A stretch of 64,000 bases of DNA from Candidatus Rariloculus sp. (GCF_965263005.1 NZ_OZ253579.1:1731668-1795667), one strand, 5' to 3'. Positions 1 to 64,000 are shown, counted from the stretch's first letter. Notes: a model not told the origin generated them from the letters alone. Program-made: numbers and translations.

Positions 1-853
1 CGGCGTCGCTATCGGCGCCCCAAAAAGCATCGAAATCAAGACCCGTGTTCCTGCAGAGGTTCAAAAAGCTCGCCATGTAGCCGATCGGCGCGTCGAACCA
101 CACGTAGAAGTACTTGCCGGGTTCACCGGGAATCGCAAAGCCGAAATAGGGCGGTTCCCGCGAGATGTCCCAGTCCAGCAATCCGGCTCCGAACCATTGT
201 TCGAGCTTGCGCGCCATGGCGGCGTCGACATGCTCGGGTACCCAGGATTTCAGCTCCGCCTCGAAATCACCGAGGCGGAAGAACAGATGCTCGGACTCGC
301 GCACGGTCGGCACCGTGCCGGACACGACCGATACCGGGTCGATGAGCTCCAGCGGCGAGTAGGTCGCGGAACAGTTTTCGCAGTTGTCGCCGTACTGGTC
401 CGGTGTCCCGCAGCCGGGACAGGTTCCGCGCACGTAGCGGTCAGGCAGAAACATGTTCTTGTGCTCGTCGTATGCCTGGCGGATCACCTTTCTGCCGATG
501 TGCCCGGCCTCGACGAGGTTCCGGTACACGAGGCCCGTGAGTTCCTCGTTCTCGGCGGCGTGCGTAGTCAGGTAATTGTCCACGCTGATGCGGAACGTCT
601 CGAAGTCGCGTTGGTGCTCGTTGGCGACCCGCGCGATGAGTTCCACGGGCGCAACCCCTTCTTGCTCTGCGCGCAGCATCGTCGGTGTGCCGTGCGCGTC
701 GCTCGCGCACACATAGGTGCATTCGTGGCCGCGCATCCGCTGGAACCGCACCCAGACGTCCGTTTGGACGTACTCCACGAGGTGGCCGAGATGCAGCGAG
801 TTATTCGCGTACGGCAGCGCGCTGGTTACGAGGATTGTTCGCTTTGCGGTCAT
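1..853 (-). CDS. metG: methionyl-tRNA synthetase, N-terminal part (gene continues beyond window start)
   Basis: Absent from the ORF track because it is open at the window edge. Manual minus-strand translation from ATG 853-851 gives [66 protein letters not shown]. Class-I HIGH motif (HLGH) and Zn knuckle [18 protein letters not shown] (~390-440). Divergent from apbC as in E. coli. Confidence 0.9.
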
Positions 854-1018
854 TGACGGTGGGGACGGGTGAATTTCGGAAGCCGGGCATTATGCCATGT
901 CCTTGAGTCCGTGCGGCCCGCTCTGGCGACAAACGCCGGTGGGATATGCCGGCCGGCCGGCCCGGAGTCGTGTTTGCATTGGGTTACAATCGCGTCTCCC
1001 GAATTTGGGGCGTAAGCA

Positions 1019-2113
1019 ATGACCGACGCCGAAAACCAGCAACTCGAGGCTCATCTCGCACAATTCGTGCTGCCGCAGACGGAACGGCCGCTCGGCCAGG
1101 GCGGCGCCGCGTATTCGGTCAATTCCGATGGCGACCGGTTCGGAGTCGACATGACTTGCGGTTTCCCGCTCGAACGCAGCGGCAACGCCGTTGTCGCGGC
1201 ACTCCAGGCACATTGCCGGCCGTTGAGGTTCGCGGACAGGATCAAATTCTCGCTCAAGTGGTCAGTCGACACCCATGCCGTTCAGCAGGGCCTGAAGCCG
1301 CTGCCCGGTGTCAGCAACCTGATCGCCGTTGCATCGGGCAAGGGCGGAGTCGGCAAATCGACCGTCGCAACGAACCTGGCGCTCGCGCTCAGGCTCGAGG
1401 GCGCGCGGGTCGGCATCCTCGACGCCGACATCTACGGGCCGAGCCAGCCAAGGATTCTCGGGCTCGGCGGTCAGCGTCCGCAGAGCGCGGACGGCAAGAC
1501 ACTCGAGCCGCTGCTCGCGCACGGCCTCAAAGCCATGTCGATCGGCTTCCTCGTCTCCGATGAGCAGCCCATGGCGTGGCGCGGGCCCATGGTCACCTCG
1601 GCGCTGAATCAGCTCCTTACGCAGACCAACTGGGGCGAGCTCGATTATCTCTTCATCGATATGCCGCCCGGCACGGGAGATATCCAGTTGACTTTGGCCC
1701 AGCGCGTGCCCGTCAGCGGCGCCGTCATCGTGACGACGCCGCAGGACATCGCGCTCGCCGACGCGCGCAAGGGGCTCGAAATGTTTAACAAGGTCAACGT
1801 GCCTGTGCTCGGTGTCGTCGAGAACATGAGCGTTCATACCTGCTCGAACTGCGGCCACGAGGAGTCGATTTTCGGGACAGACGGCGGCGCGAAGCTAAGC
1901 GGCGACTACGGTCTTCCGCTGTTGGGCGCCCTGCCGCTCAGGAAGGACATCGGCGAGCATACCGATGGCGGTACCCCGACCGTCGTAGTCGATCCCGAGA
2001 GCGCCATTGCCGCCCGCTTCATCGAAGTGGCCTTGCGCGCAGCGGGGGAACTCGCGGCGGCCTCGAAGGATTACAGCCGGCTCTTTCCCAAGATCACCAT
2101 CGAGGGCAATTGA
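1019..2113 (+). CDS. apbC: Fe-S cluster carrier ATPase Mrp/ApbC
   Basis: 364-aa ORF. P-loop [10 protein letters not shown] and C-terminal CSNCGH (CxxC), typical of the Mrp/NBP35 family. Divergent from metG. Confidence 0.9.
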
Positions 2114-2679
2114 TGACGATCAGGTCCGACAGATGGATCCGGCGCATGGCGGCCGGACACGCAATGATCGAGCCTTTCGAACCATTCCAGATACGCCAGT
2201 CCGACGACCGCCGGATCATCTCTTACGGCACTTCGAGCTACGGCTACGACGTGCGTTGCGCACCCGAGTTCAAGGTGTTCACGAACATCAATTCCGCAGT
2301 CGTCGACCCGAAGATTTTCGACGAGTCGAGCTTCGTCGAGTTGGGCGGCGACGTCTGCATCATTCCGCCGAACTCGTTCGCGCTCGCGCGGACGGTCGAG
2401 TATTTTCGGATTCCCCGTAACGTGCTGACGATCTGCCTCGGCAAGTCCACGTACGCCCGCTGCGGGATCATCGTCAACGTGACTCCGCTCGAGCCCGAGT
2501 GGGAAGGGCATGTGACGCTCGAGTTCTCGAACACGACGCCCTTGCCTGCGAAGATCTACGCCAACGAAGGCGTCGCACAGATGATCTTCTTCGAATCTGA
2601 CGACGTTTGCGAGGTCAGCTACGCCGACCGCGACGGCAAATACCAGGGGCAGCGCGGCGTCACTCTCCCCAGGACCTGA
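2110..2679 (+). CDS. dcd: dCTP deaminase
   Basis: 189-aa ORF. Strings SSYGYDVRC and [36 protein letters not shown] match Pseudomonas-type Dcd as I recall it. 4-nt overlap with the apbC stop. Confidence 0.92.
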
Positions 2680-2865
2680 GCCGCTTTTCTCACCAGTCTT
2701 CTTCGTACCCTGGGTCCGACAACTCAGACACATTCGTAAGATATTGATATGTATTAATATTGTATCCTTAGTTAGTCCTGATTGCTGTCTACGTGCAGCC
2801 ATCCGTAATCAAACCGAATGTGGTTTCATTCGACTTCGATCGTAGTAGCAGGGCGCTATTTCGTT

Positions 2866-2935
2866 GTTACCGTTCGCTGGTGCCGTAATGGCGTAACCGT
2901 TCCGTCAGCGAGGGGTTTTACGGTAACCGTTCGCT
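2866..2935. repeat. three direct repeats GTWACCGTTC(G/C) at 27-30 bp spacing
   Basis: gttaccgttcgct (2866-2878), gtaaccgttccgt (2893-2905), gtaaccgttcgct (2923-2935). The third sits in a CGGTAACCG palindrome. Lies in a low-GC spacer just upstream of the 2946 ORF. Confidence 0.6.
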
Positions 2936-2945
2936 TAGCAGCGTT

Positions 2946-3386
2946 GTGGTCGATGGTACCGATATCATCGTGAGCAAAAACGCAGAGCTTGGCTGTTCGT
3001 ATCCGTCATTCTGGAGAGCGCTCACCGGTTGTAGCGACTCCGCACCCTATGAAGGAGGTGCTTCGGGCGGGGTCGTCCCGCAGTCGATGGCCGACGCCTT
3101 GCACGCCATCATCGAAGCCGACCGTACGGTGTATTCCGGGCGGGTCGTCAATCGCCTTCAGGACGAGGAGCAAGTCACTCTTGCGAGCGAACCTGGGGAG
3201 GATGACCGGGCCTTGCCCCTGCCTGCGCAGATGTTCCGCATGGGCGCGGAACTGGCTGCGGAAATGACCGATGAAAACGCTACGCGTTACCCAGCCTTGC
3301 ATCCATCGTCGGATCGCCGAGCCACCGCGCGATATCGACGCCGAGCGTCCTTATGCAGCGCCCCAGAATGGAGCACGTTCCCTTGA
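2946..3386 (+). pseudogene. possible fragment of a DUF3365 (Tll0287-like) sensor-domain protein
   Basis: 146-aa ORF with GTG start. The segment PQSMADALHAIIEADRTVYSGRVVNRL...ALPLPAQMFRMGAE resembles the DUF3365 N-terminal pattern. No signal peptide. The 3' ~100 nt overlap the convergent gene 3280-3783, which suggests truncation. Confidence 0.3.
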
Positions 3387-3783
3387 ATCCGCCGAATGCG
3401 CCGCCCCTCGAATAGCGTGAGGCGACGAAACTGCCGATCAGCTCGCCGTTCTCCCAAAGCTCTCCGCTAACCGTGGCCGACTTCGGGCCGCTCCAGGCGC
3501 CTCCGCCGGCACCGAGAATGTTGACGTATTCGAGACGGAGCACCTTGCCGGCGACGTTGTCGAGCGGCTCGTCGCTGATGACGATGTCGACGTCTCCTCG
3601 AGCGCCGTCTTTGATGAACTCCGGCAAACGCGTTTGCAGCGTACATTCGTTCCGAACCGCGTCGGAAACGGCCACAATGTCTGCGAAACCTACTTCGGCT
3701 GGCACGGTAAACGTTTCCGCCTGCGCGACTGAACACGCGACGATCAGAATCGGCGCAATCAGAGCTGTTGATCGCTGTTGCAT
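3280..3783 (-). CDS. secreted hypothetical protein
   Basis: ORF 3280..3810. The likely start is the internal Met giving MQQRSTALIAPILIVACSVAQA|ETF (signal peptide). Gly-rich C-terminal half. I recognise no family. Confidence 0.6.
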   Translation of the reverse strand: MQQRSTALIAPILIVACSVAQAETFTVPAEVGFADIVAVSDAVRNECTLQTRLPEFIKDGARGDVDIVISDEPLDNVAGKVLRLEYVNILGAGGGAWSGPKSATVSGELWENGELIGSFVASRYSRGGAFGGFKGTCSILGRCIRTLGVDIARWLGDPTMDARLGNA

Positions 3784-3864
3784 AACAATCCTCCAAAGCA
3801 AACCAAACACACTGAGAACGGTTCCTCAAGTGCTTCTGATACGGTTGGGACGATCTTGTCCGCT

Positions 3865-3907
3865 AGTATCCATGTTGTCAAATCGTGACCTTGACAACAT
3901 GGATACT
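3865..3907. promoter_or_regulatory. perfect 17-bp inverted repeat with 9-nt spacer (operator- or hairpin-like)
   Basis: AGTATCCATGTTGTCAA-atcgtgacc-TTGACAACATGGATACT. About 80 bp upstream of the minus-strand gene starting at 3783, within an AT-rich spacer. Confidence 0.6.
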
Positions 3908-4144
3908 CATCTCAGTACTGGATTAGAGTGTAGTTAATTTTCTCGTATTTTTTGTATGCACTTAAGGTGTACAGGTTTGGTATTTCCCCGACACTTGGGG
4001 TCTTCGGCAGATGATCAGGCAGCTTGTTTCAGTGTTCGGCCCTGGGTCCGACAACCCGGATAATGGCTAGCCCGGACCAACGATGGCGCTTGTATGCGTT
4101 CATGCCCGAAGTGTCTGATGACGTCGGCAAATTCGCCGATACCG

Positions 4145-4870
4145 TCAGACCGGCAGGAAAATGAAATTGTTGACGTAGTCTGTCCCGACTGCGGGTTGAC
4201 GATGACGGGAGTCCGCGTCAAACGCTTCTATGGCAACGAGCAAGCCTTCGTCGACAAAGTGCGCGGAGTAACCGAGCGCGGTGACCTCGGCGATGCACTG
4301 CTCTATCGATTGCCCGGTATGGCGTTCTTCCAATTCGATCTGCAATACAGGTTTGGAGCGCGCGATCGTAGCGTGTGCGCCGCCCAGGACCCGCGCCTCG
4401 GCGCCCTCGACATCGATTTTGATGAATCCCACATCCCTGAAGCCAAAGGAGTCGAGAGTGCGAGTGCTTACGCGTACGGCGCCGTGCGGTTTTTTGGCCT
4501 TACGAGGATTGAGCGACCCACCTGAGCCGGAAAAATTGCGGCCACGCCGGGGAAGGAACAGCTCTGCCTGACCATCCCGGTCGGAGAGAGCAATCCCGTG
4601 GGGGGTGACGTTGCCGGGCAGCGCCCGGTCGAGCCACCGAAAGACCTTCGGGTTGGGCTCGAAGGCATGAACGTGGGACGCAAGCACCGACAGCACACGG
4701 GCATACACGCCCTTATGGGCGCCGACATCCACCGCAACGCGACCGGTGGGAACAATGTCCGCCAGGACGTGCAACTCCGCTTCCCCCCGGTTCATGTGCC
4801 TGTTAACCAGATAACGGGCATAGCATGGCGCGGGGATCAGCCGAAACTTGAGCCACTCGCCGACCGACAT
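4145..4870 (-). CDS. FkbM-family SAM-dependent methyltransferase
   Basis: ORF 4145..5059. Core VAVDVGAHKGVYARVLS...HAFEPNP...FIKIDVEGAE fits the FkbM family. Start at Met-64 (4870) gives ~241 aa, typical for the family. The upstream extension is Arg/Gly-rich and unlikely to be coding. Confidence 0.75.
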   Translation of the reverse strand: MSVGEWLKFRLIPAPCYARYLVNRHMNRGEAELHVLADIVPTGRVAVDVGAHKGVYARVLSVLASHVHAFEPNPKVFRWLDRALPGNVTPHGIALSDRDGQAELFLPRRGRNFSGSGGSLNPRKAKKPHGAVRVSTRTLDSFGFRDVGFIKIDVEGAEARVLGGAHATIARSKPVLQIELEERHTGQSIEQCIAEVTALGYSAHFVDEGLLVAIEAFDADSRHRQPAVGTDYVNNFIFLPV

Positions 4871-5192
4871 CGACGGCGAGAAGGGAGAAGTGTCGATCAA
4901 TTTGCCGTTACCTGATTCCAGGACACAATGGCACCGTATATTAACGTCGTTCGGCGTGCTCCGAGGTACGAGTGACAGCGAAACGAGTGGTAACCCGCCG
5001 GACAAAAGCGCCCCCCTAATCCGCCTACCGCCACCGCGCCAGTCGTCGACTCTACCCAACCTTCTGCTGCGGCCGCCGATCCGCTCGGGGTGGCAGTCAC
5101 TACGCCCTCACGCCGCTTCGACGCCGTTACGGCTGTACCATCGGCGTCCTTGAGTTCGTGCGGTCCGCCCGCACGACGAACGCGGGCGAGAT

Positions 5193-7595
5193 ATGCGGCT
5201 CAGCGCCGGCGAAGGCGGCGCTCAAGTTCCTGTGCCGCGCGGCTGGCAGGTCGAAGCGAAGGCAGGTATTGTCGGACACGGCGGGCGCGCTGGTTGCATT
5301 GCGACGAAGCAAGCGCTCCGGCACCGAATTTGTACCGTAATACAATGGATTACGCTATTGACTCTGAATGCCGCCGGTAGACGGGGCGCCCGGGCGAGGC
5401 GGGACCCGCAGGCACCACCTCAGGAAGTCATTGCCGGACTCGTCGAGCGTGTCACTTTCCACAATCCGGAGAACGGATTCTGCGTTGTGCGCGTCAAGGC
5501 CCGAGGTCACCGCGATCTGGTGACCGTAGTCGGTCATGCGGCCATGATCTCGGCAGGGGAGTGGATCACGGCGTCGGGAGAGTGGGTCAACGACCGCAAT
5601 CACGGCCAGCAGTTCAAGGCGAGCTTCGTGCGGACATCGGCGCCGTCGTCCGTCGAAGGCATCGAGAAATATCTTCGCTCCGGCATGATACGGGGCATCG
5701 GTCCCGTTTACGCCCGGAAGATGGTTCGGGCGTTCGGCGAAAAGGTCTTCGACGTTATCGAGGCGGAACCGGAGCGGCTGCGCGATGTGCAAGGTATCGG
5801 CCCGGTCCGCGCCGGGCGCATCACCGACGCGTGGGCTGAGCAGAAGGTCGTGCGCGAGATCATGGTGTTTCTGCACAGCCACGGCGTCGGCACCGCGCGG
5901 GCCGTGCGAATTTTCAAGACCTATGGCGCGGATGCGGTTCAGGTCATGACCGAGGACCCGTACCGTCTGGCCAGGGACATTCGCGGCATCGGTTTCAAGA
6001 CCGCGGACACCATCGCCATGAAGCTCGGCATCGAACGGACGGCCATGATCCGCGTGCGGGCGGGGATCGGCTATGCGTTGGCCGCGGCGATGGACGAGGG
6101 ACACTGCGGCCTGCCGGCAGCCGAGCTGGTGCCGCTCGCGGGTGAATTGCTGGACGTGCCGGAGACTCTGGTCCAAACGGCGCTGGATCTGGAACTGGAG
6201 GAGGGAACTGTCGTCGAGGATACGGTGGGCGGAACCCCCTGCGTATTCCTCGAAGGCCTTTACCGCGCCGAGCGGTCGATCGGCGAGCGGCTGACGCGCA
6301 TCGCGCAGGGGCCGCTACCGTGGGCGCAGATCGATGCGGACAAGGCACTGCCCTGGATCGAGCGGGAGACGGACCTGGTGCTGGCCGCAAGTCAGGCCGA
6401 TGCGGTCCGTACGGCGCTGAGTTCCAAGGCGACGGTCATCACCGGCGGGCCGGGGGTGGGCAAGACCACGATCGTCAATGCCATCGTGCGCATTCTGGGC
6501 GCCAAGCGCGTGGAGATGCTGCTGTGTGCACCGACCGGTCGCGCGGCGCGCAGGTTGAGCGAGGCCACGGGGCTTGCGGCGCGCACGATTCACCGTCTGC
6601 TCGAAGTCGATCCCAGACACGGCGGCTTCAAGCGGGACGCTGACAACCCGCTTGCCTGTGGCCTGCTCGTGGTGGACGAGGCGTCGATGGTCGACGTCCC
6701 GCTGCTGCGTGCCCTGCTCGCGGCTGTTCCCGATGAGTCCGCGGTGCTCATCGTCGGCGATGTCGACCAGCTACCGTCCGTGGGGCCGGGTCAGGTGCTG
6801 TCCGACATCATTGCCGCCGGCGCGATCTCCGTCGTGCGGCTGACGGAGGTTTTCCGTCAGGCGGCCCGAAGCCAGATCGTCGCGACGGCACACAGGATCA
6901 ACCAGGGCCAACTTCCCAACCTCGGAAGGCCCGAGGGTGACAGCGACTTCTATTTCGTGCCGGCTGAGGAGGTGGAGACCGCGGTCGGGCGGATCGTGGA
7001 ACTGGTGAAGACGCGAATACCGCAACGCTTCGGATTCGATCCGATTGAAGACATACAGGTACTGTGTCCGATGAACCGGGGCGGCGCGGGCGTCCGTTCG
7101 CTCAATATCGAATTGCAGGCTGAGCTCAATCCCGCCGGCGAGCGCAAGGTCGAGCGATTCGGCTGGACGTTCGCGCCCGGCGATAAAGTGATGCAGATCG
7201 AGAACGACTACGAGAAGGACGTCTATAACGGCGATATCGGCCGAATCTCCGACGTCGATCCGGACACCGGGGAACTGACGGTGAGTTTCGACGGGCTTGA
7301 GGTCACCTACGGTTTCGGGGAACTGGACGCCCTGGTTCCGGCCTACGCCGCAACCATCCACAAGAGTCAGGGTTCGGAATATCCGGCTGTCGTGATCCCC
7401 GTGCTGACGCAGCACTACACGATGCTGCGGCGAAACCTGCTCTACACCGGCGTGACGCGCGGCAAGCGTCTCGTGGTCCTGGTCGGGCAGAAGAAAGCGG
7501 TGGCGATTGCCGTACGCAATGTCTCCGGAAGGCGCCGCTGGTCAAAGCTCCGCGAGTGGCTCGCGGGATCCGTACCGGAGAACGGGCAAGCCTGA
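5193..7595 (+). CDS. recD2: RecD2-type SF1 ATP-dependent DNA helicase (RecD/TraA family)
   Basis: 800-aa ORF. Walker A GGPGVGKTT, DEASMVD, tandem HhH-like region (IRGIGPVYARK / VQGIGPVRAGR), C-terminal ATIHKSQGSEYP...YTGVTRGKR. The true start is probably internal (e.g. TTG 5358, giving ~745 aa). Confidence 0.88.
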   Translation: MRLSAGEGGAQVPVPRGWQVEAKAGIVGHGGRAGCIATKQALRHRICTVIQWITLLTLNAAGRRGARARRDPQAPPQEVIAGLVERVTFHNPENGFCVVRVKARGHRDLVTVVGHAAMISAGEWITASGEWVNDRNHGQQFKASFVRTSAPSSVEGIEKYLRSGMIRGIGPVYARKMVRAFGEKVFDVIEAEPERLRDVQGIGPVRAGRITDAWAEQKVVREIMVFLHSHGVGTARAVRIFKTYGADAVQVMTEDPYRLARDIRGIGFKTADTIAMKLGIERTAMIRVRAGIGYALAAAMDEGHCGLPAAELVPLAGELLDVPETLVQTALDLELEEGTVVEDTVGGTPCVFLEGLYRAERSIGERLTRIAQGPLPWAQIDADKALPWIERETDLVLAASQADAVRTALSSKATVITGGPGVGKTTIVNAIVRILGAKRVEMLLCAPTGRAARRLSEATGLAARTIHRLLEVDPRHGGFKRDADNPLACGLLVVDEASMVDVPLLRALLAAVPDESAVLIVGDVDQLPSVGPGQVLSDIIAAGAISVVRLTEVFRQAARSQIVATAHRINQGQLPNLGRPEGDSDFYFVPAEEVETAVGRIVELVKTRIPQRFGFDPIEDIQVLCPMNRGGAGVRSLNIELQAELNPAGERKVERFGWTFAPGDKVMQIENDYEKDVYNGDIGRISDVDPDTGELTVSFDGLEVTYGFGELDALVPAYAATIHKSQGSEYPAVVIPVLTQHYTMLRRNLLYTGVTRGKRLVVLVGQKKAVAIAVRNVSGRRRWSKLREWLAGSVPENGQA

Positions 7596-7695
7596 CGCCT
7601 AAGCCGCTGACTGGAGCATGCCTTCACGACGGTGGTGGCCCAGGGCGCTCGCTTCCGTTCGAGGCAAGTCGTCAGCAACGATCAGGGCTGCCGGC

Positions 7696-8451
7696 TTACT
7701 CGGGACCTTCGCGGGACTCGAGGCCTTCGACGGATTGCAGCGTGAGCCGCGCGCGTAGCTCGCCGTCGCGGTATTGCTCGATGGCGACGGGCAGGTAGCG
7801 CAGTTCCGGCGCGACCCAGACGAGCGTAGTACGCGAGGAACCATCGCGTTGCTCAAGGAATCGCCGTGCCGTGAACGTTCCGGTCGGCGTGCTGATTTCG
7901 TCGTCCTCCTGCATTACGAACGAGTACGTCCGCAACTCGTTTTCGTCGGCGAGCGTGTACGGGCCGGGATGTCCGTTGGTCTCGATGTCGCGCATGAGCG
8001 CGACCTGCATCGCGCCGCGGTCGAGCACGCCGGGCGACAACTGAAGTGCAACGCCGCCGTTGGCGCCGTCTACTGCCACGAAGCCCGCGTCCCAGTCGAA
8101 CACCAAGTGGAAGTTGTCCTTGCCTTTGCGGCTGCCGTCTTCGTACCAGAACTCGAGCGGAGTAATGCGCCCGTCCTCGACGATGAAATTGCTGCGCTCA
8201 ACGACATCCCGCGGCGTGACGAGCCGCAGCAGTCCTCTTGCCCTGGTGCGCGAGCTGAAACTGTAAATTCCGCTGAGATCGTCGTAGCTGACCGCGAACT
8301 GTGCCGTGCCCACGTTTCGGCCCTTGTATTCGACCTGATAGCGGGCGGTGTAGGTTGCTACGGAGGGTTCGGCCGCTTCGAGGGTCGCGACAGCCGCTAC
8401 CGGCAGCAGCCACGCCAGTGTTAGCAGCCCGTGGCAAAAGTCCCGCTGCAT
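7696..8451 (-). CDS. DUF3108-like secreted protein
   Basis: ORF 7696..8607. Start at Met-53 (8451) gives signal peptide MQRDFCHGLLTLAWLLPVAAVATLEA. The pattern YxVxYKGxxVG...FxxDWD recalls DUF3108, which lies next to pur genes in other gammaproteobacteria. The first ~9 codons lie inside repeat copy A. Confidence 0.7.
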   Translation of the reverse strand: MQRDFCHGLLTLAWLLPVAAVATLEAAEPSVATYTARYQVEYKGRNVGTAQFAVSYDDLSGIYSFSSRTRARGLLRLVTPRDVVERSNFIVEDGRITPLEFWYEDGSRKGKDNFHLVFDWDAGFVAVDGANGGVALQLSPGVLDRGAMQVALMRDIETNGHPGPYTLADENELRTYSFVMQEDDEISTPTGTFTARRFLEQRDGSSRTTLVWVAPELRYLPVAIEQYRDGELRARLTLQSVEGLESREGPE

Positions 8452-8584
8452 TCGACCGACGATGCATCCCGGCCGTCTACGTTGCCCGTCGGTCGAATAT
8501 TCCCGATATTCTCTCTCCTCGCGCCTTGCCGGCCGGGCGCCTTGCCGGTCTCGGTGCGACGCGGGACTTTCGCGACGGGCTGCC
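8424..8584. repeat. ~161-bp MITE/REP-like structured element, copy A
   Basis: Aligns along its full length with 23851-24012, 27911-28071 and 49901-50061. Terminal inverted repeats GCAGCCCGTGGCAAAAGTCCC / GGGACTTTCGCGACGGGCTGC. Internal stem TTCGACCGACG...CGTCGGTCGAA. Confidence 0.9.
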
Positions 8585-8626
8585 AGGATTCGTGTCTCTG
8601 ATCCCATGATTCGCTCACCTCATCGA

Positions 8627-9655
8627 TCAGACGATATCGACTCCTTCGCATCCATCCTCGACGACGGAGCCGACGATCCAGGCCCGCTCGCCGGAGGCTT
8701 CGAGACTTGCGACGGCCGAATCCGCCGTGTCGTCAGCGACGATGACGATCATGCCGATGCCGCAGTTGAACGTGCGGTACAGCTCGCTGTCATGGACGCC
8801 TGCGTCCGTGAGCCATTCGAATACTCCGGGACGCGGCCATGCGGCGCGCTCGAGCCGGACACCGAGGCCGCCGGGCAGCACGCGCGGAATGTTTTGCGTC
8901 AGTCCGCCGCCCGTGATGTGAGCCAGTCCCTTGACGCGCGTCAGTTCGAACAGTGCCAGCAGCGAGCGGACGTAGATGCGCGTCGGTTCGAGAAGGCCCT
9001 CGATCAGCGGCCTGCCGTCGACGATCTCCTCGCGCGCGCCCGGACGCTGCTCCAGAATTTTCCTGATCAGGGAAAACCCGTTCGAATGGGGGCCCGAGGA
9101 GGCGAGACCGATCACGGCATCGCCCGCCGTGATTGTGCTGCCGTCGATGAGTTCGTCCTCCTCGACAACGCCGACGCAGAATCCAGCCAGGTCATAGTCG
9201 TCGGCCGCGTGCGTGCCCGGGTGCTCCGCCGTCTCGCCGCCGAGCAATGCCGCGCCCGCAAGCTCGCAACCGCGCGCAACGCCGGCTATGACTCGAGCCG
9301 CGACATCGACGTCGAGCCGGGGAGTGACGTAATAGTCCAGTACGAACAGCGGCTCGGCGCCCTGCACGACGACATCGTTCGCGCACATGGCGACGAGGTC
9401 GATGCCGACGCCATCGTGCGCGCCGTGTTGAATCGCGAGCTTGAGCTTCGTGCCCACACCGTCTGCGCCGGCGACGAGCAGCGGCGACCGGTAGCCTTGC
9501 GGGATGCGGCACAGCCCCCCGAAACCGCCGAGGCCGCCGAGGACTTCGGGGCGCAAGGTCCGGCGGACGGGCTCCTTGATGCGCTCGACGAGCGCGTCGC
9601 CCGCATCGATGTCGACGCCGGCGTCCTTGTATGTCAGCGTACTGTTCGAGTTCAT
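8627..9655 (-). CDS. purM: phosphoribosylformylglycinamidine cyclo-ligase (AIR synthetase)
   Basis: 342-aa ORF. N-terminus LTYKDAGVDIDAGDALVERIK and GLAHITGGGL are typical PurM strings. Confidence 0.93.
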   Translation of the reverse strand: MNSNSTLTYKDAGVDIDAGDALVERIKEPVRRTLRPEVLGGLGGFGGLCRIPQGYRSPLLVAGADGVGTKLKLAIQHGAHDGVGIDLVAMCANDVVVQGAEPLFVLDYYVTPRLDVDVAARVIAGVARGCELAGAALLGGETAEHPGTHAADDYDLAGFCVGVVEEDELIDGSTITAGDAVIGLASSGPHSNGFSLIRKILEQRPGAREEIVDGRPLIEGLLEPTRIYVRSLLALFELTRVKGLAHITGGGLTQNIPRVLPGGLGVRLERAAWPRPGVFEWLTDAGVHDSELYRTFNCGIGMIVIVADDTADSAVASLEASGERAWIVGSVVEDGCEGVDIV

Positions 9656-9722
9656 GGCATGTCGGCGGCAAGCGCGCGGGCGTTCGCCGCGAGGCCGCTA
9701 TAATAATCGACCTTGCTGAAAC

Positions 9723-10913
9723 ATGGATACACGGTTGGATCGGATGGTGCGTCGAGGCTTTGCGATCCGCGGGCGAACGCTCGGGAAGCTGGCGGTGCTC
9801 GCGGCGTGCGGCGTGCTCGGCGCGACGGAATCCGGCGCCGCGGTCTTCCCGGAGCTGTACATGGTCACGGTAAGGCCCGCCCCGGACGCCCTGGATCAGC
9901 GCGCCGCGGCGATTCGGCTCGGCATGAGTCAATTGCTGACGCGCGTCACGGGCAGAGTCGATGCCCGATCCCATCCGGATATGCTGCCGCTGATCGAGTC
10001 GGCCGAGACGCACATGAGATCGTACAACCCGCTCGATCGGGAGCGCGTGCGCGTCGGGTTTATCCCGAGCCGCGTGGATCAATGGCTGGAAACGCTGGGT
10101 TGGCCGGTCTGGGGTTCCGAACGGCCGATGACCCTGCTCTGGGTGGCGGTCGACGGCGGCCAGGGCGAGCGGGCTATCCTGTCGGGCAATCCAGCCGGCG
10201 ACCCATTGAGTGCCGAGATGCTCGATCTGATGCAGGCCGTGGAGGAGGAGCTTCGCCTGGCCACCGACGAGCGCGGCTTGCCGATCACGCTGCCGCTGAT
10301 GGACCGGCAGGACATCGAAGCCATCAGCTTCGTCGACATCTGGGGCGGGTTCGAGCGGCGCATCGAGAGCGCTTCGGGCCGCTATCGAGCCGAGGCGCTC
10401 TTCGTCGCGCAGGTCCGTGTCAGCGATCTCGGCATCGACGTCAGATCGACGCTCGTGCAGGGCGACTCAAGAAGCATCGTCAGCAGCCGCAGCCTTCGCG
10501 ACGGGATCGATTGGCTCGCCGACGGCTTCGCCGCGCAGTTCAGCATGGCCGGCGGCGTGCGCACGTTCCCGTTAACCGTGCTGGATATCCGGAACCTCGC
10601 CGACTATGGCAGCGTCATGACCTACCTTGAGGCGCTCAGCGTGCTCGACAGCGTCGAAGTGGAGGCATTGGGCGGCAGTGTGCTCGATGTCACGCTCACA
10701 ACGCGCAGCGACGAAGACGTGCTGCGCCGCGTACTTGCGCTCGACGGCGTGTTGCTGCCTGTCGATGCCGCCGCCCCGCCACCGCCGTCCGCGGTGCCCG
10801 CTCCAGGGCCAGCCGCTGTGCCCGCGCCACGGCCAGCCGACACCCCTGTGCTGCAGCCGGCAGGGTCGGACACATTGACGTTCAGACTGGCGGGGCCCGG
10901 GACCGAGCCGTGA
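9723..10913 (+). CDS. DUF2066-like secreted protein
   Basis: 396-aa ORF with signal peptide. Pro/Ala-rich C-terminus. Its position divergent from purM and upstream of hda matches the purM<>DUF2066-hda arrangement I recall from Pseudomonas. Confidence 0.65.
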   Translation: MDTRLDRMVRRGFAIRGRTLGKLAVLAACGVLGATESGAAVFPELYMVTVRPAPDALDQRAAAIRLGMSQLLTRVTGRVDARSHPDMLPLIESAETHMRSYNPLDRERVRVGFIPSRVDQWLETLGWPVWGSERPMTLLWVAVDGGQGERAILSGNPAGDPLSAEMLDLMQAVEEELRLATDERGLPITLPLMDRQDIEAISFVDIWGGFERRIESASGRYRAEALFVAQVRVSDLGIDVRSTLVQGDSRSIVSSRSLRDGIDWLADGFAAQFSMAGGVRTFPLTVLDIRNLADYGSVMTYLEALSVLDSVEVEALGGSVLDVTLTTRSDEDVLRRVLALDGVLLPVDAAAPPPPSAVPAPGPAAVPAPRPADTPVLQPAGSDTLTFRLAGPGTEP

Positions 10914-11473
10914 CGCCGAGCTGGACGTGGATCCCGAACGCGCTCTGCGTGTTTCGCGTGTTGCTCGTGGCGCCGCTCGTCGTTCTTCTGATCGAGCGGG
11001 AGTATACCGCGGCGCTCGCGCTGATGGTCCTGGCCGGCGCTTCCGATGCCCTTGACGGCTTCCTCGCCAGGAAATTCGATTGCCGCACGCGGCTCGGCAG
11101 TCTGCTGGACCCTGCGGCCGACAAGCTGTTGCTGACGAGCGTGTTCGTGTCGCTGACCGTTATCGGCCTAGTCCCCCTCGCTATGACGGCGATCGTCGTG
11201 CTCAGAGATGTCGTGATCGTTTTCGGCGCGCTCGCCTATCATCGGCTTATCGGGCCCGTGAGCGGCGCGCCGACGGCCATCAGCAAGCTCAATACGGCCT
11301 GCCAGCTCGGTTTCGTGCTGTTTGCGGTCACCCGGGCCGCTTACGGCTTGCCGCCCGGAATCGTCGTGGACATGCTCGGTGCGGCCGTGGTTTTCACGAC
11401 CATCTGCAGCGGCACGAACTATGTGCTGAGCTGGAGCAGGCGCGCGTGGCGGGCGACGCACGCAGCGTCGTAG
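10910..11473 (+). CDS. CDP-alcohol phosphatidyltransferase family protein
   Basis: 187-aa ORF. Motif SDALDGFLARKFDCRTRLGSLLDPAADK (D-G-x2-A-R...G-x3-D-x3-D). Multiple TM helices. 4-nt overlap with the upstream gene. Confidence 0.85.
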   Translation: MTPSWTWIPNALCVFRVLLVAPLVVLLIEREYTAALALMVLAGASDALDGFLARKFDCRTRLGSLLDPAADKLLLTSVFVSLTVIGLVPLAMTAIVVLRDVVIVFGALAYHRLIGPVSGAPTAISKLNTACQLGFVLFAVTRAAYGLPPGIVVDMLGAAVVFTTICSGTNYVLSWSRRAWRATHAAS

Positions 11474-11491
11474 GGCGGAGGAGTCGAGCGT

Positions 11492-12190
11492 TTGGGACAG
11501 TTACCGCTCCCGTTCAAGCTCCATCGGCTCGCGTCGTTCGAGACGTTCGTCGCCGACAGCAACGAGACGCTGGTCAGCCACCTCGAGGCAGTGGCGCGAG
11601 GCGAGCGTGGCGGCGTCATCTGGTTGTGTGGCGCGCGGGGCCGCGGCAAGACGCATCTCCTGCAGGCATCATGCCGGGCAGCGGATCGTGCCGGAACGCG
11701 CGCGATGTACCTGCCGCTCGATCCGGGCGGCGCGCTCGAGCCCGATTGTCTGCTCGGTCTCGACAGCATCGGGTTGCTTGCGCTGGATCAGGTCGACACG
11801 GTTGCCGGGCGGCCGCCGTGGGAGACGCGTCTGTTTTCCGTGCTCGATGGTTTTCAGTCGAGCCGCCGTACGCTGTTGCTCGCCGCGAGCAGCGCCCCGG
11901 CGGCCGCGGGATTCGTGCTTGCCGATCTCGTCTCGCGGGCCGCGGCGGCGGCCGTGTACCGCCTCAATCCGCTTAGCGACGACGGGCAGCAGCAGGTTTT
12001 GGTGGCGCACGCGCATTTCCGCGGGCTCGATCTCGACGAGGCAACGGCGCGCTATCTCCTGGCGCGCGTCGACCGCGAGGTCGGCGAGCTGTGCAGGTGG
12101 CTTGAGCGGCTCGATCGCGCATCTCTTATCGAGCAGCGCAGGCTGACCGTCCCGTTCATCCGCAAAGCTCTGGCCGCCGAAGATTCATAG
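11492..12190 (+). CDS. hda: DnaA regulatory inactivator Hda
   Basis: 232-aa ORF with TTG start. N-terminal QLPLPF clamp-binding-like motif. Degenerate AAA+ P-loop GARGRGKTHLL. DnaA-homologous layout. Confidence 0.85.
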   Translation: MGQLPLPFKLHRLASFETFVADSNETLVSHLEAVARGERGGVIWLCGARGRGKTHLLQASCRAADRAGTRAMYLPLDPGGALEPDCLLGLDSIGLLALDQVDTVAGRPPWETRLFSVLDGFQSSRRTLLLAASSAPAAAGFVLADLVSRAAAAAVYRLNPLSDDGQQQVLVAHAHFRGLDLDEATARYLLARVDREVGELCRWLERLDRASLIEQRRLTVPFIRKALAAEDS

Positions 12191-12319
12191 GCCTGGTGCG
12201 GGCAAAAAAGGGGCGCGCGGCAACAAAAAGCGCGACCGGCCACGCAACTGCGAAAACGCTCTCGACATTCGCGCCGCGGCGAGCGTGATCGCCACGCGTG
12301 CGGCGTCTCCCCGATCTTG

Positions 12320-12664
12320 CTAAAGGAGGTCCAGGGCCTGCTCGGGCGGGCGGCCCAGGCGGGCGCGTTCAGCGACCTCGACGATGGGCCGCTGGATGAT
12401 TCTTGGATGCGCGAGCATGAGTTCGAGCAGATCGTCGTCGGACGTTTCCTCCGTAACGTCGGCCGATTTGAATTCGGGCTCGTACGTGCGGATAAGGTCT
12501 CGCGGTCCGAGACCAAGCTTGCGGAGCAATTCCTGCAACTTTGACTTCGACAGCGGTGACTTCATGTACTCGACGACTTCGATGTCAATGCCGCGCTCCT
12601 GAATCAGTGCGAGTGTTTTCCTCGACTTGGAACAGCGGGGGTTATGGTAGATTCTCGGTTTCAT
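12320..12664 (-). CDS. arsC: ArsC/Spx-family arsenate reductase-like protein
   Basis: Within ORF 12320..13015. Start at ATG 12664 gives 114 aa beginning MKPRIYHNPRCSKSRKTLALIQERGIDIEVVEY...HPRIIQRPIV, the classic ArsC (glutaredoxin-type) pattern. Confidence 0.85.
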   Translation of the reverse strand: MKPRIYHNPRCSKSRKTLALIQERGIDIEVVEYMKSPLSKSKLQELLRKLGLGPRDLIRTYEPEFKSADVTEETSDDDLLELMLAHPRIIQRPIVEVAERARLGRPPEQALDLL

Positions 12665-12893
12665 CGGTAACCTGCCTGTTGTCAAAGCTTGAATCCATGG
12701 CTTGCGCCCGTACACGGGCGGCAGCGGCGGATAGTATAGTTGGCTCGCGGCGAGCTTATCTGCACGGATGGACCGGCGCCTCGATGCTCTGGCGACGAAC
12801 GCTGGTGAGATATGCGCGCCAGCTTGACGGTGCCAAGATCTCCCTGCTACTTTTTTTCCTGGTTGGCGGCCTAAAGACCCAAAGAACAAACGA

Positions 12894-13202
12894 ATGTTCC
12901 TGTCCTCAAGGATTGTCCGGATCCTCGCCTCGATCGGGCTGCTTTCGCTCGTCGCGCTTGCCGGCTGCGTGACATCTGCTCCCGTCCAGGAGATGAGCGA
13001 CGCCCGCCAGGCCATCGCCGCGGCCGAGGAGGCCGACGCGGCGGCGCTTGCGCCGGCCGTGTTGGATGAGGCGAACCGCTACCTTTCCCAAGCCGAGCAG
13101 CAGTTGCGCCAGGAAGATTACGGCCTGGCGCGCGCCAACGCCGTCAGGGCGAAGAATCGCGCCGTGGAGGCGTTGACGACAGCGCAAGCCGAGAGTGACT
13201 GA
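12894..13202 (+). CDS. DUF4398-like lipoprotein
   Basis: 102-aa ORF. Lipobox LAGC. The Ala/Glu-rich helical body resembles DUF4398. Confidence 0.7.
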   Translation: MFLSSRIVRILASIGLLSLVALAGCVTSAPVQEMSDARQAIAAAEEADAAALAPAVLDEANRYLSQAEQQLRQEDYGLARANAVRAKNRAVEALTTAQAESD

Positions 13203-13473
13203 ACAGCAAAAGTCCGTTCGTTGCATCGTCTCCGGCCGAGTGCAAGACGTGTTCTATCGCGCCTCGACGGCAGACCGCGCCAGAGAGCTTAGCATCCGGG
13301 GCTGGGCCAGGAACCTTGCCGACGGCAGCGTTGAGGTCGTCATATGCGGCGACGAGAAGGCCGTCTCGGCGCTGTGCGCCTGGCTCTGGGAAGGGCCGCC
13401 GTCGGCGCGCGTCACGAGTGTCAGCGTCGAGCAGTGGTCCGGCGCTCCGGCGGACGGTTTCCGCGTGCTCTGA
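13195..13473 (+). CDS. acyP: acylphosphatase
   Basis: 92-aa ORF. VSGRVQDVFYRAST...GWARNLADGSVEV matches the acylphosphatase signature V-x-G-x-V-Q-G-V-x-F-R / G-W-V-x-N. Confidence 0.88.
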   Translation: MTEQQKSVRCIVSGRVQDVFYRASTADRARELSIRGWARNLADGSVEVVICGDEKAVSALCAWLWEGPPSARVTSVSVEQWSGAPADGFRVL

Positions 13474-13504
13474 AGTCCGGGGACGATCGCCCCGCTCTCG
13501 ATCG

Positions 13505-15208
13505 TCACGCGCGCGACCGCAGGAACTCGACGATCGAATCCACCGGGACGAACGTTACCTCGTTTTCGCGCCTACCCTTGTATTCGAGCTGTCCTTCCTT
13601 CAGTCCGCGTTCGGCAATCACGACGCGATGCGGGATACCGATCAGATCGGCATCGGCGAACTTGAATCCCGGCCGCTGCGGCCGGTCGTCGACAAGGACC
13701 TCGAGTCCGGCCGTGCTCAACCGATCGTGGAGTGCGGCTGCCGTCTCGCGCACGCGTTCGGATTTGTCCAGATTGATCGGCACGATAATCACGTCGAACG
13801 GCGCGATCGCGTGCGGCCAGATGATGCCGTGCTCGTCATGGTTCTGCTCGACCGCCGCGGCAATCACGCGCGTCACCCCAATGCCGTAGCAGCCCATATG
13901 CATGGCGCGTTTCCCGCCTCGCGTGTCGAGCACGGTCGCGCCAAGGGCATCGCTGTACTTCGTGCCAAGCTGGAAGATCTGGCCTACCTCTATGCCTCTG
14001 GCAACCGACAACGGCCCGCCGCCGGACGGGCTCGGGTCCCCGGCCACGGCATTGCGCAGATCCGCAACCGCCGGCAAGTCGATGTCGCGCCCCCAGTTCA
14101 CGCCCCTGTAGTGAAAGTCCGGCTTGTTTGCGCCGCAGACGAAGTCCGCGATCGCAGTCGCGGATTGATCGACGTACATCGGCACGGCCAGCTCCACCGG
14201 TCCGAGGTATCCCGGCGCGCAGCCGGTTGCGCGCTCGACTTCGGGGCCGCGCAGCATCGTGAGCGGCGTCGCGACGCCGTCGAGCTTCTGCGCCTTGAGG
14301 GCGTTGAGTTGGTGGTCGCCGCGCAGCAGCAGTGCGACGGCCGGCGCATCGGTGCCCTTGACGAGCAGCGTCTTCAGGCACCGGTTGGCGCCGACGCCCA
14401 GAAAGTCCGCGAGCGCGGCTATCGTGCCGACACCGCGCGTCTCGACGAGCTCGCATTCCTCCGACGGGGGCGGCGGCCCGGTTTCGGGCGCCGGGATTCC
14501 CACCACCTCGAGGTTCGCCGCAAACCCGTCCGCATCGCACCAGGCGATCGCGTCCTCGCCTGAAGCGGCCAACACCTGGAACTCCTCGGAGCGGCTTCCC
14601 CCGATGGCGCCCGTGTCGGCCTGCACGATGCGATATTCGAGCCCGAGGCGATCGAAGACACGTTCGTAGGCTGCCCGCATCGTCTGATAGCCCTCAAGCA
14701 GCGACTGCTCGTCGAGATGGAACGAGTACGCATCCTTCATGATGAACTCGCGCGCCCGCATGACGCCAAAGCGCGGCCTGATCTCATCGCGAAACTTGGT
14801 CTGGATCTGATAGTAGTTGACCGGCAGTTGGCGGTGGCTCATGAGCTCGTGGCGCGCGATGTCGGTGATGACTTCCTCGTGTGTCGGCCCGAGACAAAAA
14901 TCCCGCTCGTGGCGGTCCTTCATGCGCAGCAGCTCGGGGCCGTAGGCGTCCCACCGTCCCGATTCCCGCCAGAGTTCCGCGGGCTGCACGCTTGGCATCA
15001 CAAGCTCGAACGCGCCGGCGCGATCCATCTCCTCGCGGACGATCGTCTGGACCCTGTGCAGCACGCGCATGCCAAGCGGCAGCCAGTTGTACAGCCCCGA
15101 AGCGAGGCGGCGAATGAATCCGGCCCGCAGCATGAGCTGATGGCTGACGATTTCGGCGTCGGCCGGCATTTCCTTGAAAGTCGTTAGCGGAAGCCGCGAC
15201 AGATACAT
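13505..15208 (-). CDS. proS: prolyl-tRNA synthetase
   Basis: ORF 13505..15565. The conserved N-terminus MYLSRLPLTTFKEMPADAEIVSHQLMLRAGFIRRL starts at ATG 15208 (568 aa). The 119-codon upstream extension runs through the tandem repeat and is not coding. Confidence 0.93.
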   Translation of the reverse strand: MYLSRLPLTTFKEMPADAEIVSHQLMLRAGFIRRLASGLYNWLPLGMRVLHRVQTIVREEMDRAGAFELVMPSVQPAELWRESGRWDAYGPELLRMKDRHERDFCLGPTHEEVITDIARHELMSHRQLPVNYYQIQTKFRDEIRPRFGVMRAREFIMKDAYSFHLDEQSLLEGYQTMRAAYERVFDRLGLEYRIVQADTGAIGGSRSEEFQVLAASGEDAIAWCDADGFAANLEVVGIPAPETGPPPPSEECELVETRGVGTIAALADFLGVGANRCLKTLLVKGTDAPAVALLLRGDHQLNALKAQKLDGVATPLTMLRGPEVERATGCAPGYLGPVELAVPMYVDQSATAIADFVCGANKPDFHYRGVNWGRDIDLPAVADLRNAVAGDPSPSGGGPLSVARGIEVGQIFQLGTKYSDALGATVLDTRGGKRAMHMGCYGIGVTRVIAAAVEQNHDEHGIIWPHAIAPFDVIIVPINLDKSERVRETAAALHDRLSTAGLEVLVDDRPQRPGFKFADADLIGIPHRVVIAERGLKEGQLEYKGRRENEVTFVPVDSIVEFLRSRA

Positions 15209-15232
15209 GGCTTTGCCCTGAGCATTACGGTC

Positions 15233-15496
15233 GTGATCGTTGGGCGGCATTGTAGCGGCCCGGCGCCGGCAAGTCCGTGGGGGCGTTGCATCGGCCTGCA
15301 TGAGGTCCACTGTGTGCGTTGGCATTCGGCGCTGCGGCGTCGGCAAAGCCGCGACCGCAAGTCCGTGCGCGCGCTGCATCGGCCTGCATGAGGTCCATCG
15401 TGTGTGCTGGCATTCGGCGCTGCTGCGCCGGCAAGGCCGCGACCGCAAGTCCGCTCGGGCATTGCGTCGCTGCGCCGATTGACGCAGCATGGGCGT
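15233..15496. repeat. 88-bp tandem repeat, ~2.7-3 copies
   Basis: Units begin at ~15233 (diverged), 15321 and 15409. The core ...GCAAGTCCGTGCGCGCGCTGCATCGGCCTGCATGAGGTCCATCGTGTGTGCT recurs. Lies between proS (start 15208) and pssA (start 15489). Confidence 0.85.
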
Positions 15497-16292
15497 CGCG
15501 TTCCGTTGGTGTTTCCAGGTATTTGCGTTGGGCAGCGAACAAACCGGCTCACGCCGCAAGGGCATTTATCTACTCCCCAATCTGCTGACGACGGGTGGTC
15601 TGTTCGCGGGGTTCTATTCGATTGTCGCCGCGATCGACGGCAACTTCGAGGCCGCGGCGTGGGCCATATTCATCGCGATGTTCCTCGACGGTACCGATGG
15701 CCGGGTCGCCCGCATGACAAGCACGGAAAGCGAATTCGGCAAGGAGTTCGACAGCCTTGCCGACATGGCGTCCTTCGGTCTTGCGCCGGCGATCGTGACA
15801 TACCAGTGGGGCGTCGAGAGACTCTCGGAATACGGCGCGATCTGGGGCCGCATCGGCTGGCTCGCGGCGTTTCTGTACGCGGCGGCCGCGGCGTTTCGAC
15901 TCGCACGATTCAACACGAACGTCTCGACGCAGGACAATCGCTATTTCCAGGGTTTGGCGAGTCCGCCGGCCGCCGCGGCTGTGGCTTCCACGGTCTGGAT
16001 CAGCACTTACTACGAGATCGAGGGTCTCGTTGCGCTGGCTGGCGGTGTAACGATCACCGCGGTGGCGGGATTACTGATGATGTCGCGATTCCGATATCCG
16101 AGCTTCAAGGACGTCAATCTGACGGGTCGTCTCAGGTTCGCGCAGCTGCTGTTGATTCCGCTCGTGATTATCGTCATCGCGATCGAACCGCCTCTCGTCG
16201 TTTTCGCGTTGTTCATGCTTTACGCTTGCTTTGGTCCTGCGGAGTGGTTCTGGCGGCGGCGTCGCAGGAGACGGGCATCCGGCGGCGCATGA
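15489..16292 (+). CDS. pssA: CDP-diacylglycerol--serine O-phosphatidyltransferase
   Basis: 267-aa [21 protein letters not shown] and [11 protein letters not shown]...[14 protein letters not shown] (CDP-alcohol transferase motif). The start is uncertain (an alternative TTG lies ~15528). Confidence 0.88.
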
Positions 16293-16963
16293 GTGTGGTG
16301 CGGCAACGATATCTGGCCGAGATGGGCATTCCGGTATGGCTGCTCAGGGCAAACGACGAGGCTACGACGCGGCCTGTCGAGGCTGGCGCCGAGCAACCGG
16401 GCGGCTTTGACTGGGACCAGCTCTCAGCGGCCGTGCGCGAGTGCACGCGCTGCGGCTTGCATCGCGGCCGGACGCAGACGGTCTTTGGCGTGGGCCGGCG
16501 CGACGCCGATCTCATGATCATCGGCGAAGCGCCCGGGGCCGAAGAGGACAGGCAGGGTGAACCCTTCGTCGGCCGCGCCGGTAAACTCCTGAATGCCATG
16601 CTCCGGGCGATCGGCTTCGCTCGCGAGGAGGTCTATATAGCGAATATTCTGAAGTGCCGGCCGCCGAACAATCGGGATCCGCAACCGTCCGAGGCCGCAA
16701 CATGCACACCGTATCTGGATCGCCAGATCGAGCTGATCGAACCGAAGGCGATCCTGGCTCTGGGACGGATCGCTGCCCAGTGGTTATTGCAGTCGGATGT
16801 GGCGATCGGTAGGCTCAGAGGGCAGGTGCGTCAGTACGGAGCGTCCGGTATTCCTCTCGTGGTGACCTATCATCCGGCGTACCTGCTGCGCAGTCCGCAG
16901 GCGAAGGCGAAGTCATGGCAGGATCTGTGCCTGGTCAAAGACATCGTCAGCAAGAGCCAATGA
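16289..16963 (+). CDS. udg: uracil-DNA glycosylase, family 4
   Basis: C-terminal 224 aa of the 519-aa ORF 15404..16963. CTRCGLH...[26 protein letters not shown]...[11 protein letters not shown]...HPAYLLR. The ATG 16289 overlaps the pssA stop (ATGA). Confidence 0.9.
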
Positions 16964-17433
16964 GCGCGGCAGTCTCTCCCCTCACGGAGATTCGCACCAT
17001 GATGCCGGCCCACCTCAAGGCCGTGGCGCGCGTCGAACGGGCGGCTTACAACTACCCGTGGAGTCAAGCGGTTTTCCGGGACTGCCTGCTTGCCGGTTAC
17101 CACAATTTCGTGCTCGAAGTGGGGGGCGTCGTGACGGGCTACGGCATCATGTCGATCGCGGCCGGGGAGGCGCACATTCTGAATCTGTGCGTGCATCCGG
17201 CCTCGCAGCGGATGGGCTACGGGCGTCAACTGCTGAACGCATTGCTCGCCAGGACCGAAGAGTCCGAAGCCGAGCTGGTCTATCTCGAAGTCAGACCGTC
17301 GAACGAGGCCGCTCTCGCGCTATACGAAACCGCCGGTTTCTCGCGGATCGGTATTCGCCCGTCTTATTACCAGGCGCGGAACGGTCGTGAGGATGCAGTC
17401 GTTCTCGCAGCCACGCTGCGCGCTCCCCGCTGA
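16960..17433 (+). CDS. rimI: ribosomal-protein-alanine N-acetyltransferase
   Basis: In ORF 16915..17433. Start ATG 16960 overlaps the udg stop (ATGA). GNAT motif [21 protein letters not shown]...[19 protein letters not shown]. Confidence 0.85.
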
Positions 17434-17455
17434 CGATCGCACATCTGCTCAGGCC

Positions 17456-19042
17456 ATGCCCGAATTCACACGGCGGCGCACGTTCGCAATCATTTCGCAC
17501 CCCGATGCGGGCAAGACTACGCTGACAGAGAAGTTTCTGCTGTTCGGCGGCGCGATCCAGATGGCGGGTACCGTCAAGGGCCGCAAAGCGCGCCGTCATG
17601 CCACTTCCGACTGGATGCAGCTCGAGCAGGAACGCGGGATCTCGGTGACCTCGTCCGTCATGCAGTTTCCGTACCGCGGACGGATCGTGAACCTTCTCGA
17701 CACACCGGGTCACGAGGACTTCTCCGAGGACACCTACCGTACCTTGACGGCCGTGGACAGCGCGCTGATGGTCATCGACGCGGCGAAGGGCGTCGAGGCG
17801 AATACGATCAAGCTCATGGAAGTCTGCCGTCTGCGCACGACTCCGATCATGGGTTTCATCAACAAACTTGACCGCGACGGCCGCGAGCCGCTGGAACTGC
17901 TCGACGAGATCGAGACCGTGTTGAGGATCGAATGCGCGCCGGTCACCTGGCCGATCGGGATGGGACGGGACTTTCGCGGCGTCTACCACATTGGCGAGGA
18001 CTGCATCTATCTCTACCAGGGCCGCGACGGCAGCGTCCTGCCCACGACAGATCGGATCGAGGGCCTCGGGTCGTCGTGCGCCGCGGAGCGTCTGGGAAGC
18101 ACGGCCGACGCGTTGCGCGAGGAAGTCGAACTGATCCGCGGCGTCGCGCCCGCCTTCGATCGAAGCCGTTACCTGGCGGCGCGGCAGACGCCGGTCTTCT
18201 TCGGTGCCGCGCTGCACAATTTCGGCGTGGAGCAGTTGGTCGATGCATTCGTCGAGCACGGGCCGCCGCCGCAACCGCACGATGCGGCCGAGCGCCAGGT
18301 CGATCCGTCGGAGGACCAGCTCACGGGTTTCGTATTCAAGATCCAGGCGAACATGGACCCGGCACACAGGGACCGAATCGCGTTCCTGCGCGTTTGCTCA
18401 GGCCGCTATAAGCCCGGCATGCGTCTGTACCACACGCGGCTCGAGCGTGAAGTGCGCGTGGGCGACGCGATTACGTTCATGGCCTCCGACCGACAGCACG
18501 TCGACCGCGCGTATGCCGGCGACATCATCGGCCTGCACAACCACGGTACGATCAACATCGGCGACAGCTTCAGCGAAGGCGAGTCGCTGACGTTCAGGGG
18601 GGTTCCGGATTTTGCGCCCGAGCTTTTCCGGCGTGCGGTCATCAAGGATCCGCTCAAGCTCAAGGCCTTGCGCAAAGGCCTCGCGCAGCTCTGCGAGGAG
18701 GGCGCCACTCAGCTTTTTCGCCCGCTGGCCAGGAACGACATCATCATCGGCGCCCTGGGGCCTCTGCAGTTCGAGGTCGCGGCATTTCGTCTGCGCGACG
18801 AATACGGTGTGGAATGCGTATTTGAAGCCGTCAACATCGCGACAGCGCGCTGGGTGCAATGTGCGGACAACGCGATGCTCGATGAGCTGGGCAGGAAGCT
18901 AAGGGCCAACCTCGCTCTGGATCACTCCGGTGCGCTCGTTTACCTCGCGCCGAGCGCGGTCAGCCTGCGGCTTACCGGGCAGCGCTGGCCCGATGTGCGG
19001 TTCGATGCGACGCGTGAACACGGCGTGCCCGCTTCAGGGTAG
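17456..19042 (+). CDS. prfC: peptide chain release factor 3
   Basis: In ORF 17387..19042. [44 protein letters not shown] is the canonical RF3 N-terminus (GTPase G1 [13 protein letters not shown]). Confidence 0.94.
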
Positions 19043-19090
19043 GCGTGCCCGCTGCAGCACAGGCGTGCCGATGAGCCGGCGTTCATTGCT

Positions 19091-21892
19091 TCAGGCCAAG
19101 TCCTTCAAACGCTGAAGCTGCCGCTCGAGCTGGTCGGCCTGCAGGCCAAATTCGTCGACTCTGGCGCGTTCCCTGGCGACGATGTCCGGTGGAGCTTTAT
19201 CGACGAAATTGGGGTTCGCAAGCTTGCGCCTGGCTTTGTCGACGTCGGAGCGAACCCGGTCGAGCTGCTTGCTCAGCCGCTTGCGCTCGGCCTCGACATC
19301 GATCAGGCCCGCGAGCGGCACGAGGATGCGCATCTCGCCGAGCAACGCCGTGGCGGAACCCGGCGCATCCTCATCGGAATCGACGCTTTCGATCGTCCCG
19401 ATCCCGGCGAGCCTTTGCAGGTAGGATTCGTGCTCGACGAGCCGCTGCCGGTCGCTTGCAGCCGCGCCTGCGAGCCTGACCGGCAGCGTCAGCACCCGGC
19501 TGATATTCATCTCCCCGCGTATCTGCCGCACTCCGACGATGAAGCCCTGGATCCAGGTCATCTCGGCCTCGGCGCCGGCGTCAGCCGCGAAGCTGTCTGC
19601 CTCGGGCATGCGTTCGAGCATGACCGTGTCGCTCTCGATACCGGTCCTGGCGCACAGTTGCAGCCAGAGCTCTTCCGTGATGAACGGGATCAGGGGGTGC
19701 AGCAGCTTGCAGAGCCCGCCGAGCACTTCGGCGAGCGTGGCTCGCGCCGCTCGCTGCTCGGCCGGGTTCGCGTCGTCGCCGGTCAGGATGGGTTTCGTAA
19801 GCTCGACGTACCAGTCGCAGAACTCGTGCCAGGTGAAGTCGTAGAGCACCTGCGCCATGAGGTCGAGCCGATAGCTTGCGTACGCTCGGTGCACTTCCTC
19901 GACGGTGCGGTTCAGACGGGACAGGATCCAGCGGTCCGCGACTGTAGCCCGATGGTCTCCCGCGCTCGGCTCGGGCAACTGATTGAACACGTACGCCGCG
20001 GCATTCCAGAGTTTGTTGCAGAAGCGGTGGTAGCCCTCGATACGGCCGAGGTCGAAGCGCACGTCCTGCCCCATCGTTGCGAGCGAGGCGAACGTATAGC
20101 GCAACGCGTCGGTGCCGTACGCCCGTATACCGTCCGGGAACTCCTCGCGGGTTATTCGTTCGACGCGGGACTTCAAGTGAGGTTGCATCATGCCCGAGGT
20201 ACGCTTCTCGAGCAGTGTCGTCAGATCCACGCCGTCGACGAGATCGATCGGGTCGAGAATGTTGCCCTTGGATTTGGACATCTTCTGACCTTCCTGGTCG
20301 CGCACGAGCGGATGGATGTAGACGTGGCGGAACGGGACGTCGCCGATGAACCTGAGCCCCATCATGATCATTCTCGCGACCCAGAAGAAGATGATGTCGA
20401 AGCCCGTGACGAGCACGGTTGTCGGATAAAAGGTCGCAAGCTCTTTCGTTGGGTCTGGCCAGCCCATCGTGGAGAACGGCCACAGCGCCGAGGAAAACCA
20501 GGTGTCGAGCACATCCTCGTCCTGCCGCAGCGCGACATCGTCGCCGAGGGCGTGCTTGCGCCGAGCTTCGGCTTCCGTGCGCGCGACGTAGATGCGGCCT
20601 GCGCCGTCGTACCAGGCCGGGATGCGGTGCCCCCACCACAACTGCCGCGAGATGCACCAGTCATGGATATTGCGCATCCATTCGAAATAGATCTTCGACC
20701 AGTTCTCCGGAACGAACCGCACACGGCCCTGCTCAACTGCCTCGATCGCGGGCCGGGCCAAAGGTTCGGCGCGCACGTACCACTGGTCCGTGAGCAATGG
20801 CTCGACGATGACGCCGCTTCTATCGCCACGCGGAATCATCGCTGCATGCTCGCTGACGCCGTCGAGCAGTCCGACCGCATCGAGATCCTCGACCACGCGT
20901 TCACGTGCTTCGAACCGATCCAGGTTTCGGTATCGCTCGGGCACGTTCGAGTTGAGCGCTGCGTCGCGATCGAAAATATTGATCATCGGCAGGTCGTGCC
21001 GGAGCCCGATCTCGTAGTCGTTGAAGTCGTGGGCCGGCGTAATCTTCACGCAGCCCGTGCCGAACTCGGGATCGACATAGCTGTCCGCGATCACCGGTAT
21101 CGAGCGTTCCGCGAGCGGCAGGCGCACCGTCTTGCCGACGAAATGCCGATATCTGTCATCCTCGGGGTGAACGGCAACGGCCGTGTCGCCGAGCATCGTC
21201 TCGGGCCGGGTCGTCGCGACGACCAGCACGCCTTCGGCGCCCTCGATGGGATAGCGGAAACGCCATAGCTTGCCTCGCTCCTCGCTGCTTAGCACCTCGA
21301 GGTCGGAAAGCGCCGTGTGGAGCTTCGGGTCCCAGTTTGTAAGCCGGGTGCCGCGGTAGATGATGCCCTCGTCGTAGAGGCGGACGAACACTTCGATCAC
21401 GGCCCGTGAAAGCGCGGGGTCCATCGTGAAGCAGTCTCTCGACCAGTCCACTGAAGCCGCGAGCCGTTCGAGCTGAGTATTGATCGTATTGCCGGACCGC
21501 GCCTTCCAGGCCCAGACGCGTTGCTCGAACGCTTCGCGGCCGAGTGCCTGGCGCGTCGTGCCCTCGGCCTGGAGCTGCCGCTCGACGACCATCTGCGTCG
21601 CGATGCCGGCATGATCCGCGCCCGGTTGCCAGAGCGTGTTCCGGCCGCGCATCCGGTGATAGCGCGTCAGCGCATCCATGATCGTGACCTGAAACGCGTG
21701 CCCCATGTGCAGCGTTCCTGTCACGTTCGGCGGCGGGATGACGATGCTGTAGGCCTCGCCTTCGCCGGACGGCGCGAAGTAACCCGAATCTGCCCAGCGG
21801 CGGTAGTGGCGCAGTTCAATCTCCGCGGGCCGGTACCTGTTGCTCACCAGGCGTCCTCCCGTCGTTCTCGTTCCTCTCGCATGACGGTTCAC
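19091..21892 (-). CDS. valS: valyl-tRNA synthetase
   Basis: 933-aa ORF. HIGH motif ([15 protein letters not shown]), KMSKS motif (QKMSKSKGN) and C-terminal coiled coil. The GTG start at 21892 overlaps the holC stop. An alternative GTG lies at 21847. Confidence 0.94.
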
Positions 21893-22323
21893 ATCCGGTG
21901 CGTGTTGAGCTCGCAGCCGCGGTCCCGGTAGAAACGATAGCGTTCGCGCCCGTGTTTCCGGCGCCCTTGATCGGCGTCGACGAGCTCGACGACACGTTCA
22001 TAGCGGCTGAAGAATTCGGGGACTTCGGTCGCCAGGTTGATCATCACGTTCCAATGTCCGCCGCCAGGCTCCTGGCCGCGGCCGATCACGACGGGTTCCC
22101 GCGCGGGCTCTGTCTCGTCGGGGCCGATGATTCTGTGCGGAACGAAACTCCCTTGCGAGAACGTCCACAAGAGCTTGTCAAGTTGCCTGCTTTCGCGCTC
22201 TGACGGCGCATTTATGAAGGTTTGCCGGCCGCTCCGCATGGCCTTGTCCGCAATTCGGCAGGCGAACTGGAGCCGTGCGTTGTCGGAATCCGTCGGAAGT
22301 ATGTAGAAATCGACCCGGGACAC
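21889..22323 (-). CDS. holC: DNA polymerase III chi subunit
   Basis: 144-aa [12 protein letters not shown]...[13 protein letters not shown] pattern. Canonical pepA-holC-valS order. Confidence 0.88.
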
Positions 22324-22329
22324 GGCGCC

Positions 22330-23811
22330 TCAGACGTTCAGCAGAAAATCGACGAGCAGCGGAACGGGCCGGCCCGTCGCGCCTTTGGAAGCCCCGGAAA
22401 GCCAGGCGGTGCCCGCGATGTCAAGATGGGCCCACCCCGTGCGGTCGGCGAACCGCGACAGGAAATGCGCGGCGCTGCTCGCGCCGCCGTCGCGCGATCC
22501 AATATTCGCGACGTCCGCGAAGTTGCTTTTCATGGCTTCGCCGTACTCGTCGTCGGCCGGCATGCGCCAGGCCTTGTCGAGCGATCGCTGGCCCGCCGCG
22601 AGCAGCCGTGCCGCGAGATCGTCGTCATTCGTGAACAATCCTGTATAGAGCCTGCCGAGCGCCACGACACAGGCGCCCGTCAGCGTCGCGACGTCGAGCA
22701 CATAGCGAGGCTTGAAGCGTTTTGCGTACGTCAGCGCGTCGGCGAGGATCAGGCGTCCTTCGGCATCGGTGTTCAGGACCTCGATGGTTTGCCCGGACAT
22801 GCTTTTGACGATATCGCCCGGCCTTGTCGCGCGGCTGCCGGGCATGTTCTCGCAGGCTGGAATCACGGCCACGACGTTGATCGCCGCTTGCAGCTCGCCC
22901 AGACTCTTCATTGTTCCGAGCACACCGGCCGCACCGCACATGTCGAACTTCATCTCGTCGAGTTTCGCGGAAGGCTTGATCGAGATGCCGCCCGTGTCGA
23001 ACGTAATGCCCTTGCCGCAGAGTGCAATCGGCGCTGTGCTTGCCGGTGCTCCTCGGTAGTTGAGTACGATGAGCCGCGCGGGCTCTTCGGCGCCGTGCGT
23101 AACCGATAGCAGCGCACCCATGCCCAGGCGCTCGATTTCGGGTTCGCCGAGAATCTCGATTTCGAAGTTGTCGTAGTCGTTCGCGATCGCCTGAGCAGCG
23201 CTTGCAAGGTGCGTCGGCGTGCAAACGTTGGCCGGACGGTTGCCGAGGTCGCGCGCGAGATTCACTCCGGCCGCGATAGCGGCGCCGTCGGCCGCGCCGC
23301 GCCGTGATTCCCGCGCCCCTTCGGCGTCTGCAACCGGAAGCCCCAGCCGCGCCAGCTTGATCCTGGCATCCGACCTGCTTTTGAGTTCGTCGAAACGGTA
23401 GACCGTGGAACGGAACGTCTCTACGCTTATGCGCGCGGAGTAATAGGCACTGACGTCCGCCGCATCGGCGTATGCGAGATAACTGATCGCGTCGCGCATG
23501 CCCGTGTTGCGCAACGCGTCGGCCGCGGCTGAGAGGGCCGAACGCAACTGTTTGGCCCCGAAATCGTCGCTGTTCCCGCAGCCGACGAGCAGCGCGCTCG
23601 CAGCCGCCGTTCCGTTGAGGCCGTAGACGAGGGCCGTGCGGCCCACCGCGCCGCCCGCGTTGCCCGACTTGACGAAGCGCGCGATCTGACCGTCTGTTGC
23701 CGTGTCGAATTCCCTGGTCGCGCCCGGCAACGGGCCGTTTTCGAACAAAGGCAATATTGCGCACGCGGTCTTCTGGCTCGCCGGTGCTCCCCGCTTGACG
23801 GGAAACTGCAT
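22330..23811 (-). CDS. pepA: leucyl aminopeptidase
   Basis: 493-aa ORF. M17 signature NTDAEGRLILADAL, plus GKGITFDTGGISIKP. Confidence 0.94.
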   Translation of the reverse strand: MQFPVKRGAPASQKTACAILPLFENGPLPGATREFDTATDGQIARFVKSGNAGGAVGRTALVYGLNGTAAASALLVGCGNSDDFGAKQLRSALSAAADALRNTGMRDAISYLAYADAADVSAYYSARISVETFRSTVYRFDELKSRSDARIKLARLGLPVADAEGARESRRGAADGAAIAAGVNLARDLGNRPANVCTPTHLASAAQAIANDYDNFEIEILGEPEIERLGMGALLSVTHGAEEPARLIVLNYRGAPASTAPIALCGKGITFDTGGISIKPSAKLDEMKFDMCGAAGVLGTMKSLGELQAAINVVAVIPACENMPGSRATRPGDIVKSMSGQTIEVLNTDAEGRLILADALTYAKRFKPRYVLDVATLTGACVVALGRLYTGLFTNDDDLAARLLAAGQRSLDKAWRMPADDEYGEAMKSNFADVANIGSRDGGASSAAHFLSRFADRTGWAHLDIAGTAWLSGASKGATGRPVPLLVDFLLNV

Positions 23812-23850
23812 GGATGTTCTCCTCAGGCTATGTCGATTCGGCTAACGGCT

Positions 23851-24012
23851 GGCAGCTCGTGGCACAAGTCCCGCTGCGTTCGACCGACGATGCATCCCGG
23901 CCGTCTGCGTTGCTCGTCGGTCGAATATTCCCGATATTCTCCCTCCTCGCGCCTTGCCGGCCGGGCGCCTCGCCGGTCTCGGCGCGACGCGCGACTTGTG
24001 CCACGAGCTGCC
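23851..24012. repeat. ~162-bp MITE/REP-like structured element, copy B (best-preserved)
   Basis: Perfect 20-bp terminal inverted repeat GGCAGCTCGTGGCACAAGTC...GACTTGTGCCACGAGCTGCC. Perfect 12-bp internal stem TTCGACCGACGA...TCGTCGGTCGAA. Lies in the divergent pepA<>lptF spacer. Confidence 0.92.
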
Positions 24013-24122
24013 GGATGCCGCTCGAACGGCAGCAGGCGGTTGCGTGCTTGCTGTTGACCGGCTTCCGGGGCGGCGGCTAGTGTACTCGATTCACTCCGGC
24101 CACTGGAAACGGGAGTCGCCGA

Positions 24123-25223
24123 TTGAGCCTGATCAGCCGCTATATCTTTCGTGAAGCTCTCGGCAGCTCCGTTGGGGCCACCGCCGTGCTGCTGCTCATA
24201 TTCATGGGCAATCAGTTTGCCGAGATTCTCGGCGACGCGGCCGCCGACAGGCTACCTAGAGACGTAGTGCTTGCGATATTCGGTCTGACGCTGCTCAGAT
24301 ACCTGACGCTGCTGTCGCCGATCGGCCTGCTGTTGGGGCTGATGCTCGCGCTGGCCCGCCTCAACCGCGATTCGGAGATGGCGGCGCTGTCGGCCTGCGG
24401 CGTGGGCACGGCAAAGCTGTTGCGGCCCATCAGCGTGTTGGCGATCCCGCTCGCGGTTCTCGTGACATGGCTTGCCCTGGTCAAGACGCCCGACGCAAGC
24501 CGCGAAATCGAGCAGATCAAATTCGAGGCCAATGCCAGCATGGACCTTGGTCAGCTCGAGTCCGGCAAATTCATCACGCCGGATTCGGGACGAACCGTGT
24601 TGTACGCTCAGGAAGTCGACGGTGAGGAACTCCGGGACGTATTTCTTCAGCGTGAGCGCGACGGGCAAATCGTCGTGATCCTCGCGGACCGCGCCGAGCG
24701 GATACGGGACGCCGTCACTGGCGTGCCGACTCTGGTGTTTTATGACGGGCGCCGCTACGAAGGCATACCGGGACAAAGCGATTTCTCGATCGCGGAGTTC
24801 AGGGAGCACGGGATTCCGATACGCGCGGACACCGAGCAGGAATTCGTCGAGAGCGTGGAGATCCAGCCCACCGCAGCGCTTTTCGGATCGGATGATCCCG
24901 AGGACCGGGCCGAGCTTCAGTGGCGCCTGTCCGCGCCATTGTCGTTGTTGATACTCGGCGCTCTCGCGATTCCGTTGAGCCGGACGTCACCGCGGGACGG
25001 CCGGTATGCGCGCGTCGGTGTCGCGTTCCTGATCTATCTGACTTACGCCAATACGCTTTCGATCGCGCGCGTCTGGGTCGAGCGGGACGAAGTGCCCGAG
25101 TGGCTCGGTCTGTGGTGGGTACACGTGACGCTCGCGGTAGTCGCGTCACTGCTCCTGTTTCGGGACTCCGGCGGGTTCGCGGGCTTGCGCGGAGCGCGGC
25201 CCGTAGCAGCGGCATCGACATGA
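24123..25223 (+). CDS. lptF: LPS export ABC transporter permease LptF
   Basis: 366-aa ORF. N-terminus SLISRYIFREALGS. Six-TM YjgP/YjgQ topology. Divergent from pepA as in E. coli. Confidence 0.9.
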   Translation: MSLISRYIFREALGSSVGATAVLLLIFMGNQFAEILGDAAADRLPRDVVLAIFGLTLLRYLTLLSPIGLLLGLMLALARLNRDSEMAALSACGVGTAKLLRPISVLAIPLAVLVTWLALVKTPDASREIEQIKFEANASMDLGQLESGKFITPDSGRTVLYAQEVDGEELRDVFLQRERDGQIVVILADRAERIRDAVTGVPTLVFYDGRRYEGIPGQSDFSIAEFREHGIPIRADTEQEFVESVEIQPTAALFGSDDPEDRAELQWRLSAPLSLLILGALAIPLSRTSPRDGRYARVGVAFLIYLTYANTLSIARVWVERDEVPEWLGLWWVHVTLAVVASLLLFRDSGGFAGLRGARPVAAAST

Positions 25224-26290
25224 GGCTGCTTCGCGCATACATCGTCGTCGCCATATTGCAGGGTGTCGCGCTCGTGCTCGCCGTGCTGGTTTGTGTTGGC
25301 GCGTTCATTGAGTTCGTCGGCCAGTTGGACGATGTCGGCGTCGCGAACTATGGCCTCGCTGAAGTGGCGACGTACGTCGCGCTCCGAATTCCGCGATTGA
25401 TCGTCGAGGTGCTGCCGATCGCCGCGCTGCTCGGTGCGCTGCTGAGCCTCGGTAATCTCGCCGTGCACCGCGAGCTCGTCGTCATGCGCGCGAGCGGCAT
25501 CTCGCAGATGGGCCTGCTCAGCGCCGTGGCGTTTGCGGGGTTCATGCTGCTGGTCGTCATGGTTCTGCTCGGCGAGTCGCTGGCTCCGTCGCTCGGGGCG
25601 TATGCGCGGGAGATGCGAACGCGGGCTCTGCTCGACGATGTCGGTCTCGCGGCGGGGGAGTCGACGTGGCTCAAGGATGGGGACAGGATCATCAACTTGC
25701 GAAGGCCGGCCGGAGGGCCGAGCTTCGGCCGCGAGGTGTTCCTGTTCGATCTGGCCGAGGACGGGACACTGCAGCAGGTCGCGCGCGCCGACTCGACCGA
25801 CATCGATTTGGACAATCAGCTCGTACTCGTCAATTATCAGGAAACGGCGTTCTCGCCCGAAGGTATGACCGTGCGCCGCGAGCGCGACGCGCGCCGCAAT
25901 TTCTCATTGAGCCCCGATCTTCTCGGTCTATCCATCGTGCGCGAGGATCTGCTGGACACGCGCAGCCTGGAGCGCTACATCGGGTATCTGCGGGATAATG
26001 AGCTCGATGCGGACCGTTACCTGGTCGCGTACTGGGCCCGTATCGCAAACGCCGTGTCCGTCGTGCTCATGACAGTGCTAGCTCTGCCGTTCGTGTTCGG
26101 CGGCCTGCGCTCCGCCGGCGCGGGCGCGAGACTCGTCGTCGGCCTTGTCATCGGACTGAGCTACTACGGGCTCGGCGAGGTATTCGCCAACAGCGGCGAA
26201 GTTTTCGATCTCGATCCGCTGCTCGTTGCGTGGACGCCAAGCGCGCTGTTGTTCCTCGTGACGCTCGGCGCCCTGGTCCGCGTCCGCTAG
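25220..26290 (+). CDS. lptG: LPS export ABC transporter permease LptG
   Basis: In ORF 24920..26290. Start ATG 25220 (MRLLRAYIVVAILQGVALVL) overlaps the lptF stop (ATGA). YjgP/YjgQ family. Confidence 0.9.
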   Translation: MRLLRAYIVVAILQGVALVLAVLVCVGAFIEFVGQLDDVGVANYGLAEVATYVALRIPRLIVEVLPIAALLGALLSLGNLAVHRELVVMRASGISQMGLLSAVAFAGFMLLVVMVLLGESLAPSLGAYAREMRTRALLDDVGLAAGESTWLKDGDRIINLRRPAGGPSFGREVFLFDLAEDGTLQQVARADSTDIDLDNQLVLVNYQETAFSPEGMTVRRERDARRNFSLSPDLLGLSIVREDLLDTRSLERYIGYLRDNELDADRYLVAYWARIANAVSVVLMTVLALPFVFGGLRSAGAGARLVVGLVIGLSYYGLGEVFANSGEVFDLDPLLVAWTPSALLFLVTLGALVRVR

Positions 26291-26744
26291 TGCTTTCACC
26301 TGACGTATTGACCTCAAGTATTTCAGGGGCCCGCCGTGAGTCTCGAGTAGCCGGCGTGGGCAAAGCCCCTCCTTTCGCGGGCCGCCGCTTGCGCCTCAAG
26401 GCTGTAACGCCGCGCCGCAACGCCTCGACGCCCTCGCGACGAACGCCGATGAGATATATGGGTCAAGCAGCCTGTCAAGCAGGTATATCCTTCGCCGGTA
26501 GCGGAATTCTTTCCACAAACTGGCTGAGACGTCACAAAACCGTCATCTTGGTGAACATTTGTCAGGTTAAAGTTCTGTTAACGGATATAAGCTACTGTTT
26601 ATTAACAATATGTAGTGGTTTTCTGCATTGTGGCTGTTTTCGGGCCTCTTCGAGAGTGTTCTTCTAAGCCCATGGTTGGCAAGAGTTTTCCACTGACTTA
26701 TCCACATGCGTAGTGTTCCTCGTTCGTACGCGGCGGGGCTCGGA

Positions 26745-26849
26745 TCAACCCTCGATCGGCTTGGCGCGGTCGCGAATCCTGAGGGTCGATGTGGCATTCA
26801 ACGGGCAGTTCGTGGCGGCCTCCCGGTCGGTATACCGCTTGCGCTTCAT
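26745..26849 (-). CDS. candidate 34-aa small ORF (hypothetical)
   Basis: Below the ORF-track cutoff. GGAGA lies 7 nt before ATG 26849. Translation MKRKRYTDREAATNCPLNATSTLRIRDRAKPIEG*. No family recognised. Confidence 0.2.
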   Translation of the reverse strand: MKRKRYTDREAATNCPLNATSTLRIRDRAKPIEG

Positions 26850-27008
26850 GTCGGGATCTCCTCACAGTCAAATTGCGAGAAAATCCCGCATCGCGCTTGG
26901 CTCGGCTTGTGGGGATACGGTCAATCCCGCGGCGCATCGCCGGCATCGCCGCTTGCTCGCCGTCGCTGCCGCGCCCGGACCGTTCAAATGGGGCGCCGGA
27001 CGGAACAG

Positions 27009-27317
27009 CTACTCTTCGCTGAGCTCTTCGATCACGACGGGCGAGGCATCGAATTTGACGGCGATGTCGGCTGAGGGAGGTTCGACTGCAATGGTCGGGC
27101 CGGAGCCTTCGTAAGGGAGCTGGGTCCTCTCGGGCGGCAGAGCAGGATCGCGGAACTCGGGTCTTCGCCAGCCATCGGGTGCCGGGATGAAATCCACGAT
27201 TCTGTAGTAACGCGTGGGATCGCGTTCGCGAAACTTCTGCGCGACCTCGCTCATCCCGAGCAGTATCGTGAATGTGATGAGCGCGCCGCCGATCGATGCT
27301 ATGACCAGTCGTGTCAC
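27009..27317 (-). CDS. membrane-anchored hypothetical protein
   Basis: 102-aa ORF. N-terminal TM helix LVIASIGGALITFTILLGM, then a Pro/Arg-rich and acidic tail. No family recognised. Confidence 0.45.
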   Translation of the reverse strand: MTRLVIASIGGALITFTILLGMSEVAQKFRERDPTRYYRIVDFIPAPDGWRRPEFRDPALPPERTQLPYEGSGPTIAVEPPSADIAVKFDASPVVIEELSEE

Positions 27318-27395
27318 TTTTTCGTGTGATTCGCGGGAAAGCTACACGACATCGTACTAGATTCCCGGCCGAAACGCCGCTGCGGCTTGACTTGG

Positions 27396-27480
27396 AAGCC
27401 CGTGGCGAAAGCCCCGCTGCATGGGGCGGAAGACCGCCTCGCCGGTCTCCGTGCAACGCCGGGCTGTTGCCTTGGGCTAC
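27396..27480. repeat. ~85-bp internally deleted variant of the MITE/REP-like element (copy C)
   Basis: Retains left-end GAAGCCCGTGGCGAAAGCCCCGCTGCA and right-part CGCCTCGCCGGTCTCCGTGCAACGCC...TTGCC..GGGCT. Lacks the central ~75 bp, including the TTCGACCG...CGGTCGAA stem. Confidence 0.7.
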
Positions 27481-27630
27481 AGGGCCCGCTACAGGCTCAC
27501 CGCCCGGTGGATGCACTCTCTTCGTCAAGGCCAAAGTCCCGTTGGACGAAGAGCTGCATTGCCCGGAGGGTCCCGTTCTTGCTATTCTGAACGTTCGTTT
27601 CCCGGCGTGTCGGCCCGTAACGAGAACGAT

Positions 27631-27900
27631 ATGAGTTGGCGTAAGCAGAACGACAAGCCGTTCGAGTTTCGGTCAGTCCACGAGTCCGAGCCACCGGACG
27701 GTGGTCAAGGCAACGATTGGGTGCGTTACGAGATCGTGCAAGGCCCTAATGTGATCACCGGTTATCGCCAGGGTTCGTTGCAATCGATCCAGGAGATCGC
27801 CGAAAAAATCGTCGTCGGCCTCAACGAGCGGCGATCGCCCAAGCGCGGGCGCGTGCAATTGACCCGGCTCAACAAGGCGACCAAGGTACGCGCATCGTAG
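27631..27900 (+). CDS. hypothetical small protein (89 aa)
   Basis: In ORF 27421..27900. ATG 27631 gives MSWRKQNDKPFEFRSVHESEPP...GRVQLTRLNKATKVRAS. The upstream part of the ORF runs through the short repeat. No family recognised. Confidence 0.5.
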   Translation: MSWRKQNDKPFEFRSVHESEPPDGGQGNDWVRYEIVQGPNVITGYRQGSLQSIQEIAEKIVVGLNERRSPKRGRVQLTRLNKATKVRAS

Positions 27901-27910
27901 TCCGCCCCCG

Positions 27911-28071
27911 GGCAGCCCGTGGCACAAGTCCCCCTGCATTCGACCGGCGATGCATCCCCGCTGGCTGCGTTGCTCGTCGGTCGAATATTCCCGATTTTCT
28001 CGCTCCTCGCGCCTTGCCGGCCGGGCGCCTCGCCGGTCTCAGTGCGACGCAGGACTTGCGCCACGGGCTGC
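27911..28071. repeat. ~161-bp MITE/REP-like structured element, copy D
   Basis: GGCAGCCCGTGGCACAAGTC...GACTTGCGCCACGGGCTGC. Full-length alignment with copies A, B and E. Confidence 0.9.
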
Positions 28072-28286
28072 TGGCCAGTCACGACTACTCCTTCGCATCC
28101 CCGGTACGCGGCGCTTCAAACGATCGTGAAGCCCCCGTTGATGCGAATGTTCTGGCCGACGCCCATATGGAACGTCGCTTGCGTCGCTTTGACAGCAGTG
28201 CAGCTTGCGGTGCGGGCGATTAAGCGCGCCGCGAGCGATATACTGCCGTGGGCGGATTGTCCGCCTGCATGCCGGGGAGAAAGCTC

Positions 28287-29486
28287 ATGTCCAGAATGAT
28301 TGCCGCGGCCTTTGCGGCCCTTGTGTTTGCAGGCTCCGCATCGGCCCACCATGGTTTCGGCCGCTTCGATCGAAGCCGTGAGATCCAGGTCGAGGGGACG
28401 GTGACGGGGATCGACTTCGTCAATCCGCACGCCTACGTGTATTTCGATGCCGTCGGGCCGGACGGCGAAGTCCTCGAGATGCGTTGCGAAATGCGCGCCG
28501 CGACCGTGCTGCGACGCTCCGGCTGGTCAGCCGAGATGTTCGTCGACGGCACGCACATCGCGGTCGACGGCCGCCCGCATCGCGACGACCCGGCCTCGTG
28601 CTACGTGGAGACGCTCGCGCTCGGCGACGATGAGATCCTCGAGCGCTACCAGCAACTTGGCGAAGCGGCAGCTCCGGCCGAGCGTGCCGACCGGCCCGCA
28701 CGTTTGCCGAGCGGCGTGCCCAACCTTGCCGGCGATTGGGCGCAGGAACAGTACCTCATGGCGCGCCCGCCCCGGGGCGGCGGCGCGCTCGTGCCGAAGA
28801 GCCTGATCGAGGCCGTCAACGCCGGCGAGATCGCACCCGAGGATGTTCCCGAATCGGACTGGGGCGCCCGTCCGGTGACCTATACAGAAGCCGGCATGGC
28901 AGCCGCCGTCGAACGCGCCAACGCGCCGCCAGGATCGGCGCCGCGCCTGCGCTGCGAGATCACGAGCATCCTGTTCGACTGGACCTTCGACGGTCCTATC
29001 AATCGCATCACTCAGAGCGAGGATACGATCACGATCGAGTATGGCCGCGGTCTGACCCGCACCGTCCATATGGACATGGAAGATCACCCGGCGACGATCG
29101 TGCCCAGTCGCGGCGGGCATTCGATCGGCCGCTGGGACGGCGACACGCTGGTCGTCGACACGGTCGGATTCGAGCCCGGCATCCTCGCGGGAATGGCGCC
29201 CATTGTATCGGCGACGACGATCGACGACGACGCGGCCGGAATCGAGCCCGCCACGTCCGCCGGACCTGTTACCCACAGCGGCGAGCTGCACGTCGTCGAA
29301 CGCTTCACGCTCGATCCGGAAACGATGGCGCTGAAGCGCGATTACGCCGCCGAGGATGCCCTGTATTTTGCCGACCCATATGTCGGCTCCGCCGTCGTGT
29401 TCCCGGCCGACGCACAGTTCGCGGTCGATCAATGCAAGGAGTTGGCCTACGAGTACATCACGCCCGCGGAGGGCGAGGGGCAATAG
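28287..29486 (+). CDS. secreted fusion protein: A|HH...NPH module + 'GxWxGDTLV' two-Cys module (family member P1)
   Basis: In ORF 28248..29486. GGGGAGA RBS precedes ATG 28287. Signal peptide MSRMIAAAFAALVFAGSASA|HHGFGRFD...VNPHAYVYFD. C-terminal part has HSIGRWDGDTLVVDTVGF...HSGELHVVERF...DQC. Confidence 0.8.
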   Translation: MSRMIAAAFAALVFAGSASAHHGFGRFDRSREIQVEGTVTGIDFVNPHAYVYFDAVGPDGEVLEMRCEMRAATVLRRSGWSAEMFVDGTHIAVDGRPHRDDPASCYVETLALGDDEILERYQQLGEAAAPAERADRPARLPSGVPNLAGDWAQEQYLMARPPRGGGALVPKSLIEAVNAGEIAPEDVPESDWGARPVTYTEAGMAAAVERANAPPGSAPRLRCEITSILFDWTFDGPINRITQSEDTITIEYGRGLTRTVHMDMEDHPATIVPSRGGHSIGRWDGDTLVVDTVGFEPGILAGMAPIVSATTIDDDAAGIEPATSAGPVTHSGELHVVERFTLDPETMALKRDYAAEDALYFADPYVGSAVVFPADAQFAVDQCKELAYEYITPAEGEGQ

Positions 29487-29735
29487 CCGGCGCCTGGACA
29501 CCGACCGCAAATGTGGCGCAATTTCCTTGGAGCCTGCCGGTGGCCCGCAATATCCGTCTGCGCGTTTCTGCTGGCTACGGCCGACGCAGACGACCGCTCA
29601 GTGGCGCCGAAGGTATCCGAATTTCAGTTTGCCCGACTGGCTTTCGGCGCTGCTGTTGCCGGCCGTGTAACCCGCCACAAGCGGGGCGAACAGCGCCGCC
29701 AGTCAACTTCCGATTCCACCGGTCGTGTCGCCTAC

Positions 29736-30188
29736 CTATTGCTCGGCCGAGCCGATGAATGTTTTGCTGATAATTTTCCACCCCGTTCCATCATCGATCA
29801 GATGAAAGTAATTGGTGAAACTCATGTTGCCAGGAAATCCCGTTTCCGTGAGCGTCACCGCGGCCACCTGCCCATCCATCTCGACGCTGACGATTTGCGA
29901 CCGATACTCCGCGCCTGAGTCCCTCAGCCGAAGGTTTTCCATGTCCTCGATAAACGGCGTGGGGTCGGCCACGATCAGTTGATCGCCGAGGTAGCCGTTC
30001 ATGACCGCTCTGTCATGGAACACGCTGCGCAGTTTGTCGCCATCCCCCTCGTACGTTCCCTGCGTGTACAACTCGATTACCTCGTCAATGCTTGCCGCTT
30101 CAGGTGCTGGCGCCTGCGGGTACCCAATCGCGGGCAGCAACAGCGATGACAGCAATACCGCGCCAATCCACTTCTCGACCAAATTCAT
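29736..30188 (-). CDS. NTF2/SnoaL-like (lumazine-binding-like) secreted protein
   Basis: 150-aa ORF with signal peptide. IELYTQGTYEGDGDKLRSVFHDRAVMNGY...NYFHLIDDGTGWKIISKTF is typical of the NTF2-fold 'putative lumazine-binding' family. Confidence 0.65.
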   Translation of the reverse strand: MNLVEKWIGAVLLSSLLLPAIGYPQAPAPEAASIDEVIELYTQGTYEGDGDKLRSVFHDRAVMNGYLGDQLIVADPTPFIEDMENLRLRDSGAEYRSQIVSVEMDGQVAAVTLTETGFPGNMSFTNYFHLIDDGTGWKIISKTFIGSAEQ

Positions 30189-30207
30189 TTTCTATCCCCT
30201 CATCGAA

Positions 30208-30375
30208 CTATTGGGCGATGACTCCAATACACTCGATCTTCACGCGACCGCCGAGCGCCAGACCGCTCGTCCCCAAGACGCTTCGCGCCGGCAGATTTTC
30301 GCCGAAGAACATCACGTGGACCACGTTCATCTGATCCCATTTTGCCATGTCCGCAAGTAAAACGCGCACTTCACG
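30208..30375 (-). pseudogene. RidA/YjgF-family C-terminal fragment (5'-truncated)
   Basis: The last ~55 aa of ORF 30208..30486 read VLLADMAKWDQMNVVHVMFFGENLPARSVLGTSGLALGGRVKIECIGVIAQ (PARS...VEIE-type C-terminus). The N-terminal ~70 aa are missing and are replaced by IS-end sequence at ~30392. Confidence 0.65.
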
Positions 30376-30391
30376 ACCCGCTCCATGGACT

Positions 30392-30433
30392 GCTCGGCGA
30401 TGGGGATGTCGGCATATGAGGTACACGGCCCCG
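30392..30433 (+). mobile_element. ~41-bp remnant of an IS left end (5' UTR plus first 6 transposase codons)
   Basis: GCTCGGCGATGGGGATGTCGGCATATGAGGTACACGGCCCCG matches the reverse complement of 43927-43968 with 3-4 mismatches. That region is the start of the transposase fragment MRYTAP.... Confidence 0.6.
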
Positions 30434-30614
30434 TGGACAAGGCATGCACAACTCCGCCAGTGGCGAGACCCAACGCAAGACTTCAAGAGTTGAATCTGGC
30501 AGCATATTGAGGAACAACGGATTCCACCTTAAATTAGCTGCCAAACTGTCCAGCGTTTGGCGTCCACTTCTCCTACGCGAACTGTCACCCTGAACACGCT
30601 GGAGGGCGCCGTAC

Positions 30615-31685
30615 ATGAACGTTGCGAGAATCTCAGGCTACCTTGCGTTTAGGACGGTAATTGCCGCAGCTCTCGGCCTGCTAATTGCTTCGCAATTGGC
30701 GGGCTGCTCGCGAGGTATCGGCACCGCTCCAGATAGCGATTCGCTGTATGCGCTGGGCGAGGCGGAGCGAAATGAAATATCACCCGAGCTGGCGCCAATC
30801 TTCAATCGCGAAGGTTTGCCAAGGTCGTCTAACATCATCACCGTTTACCACAGTGACGGATACGAACACCGCATTGCAGAAGTTCGCGAACTGGTCGTAG
30901 AGGGCATGGACTTCTACAACAGTAAGCTGGGAATCGACAAGGTTGTCAATGTCGCAATCTTGGATCGAGGAGATTGGCAAGTGGTCAGCGGAGACTTGCC
31001 GTACGGTCTTCCATTCGTTTCGGGGTTTGATGATCCAATTGTTGTCCTTCCGGCGACCGATGATGGCGTTTTGGGGATCGGTGCCAACGCCATGAAGCAA
31101 TACGCGTCGACGGAAACAATGGCGAAACTTTCTGATGTGGGCATGGATTTCGAAAAAGGCGCGCGATTGTTCGTCAACGCAATCGCGCTGCATGAACTTG
31201 GTCATGTCTACGGTGATCTGTATCGCATTCAACCGCGAACCAACTGGTTCGCGGAGTTCCTGGCGACCTACATTGGCTATGTTTTTCTTCGCGATCGCCG
31301 CCCCGAACTCGCGACGGTGTTCGAAGTGTACGCATTTCACCTCAACAATGACGCGCCGGGTCCACAGGACCGAAGTCTAACGCGATTTGAGCGGGAATAC
31401 GGCGGCGTTGGACCCGACGATTACGCTTGGTATCAGGGCATGTTTCTCGATCTCGCAATACGGCTCTACGATGATCATGGCGTCGGCTTGCTGGACGAGT
31501 TCGGGCAGCATTTTCCCCCGGAAGACGGCGGGATCACGTTCGATCTACCGGACGATCGTGATCGGGACTACCTCGAGAGAGAACTTGACGTCTTGGATAA
31601 GATCAGCCCGAAGATACGGGACTGGGCCGAGCGTCTGCAGGCAGCCGCGCTTGCACAGACGGTGGGAACATCGGAAAGCAGATGA
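30615..31685 (+). CDS. lipoprotein with HExxH zinc-metallopeptidase motif
   Basis: 356-aa ORF. Lipobox QLAGC. ALHELGHVYGD (HExxH). Visibly lower GC than its surroundings. No closer family recognised. Confidence 0.7.
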   Translation: MNVARISGYLAFRTVIAAALGLLIASQLAGCSRGIGTAPDSDSLYALGEAERNEISPELAPIFNREGLPRSSNIITVYHSDGYEHRIAEVRELVVEGMDFYNSKLGIDKVVNVAILDRGDWQVVSGDLPYGLPFVSGFDDPIVVLPATDDGVLGIGANAMKQYASTETMAKLSDVGMDFEKGARLFVNAIALHELGHVYGDLYRIQPRTNWFAEFLATYIGYVFLRDRRPELATVFEVYAFHLNNDAPGPQDRSLTRFEREYGGVGPDDYAWYQGMFLDLAIRLYDDHGVGLLDEFGQHFPPEDGGITFDLPDDRDRDYLERELDVLDKISPKIRDWAERLQAAALAQTVGTSESR

Positions 31686-31799
31686 CGTTCCAGGGCGATG
31701 CGACGGGCAGGCTGAGATTTGCAAAGCCGGCCTATTCCACACTCAATCCGCCCAGATGCGGTCCTGCAGCGAGACTAATGGGCAACATAGAGCCTGGCA

Positions 31800-31950
31800 T
31801 CGCGAGCGAACGACCCTTCCGGTCGATCGCGCTGAGCACGCTTTTTTTCAGCAGCCGGTTCTCGAGCATCATCTCGGCCAGGAGTTCTTTTAGCTGAACG
31901 GCCTGGCGCCATTGGCGGATGCGCGGCTCGTCGATGCGCAGATGGCCGGC
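31800..31950 (-). mobile_element. IS3-family OrfA (leucine-zipper region) remnant
   Basis: Within ORF 31732..32247. IRQWRQAVQLKELLAEMMLENRLLKKSV resembles the ...LKKLLAEAMLDNAALK... C-terminus of IS3/IS407-group OrfA. No intact transposase follows. Confidence 0.45.
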
Positions 31951-32071
31951 TTGGAAGCGACCGTCGCGAATCGGTCCTGCGCGAGTGGCGGACACGTGGC
32001 CGGCCCATCTGTGAGTGGCCGATGTGGTACCGTCCGGCGTATCGACGATGCATGCTGGCAGGAGTACGAAC

Positions 32072-32474
32072 ATGAGCGGATTTCTGTCGCGGCGGGAGAT
32101 GCTCAAGCGCGCGGCTCGATGCCGTCGACGCGCATGCACGCGATACGGCCGGTCAGCCGTTCGCGGAACTCGCCGCAAACCAGCAGGACGCGGTGCTCGG
32201 TGACCTCGAACAGAACGTCGGCGACGGATTCGAGCCTGACGCCGCAACGTTCTTCGACATGGTCCTGCAGCACACGATAGAGGGAACGTTCTCTGACCCG
32301 CAGTACGGCGGCAATCGCGACTTCATCGGTTGGGAGATGCTCGGCTACCCGGGGCTGCGTCTCGCCGTCGGCCCGAACGAACAGACAATGGATGCGCGTC
32401 CCGAGATGACGCGGCTCTCCGCCTACGATCTGCCGATGTTCGATTCGCCCGACAGCGAGGGTGACTCGCCGTGA
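32072..32474 (+). pseudogene. gluconate 2-dehydrogenase subunit-3-family protein, frameshifted or internally deleted
   Basis: The Tat signal MSGFLSRREMLKRAA (ATG 32072) is in a different frame from the conserved C-terminal part ...FFDMVLQHTIEGTFSDPQYGGNRDFIGWEMLGYPG (ORF 32193..32474). Confidence 0.6.
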
Positions 32475-33055
32475 CCGTCACGCTTGCGGGCACGGATGTC
32501 GCCGTCATCGGCCTCGGGGGCGTCGGCGGCGTGGCCGTGCTGCCGCTCGCAGAAGCTGGAATGGACGTCGTCGGGCTCGAAGCGGGCACCTGGCGATCGG
32601 CGAGCGACTTCGCGCCGGACGAGTTGCGCAACAACTACCGCGGCTGGCCGCAGGCCGCGCAGAAGGCCAATCGCGAGATTCCCGTGCATCGGCCGAACGC
32701 GTCGGCGCCGGATTCGCCACGCGGCAGCGTCCATCCGATGATGAACGGCGTCGGCGGCACGACGCTGCATTACTGGGCGCAGAGCTGGCGGCTCAATCCC
32801 TGGGACTTCCGGGTCGTCAGCGAGACGACGCGCTGCTACGGGGCGGCACGCATTCCTGCCGGCTCTACCGTCGAGGACTGGCCGTTCGGCCTCGAGGAAC
32901 TCGAGCCGCACTACGACCGCGTCGAGCGCGAGGTCGGCGTTTCGGGGCAGGCCGGCAATGTCAACGGCGCCATCGACGAGCGCGGCAACGTCTCGGACTT
33001 GCCCGAAGGCCGGTTGAGGCGAACAACGCTTCGTCTGCCAACGCTGCAAGCCTGA
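32471..33055 (+). pseudogene. GMC-family flavoprotein oxidoreductase, N-terminal third only
   Basis: 194-aa ORF. FAD fold DVAVIGLGGVGGVAVLPLAEAGMDVVGLEAG. Family similarity ends near ...GNVNGAIDERGNV (~32990). Full-length homologues are ~550 aa. Confidence 0.65.
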
Positions 33056-33184
33056 TCGCCCCCACCGCTGTCCGTCAGTTGCACAAAGATTGCGTGCCAG
33101 TCACCGGCGCCATGCTGCAGGACGTACGGACGGAAAGGAATACGCTATGCTTACCGAGATCAGCTCGCAGCGAGGAGGCATCGC

Positions 33185-33589
33185 ATGCGTGTCGTAGGAA
33201 TCCTCTCGATTGTCGCTTCCTTCGGGTTTGCCGCGGCGCCATCGACTCTGGCGCATCATTCGTTCGCAGCGCAGTTCGACCCGACCAAGCCCGTCACCCT
33301 TGAAGGAACGGTTACCAAGGTCGAGTGGCGAAACCCCCATATCTGGGTATACCTGGACGTCACCGACGCCGATGGCGCTGTGACTTCCTGGGAATGTGAA
33401 GGCGGGGCGCCGAACGCACTCACAAGACGGGGATGGAGCAGCCAAACCTTGAAGCCCGGCTCCACGCTCGAGATTCATGGCTACCTCGCAAGAAACGGGA
33501 CCAATACCTGCAACGCTCGAACGTGGATCTATGAGGGTCGAACCGTGTTCGCTGGGGAAGCCAGCGACGGCGGCCCCTCGCCTGATTAG
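33185..33589 (+). CDS. small secreted A|HH...NPH module protein (DUF6152-like)
   Basis: 134-aa ORF. Signal peptide ...APSTLA|HHSFAAQFDPTKPVTLEGTVTKVEWRNPHIWVYLDV...RRGW...KPGSTLEIHG. Confidence 0.8.
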   Translation: MRVVGILSIVASFGFAAAPSTLAHHSFAAQFDPTKPVTLEGTVTKVEWRNPHIWVYLDVTDADGAVTSWECEGGAPNALTRRGWSSQTLKPGSTLEIHGYLARNGTNTCNARTWIYEGRTVFAGEASDGGPSPD

Positions 33590-33620
33590 AGCCAAAGTCT
33601 TCCGTAACGGAGAACCTCCG

Positions 33621-34457
33621 ATGAGACACGCAAGTTTAGTCGTCACCAGCTCGGTCACGATGGCTGCGGCCTTGAACCTCTGGTTCCTCGCAGTGTCGCC
33701 GGCGTTCGCACAACGTGCCGTGTACGAGCGCAACGTTGTCCTTACGGAACAACCCGAGCCGGACGGCACGCCTGTTCCACGAACGGCTGACGGGCGCGCG
33801 GACCTCAGCGGAGTCTGGAACAAGGCGATTCACCAAAACACCGCTGCGCCCGTCGAACCGCTGCCTTTCACGCCGGACGGGCTGAAAGCGTTCAACGACG
33901 TGGCGAACATCATCGATCCCACGGCGCGCTGCATCCTTCCTGGCGTGCCGCGCGTCAACAACTCACCGTACCCGATGCAAATCATGCAGATGCCGGACCG
34001 GGTCGTCTTTGTCTATGAGTACATGCATAACTTCCGGGTGATCTATACGGACGGGCGTGGCCACCGTGAGAACTGGGAGGCTTCCCTGATGGGTGACTCG
34101 ATCGGCCGCTGGGATGGCGACACGCTCGTGATCGATACGGTAAACCTGACCGATCGAACACGTCTCGATGATCACGGCAACGTGCACAGCGACGCACTGC
34201 ACGTGATCGAGCGCTGGCGTCGCATCAGTGCGAACGAGCTGTGGTACGAAGCGACGATAGACGACCAGAAGTACTACACGGAGCCCTGGACAACCGGTTA
34301 CGTCATTCCTCTGGCCCCGCCGGATTGGGAGATCATGGAATACGCATGCACCGACAACAACAAGGACCTGTACGACGGCCACCTGCAGCCTGGCTCTCTC
34401 AGCGGATCGGGGCGGGATGGCACGGCGCTCGCTACGCCACCGATTTCGAGGGAGTGA
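33621..34457 (+). CDS. secreted 'GxWxGDTLV' two-Cys module protein (family member P2)
   Basis: In ORF 33477..34457. GGAGA RBS precedes ATG 33621. Signal peptide. ARCILPGVPR...FRVIYTDGRGH...DSIGRWDGDTLVIDTVNL...HSDALHVIERWRRI...EYACTDNN. Confidence 0.8.
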   Translation: MRHASLVVTSSVTMAAALNLWFLAVSPAFAQRAVYERNVVLTEQPEPDGTPVPRTADGRADLSGVWNKAIHQNTAAPVEPLPFTPDGLKAFNDVANIIDPTARCILPGVPRVNNSPYPMQIMQMPDRVVFVYEYMHNFRVIYTDGRGHRENWEASLMGDSIGRWDGDTLVIDTVNLTDRTRLDDHGNVHSDALHVIERWRRISANELWYEATIDDQKYYTEPWTTGYVIPLAPPDWEIMEYACTDNNKDLYDGHLQPGSLSGSGRDGTALATPPISRE

Positions 34458-34643
34458 CCGGCGCGCAGGCAGTAGCGCCATCGGGCTGCAGATTGAGCGC
34501 AGTCGGACTTGCCCGCGGGCCGGTCGAAGCGTATAACGCGCCGTCAGTCACGCGAAACGCTTGCGACCGCATCGACGAAACTGAAGGCTCTCCCGAGGCC
34601 TTCTTTGCATGTTTCTGATGTCGTAGATATTTTTCGTTTAAAT

Positions 34644-34720
34644 CGGGGTGTAGCTCAGCCTGGTAGAGCACTGTCTTCGGGAGGCAGGGGCCGGAGGTTC
34701 AAATCCTCTCACCCCGACCA
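34644..34720 (+). tRNA. tRNA-Pro (anticodon CGG)
   Basis: 77 nt, folded by hand. Acceptor CGGGGTG/CACCCCG, D arm GCTC...GAGC, anticodon stem CTGTC/GGCAG with loop TTCGGGA (CGG), T arm GGAGG-TTCAAAT-CCTCT, encoded CCA. Close to E. coli proK. Confidence 0.93.
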
Positions 34721-34788
34721 ATCCAGACACGAGCGCACGCTCGTACGCGAATCCCTGAGCCGAGCGGCGAATCGGTTTTCGCGGCTCG

Positions 34789-35328
34789 CTATAGCTCCGC
34801 AGGCTCCACGATACTGAATCCGGCGACATCAACCGCCTGGCGCGAGACCGTGCCGAAGTAGCGGATGGCGCTGGCGCCGGCCACGGCGCCTGTCAATGCG
34901 CCGCTGACCATGGTCAGCCTCAGACTGGACGCGCCGGCCAGGTTGACGTGGGCATCGATGAAGACAAAGCCATCCAGCTCGATATCGCCGGCCCCGGCCA
35001 GCGACAGGTCGAGTTCGTCATAGCGACTGTCATTGCCGACTATTCGGGTCGCGCCGGCGACATCGATCAAGAGGCGCTCGCCTTCGAAGCCGGAGAGCGT
35101 CAGGTGGCTGCTGCCGGCCGCGTCCAGTTCCGCCAGCGCCGGCATGACGATTTCCGCGGAGAACTCGCTGCTCGACCGTCCGAAAAACGATCCCGGCTTC
35201 GCGCCGGTCAGGGTGAGCCGCTCGCCGCGCACGGATGCGTCGACGGATTCGACGCCATCGTCGGTAGAAAACAGGTCCACCTGCCAATCTTCACCTTGGG
35301 TTATGGTGACGGTCCACTGGCCTCCCAT
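34789..35328 (-). pseudogene. DUF2807 / head-GIN-domain protein lacking N-terminus
   Basis: 179-aa ORF. Repetitive beta-helix-like pattern (LTLSGFEG...IDVAGATRIVG...LSLAGAGDIELDG...VNLAGASSLRL). No signal peptide or N-terminal region. Abuts the GntR fragment in another frame. Confidence 0.5.
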
Positions 35329-35402
35329 TCGCCCTGCAGGATGCGGTCGCGGATCTGGTCCGCGATCTGCAGGTAAATGCTTCTGGGCTCGCTAAACTCC
35401 AT
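35301..35402 (-). pseudogene. GntR/YtrA-family regulator N-terminal ~25-aa fragment
   Basis: Manual translation from ATG 35402 gives MEFSEPRSIYLQIADQIRDRILQGEW..., the typical start of GntR wHTH regulators. It then runs into unrelated sequence and a stop. Confidence 0.45.
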
Positions 35403-35465
35403 CGCTGACCTGCGTCTCCCGAACTCTGAGCCAGGCGATCTTCCAGCACGCCATTGGCAGCAGGA

Positions 35466-35940
35466 TCACGAAGATCGTCTGGAGTGTCTCGCCCAACAAA
35501 GCCAGTCTCCGGTATAGACCAGGCCGTCAACTGCTTCGGGACGATGCCCGCTGACGGAAAAGCGCAGGTAGCCGCGCAGGTCAGACGCAGTCCGGTTCAG
35601 CAGCACGCGGCCCTCATGAACGATCACGATGCGATCCACAAGCGATTCCACATCCCTGACCTGGTGTGTCGAGACCACGATGGCCTGCTCTTCGTTGATC
35701 GCTTCGGCCACAAGGCGCCTGAAGATCCCCTTCGACGGGATGTCGAGGCCGTTGGTCGGCTCGTCCAGAAACATGAGCGAGGTGTTGCACGCCAGACCGA
35801 ATGCCAACAGGAACTTCTTCTGCTGGCCGTGCGAGAGTTGTGTCAATCTCCTGTCTTCGGGGATCTCGAACTCCTTGAGCTACCGTTGCATTCGGGTTTG
35901 ATCGAAATCCGGATAGAGAGGGAGCGCACGGCGACTTAGT
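35466..35940 (-). pseudogene. ABC transporter ATP-binding protein, C-terminal half with in-frame stop
   Basis: ORF 35466..35846 has the signature LSHGQQKK and Walker B LMFLDEPTNGLD. Upstream in frame: ...YPDFDQTRMQR*LKEFEIPEDRRLTQLSHG. The Walker A region is absent. Confidence 0.65.
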
Positions 35941-35987
35941 CGCGGTATTCTGCCGGGCTTTCGCTTTCGAGTGGACATGGACGAAGT

Positions 35988-36803
35988 CTAGAGGAAGCTG
36001 TGCGGCCATATCATCGTGCGCCACATGTGGGCGACAGGCGAACCGTCAAATCCGAGGCCCTCGCGTGGTTGCCTGAAGTTTCGGCCGACGACATCTTCGA
36101 ACTGATCGATCGAAAGGTCTGTGACGTTTGGATCGAACGCATACAGGTCATTGAGCATGATCAAACGTGCCGTCATGTACCAGCGGTGGTTGCGTGCCTC
36201 GTCGTACTCAGCCTGTACCCAGGGTTCGACTTCATAGGCCTCGCCGAACCAGGCGCGATAGCTCGCGGGGTAGTCATAACCTACGGCTTCGTCTGCGAAA
36301 AAGCGCAAGGCCTGGTGTTTTTGCACGGCCCAGGCAACTTCTTCATCGACGTAAGGTGCGATGAGTTGAGCGGCATAGAACCCGTGGTCCATCCGGATGA
36401 ACGCCTCGACGGAAATGTCGTGAAGGAGGCAGGCCAGGATGACCTTCTCGTCCATGCCCTCCTGCATAGCCAGATTTGCGCTCTGCAACAGGTGGGCAGG
36501 ATTGGCCATCCGGTGCCGAAATATGTCTAGCAGCGTCGGTCTCTCCGGCATTCGGGGCAGTCGCGGATCATCCATTCCGGCCATGTATTTCGACGGCGGT
36601 GCTCCTCCCTGCGAGTTCGATCCAGGCGGCGCCATCGAACGAGGCTCATCCGGCTCACACAGGAATGGTTTCTCTATGTGTCGCGCCAGGCCGTCGATCA
36701 TGACTCCTTCGAACGCTTCCGCGCGTTGACTGAGCGTCATTTCGGCGGTGAAAGTGGCTGCTGCCGCCGCGGCAGTGCAGTTCATGAAGGTGCGCCGATC
36801 CAT
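35988..36803 (-). CDS. Tat-signal HD-domain protein (PhnZ/MIOX-like superfamily, tentative)
   Basis: 271-aa ORF. MDRRTFMNCTAAAAAA (twin-Arg). HLLQSANLAMQEGMDEKVILACLLHDIS (HD motif). 15 nt downstream of the TonB receptor gene. Confidence 0.65.
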   Translation of the reverse strand: MDRRTFMNCTAAAAAATFTAEMTLSQRAEAFEGVMIDGLARHIEKPFLCEPDEPRSMAPPGSNSQGGAPPSKYMAGMDDPRLPRMPERPTLLDIFRHRMANPAHLLQSANLAMQEGMDEKVILACLLHDISVEAFIRMDHGFYAAQLIAPYVDEEVAWAVQKHQALRFFADEAVGYDYPASYRAWFGEAYEVEPWVQAEYDEARNHRWYMTARLIMLNDLYAFDPNVTDLSIDQFEDVVGRNFRQPREGLGFDGSPVAHMWRTMIWPHSFL

Positions 36804-36818
36804 CGTGTAATCCAGGAG

Positions 36819-39382
36819 CTAGAAACGGTACCTGAATTCGACGCCGACCTGACGAGGCACGCCGACGTTCACCAGCGTGATCGCCGGCGGCGCGTTTCCC
36901 CTGGGGTTCAGCGACGCAATGCCGGTGAACACGTACGCCGGATGGTTATCGGGCTTGTATGGGAACACCGTGTTCGATGTGCCTCCAGCCCATGCCGCGC
37001 CACCAGTGATGTATTCCTCGTCGGCACAGTTGGTGCAGTACAACGATGCGTTCCAGGTGCCATCCGGCGGCGTGTAGCCGACGCGCAGGGTGAGCAGATC
37101 GTATTCCGGGATTCTAAGTGTCGTCGAATCCTGTCCGCTTGAGTTCTGCTCGTCTTTGTAGGCATAGTCGATCGATGCTCTGATGATCGCACCCGAGTTC
37201 AGGTCCCAGGTGTTGGATAGGCCGAGGTTGTAGCCGAGATCCGGGGCACGGCTGAAGTTGGAGTCGAACTCGACCCCCGACGTGAGATTCAGGATTTCAT
37301 CCCAATTGGCATCCAGCGTGCCGGCGCCGAGCTTGAACTGGAGCGAGTCGGTCAGAAGCGCCTGAAGCTCAAGCTCGACGCCCGAAATCTCGGCCGAGCC
37401 GACGTTGATCGTACAGCGCCTGGCGCACCGCGTGTCAGCGGTCACTGTAAGCTGCTTGTCTTCGTAGTCCATCTGAAAGTACGTGACGTTTGCGCGCAGG
37501 CGGCCGCTTGCAGACTCGATGCGCGTTCCAATCTCGTAGTTCCAGACTTCCTCGGGCTGAAACGGTGTATCGATATCGTCCGGCTGATCGTTCGTGCCAC
37601 CGGACTTGAAGCCCTTCGAGGCCGCGGCATACAGCATCACGATATCGGTAGGCTGCCATTCGAGCGCGACGCGCGGTGTCACCGACTCGAACGTATCCGT
37701 GCCGGAAAGTGTAGCGGCAGCGGCGGACGGGACGATGTTCTCGTTGGCATCGAGGAAACACGGATTCGTGGCTGTACAGCCGCCGTAAGTGTCACCATCC
37801 GGGTTAACGTACAGTACATTTCGACCCCCCCGTCGATCGATATCTCGATAGTTCGAGTTGTTGTCCGGGCCGTTAGGGTCTATTGCGTGGATTTCGAACA
37901 GTCGCCGATCGAGTTCGGCGTCGAAAACACCGAGGTTGTACGCCGCGTACGACTTGTCGTCTTCGGTCCAACGCGTGCCGAGCGTCAGCGTGAAATTCTC
38001 ACTGAACTGCCAGTCCACCTGAGCGAATATGCCGGTGCTATCGGTTTCCTCCTGTGCGTTTGTGAGATGTTCGAGTGCGCCCCACTGGAATCCGCCCGCC
38101 CATCGGTAATCCTTGTTCGACAATAGCCTCAGGCCAGGTTCTTCGACCGAATAGTAGAGCCCCGCGACCCAGTTGAGTCGGTCGCTTTCCGAGACGCCAT
38201 TGAGCTGAAACTCCTGCGACCAGAAGTCGCTGAAGTTGTTCGTGCCGCCATCGAAGAACGATTCGGCGTACATGCTTTCGTCCGACTCGCGTTGCTCAAG
38301 TGTGTCCATGTCGCGCCAACCGGTGATCGAGCGCAATGTCAGCCGGTCGGAAATGTCGTAGGAAATGTCGAGCGTGACACCGGTGCTCTCGGCCGTGGTA
38401 AAGCCGATAGGGCCGGTTCCTGCAACGTGGTACAGGCTGTCCGGGATCGACGGTGCGTAATGTTCGGGTGTGCCCGCCGGAAAGATCGTTTGATAGGCAG
38501 CCAGATTCGAGATGCCGCCAGTAAAGATTGGCGCCCCGGTGTCGCCCTCGATTTGGGGAGTCGCCGGATCATCCCAGCCGCCGTTGAAACCGAAGTAATC
38601 GATCAACTTCGATGCGCCGCCATTCGATTCCGACTCGCTGCGGTTGATGTTGATGTCGATCGTCAGGTCATCGGACGGCTGGAACCGGAATTGCGCAGAG
38701 AAGTAGTCCGTATCGTCGGCACCAAGCCCCGCGCCGTCGGACAGGCGCTCCAGATAACCGTCGCGTTCCAGATGCGAATAGGCGAAGCGCGCGGCGGCAT
38801 TGTCGCCAAGCGGCAGTTGATGGCTGCCTGAACGTTTGCCCGGTCGTAGTCGCCCAGACCGACCAACACGTCACCGGAGACACCGCCGCCGATGTCCGGC
38901 TTGACAGTCACGTAGCGGATCGCGCCACCGGTCGAGTTTTTGCCGAAGAGCGTTCCCTGCGGACCGCGCAGCACTTCGACTCGCTCGACGTCGAGGAGTC
39001 GCAGGAAGTTGGTGAACGGACGCCCGTAATACACGTCATCGATGTAGACACCGACGGCGGGATCGAGCACCGGACTGATGCGTGCCTCGTTGATGCCGCG
39101 TATCGAGAACTGGGCGCCCACGTTGGCACGGCCGGTGCCATCGCCGATGCTCACGTTCGGTACGAAATCGGCCATGGCCTGAGGATCGCTGATCCCGAGG
39201 CGATCTAGTGTGTCGGCCGACAACACCGTGATCGCGACCGGTACCGACTGCAGGTCTTCTTCTCGTCGCTGAGCGGTGACGAGGATTTCTTCGAGGACAC
39301 CCGCCTGTCCAAGCGCAAGCGGTGTGTAAAGAGGCACGGATACGGATGTCGCAATGGCAACGCTGAGCAGGCGCAGTTTCAT
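36819..39382 (-). pseudogene. TonB-dependent receptor with a single frameshift (or sequencing error) near 38815
   Basis: ORF 38663..39382 carries the signal peptide plus plug (EEILVTAQRREEDLQSVPVAITVL...LRGPQGTLFGKNSTGGAI). ORF 36819..38606 carries the barrel, ending ...VGVEFRYRF. After ...VQAAIN the family-like sequence LPLGDNAAARFAYSHLERDGYL continues in another frame. Confidence 0.85.
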
Positions 39383-39552
39383 AAGAGGCTCCCCACCGAA
39401 ACTGAAAGGTTTTCGATTCGATTCACGTGCCTACTAATAGCCAAACGAGGGATCGATCGCACGGAAAAAAGCTCTAATTGAAAGGAAATAAAGTGAAAAG
39501 TATCTGACTTGGGCAACAAGGAAGTGTAATAATATAGGGCGTTTCATTAGAG

Positions 39553-39567
39553 TTTTCTTGGAGAAAA
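39553..39567. promoter_or_regulatory. candidate LTTR box (T-N11-A dyad)
   Basis: TTTTCTtggAGAAAA, with perfect 6-bp arms. Lies in the AT-rich divergent spacer between the TonB receptor (39382) and the LysR gene (39614). Confidence 0.3.
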
Positions 39568-39613
39568 GATAAACGCGAGCGTACCGCGCCGCTGCGCTAT
39601 CGAGACTGTTTGG

Positions 39614-40915
39614 ATGACAGCAGAACACAGACCGGACTTGCCGGAAGCTTCTGAGAACGCGTTGAGTTTGCGGCACTTGTCGCGGGTTGTCTGTCTCGCG
39701 GAGTTTCACAACGTGGCCGAGGCTGCCGATCATCTGAGTTGTTCGCCGGCCGCCGTAACCAAATCCGTCAAGGAGATTGAAGGCATCCTCGGCGCCTCAC
39801 TGTTCGAACGCGTTGGCGGGGATTACCGAACGACGCTAGCGGGCGACATACTGAGCAGGCGGGCTCGTCTGGCTCGCGAGGCCTACCGACAGATCGACCG
39901 TAGTCTTGGCAATCCGGTTCGCCTCCCACTGCCGCCGATCAGCAACAAGCGCGGAACCGCGTTTCTCGCGGCCTTTGCCCATCGCAACCTGGACCAGGCC
40001 GCTCGCGAGATCAGGGTCACGATCAGCGCGATTTACGGCGCCATTTCAAACCTTGAGAAGTTCTTCTCGAGAGATCTTTTCGAGAGATCGAAGCACGGTG
40101 AACTCGTGCCGACGCCGTTCGCTCACGAGCTTGCGAAGGCGCTGAAGCTGGTCCGTGCTGAAGTCCGTTTTGCGGTCGAGGAGGTCGCTAGCCTGGCATT
40201 CGGTCCGCGCGGCAAGGTGCGGATCGGAGTCTTGCCCAGAGCGCGCGAGTATCTCTTGCCTCACGCCATCAACAAGCTCATTTCCGATTACCCGGAAGTC
40301 AACGTTCGTGTGCTGGATGCGCCGGGGCCGAATCTATTGCGCGCCGTGCTGTGCGGCGATCTTGATTTCATAGTCGGACCATTCAAGCCGAAGTCAAAGG
40401 AATCCGGTCTGGCGATGGCTCCGCTGGTGGTCGATCACTTCATCGCCATTGCACGACAGACCCATCCACTGGCGAATGCGGTTCGGCCAAACCTCGCTGA
40501 GGCCATCGCCAACTATGGATGGGTGGTCGGCGTTCCGCGCAGCATCGGCAGGCAGATTTTCCGGGAAATCCTCGCCGATCACGGGCTCAATGAGCCGCAA
40601 CAGCTAATAGAATCCAACTCCTTCTCACTGATAAGAGGCTTGTTGCTCGAGAAGGACTGGATCGCGTTGTCAACTGTTGCCGAGTTCTTCAACGCACCGG
40701 AATTCGGACAGCTCACGACACTGGATCTGCATTTATCACTCGGTTCGCAAGCCGATGCGGACCTGCCCATTTCGGTCCTGAAACGAGCCAATACGACGTT
40801 ACCTCCCGCGGCTCAGGTCACACTCGAATATGTCCATGCAGTTGCTGGTGAGATCAGGGCCGATCTCGAACGAGCGCGAACGCGGATGTTCACGCGGCTT
40901 GAGAGCGTCAAGTAG
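39614..40915 (+). CDS. LysR-type regulator with two tandem N-terminal wHTH domains
   Basis: 433-aa ORF. HTH-1 LRHLSRVVCLAEFHNVAEAADHLSCSPAAVTKSVKEIEGILGASLFER. HTH-2 FLAAFAHRNLDQAAREIRVTISAIYGAISNLEKFFSRDLFER. A single LysR substrate-binding domain follows (KVRIGVLPRAREYLLPHAI...). Confidence 0.8.
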   Translation: MTAEHRPDLPEASENALSLRHLSRVVCLAEFHNVAEAADHLSCSPAAVTKSVKEIEGILGASLFERVGGDYRTTLAGDILSRRARLAREAYRQIDRSLGNPVRLPLPPISNKRGTAFLAAFAHRNLDQAAREIRVTISAIYGAISNLEKFFSRDLFERSKHGELVPTPFAHELAKALKLVRAEVRFAVEEVASLAFGPRGKVRIGVLPRAREYLLPHAINKLISDYPEVNVRVLDAPGPNLLRAVLCGDLDFIVGPFKPKSKESGLAMAPLVVDHFIAIARQTHPLANAVRPNLAEAIANYGWVVGVPRSIGRQIFREILADHGLNEPQQLIESNSFSLIRGLLLEKDWIALSTVAEFFNAPEFGQLTTLDLHLSLGSQADADLPISVLKRANTTLPPAAQVTLEYVHAVAGEIRADLERARTRMFTRLESVK

Positions 40916-40939
40916 GGGTCACGCACGGAGTAAGCGACT

Positions 40940-41938
40940 ATGAATAACAACCGTGTCTCGTTTTTGTTGTGTGCCTGCGCTTTGCTGAGCGCACGGGCTG
41001 CAGTTGCTCACCACTCACATGCCAACATCGACCCTGAAGATATTCAGCGTCACACGGGCGTCGTGATGGAGTTCGGCTGGACCATGCCCCACGTTTACAT
41101 AAAGGCGATGGCGCCGAATCCGAACGGTGAACTCGTCGAGTACAGCATCGAGTTACTGCACCCGCCGGGTATGGCACAACGTGGATGGTCGCGCGACAGC
41201 TTCAAGCCGGGCGATCGCATTACTTGGGAAGGACCGGCCGATCGTGACCCGAATCGCTATTACTCCGGCCTTCGGTGGGCGGAGACCGGCAGCGGCGAGC
41301 GCTTGTCCATGGAGAGGTCGGAGTTGCCGACGGAGCCGTCCACGGACTTCAGCGGTATCTGGGTTCGGTCCCTCGGTGGTGCGCGCCCGGATTATCAGCC
41401 GCCGGCGGACTGGCCATACACTGATTTCGCGATGCCGCTCATCGCGAATTTCAACGAAGATCAGAATCCTCAGCTCGATTGTCAGAACCCCGGACCGCCG
41501 AAGTCGACGCTGCTGCCTTACCCGATAAGGATCAGTCGACCGGACGATCAGACGATCGTGATGGATTACGAGCTGCGCGAAGACCCGCGGATCATTACTT
41601 TTGACGCTACACGGGAGCCCGGCGACCCATCAAAGCTCGGGTACTCCGTTGCCAGGCTCGACGGCACCGCGCTCGTGATCGAAACGACCAATTTCGCTGC
41701 CGATCGTTGGGGCATTCAGACCGGCGTCGATTCCAGTGAACAAAAACATCTCGTTGAACGGCTGACGTTCGAGCCGGACGGCCTTGCGATCAACATTGAG
41801 ATGACCGTTACAGATCCGGTGTATCTGGAGGGGCCGGTGGTCGTCAATCGCAGATATGTGAAGGTGCCGGATCGGGAGCTGATCGTGGTCGAGTGTACGC
41901 GGGAGAGCGCTCGCCTGTTTCTCGAAGGTGGGCTCTAG
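40940..41938 (+). CDS. secreted fusion protein: A|HH module + two-Cys module (family member P3)
   Basis: 332-aa ORF. Signal ...SARAAVA|HHSHANID...WTMPHVYIKA...QRGWSRDSFKPGD. C-terminal part LDCQNPGPP...GYSVARLDGTALVIETTNF...KHLVERLTF...VVECT. Confidence 0.8.
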   Translation: MNNNRVSFLLCACALLSARAAVAHHSHANIDPEDIQRHTGVVMEFGWTMPHVYIKAMAPNPNGELVEYSIELLHPPGMAQRGWSRDSFKPGDRITWEGPADRDPNRYYSGLRWAETGSGERLSMERSELPTEPSTDFSGIWVRSLGGARPDYQPPADWPYTDFAMPLIANFNEDQNPQLDCQNPGPPKSTLLPYPIRISRPDDQTIVMDYELREDPRIITFDATREPGDPSKLGYSVARLDGTALVIETTNFAADRWGIQTGVDSSEQKHLVERLTFEPDGLAINIEMTVTDPVYLEGPVVVNRRYVKVPDRELIVVECTRESARLFLEGGL

Positions 41939-41969
41939 GGCCACAGCGACTCAGAGGAGACTTAGCAAC

Positions 41970-43211
41970 ATGCGAACTGTACTTCTTCGCTTTCAAGCGG
42001 CAGTTGCCGTACTGGCAGGAGCGTTCGTCGCGCCCGGTGTCACGCTGGCGCACCATTCGGCTATCGCATTCGACGAGACTCAATTCGTCGACGTGACCGG
42101 CACTGTCACCACGTTCATCTGGCGAAATCCTCACCTGATCGTGCATGTCGAAACCGAAGGGTCCGATGGCGAACCGGAGGTCTGGCCGATCGAAGGTCAG
42201 AGTATCGCGATGCTGATTCGAGCGGGATTCGACCGCGACGTGGTGCACGAAGGCGATCGAATTACGGTCAAGGTGTATCCGATGAAGAATGGGGAGCCGG
42301 GCGGGCTGCTGCAGGGTCTCATTTCTGCCGACGGAACCGCGTATTCGATGGACAGTGCAGATGCGCCGGAAAGGCGGCGCCAACCCGTGCCGTCTCTCGT
42401 TGCTTTTATTCCACCCCCGGAAAGGGAAACATGGCAAATGCGAGAGGAGAAGACGCGGCCGCCGAATCTGCCAATCGTCTCTGATGGCACGGGCACCGGA
42501 GACTCCGAGTCCGCGGGCCTGATGTCGGGAGCGCTCGACCCCGACAACCTCGCCAGGGAACGACCCGTGCCGCCGTTCGACCTGACCGGTGTCTGGCAGT
42601 TTCGCGGCGAGGATGAATGGCGCGCGAACTACGGGTCATACGAATTCAAGCCCATGCCCGAACTGACCCCGAAAGGCCAGGCATTCTACGACGCCTATAT
42701 GGAGGCCGCAGCGCAGGGGGATCGCTACTTCGACCCGACCGCGGAGTGCTACCCGGCCGGGATGCCGCGACTCATGACTCGCTATGGCTCCCTCATGATG
42801 CTGCAGTATCCGACTGTGATCTTCATGGTTTCGCGACTCAGTAACGAGTATCGCGTGATCTTTCTCGACGGTCGCGAGCGCCTGCCCGGTAGCCGACTGG
42901 ATCGCAACTGGAGCGGCGAGTCGCTGGGATACTGGGAAGGTGACACACTCGTCATCGAAACAGAAGGGTTTACGGACGAGAATCATCTGATGCAGGCTGG
43001 TGTCATCACGGGCACCCAGCTCAAGATCACCGAGCGATACCGATCGATCAACGATGGAAATACGCTCGTGATGGACTTTACCTTCGAGGATCCCGAGCAT
43101 TGGGTTGGGGAGTGGAACCACATTAAGTTTCGGGATCGCGTCCTGCGTTCCGACATAAAGGAAGCGAACTGCATACCGGCCGACAATCTCGCGCTACCGG
43201 GCCTGGGCTGA
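41970..43211 (+). CDS. secreted fusion protein: A|HH module + two-Cys module (family member P4)
   Basis: In ORF 41928..43211. GAGGAGA RBS precedes ATG 41970. ...PGVTLA|HHSAIAFDETQFVDVTGTVTTFIWRNPHLIVHVE. C-terminal part AECYPAGMPR...YRVIFLDGRE...ESLGYWEGDTLVIETEGF...ITERYRSI...EANCIP. Confidence 0.8.
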   Translation: MRTVLLRFQAAVAVLAGAFVAPGVTLAHHSAIAFDETQFVDVTGTVTTFIWRNPHLIVHVETEGSDGEPEVWPIEGQSIAMLIRAGFDRDVVHEGDRITVKVYPMKNGEPGGLLQGLISADGTAYSMDSADAPERRRQPVPSLVAFIPPPERETWQMREEKTRPPNLPIVSDGTGTGDSESAGLMSGALDPDNLARERPVPPFDLTGVWQFRGEDEWRANYGSYEFKPMPELTPKGQAFYDAYMEAAAQGDRYFDPTAECYPAGMPRLMTRYGSLMMLQYPTVIFMVSRLSNEYRVIFLDGRERLPGSRLDRNWSGESLGYWEGDTLVIETEGFTDENHLMQAGVITGTQLKITERYRSINDGNTLVMDFTFEDPEHWVGEWNHIKFRDRVLRSDIKEANCIPADNLALPGLG

Positions 43212-43227
43212 GCGCGGGAGGCGCATT

Positions 43228-43638
43228 GTGACCTTTGCAAGGGCACTACAGTTTTGCGGCATCGCGCTGTGGTCCGGATCGGTGGCGTTCGCCCAGGATG
43301 TCGCACTGACCGACATGGGTGTCTGGTTTCTCGGCGGCGAACGGGTTGAGGTCACTCGAACCGCAGGATAACGCGATGTTGCCGACTAAAATGTCGACAA
43401 CCACATCGTTGTAACGTATTTCGTGCCGGCGACCTCCGAGGTGAAGCCCGCTGTCGTAATGACGCCCGGCATGGGATTGCGTTCAGATATTTTTCTGAGC
43501 ACGGCAGACGGGCGAACCGGTTCGGCGGTTGACTTTCTGCGACGTGGGCACGCGGTGTTTCTCGTGGAGCGCGTGCATACGATGGCTGCAGGTTTCCCGA
43601 CGGGTACCGCGGACAACATTCTGCTGCCAGGACTATGA
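43228..43638 (+). pseudogene. alpha/beta hydrolase, N-terminal part, broken by stops and 3'-truncated
   Basis: GGGAGG RBS plus GTG 43228. Signal peptide VTFARALQFCGIALWSGSVAFA, then a stop at 43369. The family pattern continues in another frame (HIVVTYFVPATSEVKPAVVMTPGMGLRSDIFLSTADGRTGSAVDFLRRGHAVFLVE) and ends at the IS remnant. Confidence 0.55.
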
Positions 43639-43673
43639 GACCGGGTTCTTCAATGCTTATCGTCAGCTCGTAA

Positions 43674-43970
43674 TCAAGCCGGGCCACCCGATTGCTCTGC
43701 GTCTTCGGACAGGGCCAGGTCGACGATCGCCGACGTGGTTTCCTCAGGGATCTTGTTCCACGCCCGGCGCGGTCGAGGCGGGCGGTCCGCCAACGCCTCC
43801 ACGCCGCCCTCGGCATAGCGCCGGTACCAACCGTAGAACGTGGATCGGGGAATGCCCATAGGCGCCAGCGTGCGTCGCACCGACACACTGGAGCGTTCCA
43901 CCAATTTAATAGTCTCGAGCTTCTCCGGGGCCGTGTACCTCATATGCCGGCCTCCCCATCCGCGAGCGGC
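43674..43970 (-). mobile_element. IS remnant: N-terminal HTH part of an rve-type (IS3/IS481-like) transposase
   Basis: Within ORF 43674..44363. MRYTAPEKLETIKLVERSSVSVRRTLAPMGIPRSTFYGWYRRYAEGGVEALADRPPRPRRAWNKIPEE..., then it diverges. No integrase core. The same 5' end recurs at 30392-30433. Confidence 0.7.
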
Positions 43971-43974
43971 GAGG

Positions 43975-44336
43975 TCATTGGCATCGCAACCGAGATCGAA
44001 GATTTCCCTGACGGCGGCGGACCGGGCAAGTATTGGGACGCGCATTGGACGGTTATGGTGCCCGGTGTCGGTTCTCTGTACGGCTACGAGATCGAAACAA
44101 TCGTGGCAGATGAGTTTGAGGAAACCATGCAGATGCTCGCCGATGAGCAGTGGACCGGCAGTATCGAGCGCAGGATGACTTCGGGACCCTCTCCTGATGG
44201 TTATGGCGTGATCGTCGGAGGTACGGGCGCCTGGGAAGGGGCGACGGGCAGGTTCGCGGAAGTCATCCACTTCAGCCAGGCAGCGCCGGATGCCGAGCGG
44301 GTAGTGCAGATGGGACTTCGCTTTATCCTCGAGTAG
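43975..44336 (+). pseudogene. 5'-truncated gene, dirigent/allene-oxide-cyclase-barrel-like C-terminal part (tentative)
   Basis: C-terminal ~120 aa of ORF 43692..44336: EVIGIATEIEDFPDGGGPGKYW...GVIVGGTGAWEGATGRFAEV.... The GGTGxxxGAxG ending is typical of that fold. The upstream part of the ORF is antisense IS sequence. Confidence 0.35.
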
Positions 44337-44831
44337 CGATAGCGTTAAATCGATCTCGAGCACACGTCAACAATCGAAAGCTGACGCGCGAAATCGGCCA
44401 TACAGACGCCTCGTGCGCGCCGCCCGGTAGAGTGGTTCAGTTCAGCCGTCGCTGCAGGCGTAACCGCTGCTCGTGCCCCGCGGGTAAGCCGGGAGTCTGC
44501 CATAGACCTGCGCGGCCAGGCCGTGGGCGAAATCCAGCGTCACCTTGAGCGACAGATACGAATAATGCAGTAGCGACCTGGCGGCATCGGGGCCGTCCTT
44601 CAACCACACGTCCGGCGCGGCCTCGCCTTCGACGGCCTGCCTGTTGCCGCCATTCTGGCACGATTGTACCGATACGTGTCTATACTGTCGGACGGTAGAT
44701 GCCACGTTGGCTGGGGGCTGGCCTTCCGTGGCTTGCCATCTGCGGTCACTGGTGACACGAAGCGACTCCGCCGACCGCGGAGAAGAACTGGTCTTTCAGC
44801 GGACGGCAGGGAATTAACGAGGAGAGAATAC

Positions 44832-47027
44832 ATGGCTACTCAAAAGGCCTGGTTGCTGGGGATAAGTTTCGTCGCCGGCTGCAGCCAGATGACTCCGGAG
44901 ACACAGGTCATCGAGAGCGCGGCCGAGGCGCTCGGCGGGCGCGACCAGGTGCTCGCGGCTTCGACGCTCGTGATCGAAGGCCAGGGAATGGATGCGGGTG
45001 TCGGCCAGAGCCATGCGCCCGATGGGGAACTCTTTGCCTGGAGTCTCGACGACTATCGGCAGACCCTGGATGTCGCGAACGGTCGCGTGCGAACCGAGGC
45101 CACCAGGGTTCCCAGGTTCGACTTTGTGTTTCTTCAGCAGGCCGTCGATCAGGGCCTGGACGGCGACGTGGCCTACAACGTCGGTGGTAACGGCACGGCG
45201 ACACGCGCACCGGGTGCGGTGGCGACGGCCCGGCGCATCGACATGCTGCACCATCCGCTCACGCTGGTGCGAGCGGCACTCGATGCAACGGCAGTGGTCG
45301 GGAACTTGCGGGAAGACGGCGACGCACAGATGGTCGACATCACCACCTCGGAGGGGGACACGCTTTCATTGACTGTCGACGCGACGGGTCTGCCGATGTC
45401 GGTGACCTCGATGGCGTACAACGCAAATCTCGGTGACGTTGCCAGGGAAACGACGTTCGCAGCATACGACACGGTTGATGGCCTGCGGCTGCCGGCCCGG
45501 ATGACGACAACGCTCGATGGGGTGGTGATTCGCGATATCGAGGTCGCGCAGCAGGCGCTGGACGCCGATGCATCGGCGGCGATGGCTCCGGAGGCCGCGA
45601 GCGCCGCCGATCAGCCGCCCGATTCCGCTGCGGTGAACATTACGGTCGAAGAGATCGGCGCGGGCCTCTGGTTCCTTGGCGGCGAGTCGCATAGCAGCGT
45701 GGTGATGGAGTTCGAGGACCATCTGAAAATATGGGAGGTTCCAGTGGATGATCGCCGGGCGCTGGCGGTGATCGCTCAGGCGCGCGAGTTGCAGCCGGAC
45801 AAGCCGCTGACTCACGCGATCGTCTCGCATCATCATTTCGACCATTCGGGCGGCCTTCGAGCAGCGGTGTCCGAAGGCCTGACAATCATGGCTCATGCCG
45901 ACAACGAGGCTCTGTTCCAAGACCTCGTGGAACGCGGGCATTCGATAGTCGAGGATGCGCTGGCGCGCAATCCGCAGCCACTGACGTTCGTGGGCGTCGA
46001 CGGTTCACTGACACTGAGCGACTCGGCGCTCGACGCCGAGATTCATCACATTGACGGCAACCCGCATGCAACGACGCTTCTGATGATCCACGTCCCGAGC
46101 GAACGGCTACTCATTCAGGCGGACGCCTTCGAACCTGGACCGCCGTTGTTCCCGTTCGCCCAGAACATGGCGGAAAACATCGAACGGCTCGGTCTGGATA
46201 TCGAAACTCATGTGACCGCTCATGGAGGAATCGTCACTCACGAAGAGTTCATGGCGAGCCTCCCGACTAGCGTGGCGTCCGCGTTTTCCGGTGACGGCTC
46301 TGCGCTCATCGATATCTGGTCCGGCGGCGGGACCACGTTCGGGGTCTTCGTGCCGAACGAGGACGGCGTGTTTACGGTCGAAGGGGCCGCGGAGCTCGCC
46401 GGCAACGAGCTGCTCGACTACCTCTTCCTGGATCTCGAGGGCAACTACGACGCGGCGGCCGTGGACGTACTGATCGAGGGGCTTTCGACCGTCGATCTCG
46501 CGGAGCGGCCGACGGTGCTTGTCCGGCTTCCGACGATCGAACAGGCCGGTGAGGAACTCACCGGGCAGCGAGTCGAAGAGGTGCTCTTGCGCGGCGCCGA
46601 CGGCGTGATCTTTCCGCACGTTCTCTCCCCTGAAATGGCGGCCGCTACGGTCGGCTTCTTCGATGCCATCGGTGCGCACGTGTGGAGCCCCGACAACCCG
46701 GACGGCAGGATCGTCTCGATGGTCATGCTCGAAGATCGCGAGGCGATCGAGGCTGCCGCGCAGATCGCCGACGTCGGCGGTTACAGCCTGCTGTCATGCG
46801 GAATCGGCAGCCTCGGCAACGACCTGGGCAGCCCGGAAGCAGCCGAGGAGGGGTGCCTCGTGGTCCAGAACAACGCCGACCGCGTGAACATGCCGAGCAT
46901 GCAGTTGGCATTCGATACGGACGTGCTCGAGCGGCGCATCGATCTGGGTTACAGGGGGATCCTGATGCAGATGAACGACGGAACCGCGGACATCGTCAGG
47001 GCCGGCAGGGCGGCGACGGGGCGGTAG
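44832..47027 (+). CDS. lipoprotein: MBL-fold hydrolase fused to a C-terminal HpcH/HpaI-aldolase-like TIM-barrel domain
   Basis: In ORF 44664..47027. AGGAGAG RBS precedes ATG 44832. Lipobox FVAGC. MBL motif AIVSHHHFDHSGG. The last ~250 aa (DYLFLDLEG...VLVRLP...GADGVIFPHV...SMVMLED...) align loosely with HpcH-family aldolases. Confidence 0.7.
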   Translation: MATQKAWLLGISFVAGCSQMTPETQVIESAAEALGGRDQVLAASTLVIEGQGMDAGVGQSHAPDGELFAWSLDDYRQTLDVANGRVRTEATRVPRFDFVFLQQAVDQGLDGDVAYNVGGNGTATRAPGAVATARRIDMLHHPLTLVRAALDATAVVGNLREDGDAQMVDITTSEGDTLSLTVDATGLPMSVTSMAYNANLGDVARETTFAAYDTVDGLRLPARMTTTLDGVVIRDIEVAQQALDADASAAMAPEAASAADQPPDSAAVNITVEEIGAGLWFLGGESHSSVVMEFEDHLKIWEVPVDDRRALAVIAQARELQPDKPLTHAIVSHHHFDHSGGLRAAVSEGLTIMAHADNEALFQDLVERGHSIVEDALARNPQPLTFVGVDGSLTLSDSALDAEIHHIDGNPHATTLLMIHVPSERLLIQADAFEPGPPLFPFAQNMAENIERLGLDIETHVTAHGGIVTHEEFMASLPTSVASAFSGDGSALIDIWSGGGTTFGVFVPNEDGVFTVEGAAELAGNELLDYLFLDLEGNYDAAAVDVLIEGLSTVDLAERPTVLVRLPTIEQAGEELTGQRVEEVLLRGADGVIFPHVLSPEMAAATVGFFDAIGAHVWSPDNPDGRIVSMVMLEDREAIEAAAQIADVGGYSLLSCGIGSLGNDLGSPEAAEEGCLVVQNNADRVNMPSMQLAFDTDVLERRIDLGYRGILMQMNDGTADIVRAGRAATGR

Positions 47028-47084
47028 ACCGGGCCCGCGCTGCGAACGGACGGTAGCCCGAGCCCAAACGGCGAGCGGCTGACG

Positions 47085-47445
47085 GAGCCGCCGACCCTGC
47101 ACAATCTGGGGTTCGAGTGGTTCATTCAGGGCGATTCGAACCGCAACGCCTCCGTGGCGGTCTCGTACCGGATGCGGGGACAGGCAGGATGGGCCGGAGC
47201 GATGCCGCTGCTGCGCCTGCACGGCGAACGCATCTACGCCGAATCGCGCGTCGATGTGATCGCGCCGAACATGTTCGCCGGCAGCGTGCTCGATCTCGAA
47301 CCGGACACCGAATACGAGGTCCGCTTCGTGATGTCGGATCCCGACGGCGTGCACGGCACCGCCGAACGCGTGCTGGTCGTGAGCACGCGTGCGGAGCCCG
47401 AACCCTGGACCGGCGGCCGCGTCCTTTCACGTCTACCCGCACGGA
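47085..47445 (+). pseudogene. 5'-truncated, frameshifted fragment of a large beta-helix-type secreted protein
   Basis: PPTLHNLGFEWFIQGDSNRNASVAVSYRMRGQAGW...FAGSVLDLEPDTEYEVRFVMSDPDG...TRAEPEPWTGGRV(F)HVYP. No start codon. The frame breaks at ~47432. Confidence 0.45.
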
Positions 47446-47469
47446 CACGACGGCCAGGTGGCGAGGAAT

Positions 47470-47626
47470 TTACGACGATGCCGGGCGGCTCATCGTGGCC
47501 ATAAATTTCAACATGGCCCTTGGCGACGCATGGGAGCACGCCGACGACGCTTACTGTCCTGAGCCCCTGACCGCGCTGGCGTACCGGTTCGGCGTCAACT
47601 ACCTCGTCTATGCAATGACGCACTGA
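47470..47626 (+). pseudogene. DUF4159-like C-terminal fragment
   Basis: End of ORF 47117..47626: IYDDAGRLIVAINFNMALGDAWEHADD...ALAYRFGVNYLVYAMTH*. This matches the ...GxNxxxYAxTH C-terminus I recall for DUF4159. Confidence 0.45.
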
Positions 47627-48266
47627 CGCGCTTGCACCGTTTGGTGCTCGGGAAGCCGTTGCAACGCCCGCCGGTATCGAAGGCGCGCACGGTAACGGAG
47701 ATCCTGCGGCCTCGGTAGCGCTTGAGGCGGGGCAGCTCATGCGTCCATGCGAGGTTGGTCGCGTAGGGCATGATGAAGACATCGCCATCGACGGCGTCGA
47801 GGTCGATGTATCGTCCTTTTCCGCGATAAGGGCGCAGCCTGAAGATCCGCTCCTCGCCAAACGACAACGTCACTATCGGCGCGCCCGCAATGAGGTTGCG
47901 CCGGCTGTCTCGATGTGCGCTGATGTAGTGGCCGAGCGCACCGTCGTACCAGTTGAGCAACAGGCCGTTGAGCCTCGTGTGGACCGTCGCCTTGCACCAT
48001 CCGAGCAACGGTGCGAGCACGCCGGGAATCGGCAGTGCCGGGCTTTCGGATCCGCTGAACACGTAGCTCCTGCCGTAGGCCTGTTGCCAGCGCGGCGTCT
48101 TGACGAGGCGATGGTGCACGCGGATTTCGTGATAGCTCGTCGGGTGCAGCGACCAGATCGCTTCGAACCGGTCGTCGTCGAGAATCAACGAGTCGGGCAG
48201 GCGGCCCAGATAAAGATGATGCCGCTCGTCGAGGTCGATGCGCCTGAAGCCGCCGGGCTTGCTCAA
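47595..48266 (-). CDS. AlkB-like Fe(II)/2-oxoglutarate dioxygenase
   Basis: 223-aa ORF. LLNWYDGALGHYISAHRDS (HxD), WTHELP (His), RISVTVRAF (RxSxTxR). The start overlaps the stop of the upstream ankyrin gene by 4 nt. Confidence 0.8.
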   Translation of the reverse strand: MSKPGGFRRIDLDERHHLYLGRLPDSLILDDDRFEAIWSLHPTSYHEIRVHHRLVKTPRWQQAYGRSYVFSGSESPALPIPGVLAPLLGWCKATVHTRLNGLLLNWYDGALGHYISAHRDSRRNLIAGAPIVTLSFGEERIFRLRPYRGKGRYIDLDAVDGDVFIMPYATNLAWTHELPRLKRYRGRRISVTVRAFDTGGRCNGFPSTKRCKRVSASLHRRGS

Positions 48267-49945
48267 GAAACGCGGTGCCGCCTGGAGTCGAAATCAGTCT
48301 CGGGGAAGCTCATCCCCTGCAGGTTTCTGCCGCGCATGAGCGTGATCGTTTCGGGCGCGGCCAGGTCACAGTCCGCCTGCTGTTGGCACAATCGCTCGAG
48401 CAGCTCGGCCGTGTCCGCGAAAACCTCTATCGTCGAGCCGCGCCCATGTCCTCCGGCGCGTCCGAGCGCCGCATCGACGGGAGTCGAGCCGTCGGCGTCG
48501 ACGACGTCGATCCTCGCGCCGCGCGCGACGAGCTGCTCGACGACTTCATTCCAGCCCCAGAACGCCGCGCCGTAGAGCGCCGTTCGGCCGATCCCCCTCG
48601 AGCCCCCGCGGCGAGCCGTCGTCCGGGCGTTGATATCGGCGCCTGCATCGAGCAGCAGCGTGACGGCTTCGATCGACTTCAGTTCGACGTCGGGCGCCAG
48701 GTAGTGCGGGATACCGGGCCCGTAGCCGCGCGGATCGCACTCGACGGAGCCGTAGCCTGCCGCCGCCATGAGTGGCGTGATTCCGCCGTCGTTCGGCAGC
48801 TCAAGCAGCGCACCGTGGTCGATCAAGAGCTGCATCGCACTCGTGTCGAACGTCTTCGCCGCGCGCAGCAGCGGCGTTGCGCCGATTGTCAGCATTGAGT
48901 CGCAGCCGCGGTCGTCGCCGATATGACGCCAGATCGGATGCATCTTGAGCTGTACGTTGGGGTTAGCGCCGGCCCCGAGCAGGAGCGCGATGATCTCGAG
49001 GCTCGAAGTCTCGTCGACCGAGGGCTGATCGGGCCGTCCCCCGCGCGGCAGCGTATTGACATCGACGGACGAGTAAAGCGGCGTGCGTCCGAGCCAGTCC
49101 CACTTGTTCGGATTCGCGCCGGCTTCGATCAGGAGCTTCGCGGCGTCGAAATTGAAATTGTCGATCGCGAGAAAAAGCGGCGTCACGTTCTTCGGATCCG
49201 GCAGGTCGATGCCGGCGCCCGCTTCGACGAGCAGCCGCGCGCACTCGGCGCAGCCCTCGCGCGCCGCGAACAGCAACGGCGTCAATCCGCCGAACGGCCG
49301 GTACATGCGGCGCGGTTCGCCGGTGACCTGGCGCGGCCAGTCGTTGACGGCGGAGCGCGCGTCAATTTCGGCGCCATGCTCGATGAGGAGCTTGACGAGC
49401 GCGGGCTGCTGCTGGGCGGCGGCCCACATCAGCGCGGTCTGGCCGCGCCACGACTCTCTCGCATTGACGTTCGCGCCGTGCTCGATCAAGAGCCGCGCGG
49501 CTTCGACGCGGCTCGAGCGCGCCACGACCATAAGCGCGGTCTGGCCGTCGGCGGCCGGTGCGTCGATTTCGGCGCCGGCTTCGAGCAGTTTCCCGATGAC
49601 GGCGGGGTTGCCGACGATCACGGCTTCGGCAAGCGGCGTCGAGCCAAAGTCGTTAGCCGCGTTCGGATCGGCTCCGGCCGCGATGAGGCGATCGACGAGG
49701 GTGAGGCTGTCGTGGTAGACGGCCCAGTGCAGTGCCGTGGTGCCGTCGGGCGCAGGCGCCGTGACGTCGGCGCCTTGCTCGATCGCCGCAAGCGCGGCCG
49801 TGACGTCATTGAAGTTCGCCGCGTCGACGAGAGCGCCGTCGGAGTGGGCCGTTGCGGATACGAGGCCGAGTACGGCGAGCGTGACCACGAGCCGCGGCCT
49901 GGCGGCCCGTGGCAAAAGTCCGGCTGCATTCGACCGCCGATGCAT
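48263..49945 (-). CDS. secreted ankyrin-repeat protein
   Basis: In ORF 48263..50092. At least 10 ANK-like repeats (e.g. TALHWAVYHDSLTLVDRLIAAGADPNAAN, TALMVVARSSRVEAARLLIEHGANVNARE). Signal peptide RPRLVVTLAVLGLVSATAHS. The candidate ATG 49945 lies inside repeat copy E, so the start is uncertain. Confidence 0.8.
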   Translation of the reverse strand: MHRRSNAAGLLPRAARPRLVVTLAVLGLVSATAHSDGALVDAANFNDVTAALAAIEQGADVTAPAPDGTTALHWAVYHDSLTLVDRLIAAGADPNAANDFGSTPLAEAVIVGNPAVIGKLLEAGAEIDAPAADGQTALMVVARSSRVEAARLLIEHGANVNARESWRGQTALMWAAAQQQPALVKLLIEHGAEIDARSAVNDWPRQVTGEPRRMYRPFGGLTPLLFAAREGCAECARLLVEAGAGIDLPDPKNVTPLFLAIDNFNFDAAKLLIEAGANPNKWDWLGRTPLYSSVDVNTLPRGGRPDQPSVDETSSLEIIALLLGAGANPNVQLKMHPIWRHIGDDRGCDSMLTIGATPLLRAAKTFDTSAMQLLIDHGALLELPNDGGITPLMAAAGYGSVECDPRGYGPGIPHYLAPDVELKSIEAVTLLLDAGADINARTTARRGGSRGIGRTALYGAAFWGWNEVVEQLVARGARIDVVDADGSTPVDAALGRAGGHGRGSTIEVFADTAELLERLCQQQADCDLAAPETITLMRGRNLQGMSFPETDFDSRRHRVS

Positions 49946-50061
49946 CCCGCCCGGCGGCGTTGCTCGTCGGTCGAATATTCCAGATATTCTCGCTCCTCGC
50001 GCCTTGCCGGGCGGGCGCCTCGACGGTCTCGGTGCGATGCTGGAATTTCGCCACGGGCTGC
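49901..50061. repeat. ~161-bp MITE/REP-like structured element, copy E
   Basis: GGCGGCCCGTGGCAAAAGTC...GAATTTCGCCACGGGCTGC. Full-length alignment with copies A, B and D. Fills the gap between DUF1552 (stop 50096) and the ankyrin gene. Confidence 0.9.
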
Positions 50062-50095
50062 TAGCCCGCGATTCACGCCTGGCGACGCTCACGGC

Positions 50096-51442
50096 TCAGA
50101 CCTCGGTCAGCTCGCCGGTGCTGTCGCCGACCGAGTCGACCGGCACGCCGGCCCGGTCAAGCAGCGTCAGCAGCAGGTTCGCAAGCGGTGTGCGGTCGGG
50201 GTAGCGCAAGTGCTGATTGCCCTTGATCGAACCTGATCCGCTGCCCGCGACGAGCGTCGGCAGAGGAAAATTGTTGTGCGCATTGCTGTTGCTCATGTTG
50301 CTGCCGTACAGCAGGATCGAGTTGTCGAGCACGGAGCCCGCATCGCCGTCGGGTATCTGGGCAAGCTTCGTCAGGAAATCCGCGAAGACCTGCGTGTGGT
50401 AGCGCTGGACGACGACGAGCTTTTCCATCGAACCCTTGTTCTCGGCGTGGTGCGAAAGCGGATGAAACGCGTCCGGTATGCCGACGTGGGTATACGGCTG
50501 ATTGCTGACTTCCGCTGCAAGCATGAAGCTCACGATCCGCGTCATGTTCGCCTGAAACGCCGCGACGATGAGATCGTGCATCAGGCGTATGAGTTCGTCG
50601 AAGTCTGGCCGCACCACTGGCATGTCCGGCAGCGCCACCGATGACAGGTCTCGTTGTGCGAGCAACTCGATGCGCCGCTCGATTTCGCGGACGCTCGCGA
50701 GATAGTCGTCGACGAGCGTGCGGTCCGAGGGGCCGAGCTTGCGCTTGAGGTCGGCCGCTTCGGCGGCCACCATATCGAGCAGGCTCCGGTAATCGTTTGC
50801 GACTTCGCTTCTTTGCTCGGCCGTCTTGCCGCGGCCGAAGATCTTCTCGAACGCCTTGCGCGGCTCGAATTCCATCGGCATCGGAGTCGTCGGCGCGCGG
50901 AACGAAATCGTCTTGCCGTAGCTACAGCCGTAAGTGCCGTCACAGGCCGCGCCGCCGCCTTCCGCCTCGGTCGCAAGCTCGAGCGATGGCAACGGCGTGT
51001 CCTGGCCGATGTGCGCGGCGGCGATCTGGTCGATCGTGACGCCGGCATAAGGCGCGTGGCTTTGCCGCGGATGCTCGCACGAGAGCCACGTCGCGGGCAC
51101 GATCGCGTGTACGGCCGAACTCTCGCCCGGTTTGTTGCCGAGACCGCTCACGACGGTCAGGTAATCCCTGTGCGCGGCCAGGGGCTCGAGTATCGGCTTG
51201 AAGTCGAAATCGGATCCCTCGATGTCCGGGGTCCAGCGGTTCATCTCGGCGCCGAAGCGCGTGTTGTCCATGATCGCGCCGTGGGGCAAATAGAAAAAGC
51301 CCATGCGTGGCCGGGGCGCAGCGGCCGTCTGCGCGAGCGCGGTCGCCGCCGGTACCATCGCGCTCAGAAGCGGCAGCCCGATCGTGGCGCCGCCGGCCCG
51401 CAAAAGCGTCCGGCGCGACAGGTGCTTTTTCGTGATGAACAT
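50096..51442 (-). CDS. DUF1552-family protein (Tat signal)
   Basis: 448-aa ORF. MFITKKHLSRRTLLRAGGATIGLPLLSAM is the characteristic DUF1552 N-terminus. Lies 2 nt downstream of its usual DUF1592-type partner. Confidence 0.8.
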   Translation of the reverse strand: MFITKKHLSRRTLLRAGGATIGLPLLSAMVPAATALAQTAAAPRPRMGFFYLPHGAIMDNTRFGAEMNRWTPDIEGSDFDFKPILEPLAAHRDYLTVVSGLGNKPGESSAVHAIVPATWLSCEHPRQSHAPYAGVTIDQIAAAHIGQDTPLPSLELATEAEGGGAACDGTYGCSYGKTISFRAPTTPMPMEFEPRKAFEKIFGRGKTAEQRSEVANDYRSLLDMVAAEAADLKRKLGPSDRTLVDDYLASVREIERRIELLAQRDLSSVALPDMPVVRPDFDELIRLMHDLIVAAFQANMTRIVSFMLAAEVSNQPYTHVGIPDAFHPLSHHAENKGSMEKLVVVQRYHTQVFADFLTKLAQIPDGDAGSVLDNSILLYGSNMSNSNAHNNFPLPTLVAGSGSGSIKGNQHLRYPDRTPLANLLLTLLDRAGVPVDSVGDSTGELTEV

Positions 51443-51444
51443 CT

Positions 51445-53910
51445 TCAGTCTCCCCGAGCCTGCAGCGCGTCACCGGTACCGGAATCCGGGACGGCCCGCA
51501 TCCGGAACGCCGCGCTCTGGGCTACACCCAGGACGATCGACTCGAAACTATAGCCTGCCGAAGCGGAATCGGCCACGATGCCGCGCACGGTCGGCATGTC
51601 GTAGTACCTGAGACCCCGCCCGAGCCCATATCTCATGAGTTTCTCCGCCAGCGCCTGAACGAACAGTTCGGGCTCCGCCGTGAGCGCGCGGCGCAACTCC
51701 TCGGGATTGTTGACGGGCGTACCGCCGGCAAGCTCGCCCGTCGAATCGATCGGTAGACCGTTCTCTCGCTCCCGTGTCCGCCATTCGCCGATCACGTTGA
51801 AGTTCTCGAGCGCTTGGCCGAGCGGATCGATGACACCGTGGCAGTGGTTGCAGGACGGTTCCGTGCGGTGGCGCGCCAGACGCTCGCGAACCGTACGGGG
51901 GATTTCGCCCGGCGCCGGCGTCAGGTCGGTCTCGACGCCTGCCGGCACCGATGCCGGCGGTGTCGCGATGACGTGCTCCATGATCCATGCGCCGCGCAGC
52001 ACCGGCGATGTGCGGTCAGGATAGGAGGTCACCATCAGGACGCTGGCCTTGCCGAACAGTCCCCAGCGCCGAGTGTCCTCGAGCTCGACGCGCCGGAACC
52101 GGTCGCCGAGGACGTCGCCGATCCCGTAGTGGCGCGCGAGCCGTTCGTTGACGAAGGTGTGGCTCGCCGTGAGCAGCTCGAGCACGCTGCGTTCCTCGCG
52201 CAGGATGCTGTCGAGATAAAGCGCCATTTCCTCCCGGAAGGCACGGCGCAGATCCTCGTCGAAGTTCGGATAGAGCCGCGGGTCGGGGTCGATTGCGTCG
52301 ACGCGGCGCACACCAAGCCACTGGAACGCGAAGTTCGTCACGAGCGAGGCCGAACGTGGGTCGGCCAGCATGCGCCGAACCTGCTGCTCGAGCACGCCCG
52401 GGTCGCTGAGCAAGCGTTGCTCGGCGAGCTCAAGCAGCGTCTCGTCGGGCCCTTGGCTCCAGACAAAGAACGCAAGCCGCCAGGCGAGCTCGAGGTCGCT
52501 GATGGCGTACGCGGCGCCGGGATCGAGCCCGGCCGGGGGCTCCCCGGGCTCGGCACGGTAGAGGAACTTCGTGCTCCCGAGTACAGCCATGACGCCTTTC
52601 TGGATGCCGGTCTCGAAATTTCCTCCGGCGCGACCGGCATCGTAGAAGCCGAGCAGCGGCTCAAGATCGTCGTCGTCGACGGGACGGCGAAACGCCCGGT
52701 AGGCGAGGTTCTGAAGGATCTCCCGGGCGCACGGACTTTCTTCGCTTTCGGTCTGCGGGTAGCAGACGAAGACGCGGTCGCGGCTTTCGGTTGATTCGCC
52801 AATACCGGTCGGGTTGTACGGCCCGGTGATCTCAAGCCCGTAAAGCCGCGGTATGTCGGGTACGCCTTCGCCCGGCGTCAGCGAGCGCAGCAGGTAATCG
52901 CCTTCGGCGAAGCTGCGCGCGACGAAACTCGCCGCGACATTGCGGTGGCCGGCCCTGACGCTGACGCGAATGTTCCTGAAGCGGTTCCTGATCCGATCGA
53001 CGCCCTGGATCTGTTCCTGGTCGAGAGTTCTCGAGTCTTCCTCGCCGCCGATAAAGTCCTCGTATACCTTGGCGCCGTCGATGGTCACGACGAGCCGGTG
53101 GCGGTACTCGAGCCATCCGTAGGGATAGCCCCGCAATTCCGAGCCCGGAATCGAGGAGATACTGAGGCTGATCTCGTATTCGCCGTCGGCCGGAAAGTAG
53201 TGCTCGACGGCCATCCCGCCGCGCGTCCCGAGCGGCAGCCCGGCGATGTGCGTGGTCCGGTTTTCGCGGTCGGAGCGGTAGCCGGTCCGAACCGGTTCGG
53301 GCGCGGCTTCGCCGATGGCAAGGATGCTGATGTCGCGCGCCGCCGCGAGGTATTGGTCGAGATGCGTAGGCGATACGCTCAGCACTTCGGCAATGTTGTC
53401 GAAACCCTCGCTCGCGATGTCGCTCGGAAGCAGTGCTGCGGCGTCGACCCGAATGCCGAAGAGATCCTCGATTGCTCTTGCATACTCGGTGCGGTTCAGC
53501 CGGTGCAGCGCGACGCGGCCGGGCATTGCGCCGCGTGTCGCGGCCTCCTCGTCGAGCGCAACCTCAAGCGAAGCGACCAACGCGTCCACACGTTCGGCGT
53601 CGGGCCGAGGACCGCCGGGCGGTGGCATGAGGTCGCCGCGCAGCTTGCGCACGACTTTCTCCCAGGTCTCGGGGTCGGCGGAGACGTCGTCAGGCACGGC
53701 CGCGTCAAATGACAAGTCGCCAGCGTATTCGGAATCGTTGTGGCAGTCAGTGCAATAACCGTCGAGGATCGGCCAATGGGCCGAAAGGGCGGCGCCGGGC
53801 GGGGCGGCTTGTTCCGCGCAGGCGCCGAGCAGCGCGATGCCGGCGATTCCGGCCGCGGCGCGCAGTCCGCGCGCTGCCAATGGCCTGTGAACCGAGCTAG
53901 AGCGAGCCAT
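51445..53910 (-). CDS. DUF1592/DUF1588/DUF1585-type protein with two CxxCH motifs
   Basis: In ORF 51445..53985. Start at Met-26 (53910) gives a signal peptide. CTDCHNDSEYAGDLSF near the N-terminus and CNHCHGVIDPLG near the C-terminus. Usual partner of DUF1552. Confidence 0.8.
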   Translation of the reverse strand: MARSSSVHRPLAARGLRAAAGIAGIALLGACAEQAAPPGAALSAHWPILDGYCTDCHNDSEYAGDLSFDAAVPDDVSADPETWEKVVRKLRGDLMPPPGGPRPDAERVDALVASLEVALDEEAATRGAMPGRVALHRLNRTEYARAIEDLFGIRVDAAALLPSDIASEGFDNIAEVLSVSPTHLDQYLAAARDISILAIGEAAPEPVRTGYRSDRENRTTHIAGLPLGTRGGMAVEHYFPADGEYEISLSISSIPGSELRGYPYGWLEYRHRLVVTIDGAKVYEDFIGGEEDSRTLDQEQIQGVDRIRNRFRNIRVSVRAGHRNVAASFVARSFAEGDYLLRSLTPGEGVPDIPRLYGLEITGPYNPTGIGESTESRDRVFVCYPQTESEESPCAREILQNLAYRAFRRPVDDDDLEPLLGFYDAGRAGGNFETGIQKGVMAVLGSTKFLYRAEPGEPPAGLDPGAAYAISDLELAWRLAFFVWSQGPDETLLELAEQRLLSDPGVLEQQVRRMLADPRSASLVTNFAFQWLGVRRVDAIDPDPRLYPNFDEDLRRAFREEMALYLDSILREERSVLELLTASHTFVNERLARHYGIGDVLGDRFRRVELEDTRRWGLFGKASVLMVTSYPDRTSPVLRGAWIMEHVIATPPASVPAGVETDLTPAPGEIPRTVRERLARHRTEPSCNHCHGVIDPLGQALENFNVIGEWRTRERENGLPIDSTGELAGGTPVNNPEELRRALTAEPELFVQALAEKLMRYGLGRGLRYYDMPTVRGIVADSASAGYSFESIVLGVAQSAAFRMRAVPDSGTGDALQARGD

Positions 53911-54871
53911 CCAACCTACCCTGCCACCATAAACCGCCGTAAACGTTGGCGATGAACCGGTCGCGGTTGTGGCCCCATGCCGCATCGAACTCGGCCGTCA
54001 CGCCGGCGGCGACCATCTCTTCCACGCTCTTTCCCTGTCGCATCAGGGTCGCCACGCGTTCGCGAACGGTGGAGATCATCTCGACCTGTTCCTCGAGGTG
54101 GTCGCGCGACTGCGCGGGCCCGGCGCCCGGCACGATAATCGTGTCGCTGTCGCTCATGTCGATGAGTTTCTGCGTCGCGTCCATCAAGCCGCCGATCCAG
54201 CCGCCCGTTGCGTAGTCGAGGACGGGATACGCGCCGGCCGAGACGGCGCCACCCGTGGCAATGACGTTGCGCTTGAGGAAAAAGACATAGATATCGCCGT
54301 CGGTGTGGGCTTCGCGAAGATGCCCGTACTCGATCCGTTCGTCACCGAGATCGAGTGCGATCGGCTGCGGGTCCGACGAAAAAAACGTCTCCGTCGGCAG
54401 GGCGGCGGCCGGCCGTGGCTCGTAGGTGCGATCCTGCCAGTCGACATAATATTCCGTGCTCATCCACAGCCGGGTGTTCTCGTGCGCGACGATTTTCGCG
54501 CCTTGCCGGCCGAAAGTCTCGTTCGCACCCGTGTGCGCGGTGTGCCAATGGGTATTGAACAGCACGTCGACGGGCGCATCGCCGAGCATCGCGGTGACGC
54601 GCCCGATGAGCCCGGCCGCGTTTTCGGGCGAGCCGCTGTCGACGAGTACGGTACCGCCCGTGCCCTGCAGGAGCAGCACGTTTCCGCCCGCGCCCGTGAT
54701 CTGGGTGAGACCGTCTCGCAACGCGAGCGCGGCGATCGGCCCGGATCCGGATTGAGCGAAGGCGGAGCGCGTGAGGCCGCCGAGCCCGGTGCACGCCGCC
54801 GACGCGCACGCTGTGCCCAGGGCAAGCCGCAGAAAGCCGCGCCGGTCTTCGTGAGCAGCCATGGGGGTCAT
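53897..54871 (-). CDS. Tat-signal MBL-fold metallo-hydrolase
   Basis: In ORF 53897..54964. M(TP)MAAHEDRRGFLRLALG (twin-Arg). VLVDSG...LFNTHWHTAHTG (HxHxxH variant) ...HTDGD. The stop overlaps the downstream start by 14 nt. Confidence 0.8.
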   Translation of the reverse strand: MTPMAAHEDRRGFLRLALGTACASAACTGLGGLTRSAFAQSGSGPIAALALRDGLTQITGAGGNVLLLQGTGGTVLVDSGSPENAAGLIGRVTAMLGDAPVDVLFNTHWHTAHTGANETFGRQGAKIVAHENTRLWMSTEYYVDWQDRTYEPRPAAALPTETFFSSDPQPIALDLGDERIEYGHLREAHTDGDIYVFFLKRNVIATGGAVSAGAYPVLDYATGGWIGGLMDATQKLIDMSDSDTIIVPGAGPAQSRDHLEEQVEMISTVRERVATLMRQGKSVEEMVAAGVTAEFDAAWGHNRDRFIANVYGGLWWQGRLDGSL

Positions 54872-54964
54872 TCCGCGTGACTGCGTCGGGTGTTCCAGCG
54901 GATCAGGTCTGCGGCGCGCGACGTGAACCCCGGTCGGCGCCGCGGACGCGCGTCCGTGATGCAT

Positions 54965-56083
54965 CTACTCCCCCGCGTTGATGTCGAAGAAGTCGATCGA
55001 TTCCGGGTCTTCGATGTACGTTTCCTCGTGAATCGGGGTGACGCGCTCGGGAATCGGATCGCCATTGGCTATCGCCTCGGCGACACGCTGCTCGAAGTCG
55101 CGCTCGCCCGTGAGCGAGTTGCGCACCGCACCGTTGCCTTCATGACACGAGTATTCGTAGATCCGGTAGCCGGGCTGAGTCGTGTACATCATCCGGACCG
55201 TAAGGGGCGCCGTGTAGGTGACCGGATCCTCGATGGTCGCGACGTACTCGATCATTTCCGGATCGACGCGCGTGAACCGCTCCATGATCGTCATCGCTTC
55301 GCTGTGACGCGTGCCGTTGCCGTTGCCGCCGATGCTGGTCATGTCGGTGAGGTTCCGCGTCTCGACAACGAGCGTGTCGCCGTCCCAGTAACCGCGGGAA
55401 TTGCCGAGGTACTGCCGGACGCCGTCGTCCATGTGCGGCCGCTCGCCGAGCTTGATGACGCGCGTGTCGTGAATCATCTCGTAGGAGATTGCGACAGAGT
55501 CCACGGTCTGAACTACTCTGAGCCCGTTGCCGTAAACGACGGGGAACTGCGAGCCGAGTATCCCGCGCGTGATGCACCGGTCGTAGAGCGTGAAGTCCTC
55601 CAGACTGTCGAATGGACCTGGCCCGAAGCTGCCGCGGTCGCTCGGTGCGGCGCGCGCGAGTCCCGCCTCGGTCATCGCGGGCGTCCGCCCGTCCGACGGG
55701 TCGATGACGAGCGACGTGTACCCGAACGTCCGCGTGCCAGCCTCACCACGGCGCGAGAAGCCCTGCTCGTTGACGTGGAAATTCCGCGTTTCCTCGTCCG
55801 CCGCGGCGCGCTCGGCGAACTCTTCCGGTGTGAGTTTCTGACGGTCGCCGAATTGCGCGGGGCGTTCGCGCGGCACGCTGCGCATGTCGTCCGTGCTCCA
55901 GGTCCCTTCGAGGCTCGGGTGACCCCATGACGTCCGTGGTACTTGCCAGGCCGGATCGACGATGGCCGCAGCCGACGCCTCGGCCGGAACCTGGCCGCTG
56001 CCGACTTGCGCGTTTACGGCGCTCGCAGCGAGCGCTGCGGCGATCACGGCGGATATATACGGTGTTCGTGGTTCCTTGCGCAT
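54965..56083 (-). CDS. secreted 'GxWxGDTLV' two-Cys module protein (family member P5)
   Basis: 372-aa ORF with signal peptide. LYDRCITRG...NSRGYWDGDTLVVETRNL...HSEAMTIMERFTRVD...YEYSCHEGN. Confidence 0.8.
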   Translation of the reverse strand: MRKEPRTPYISAVIAAALAASAVNAQVGSGQVPAEASAAAIVDPAWQVPRTSWGHPSLEGTWSTDDMRSVPRERPAQFGDRQKLTPEEFAERAAADEETRNFHVNEQGFSRRGEAGTRTFGYTSLVIDPSDGRTPAMTEAGLARAAPSDRGSFGPGPFDSLEDFTLYDRCITRGILGSQFPVVYGNGLRVVQTVDSVAISYEMIHDTRVIKLGERPHMDDGVRQYLGNSRGYWDGDTLVVETRNLTDMTSIGGNGNGTRHSEAMTIMERFTRVDPEMIEYVATIEDPVTYTAPLTVRMMYTTQPGYRIYEYSCHEGNGAVRNSLTGERDFEQRVAEAIANGDPIPERVTPIHEETYIEDPESIDFFDINAGE

Positions 56084-56229
56084 GGCAACGTACCTGCTTT
56101 AATTCCGCTCCATCCCAGATTCGATGGTAGCAGAGAATCGGGCGATTTCGCGGGCTGGCGCTGGGTTCTTAACGTGATCTTGAGCTATATGGGCTAAACT
56201 AGCCCGGAACTCGAAAGGGGTCCTACGCA

Positions 56230-56559
56230 ATGTCTGACGATCGGAAGAACCTCGATCGCCGCTCGTTCACGGGTGGTGTGCTTGGCGCCACCCCAGGCAT
56301 CGGTGCCGCCGCATTGCTGGCTGATGAGCCGAAGGCCCAGCAACCCGCTGCGCCGCGCAGCGCCAATGCCCGCGAGGGCGAGGGCTACCTGATGGGTGTG
56401 GCGACGCGCAACGACGAGAACGACCGCGCGGATCTCGTGATCCTCGATGCCGAGCACATCGCCGACGGCCCCGTCGCGACGGTCAAGCTGCCGATGCGGG
56501 TCGTGGGCCAGGTGCACGGCTGGTGGGTGCCGGAAGCGCAGCTTCCGGCGGCATCCTGA
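56230..56559 (+). pseudogene. carotenoid-oxygenase (RPE65/CCO) family remnant: Tat-like N-terminus plus last ~55 aa only
   Basis: 109-aa ORF. DRRSFTGGVLGA, then EGEGYLMGVATRNDENDRADLVILDAEHIADGPVATVKLPMRVVGQVHGWWV, the conserved CCO C-terminus. About 370 aa of the beta-propeller are missing. Confidence 0.6.
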
Positions 56560-56653
56560 CTTTCATTCTTCAGCGGTCGCGAGGGCGGCCTTAGCGGATA
56601 GGCGGATGGCCTCAGGCGTCTCCCTGGGAAAATACTTAACGGCGGAACAGGAT

Positions 56654-57718
56654 ATGAGTCAAGCAAGAAATATTATCGAACAGCTAATCAATGCCGCAGG
56701 CGGCGCGAACGGTTCGGGCCGGCGCGGTAGCGGCGGCGTGCGTCGCCCGAGCGGTTCGCAAGGCACCGCGATCGCGATCATCATTGGCATTGCGGTTGTG
56801 GCCTGGGCCGCGTTCAGCTCGTTTTATACGGTGCAGCCGGAGGAGCGGGCCGTCGTCAAGCGCTTCGGCAGCGTGATCGGCATCACCGATCCGGGACTGC
56901 ACTTCAAGCTGCCCTTCGGCGTCGATCAGGTGCAGGTCGTGGCCACCGAGCGCGTACTCAAGCAGGAATTCGGTTTCCGCACCGAGGATGCCACGCAGTT
57001 TCAGCGCACGCGCTTCTCGGCCGACGATTTTCCGGGCGAATCGTTGATGCTGACGGGCGATCTCAACATCATCCAGGTGGAATGGGTGGTGCAGTACCGG
57101 ATCGGCGACCCGATTCGTTTCCTGTACGGAATGCGGGACCCGACCGGCACGTTGCGCGATTTGTCGGAGTCGGCGATGCGGCGCATTGTCGGCAATCGCA
57201 TCGGCAGCGACGTCCTGACCGTCGGCCGCGTCGATATCGCCAATACGGCGCGCGACGAGATTCAGGCCGCGATGGAACAGTACGAAAACGGGATCAGGAT
57301 CATTACCGTGGAGCTTCAGGACGTCGTGCCGCCGCCGCTCGTTCAGCCGGCCTTCAACGAGGTTAACGAAGCGCGCCAGGAGCTCGAGCGCATGATCAAC
57401 GAGGCGACGATGCAGGCCAATCAAGCGATCCCGCGAGCACGCGGCACGGCCAACAGGATCATCTCCGAGGCCGAGGGTTACGCGACCGAGCGCGTCAACC
57501 GCGCCTTGGGCGAAACGGCGCGCTTCACGGCCGTGTTGTTCGAATATCGCAACGTGCCTGATGTCACGCGCTCGCGCCTGTATCTGGAAACGCTGAACGA
57601 GGCGCTGCCGAGGATTGGCCGCGTGCTTGTGGTGCAGGATGACCAGATTTCGCCGCTGCCGTTGCTCAATCTCCCCGACCCGCAGCCCCGAGCACAAAAC
57701 CTGGAGGCAGGCCGATGA
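56654..57718 (+). CDS. hflK: FtsH protease modulator HflK
   Basis: In ORF 56447..57718. ATG 56654. TM helix, then SFYTVQPEERAVVKRFGSV...GLHFKLPFGVD (SPFH/band-7). Confidence 0.88.
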   Translation: MSQARNIIEQLINAAGGANGSGRRGSGGVRRPSGSQGTAIAIIIGIAVVAWAAFSSFYTVQPEERAVVKRFGSVIGITDPGLHFKLPFGVDQVQVVATERVLKQEFGFRTEDATQFQRTRFSADDFPGESLMLTGDLNIIQVEWVVQYRIGDPIRFLYGMRDPTGTLRDLSESAMRRIVGNRIGSDVLTVGRVDIANTARDEIQAAMEQYENGIRIITVELQDVVPPPLVQPAFNEVNEARQELERMINEATMQANQAIPRARGTANRIISEAEGYATERVNRALGETARFTAVLFEYRNVPDVTRSRLYLETLNEALPRIGRVLVVQDDQISPLPLLNLPDPQPRAQNLEAGR

Positions 57719-58659
57719 GCAAGCTGACCGTACCCGTAGTTGCGTTCGTCGTCGTGGCTTTCGTCGCGTTCAACGCCGCGTTCGTGATCGATCAGGCCGA
57801 ACAGGGCATTCTCGTTCAGTTCGGCGAGCCGATCGGCGATGTAATCACGGAGCCCGGGCTGCACTGGCGCGTGCCGTTCATTCAGGAGGTCCGCCGCTTC
57901 GACCGGCGGCTGCTCGCTTGGGACGGCGCCGTCAGCCAGATTCCGACGCTCGGGCGCGAGTTCATCTTCGTCGATACGACGGCGCGTTGGCGGATCGCCG
58001 ACCCGCTGCAATTCCTGCGCTCGGTTCGTGACGAGGTCGGCGCCCGCACAAGGCTCGACGACATCCTCGATTCGGTCGCGAGAGACATCGTGTCCGGCAC
58101 CGATCTCGAGGAGATCGTCCGCTCGGCCGACTGGCAGGTCGACGTTGAGGGGCTTGACGAGGAGGAGCTCAGCGCGCTCGGCGCAGCGAATCTCGATCGA
58201 CCGACGAAAGGGCGCCAGCAACTCGAGCAGGAGATGCTCGCATCGGCGTCGCGGCTCATGCCCCAACTCGGCATCGAGCTCGTCGACGTCAGGATCAAAC
58301 GGATCAACTATATCGATTCCGTCCGCGAGCAGGTCGAGAGCCGGATGATCTCCGAGCGGCAGAGCATCGCGGCTCGCTTCCGTTCGGAGGGCCAGGGCAG
58401 AAGCCAGGAAATTCTGGGCGACATGGAGCGGGAGCTTCGCACTATCACGTCGGAGGCCGAGCGCACGGCTCAGGAGATCATCGGCGAGGCCGATGCCGAG
58501 GCCACGCGAATCTACGGTGTGGCCTACGGCGAGGATCCCGAGTTCTACAACTTCTCAAGGACGCTCGAGAGCTATGGCGCGCTCGGCGAGAATACGACGT
58601 TGATGATCAGGGCGGAGTCCGATTTCTTCCGTTACCTGGAGTCTACGACGCGGCCCTGA
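57715..58659 (+). CDS. hflC: FtsH protease modulator HflC
   Basis: 314-aa ORF. ATGA overlap with hflK. FVIDQAEQGILVQFGEPIGDVITEPGLHWRVPFIQEV (SPFH). Confidence 0.88.
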   Translation: MSKLTVPVVAFVVVAFVAFNAAFVIDQAEQGILVQFGEPIGDVITEPGLHWRVPFIQEVRRFDRRLLAWDGAVSQIPTLGREFIFVDTTARWRIADPLQFLRSVRDEVGARTRLDDILDSVARDIVSGTDLEEIVRSADWQVDVEGLDEEELSALGAANLDRPTKGRQQLEQEMLASASRLMPQLGIELVDVRIKRINYIDSVREQVESRMISERQSIAARFRSEGQGRSQEILGDMERELRTITSEAERTAQEIIGEADAEATRIYGVAYGEDPEFYNFSRTLESYGALGENTTLMIRAESDFFRYLESTTRP

Positions 58660-59877
58660 TCAGCCGGGCGCCGTCGGCCGGGTCCCGTCGGCCATGCCGG
58701 CACTGAACGCCGGCCGCGGCCGGCGTTGCTTGAGCAGTGGCGCGACGAGCCGCCGGTACGCGAGCGTCAGGCCCGTCCAGACCATGATCAGGCTCGTCAC
58801 AGACACGAGGCCTGCGATGGTCTGGCCGGTGATGCCGAGCGCCTCGCCCGTGTGCAAAAAGCGAATCCAGGAGCGCGCCTGCCTGCCTGTCGATTGGCTG
58901 TCGAAAGGCTGCCACTGCTCCACGTGTCCCGTGTAACGGTCGAGCGTCACGCGATGCCGTTTCTGCGGCTGGCCACCGTTGCCCTGATCGATCGTGAGCC
59001 GCGCCGTCGCTGAATCGGCGCGCGGCAGCTCGAGCGTAATCGTCTGCCAGCCGTCGAGCTGCATCGATGCTCGCTCGAACAGCGCGTCGAACGGTAGCGG
59101 CGCGAGCCTTGTCTCATATGCGCCGTGCGGACCGGCGTGCGCGGCAGTCGGTTCAACTGCGCGTCCGCCCGTCGGCCCGCCGCTCCCTGGCGGATTCTCG
59201 CCGACGCTCAGGTAGACGAGATCGTTGGCCCAACCGTACGAGAATACGACGGCCGTAGCGACGACGATGGCGAGCGGAATCGCCGACCAGATTCCGAAGA
59301 CATGATGCCAATTTAAATCACGCGCCTTGGCGGTGACGGCCTTCCCGTTGAAGAGCAGGCGTGTCTTGAACGCAACCCATTTGAACGACGGGGGTAGCCA
59401 GAGGTAGAACCCGCTCAATATCAGGAACAGAAACGCGAGATTGCTCGCGCCCGTGATCGCGCGCGGGATGGCGCGGTTCTCGCGGCTCGCGTTGAACCAG
59501 CGGTGCCAGCCCGTCATCGCGCCGAAGAAGCTGCGCAGCCGTTCGCCGCCTGGCTCGAAGACCTCGCCGCTGTAGCGGTCGATCCGCAGCGCGCTGGAGC
59601 GGCCCGCGCTGACTGTAGCCGGCGCGCGAGGATCAATCGACAGGCTCACCGAGGTCGCCTCGAAGTCAGGATCCTGCCCGCGCGCCGCATCGAGCAGTTC
59701 GGCAACCGGCAGCGGCGCCGCGCCGGGTCGCGGCTCGGCAAACTGTGCGCGGTCGACCCACGCCAGCATCTGCCGCTCGTAGGTCAGCACGACGCCTGTA
59801 GCTGACATCATGATCACGATGACGCCTGTCAGCACACCGCAGATGAGGTGAATCCAGAAAATTGTCTTGCGAAACAC
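58660..59877 (-). CDS. PepSY-associated TM-helix protein (PiuB/FoxB-like)
   Basis: In ORF 58660..59937 (TTG). GTG 59877 gives MFRKTIFWIHLICGVLTGVIVIMMSATGVVLTYERQ, the typical family N-terminus. C-terminal ...IRFLHTGEALG. Confidence 0.8.
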   Translation of the reverse strand: MFRKTIFWIHLICGVLTGVIVIMMSATGVVLTYERQMLAWVDRAQFAEPRPGAAPLPVAELLDAARGQDPDFEATSVSLSIDPRAPATVSAGRSSALRIDRYSGEVFEPGGERLRSFFGAMTGWHRWFNASRENRAIPRAITGASNLAFLFLILSGFYLWLPPSFKWVAFKTRLLFNGKAVTAKARDLNWHHVFGIWSAIPLAIVVATAVVFSYGWANDLVYLSVGENPPGSGGPTGGRAVEPTAAHAGPHGAYETRLAPLPFDALFERASMQLDGWQTITLELPRADSATARLTIDQGNGGQPQKRHRVTLDRYTGHVEQWQPFDSQSTGRQARSWIRFLHTGEALGITGQTIAGLVSVTSLIMVWTGLTLAYRRLVAPLLKQRRPRPAFSAGMADGTRPTAPG

Positions 59878-59933
59878 GGTTCTTGGGCGATTTGGTGGAA
59901 TTGGGAGCGGAGCGACCAGAAGTCGGCCCAATT

Positions 59934-59952
59934 GCAAATGGTTCTCATTTAC
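59934..59952. promoter_or_regulatory. weak Fur-box-like dyad
   Basis: GCAAATGGTTCTCATTTAC matches 12/19 of GATAATGATAATCATTATC, with an AAATG-N5-CATTT dyad. About 60 bp upstream of the GTG start of the PepSY-TM gene. Confidence 0.25.
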
Positions 59953-60055
59953 AAAAAATTCGGCCTGTCGGTCGGGAGGGCCGGATCGGAGGGCCGGCGT
60001 GCTTAGGACAGAAGCCGGTCAATCGCTATAATGCGGTCACGATCAAACGGACAGG

Positions 60056-60454
60056 TTGGGGCGCCCCGTGTACTTGAGACTCCTCCGAGCTCGCGCAAGG
60101 ATCGGCGCGCTCACGTTGGCCGCGGCGAGCTGGCCCGCATACGCTCATCACGGCGGCGCCGTCGAGTGGCAACAGAGCGTGCACGGCCCGGTCACAGGCT
60201 TTGCGACTGATTTCGCGTTCCGCTTTCCGCACGTCACTGTCTTCATCGATGTCAGCACTGACGGCGCCACCGAGAACTGGGCCGTCACGACGCGTTGGAC
60301 GCCGACGATCCTGCGACAGCACGGTTGGACTCGCAACTCGATCAAACCCGGCGATACGGTAACCGCGACTTACGCGCCGCACGTGACGAATTCGACGGTT
60401 GTGCAGATGCGCACGATCGAGGTGAACGGTGACGAGCTACCGCTGCAGTTCTGA
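60056..60454 (+). CDS. small secreted A|HH...PH module protein (divergent DUF6152-like)
   Basis: 132-aa ORF (TTG 60056, alternative GTG 60068). ...AAASWPAYA|HHGGAVEWQ...FRFPHVTVFIDV...QHGWTRNSIKPGDTV. A TATAAT lies at 60027-60032. Confidence 0.7.
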   Translation: MGRPVYLRLLRARARIGALTLAAASWPAYAHHGGAVEWQQSVHGPVTGFATDFAFRFPHVTVFIDVSTDGATENWAVTTRWTPTILRQHGWTRNSIKPGDTVTATYAPHVTNSTVVQMRTIEVNGDELPLQF

Positions 60455-61289
60455 CGGGTCCGCTCGACGGCGCGTGCGGACGTGCTTGTCTCGCGTTTGT
60501 ATCGTGAGCTTCGTCGCTGTGTTGTTCGTATTCGCCATTCCCCTTTCGTCGCCGGGCCAGCAGTCTCGAGACGCCTTCGACCCGCGCGATCTCGCCGGAC
60601 ACTGGGATCGCAGCACGCCGATCGAGTCTTTCGCCCCTACGCCTGGTGCAACGCGCGAGGCAAACGCCGCCGAAACCGCGCAAGCACCGTTCACGGTGCA
60701 GGGCAGGGCGCTGTTTGAGGCCAACATGCCGGGCTACGGACCGCGGCGCCAGATGCGACGGAACGACCCGCTCGGACGCTGCGAACCGATGGGCCTGCCG
60801 CGCCTGCTCAATGTCGAGATCGTCGCCCCGCACTCAACGTTCGAGATCGTGCAAACACCGGGGAGAATTCTGCAGTTCTTCGAGTACCGTCACGACTGGC
60901 GCGAGATCTGGATGGACGGCCGCTCGCTTCCGGCGCTCGAGGACACCTATCCGAAGTGGAATGGCTACTCGGTCGGCCGCTGGGAGGGCGACACCCTCGT
61001 CGTCGAGTCGATCGGATTCGACGATCGAAGCTGGCTCGACAAGCTCGGCTATCCGCATTCGGAGGCGATGCGCCTCGAGGAGCGGTATCGGCGTATCGAC
61101 GCCGATACGCTCGAGCTCACGATGACGAGCATCGATCCCGTCGTCTACAGCGAACCTTTCCGGAGCGACCGGAAACTGTTTCACTTGAATCGCGACAAGG
61201 CCGCTGGCTGGGACGAGCAGATTTACTGTATCCCTGCCGAAGAGATATCCTACCAGGACATCGTCGGAACAGGTAACACGATTGAGTGA
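60429..61289 (+). CDS. secreted 'GxWxGDTLV' two-Cys module protein (family member P6)
   Basis: 286-aa ORF. GAGG lies 7 nt before GTG 60429, which overlaps the upstream gene by 26 nt (alternative GTG 60474). LGRCEPMGLPR...WREIWMDGRS...YSVGRWEGDTLVVESIGF...HSEAMRLEERYRRID...QIYCIPAEE. Confidence 0.8.
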   Translation: MTSYRCSSDGSARRRVRTCLSRVCIVSFVAVLFVFAIPLSSPGQQSRDAFDPRDLAGHWDRSTPIESFAPTPGATREANAAETAQAPFTVQGRALFEANMPGYGPRRQMRRNDPLGRCEPMGLPRLLNVEIVAPHSTFEIVQTPGRILQFFEYRHDWREIWMDGRSLPALEDTYPKWNGYSVGRWEGDTLVVESIGFDDRSWLDKLGYPHSEAMRLEERYRRIDADTLELTMTSIDPVVYSEPFRSDRKLFHLNRDKAAGWDEQIYCIPAEEISYQDIVGTGNTIE

Positions 61290-61396
61290 GACGACGGGTA
61301 TGGAAGTTGGCCGCGCTACGCGATATGTTGCGGACTTTGCAGAATCAACGATAACAACAGTCCGGCCTCGATAGCCGGCTTTGGGGGGAGGGAGAC

Positions 61397-62632
61397 ATGA
61401 ATCAGACTGCGAACGGCAAATGGGATACGCGCTATGAATGGAAAGTCGTCACGTTACTCGGTATTGGATTTGGATTGGTGGGCCTCGATCGGTGGATCAT
61501 CGCGCCGCTCTTTCCATTCATCGCTCAGGATCTCGGCCTTGCTGAAGGCGACATAGGGAGGCTCGCAGGCGTCCTCGGGATACTGTGGGGCATATTTGCA
61601 ATCTTCTCGGGCCGTTTGTCGGACAAGATTGGCCATCGCAAGATCCTGATTCCAGCGATCGTCATTTTCTCGCTGATGTCGGGCCTGTCCGGCATGGTCC
61701 AGGGACTCACGGCGCTGATCGTCATTCGCGCTTTCATGGGCGCGATGGAAGGCTCTTATTGCCCCACGAGCTTCACAGCCGTCGCGGCCGCTTCGAAACC
61801 GAAACGCAGGGGCTTCAATCAGGGCATACAGCAAAGCGGCTTTCCGCTGCTGGGCCTGGCGCTCGGCCCGATCATCGCGACACAACTGTTGGAGTACATG
61901 TCGTGGCGCGGCGTGTTCTGGGTGGTTGCAATTCCAGGATTTATCATAGGCGCGTTGTTGTTTTTCGTTTTGCGCGAGCCGAAAGATACGCAGGCCGGAG
62001 AGATCATCGGCGCGACGCAGGCTGGCGGTAGCTGGTTCGAGGTCCTCAAGGCGCCGAATATCGTTGTCTGCATGCTCGCGCTGCTCTGCGCAATGGCCTG
62101 CATCTTCGTGCTCAGCGCGATGGTGCCTGTCTATCTTGTCAACGTGCAGCAATTGACGCCGGTACAAATGGGAATCGTTACTTCGGCGCTGGGATTTGGC
62201 GGATTTTTCGGTCAGTTCGGGTGGCCGGGTCTGTCCGACAAGTTCGGCCGCAAGCCGCTCGCTATCCTGGGCTTCATCGGCGCGACCATCACGGCGTGGT
62301 GGTTCTTCACCACGGGTGCGGTGATGCTGCCGCTGTTCGTTTCCTTGTTTATCTGCTCATTCTTCTGCCTGGGCAACATCGCGCTGATCACGGGACCCAT
62401 CGCGACGGAGTCCGCCCCGATCGGATTGATCTCGTCCGCCATCGGTATCGTCGTTGGCGCCGGGGAGATCTTCGGTGGCGGCGTTGCACCGTATCTCGCC
62501 GGCACCGTTGCAGATGCGTATGGATTGCCCAGCGTGTCCTATGTTGCGATTACGGGCGTCGCGCTCGGAATCGTGGTTTGCTTCTTCCTCAAGGAGACCG
62601 CGCCCAGTAAGGTCGCGGCCCAGGTAGCTTAG
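61397..62632 (+). CDS. MFS transporter
   Basis: 411-aa ORF with 12 predicted TM helices. GRLSDKIGHRK (MFS motif A-like, loop 2-3) and GLSDKFGRKP (loop 8-9). Confidence 0.85.
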   Translation: MNQTANGKWDTRYEWKVVTLLGIGFGLVGLDRWIIAPLFPFIAQDLGLAEGDIGRLAGVLGILWGIFAIFSGRLSDKIGHRKILIPAIVIFSLMSGLSGMVQGLTALIVIRAFMGAMEGSYCPTSFTAVAAASKPKRRGFNQGIQQSGFPLLGLALGPIIATQLLEYMSWRGVFWVVAIPGFIIGALLFFVLREPKDTQAGEIIGATQAGGSWFEVLKAPNIVVCMLALLCAMACIFVLSAMVPVYLVNVQQLTPVQMGIVTSALGFGGFFGQFGWPGLSDKFGRKPLAILGFIGATITAWWFFTTGAVMLPLFVSLFICSFFCLGNIALITGPIATESAPIGLISSAIGIVVGAGEIFGGGVAPYLAGTVADAYGLPSVSYVAITGVALGIVVCFFLKETAPSKVAAQVA

Positions 62633-62677
62633 CGGTAAAGGGTCCGATCGGACCAACACTGACGGAGTGGTGCAGAT

Positions 62678-63790
62678 ATGAACTTAAAGAGATGGAATCG
62701 TTTGATTGTCGCGTCGTGGGTGAGTCTCGCCGTAGCCTTGAGTCTGGCGGCGCAACCCGCATCCGCGCAGTCGCAGCGAGGGCGCACGACAGCGGAGTGC
62801 GTTTCGCTTGCCGAGCAGTATCCCGATCTCGGCACGACGCAGAGCGTGTCGGCGAACCGGGAGTTCACGACGGTCTGGGGCTCGTTTGAACTACCGGGCG
62901 GGCCTTGCGGCTATGCATCGGCCGAGGAGCATTACAGCGTGCTGCTCGAGGGCGCGAAGAGCCGCGGCGGCCCGACGGAGCACACGATCGCGAGCCTGCC
63001 CGACTGGAGCGGGCACTGGGGCACTGAGAACGGAACGGGCGAGCTTGCGATCGTCGGCCGGCACTCGACGCCCGAAGGCATGGCGGTGCGGCTTACGCCC
63101 GACGCACGCGAGGTCTTTATGCACGACTACCGCATGTGGCGCGAGGACCACGCCATCGACCCGATCTCGTTTTGCCTGCCGCCGAACTTTCCGCGCTGGT
63201 TCACGGAGTACGGCTTCAGGGAGCAGTTTCTGGCGCCCGACAAGACCGTGCTCGGCAGCGAGATGGTTAACCAGTTCAGGCGCGTATTCACCGACGGGCG
63301 GCCGCATCCGTCCGACGAATGGCTCACGAACGAATGGCTCGGCTACTCGATCGGCTTCTGGGATGAGGACGTGCTGACGATCTGGACCAAGGGCATCAAG
63401 GAAGGCGTTCTGCAGCGCAACATGCCTCGCCAGACGAACCAGATGGAAGTCATCGAGCGCTGGCGCAGGGTCGATCCCGTCGCGGCCGGTGTCGATATCA
63501 CGCCGGACACGTTGGGCTCAGGGTACATTCCCAACGAACGCCTGGAAATCGAGGTCACGATGTACGACCCGACCTTCGTCGAGCCGTGGCATACCGTCGT
63601 TGCGTATTACAAGGAAGACGACCGCACTGCGGAGGCGAAGGAGCGGATCTGGCCGCACCAATGGGACTGCGTCGAGGGTTCGCAGTGGTTCATCACCGAT
63701 GAAGGCATCGTCAGTCAGTACGCACCGGGCGAGAAGCCTGACGTTACGAACCCCGATTTCTGGTTCGACGAGGAATACGTGCATCAGTAG
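62678..63790 (+). CDS. secreted two-Cys module protein, divergent (family member P7)
   Basis: 370-aa ORF with signal peptide. SFCLPPNFPR...FRRVFTDGRPH...GYSIGFWDEDVLTIWTKG...QMEVIERWRRVD...QWDCVEG. Confidence 0.7.
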   Translation: MNLKRWNRLIVASWVSLAVALSLAAQPASAQSQRGRTTAECVSLAEQYPDLGTTQSVSANREFTTVWGSFELPGGPCGYASAEEHYSVLLEGAKSRGGPTEHTIASLPDWSGHWGTENGTGELAIVGRHSTPEGMAVRLTPDAREVFMHDYRMWREDHAIDPISFCLPPNFPRWFTEYGFREQFLAPDKTVLGSEMVNQFRRVFTDGRPHPSDEWLTNEWLGYSIGFWDEDVLTIWTKGIKEGVLQRNMPRQTNQMEVIERWRRVDPVAAGVDITPDTLGSGYIPNERLEIEVTMYDPTFVEPWHTVVAYYKEDDRTAEAKERIWPHQWDCVEGSQWFITDEGIVSQYAPGEKPDVTNPDFWFDEEYVHQ

Positions 63791-63799
63791 GCGCCAATG

Positions 63800-64000
63800 A
63801 CAAGGCCGCTCACGGGGGCCGTTCTGCTTGCCGGCTTCTTTTTCGGCGATGCTGAGCACCCCCTCGACGGTCTGGCGCACGTGTCTGCCGTTGGCGTTGC
63901 CGACATTGACAGCGATAGTGGCTTGCGGGCCGCGAATCATGGCGCTCCCGACGGTGGCGAAGATCTGCGTCGATTGGCCAGACTCGTGCTGCGCCGACAA
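63800..64000 (-). CDS. partial gene of unknown function (continues beyond window end)
   Basis: Minus frame from 64000 reads LSAQHESGQSTQIFATVGSAMIRGPQATIAVNVGNANGRHVRQTVEGVLSIAEKEAGKQNGP. By eye its GC3 is much higher than the competing plus-strand frame. The frame has no stop before 63518, so the 3' end is unresolved (possibly truncated or frameshifted). Confidence 0.3.

Follow-up and report, generated by a model that had tools for sequence, protein, structure and literature searches.

A four-gene module joining a DUF1592-type/DUF1552 gene pair to an MBL-fold protein and an exported ankyrin-repeat protein is conserved in Proteobacteria

A gene pair encoding a PSCyt3/PSD (DUF1592-type) protein and a DUF1552 protein was reportedly described in 2004 (Studholme) from Planctomycetes and Verrucomicrobia. 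In environmental bacteria few uncharacterised gene pairs are as abundant as those of a PSCyt/PSD cytochrome and its DUF1552 or DUF1501 partner, and their function has gone unassigned for two decades; the PSCyt/PSD-DUF1552 protein class comprises 15,499 clusters at 50% identity. The initial annotation of the locus considered here took the DUF1592-type/DUF1552 combination to be a known gene pair of unassigned function, which agrees with the literature (He 2017, PMC5615132). A module of similar composition is the four-gene form of the PVC (Planctomycetes-Verrucomicrobia-Chlamydiae) DUF1501 + PSCyt1/PSCyt2/PSD1 system, which likewise brings together a Tat-exported enzyme-like protein, a multi-domain haem-c protein and a repeat protein (WD40), and for which a role in electron transport has been suggested (Kamneva 2012, PMC3542564). 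Cbp2D of Cellvibrio japonicus, a c-type cytochrome that donates electrons to lytic polysaccharide monooxygenases (LPMOs), carries a DUF1587 (PSD3) domain along with CxxCH cytochrome domains; its cytochrome domain reduces a copper enzyme, a metalloenzyme separate from Cbp2D (PMC8981238). In Pseudomonas aeruginosa the periplasmic ankyrin protein AnkB is exported, is encoded beside a haem enzyme, the catalase KatB, and is reportedly required for that enzyme's full activity (Howell 2000). Both chlorothalonil dehalogenase (Chd, PDB 6uxu) and the zinc metallohydrolases of the SoxH-related 'quinoprotein relay system' type (TIGR04558 and TIGR04559) have the MBL fold, are periplasmic, and have genes next to those of redox enzymes of the periplasm. 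Our literature search found no mention of an ankyrin or MBL partner of the PSCyt3/PSD + DUF1552 pair, and no description of the four-gene form (MBL, DUF1592-type, DUF1552 and ankyrin) reported below.

The locus lies in a 64,000-nucleotide stretch of DNA from Candidatus Rariloculus sp., the whole of which was analysed and is called the window here. ORF calls reproduce the six co-directional minus-strand genes described initially, the five junction lengths recomputed from ORF coordinates are those given before, and the domain calls were recovered with Pfam, P5 having no match in either Pfam or NCBIfam. P5 (54965-56083; 372 aa), an exported member of a two-Cys family and a facultative neighbour, is separated by a 93-nt gap from the first core gene, which encodes a Tat-exported MBL-fold protein (53897-54871; 324 aa). 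This gene overlaps by 14 nt the second, for a di-haem cytochrome c of the DUF1592 type that is a predicted lipoprotein (51445-53910; 821 aa), and a 2-nt gap leads to the third, for a Tat-exported DUF1552/HXXSHH protein (50096-51442; 448 aa). The fourth, for an exported ankyrin-repeat protein (48263-49945, or to 50092 from an ancestral GTG), begins after 150 nt if its ATG at 49945 is used, and its TGA stop overlaps by 4 nt the TTG start of an AlkB-like gene (47595-48266; 223 aa), a lineage-specific rider encoding a cytoplasmic 2OG-Fe(II) oxygenase.

The conserved unit is the MBL, DUF1592-type, DUF1552 and ankyrin set, found together in about 100 proteobacterial genomes and metagenome contigs. 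All four genes, and hence the MBL+DUF1592+DUF1552 trio whose conservation the initial annotation proposed to search for, are present in 27 of 27 informative species genomes, that is, those with an MBL at least 44% identical and enough flanking sequence; where the MBL homologue is 61-97% identical, the DUF1592-type, DUF1552 and ankyrin genes follow it despite differing flanking genes. Among the metagenome contigs, loci were located by their DUF1552 gene, which is more divergent at 47-67% identity (GC 0.47-0.71). There the ankyrin gene follows DUF1552 in 46 of 48 loci, and the MBL gene is present in 18 of the 23 with full flanks; it is missing within reach in the other 5, among which we found no consistent MBL substitute. 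Writing M for MBL, 92 for the DUF1592-type gene, 52 for DUF1552 and A for ankyrin, the full-flank loci show four gene orders: M-92-52-A, 92-52-M-A, 92-52-A-M and M(-)-92-52-A. An alphaproteobacterial locus (L045) has a rearranged order with gene overlaps of 4-8 nt. Between the DUF1592-type and DUF1552 genes the median gap is 6 nt (96 loci), and the remaining module junctions are mostly 20 nt or less. Because it recurs in some 100 independent loci, the arrangement is far beyond chance, and four genes so kept together look like one periplasmic machine. The tight coupling of the pair to an exported MBL, claimed from this one sequence, is thus real and conserved; the pair's most faithful partner is the ankyrin protein, a point that had been overlooked.

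The DUF1592-type protein scores above the gathering cutoffs of PSD3 (83.6 bits), PSD5 (70.6), PSD4 (148.2), PSCyt3 (98.5) and PSD2 (73.7), with a weak Pfam cytochrome c match at the N-terminus. Translation confirms both haem-c-type motifs reported before, CTDCH at 53740-53754 and CNHCH at 51838-51852 (residues 687-691), the latter in the PSCyt3 domain and predicted to bind haem. Both are kept in intact orthologues at 44% to 96% identity. The protein also has a Cys pair (C383/C394) and a lipobox, LLGAC, a feature found in 24 of 28 orthologues, and the DUF1552 gene lies immediately downstream, as expected for a PSCyt3/PSD family member. The planctomycete and verrucomicrobial pair has the same PSD3-PSD5-PSD4-PSCyt3-PSD2 architecture with DUF1552 directly next to it, but the version in the window is proteobacterial, single-copy and lipoprotein-anchored, and is joined by the ankyrin protein and the MBL. 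The PVC DUF1501 module (PMC3542564) differs in using other Pfam families throughout, in having WD40 instead of ankyrin repeats and in being without an MBL. Cbp2D (PMC8981238), in turn, is secreted, has carbohydrate-binding and YceI-like domains, and is without PSD4, PSD5, PSCyt3 and a DUF1552 partner; its presumed homology to the DUF1592-type protein is confined to one domain, PSD3.

The DUF1552 protein matches Pfam HXXSHH (PF07586) at E 2e-82 (277.7 bits against a cutoff of 30), and its HxxSHH motif reads HPLSHH at 50447-50464 in translation. It has a Tat motif, SRRTLLR, a conserved Cys pair (C167/C173) and family-wide invariant residues H112, D223, D240, E255, H327, H331 and H389. Its AF2 model is of low confidence (pLDDT 57, pTM 0.61); in a Foldseek search of the PDB, 8 of the 11 top matches belong to the alkaline-phosphatase/sulfatase superfamily, all of them weak (E > 1e-3, TM 0.2-0.35). 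A sequence-level profile search of the PDB gave no match, nor could we identify a Ser, Thr or formylglycine following the first strand as the catalytic nucleophile. We propose that the core probably resembles that of the alkaline-phosphatase superfamily, the conserved His, Asp and Glu residues serving as ligands.

The MBL protein is a Lactamase_B member (Pfam E 1.5e-13, 51.5 bits against a cutoff of 22.7) with a Tat motif, RRGFLRL. Its start is ambiguous, an ATG at 54964 giving a 0-nt gap to P5; the ATG at 54871 agrees better with both the Tat motif and the orthologues. The metal motif, HWHTAH at 54533-54550, has Ala for the usual Asp and so departs from canonical HxHxDH, which covers both metal sites. 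In homologues linked to the module, the residue in place of the Asp may be D, E, A, L, G, V or P and the one after it H, Q, A, V or N; motif analysis thus finds the second metal site degenerate across the family, and the MBL may be no hydrolase at all. Of the NCBIfam families TIGR04559 matches it best, at 75.9 bits far below the cutoff of 280, and the score against the class B beta-lactamase family, subclass B1, is 54.3 for a cutoff of 200. Chlorothalonil dehalogenase is its closest solved relative (6uxu, E 4e-9). The low TIGR04559 score, the HWHTAH motif and the degenerate second site set the MBL of the window apart from TIGR04558/TIGR04559 and Chd.

The ankyrin protein matches Pfam Ank families above their cutoffs, at up to E 4.7e-58 (Ank_2 194 bits, Ank 185 bits), and has a CxxC (CAEC, 49241-49252) that at least 93% of 71 orthologues retain. 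AnkB is small in comparison, the ankyrin protein of the window having 560 aa and its conserved CxxC, and the haem protein that AnkB partners is a catalase rather than a cytochrome of the c type.

Export signals on all four core proteins, together with the retained pair of haem motifs, make the shared periplasmic, redox-related role hinted at initially a reasonable one. In the reading that we favour, with about even confidence for and against, the four proteins would constitute a lipoprotein-anchored periplasmic electron-transfer enzyme complex. What the loci themselves display is that the four genes are conserved together at close spacing, that their products have export signals, and that haem motifs and Cys pairs are retained; we infer that the products would physically assemble, as a single complex, on the periplasmic face of a membrane. 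DUF1552 would be the catalytic metalloenzyme, folded and supplied with its cofactor in the cytoplasm, which would explain its Tat signal. The di-haem lipoprotein would act as the wire, along which electrons would pass between DUF1552 and either a partner dehydrogenase or the respiratory chain. The ankyrin protein would be an obligatory scaffold or assembly subunit, and the MBL a mononuclear-metal accessory hydrolase acting on substrate or product and dispensable in roughly one-fifth of lineages. The redox part of this proposal draws on the haem motifs, the Cbp2D precedent for PSD3, the quinohaemoprotein PQQ dehydrogenases that adjoin the module in at least 5 loci, and the MBL's 'quinoprotein relay system' match. 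The Tat signal, the invariant His, Asp and Glu residues and the sulfatase/phosphatase-dominated PDB fold matches suggest that DUF1552 may be an enzyme, and the scaffold assignment is modelled on the WD40 subunit (PMC3542564) and on AnkB-KatB. A bolder version, which we regard as improbable, is a periplasmic 'relay' enzyme of a novel type: one of the conserved Cys pairs (the ankyrin CxxC, DUF1552 C167/C173 or cytochrome C383/C394) would bind the substrate or an intermediate covalently, DUF1552 would oxidise this bound species, electrons would exit via the two haems, and the single-metal MBL would release it by hydrolysis, the whole working alongside PQQ dehydrogenases. If true, this would be the first biochemical role for the PSCyt/PSD-DUF1552 class. 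The single-copy, four-component proteobacterial version fixes defined partners, an ankyrin scaffold and an MBL, and the lineages bearing it partly have cultured relatives (Steroidobacteraceae, Pseudohongiellaceae); function is therefore testable here, and would be much harder to test in planctomycetes with their dozens of paralogues.

Enzymes with the MBL fold or the alkaline-phosphatase fold are mostly hydrolases, and the module might instead serve hydrolytic scavenging, the sulfatase/phosphatase-like DUF1552 and the MBL both acting on an imported compound by cleaving its phospho-, sulfo- or carboxyl-esters, and the haem domains being structural or redox-sensing. Both proteins do show hydrolase-type folds, and PSCyt genes occur near sulfatase genes, from which a carbohydrate-processing role has been suggested (He 2017, PMC5615132). 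However, retention of two haem-c motifs over so wide a range of identity argues for a working cytochrome, DUF1552 has no conserved instance of the sulfatase C/S-x-P-x-R motif (the Cys of its CEHPR is not conserved), and in the flanks of the module loci we found no transporter or glycoside hydrolase consistently beside the module. We consider this reading unlikely, if worth keeping in mind. A peroxide or haem-stress device resembling KatB-AnkB, with the di-haem protein as a peroxidase stabilised by the ankyrin protein, has a precedent in that pair and could make use of the conserved Cys pairs in three subunits. Yet haem motifs about 635 residues apart within PSD domains are unlike those of bacterial di-haem peroxidases, Pfam and NCBIfam gave no peroxidase-family match, and DUF1552 and the MBL would be left unexplained; we think it very improbable.

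The initial annotation had treated all six genes as one functional unit, through which the DUF1592/DUF1552 system would be tied to the two-Cys (P5/DUF6152) family. P5 does lie just upstream on the same strand, where the two nearest relatives, L050 and L051, have orthologues, L034 has a 43%-identical relative and L077/L078 one of about 30% identity; many Rariloculaceae loci have a two-Cys member within 1-4 kb, and the family also occurs beside other periplasmic dehydrogenases. The orthologues are confined to those two relatives, however. P5 is absent in L001, L005, L006, L007 and L017, whose MBLs are 77-79% identical, and seven related loci, like 73 of the 80 metagenome loci, yielded no family member. 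P5 homologues of 62-70% identity occur in unrelated contexts, beside other periplasmic dehydrogenases, with no module nearby, and adjacency is to be expected by chance in a lineage with about one two-Cys gene per 8-9 kb. The AlkB-like protein, for its part, is cytoplasmic and limited to one clade. A six-gene unit is thus quite improbable; coupling of the MBL, DUF1592-type and DUF1552 genes stands, and the two-Cys link was a false lead, now removed. We likewise give only the slightest chance to the view that the genes share a direction and a neighbourhood but no function. Promoter and terminator consensus scans at this locus were uninformative, which leaves room for that view, but some 100 loci retain the four genes through at least 4 rearrangements and a GC range of 0.47-0.71; it is refuted for the four core genes and still stands for P5.

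P5 and the AlkB-like gene are co-directional neighbours particular to the Rariloculus lineage and lie outside the electron-transfer complex that we favour. In the window tblastn finds five paralogues of P5 (E 3e-24 to 4e-6), which share its C-terminal domain, and C170 and C313 are invariant in the alignment of these proteins. A DUF6152 domain is present in the paralogues at 28248, 40940 and 41928, and none is found in P5. The AF2 model of P5 (pLDDT 66) shows an 8-stranded barrel in the C-terminal part, for which the matches are weak and FABP/lipocalin-like. The AlkB-like protein matches 2OG-FeII_Oxy_2 (Pfam E 1.6e-16, 61.6 bits against a cutoff of 31.2) with H118-R-D present, and reaches 23.4 bits against the TIGR00568 equivalog cutoff of 231. 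Its gene occurs solely alongside MBLs of 77% identity or more and is a genus-level addition confined to a genus-level clade. The protein at the corresponding position in L004 is unrelated.

The 150-nt gap before the ankyrin gene was initially described as filled by repeat copy E (49892-50066, no strand assigned). The repeat is real, a palindromic MITE-like element of 170 nt, but the gap did not originate as intergenic DNA. Comparison of N-termini places the ancestral ankyrin start at the GTG at 50092, 3 nt past the DUF1552 stop and giving 609 aa, and copy E is missing from the orthologous site in L050 and L051; it is a recent insertion into the region encoding the ankyrin signal peptide, at the gene's 5' end. 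Copy E belongs to family D1, with four copies in the window, has no match in Rfam and folds as a single hairpin (-112.8 kcal/mol, z = -6.8). Its terminal inverted repeats, several copies and empty orthologous site in relatives are MITE-like features. The insertion may uncouple the ankyrin gene in this strain. The ankyrin reading frame runs unbroken through it, and copy E provides an example of a mobile hairpin entering a signal-peptide coding region with the frame intact.

All six open reading frames of the array were reproduced on the minus strand at the positions reported in the initial annotation: P5 (54965-56083), a member of the two-Cys/DUF6152 family; an MBL protein (53897-54871); the DUF1592-type di-haem cytochrome (51445-53910); DUF1552 (50096-51442); an ankyrin protein (48263-49945); and an AlkB-like protein (47595-48266). 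The junctions, recomputed from these frames, have the values first reported: a gap of 93 nt between P5 and the MBL gene, an overlap of 14 nt between the MBL and DUF1592-type genes, a gap of 2 nt from there to DUF1552, one of 150 nt between DUF1552 and the ankyrin gene, and an overlap of 4 nt in which the TGA stop of the ankyrin gene is overlapped by the TTG start of the AlkB-like gene. Pfam bore out every domain call made for the array and gave no match for P5; in NCBIfam, P5, DUF1552 and the DUF1592-type protein are all without a model. Translation confirmed the haem-c-type motifs CTDCH and CNHCH ascribed to the DUF1592-type protein, as well as HPLSHH in DUF1552. Scanning the array for promoters, terminators and Rfam families yielded nothing informative.

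The finding worth keeping is a conserved four-gene module, comprising the MBL, DUF1592-type, DUF1552 and ankyrin genes, and not the proposed link between the two-Cys family and the cytochrome pair. In close relatives, MBL homologues 61-97% identical precede the other three genes, and the genes flanking the module differ (RPE65, malic enzyme or Band_7). When an MBL alignment was run against one genome per species (45 loci), all three partners were present at each of the 27 loci where MBL identity reached 44% or more and the flanks were long enough; at or below 39% identity, partners were found at none of six loci with long flanks, and at two loci with an MBL of 34-36% identity the DUF1592-type gene is still next, at the contig end. 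An independent metagenome scan was anchored on more distant DUF1552 genes (47-67% identity, GC 0.47-0.71; 80 loci), with a 15-sequence DUF1552 alignment as query, a 45-sequence alignment being too diverse. The ankyrin gene occurs in 46 of the 48 metagenome loci having at least 2 kb downstream; among the 23 with full flanks, ankyrin is present in all 23 and MBL in 18. The co-occurrence of MBL with the DUF1592/DUF1552 pair, for which a search of other genomes had been suggested, thus holds in both collections.

Gene order varies across the metagenome loci: MBL-DUF1592-DUF1552-ankyrin (8 loci), DUF1592-DUF1552-MBL-ankyrin (6, an order also seen in an alphaproteobacterial genome with overlaps of 4-8 nt), DUF1592-DUF1552-ankyrin-MBL (2) and MBL(-)-DUF1592-DUF1552-ankyrin (2). 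The gap between the DUF1592-type and DUF1552 genes has a median of 6 nt (96 loci), and most of the other module junctions span no more than 20 nt. That the gene set persists through rearrangement provides strong evidence that the four genes act as one functional unit. Module loci without MBL share no common substitute for it, and their flanks are unrelated (TonB-type barrel, KdsB, PyrG, M19 peptidase, CstA, Vgb-lyase-like propeller, aldo-keto reductase, DinB). Named members of this DUF1552 subfamily belong to Steroidobacteraceae and Pseudohongiellaceae. That the DUF1592-type and DUF1552 genes form a known pair of unassigned function, as the initial annotation held, agrees with its earlier description as uncharacterised (He 2017, PMC5615132). 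Literature searched by DUF numbers and PSCyt names was not found to mention ankyrin or MBL partners; the pair is known, and the four-gene form with ankyrin and MBL is new to the searched literature.

P5 is not a conserved part of this module. Orthologues of P5 lie upstream of the module only in the two closest relatives (loci L050 and L051); in L034 (43% identity) and in L077 and L078 (about 30%) the site is taken by more distant relatives, and P5 is missing from L001, L005, L006, L007 and L017 despite an MBL 77-79% identical. Homologues 62-70% identical to P5 have no module in their vicinity and instead adjoin a PQQ dehydrogenase or a GMC oxidoreductase. Members of the family are packed very densely in this lineage: at least seven genes lie in the 64-kb window, and 930 kb of the loci compared contain 108 match regions, so that a member next to the module is unsurprising. 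The proposed link of the two-Cys family to the DUF1592/DUF1552 system therefore falls away; of the original reading, the conserved association of MBL with the cytochrome pair stands, but the tie of that pair to the two-Cys family does not.

Five paralogues of P5 lie in the window; three window paralogues have DUF6152 as their N-terminal domain, and two invariant Cys residues characterise the family, whose sites include 28248-29486, 33477-34457, 40940-41938, 41928-43211, 60429-61289 and 62678-63790. These genes come in split (DUF6152 plus a protein of ~250 aa) and fused forms, cluster around P5 paralogues in dense islands, 4-5 genes to 17 kb (in the window and in loci L052 and L055), and repeatedly adjoin periplasmic dehydrogenases (PQQ, GMC, GSDH). 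A relaxed Pfam scan (E up to 10) of the family found no further families, and a PDB sequence search with P5 returned nothing usable. A structure model of P5 (pLDDT 66) has a C-terminal eight-stranded barrel that weakly resembles those of fatty-acid-binding proteins, lipocalins and avidin, a hint that P5 may bind a small ligand.

The MBL protein has a Tat motif and the metal motif HWHTAH. Among solved structures, chlorothalonil dehalogenase is the closest to it, and its top curated family, at a score far under the cutoff, is the SoxH-related "quinoprotein relay" hydrolase. Module-linked homologues keep HWH, AHENT and AHTDGD, but the ligands of the second site change freely among them, so the centre is likely to hold a single metal. 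The two haem motifs of the cytochrome are conserved, 24 of 28 orthologues have a lipobox 22-25 residues ahead of the first one, and a conserved Cys pair (C383/C394) stands outside them; PDB searches with the single sequence and with a 14-sequence profile returned nothing usable. DUF1552, from a family of 15,499 clusters at 50% identity, has a Tat motif, a conserved Cys pair (C167/C173) and family-wide invariant residues H112, D223, D240, E255, H327, H331 and H389. Neither PDB sequence searches (single sequence; 45-sequence profile) nor a relaxed Pfam scan (E up to 10) gave anything usable or any further family. Its structure model is weak (pLDDT 57, pTM 0.61), and 8 of the 11 top PDB matches of this weak model fall in the alkaline-phosphatase/sulfatase superfamily; a formylglycine sulfatase role was rejected, since DUF1552 lacks a conserved C/S-x-P-x-R motif. 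The ankyrin protein carries a signal peptide, and its CxxC (CAEC, 49241-49252, within a repeat helix) is shared by 93% or more of 71 orthologues. Three exported core proteins (ankyrin, cytochrome and DUF1552) thus each have a conserved Cys pair besides the haem motifs, which could form a disulfide, bind a metal or act as a redox relay. In one metagenome population (L001 13781-13783, also L002) the codon for the invariant Trp119 of DUF1552 is TAG, which breaks the gene call into two; the sister genome L007 has TGG, and the TAG reflects a nonsense variant or else an error in sequencing.

The shared periplasmic redox role proposed earlier is consistent with the export signals and conserved haem motifs of the module. 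The most economical reading is that the module may be a membrane-anchored periplasmic electron-transfer enzyme, in which DUF1552 would be the catalytic subunit and bear the cofactor, the di-haem lipoprotein would be its wire, the ankyrin protein would be an obligatory scaffold and MBL a frequent accessory hydrolase; that the proteins form a complex, the direction in which electrons flow and the substrate are all inferred. The reading draws on four precedents: Cbp2D, a DUF1587-containing cytochrome protein, reduces a copper enzyme (PMC8981238); the periplasmic ankyrin protein AnkB is required for KatB activity (Howell 2000); the analogous DUF1501 module has a WD40 protein among its subunits (PMC3542564); and PQQ dehydrogenases recur beside the module. 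The adjacent dehydrogenases are of quinohaemoprotein type, lie in varying orientations and are 49-57% identical to the L077 protein (L077 11024-13162; L093 11114-13120; L106 10744-12879; L036 7763-9787; L081 4085-4900). More distant PQQ dehydrogenases occur at no fewer than eight further module loci, and the window itself has none.

The 150-nt gap before the ankyrin gene does contain repeat copy E (49892-50066), as initially reported, but it arose by insertion into that gene. Alignment with L050 and L051, where the ankyrin gene starts at a GTG 3-6 nt past the DUF1552 stop, identifies the repeat as a strain-specific insertion about five codons inside the gene, in the signal-peptide region. This 170-nt palindromic MITE-like element with terminal inverted repeats leaves the frame open (609 aa when read from the GTG at position 50092) and supplies a new ATG at 49945, with which the protein regains a normal signal peptide. 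It folds into one long hairpin (-112.8 kcal/mol, z = -6.8) and matched no Rfam family; further copies lie at 8414-8588, 23842-24016 and 27902-28076, with a partial one at 27435-27483. In L001 the same junction holds another, shorter insert.

The AlkB-like gene, without a signal peptide, is restricted to loci with an MBL at least 77% identical and has the 4-nt overlap in every case; a candidate outside the genus (L004, same position) encodes an unrelated protein. On the other side of the array, a 109-aa frame at 56230-56559 (plus strand) is what an in-frame internal deletion has left of a Tat-exported RPE65/carotenoid-oxygenase-like gene, joining residues 1-42 to 449-521 (76-88% identity) of the intact 521-aa gene that occupies its position in L051 and L001. 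The stretch from lptG to the module spans ~21 kb in the window (26300-47600), compared with ~4 kb in L001 and L051, and looks like a variable island; the extra DNA carries several two-Cys family genes, a TonB-dependent receptor, a LysR regulator and a 787-aa protein (44664-47027) with weak Lactamase_B and HpcH/HpaI matches. Elsewhere, at 15263-15438, the repeat finder located an 88-nt unit tandemly duplicated, its copies 86% identical.
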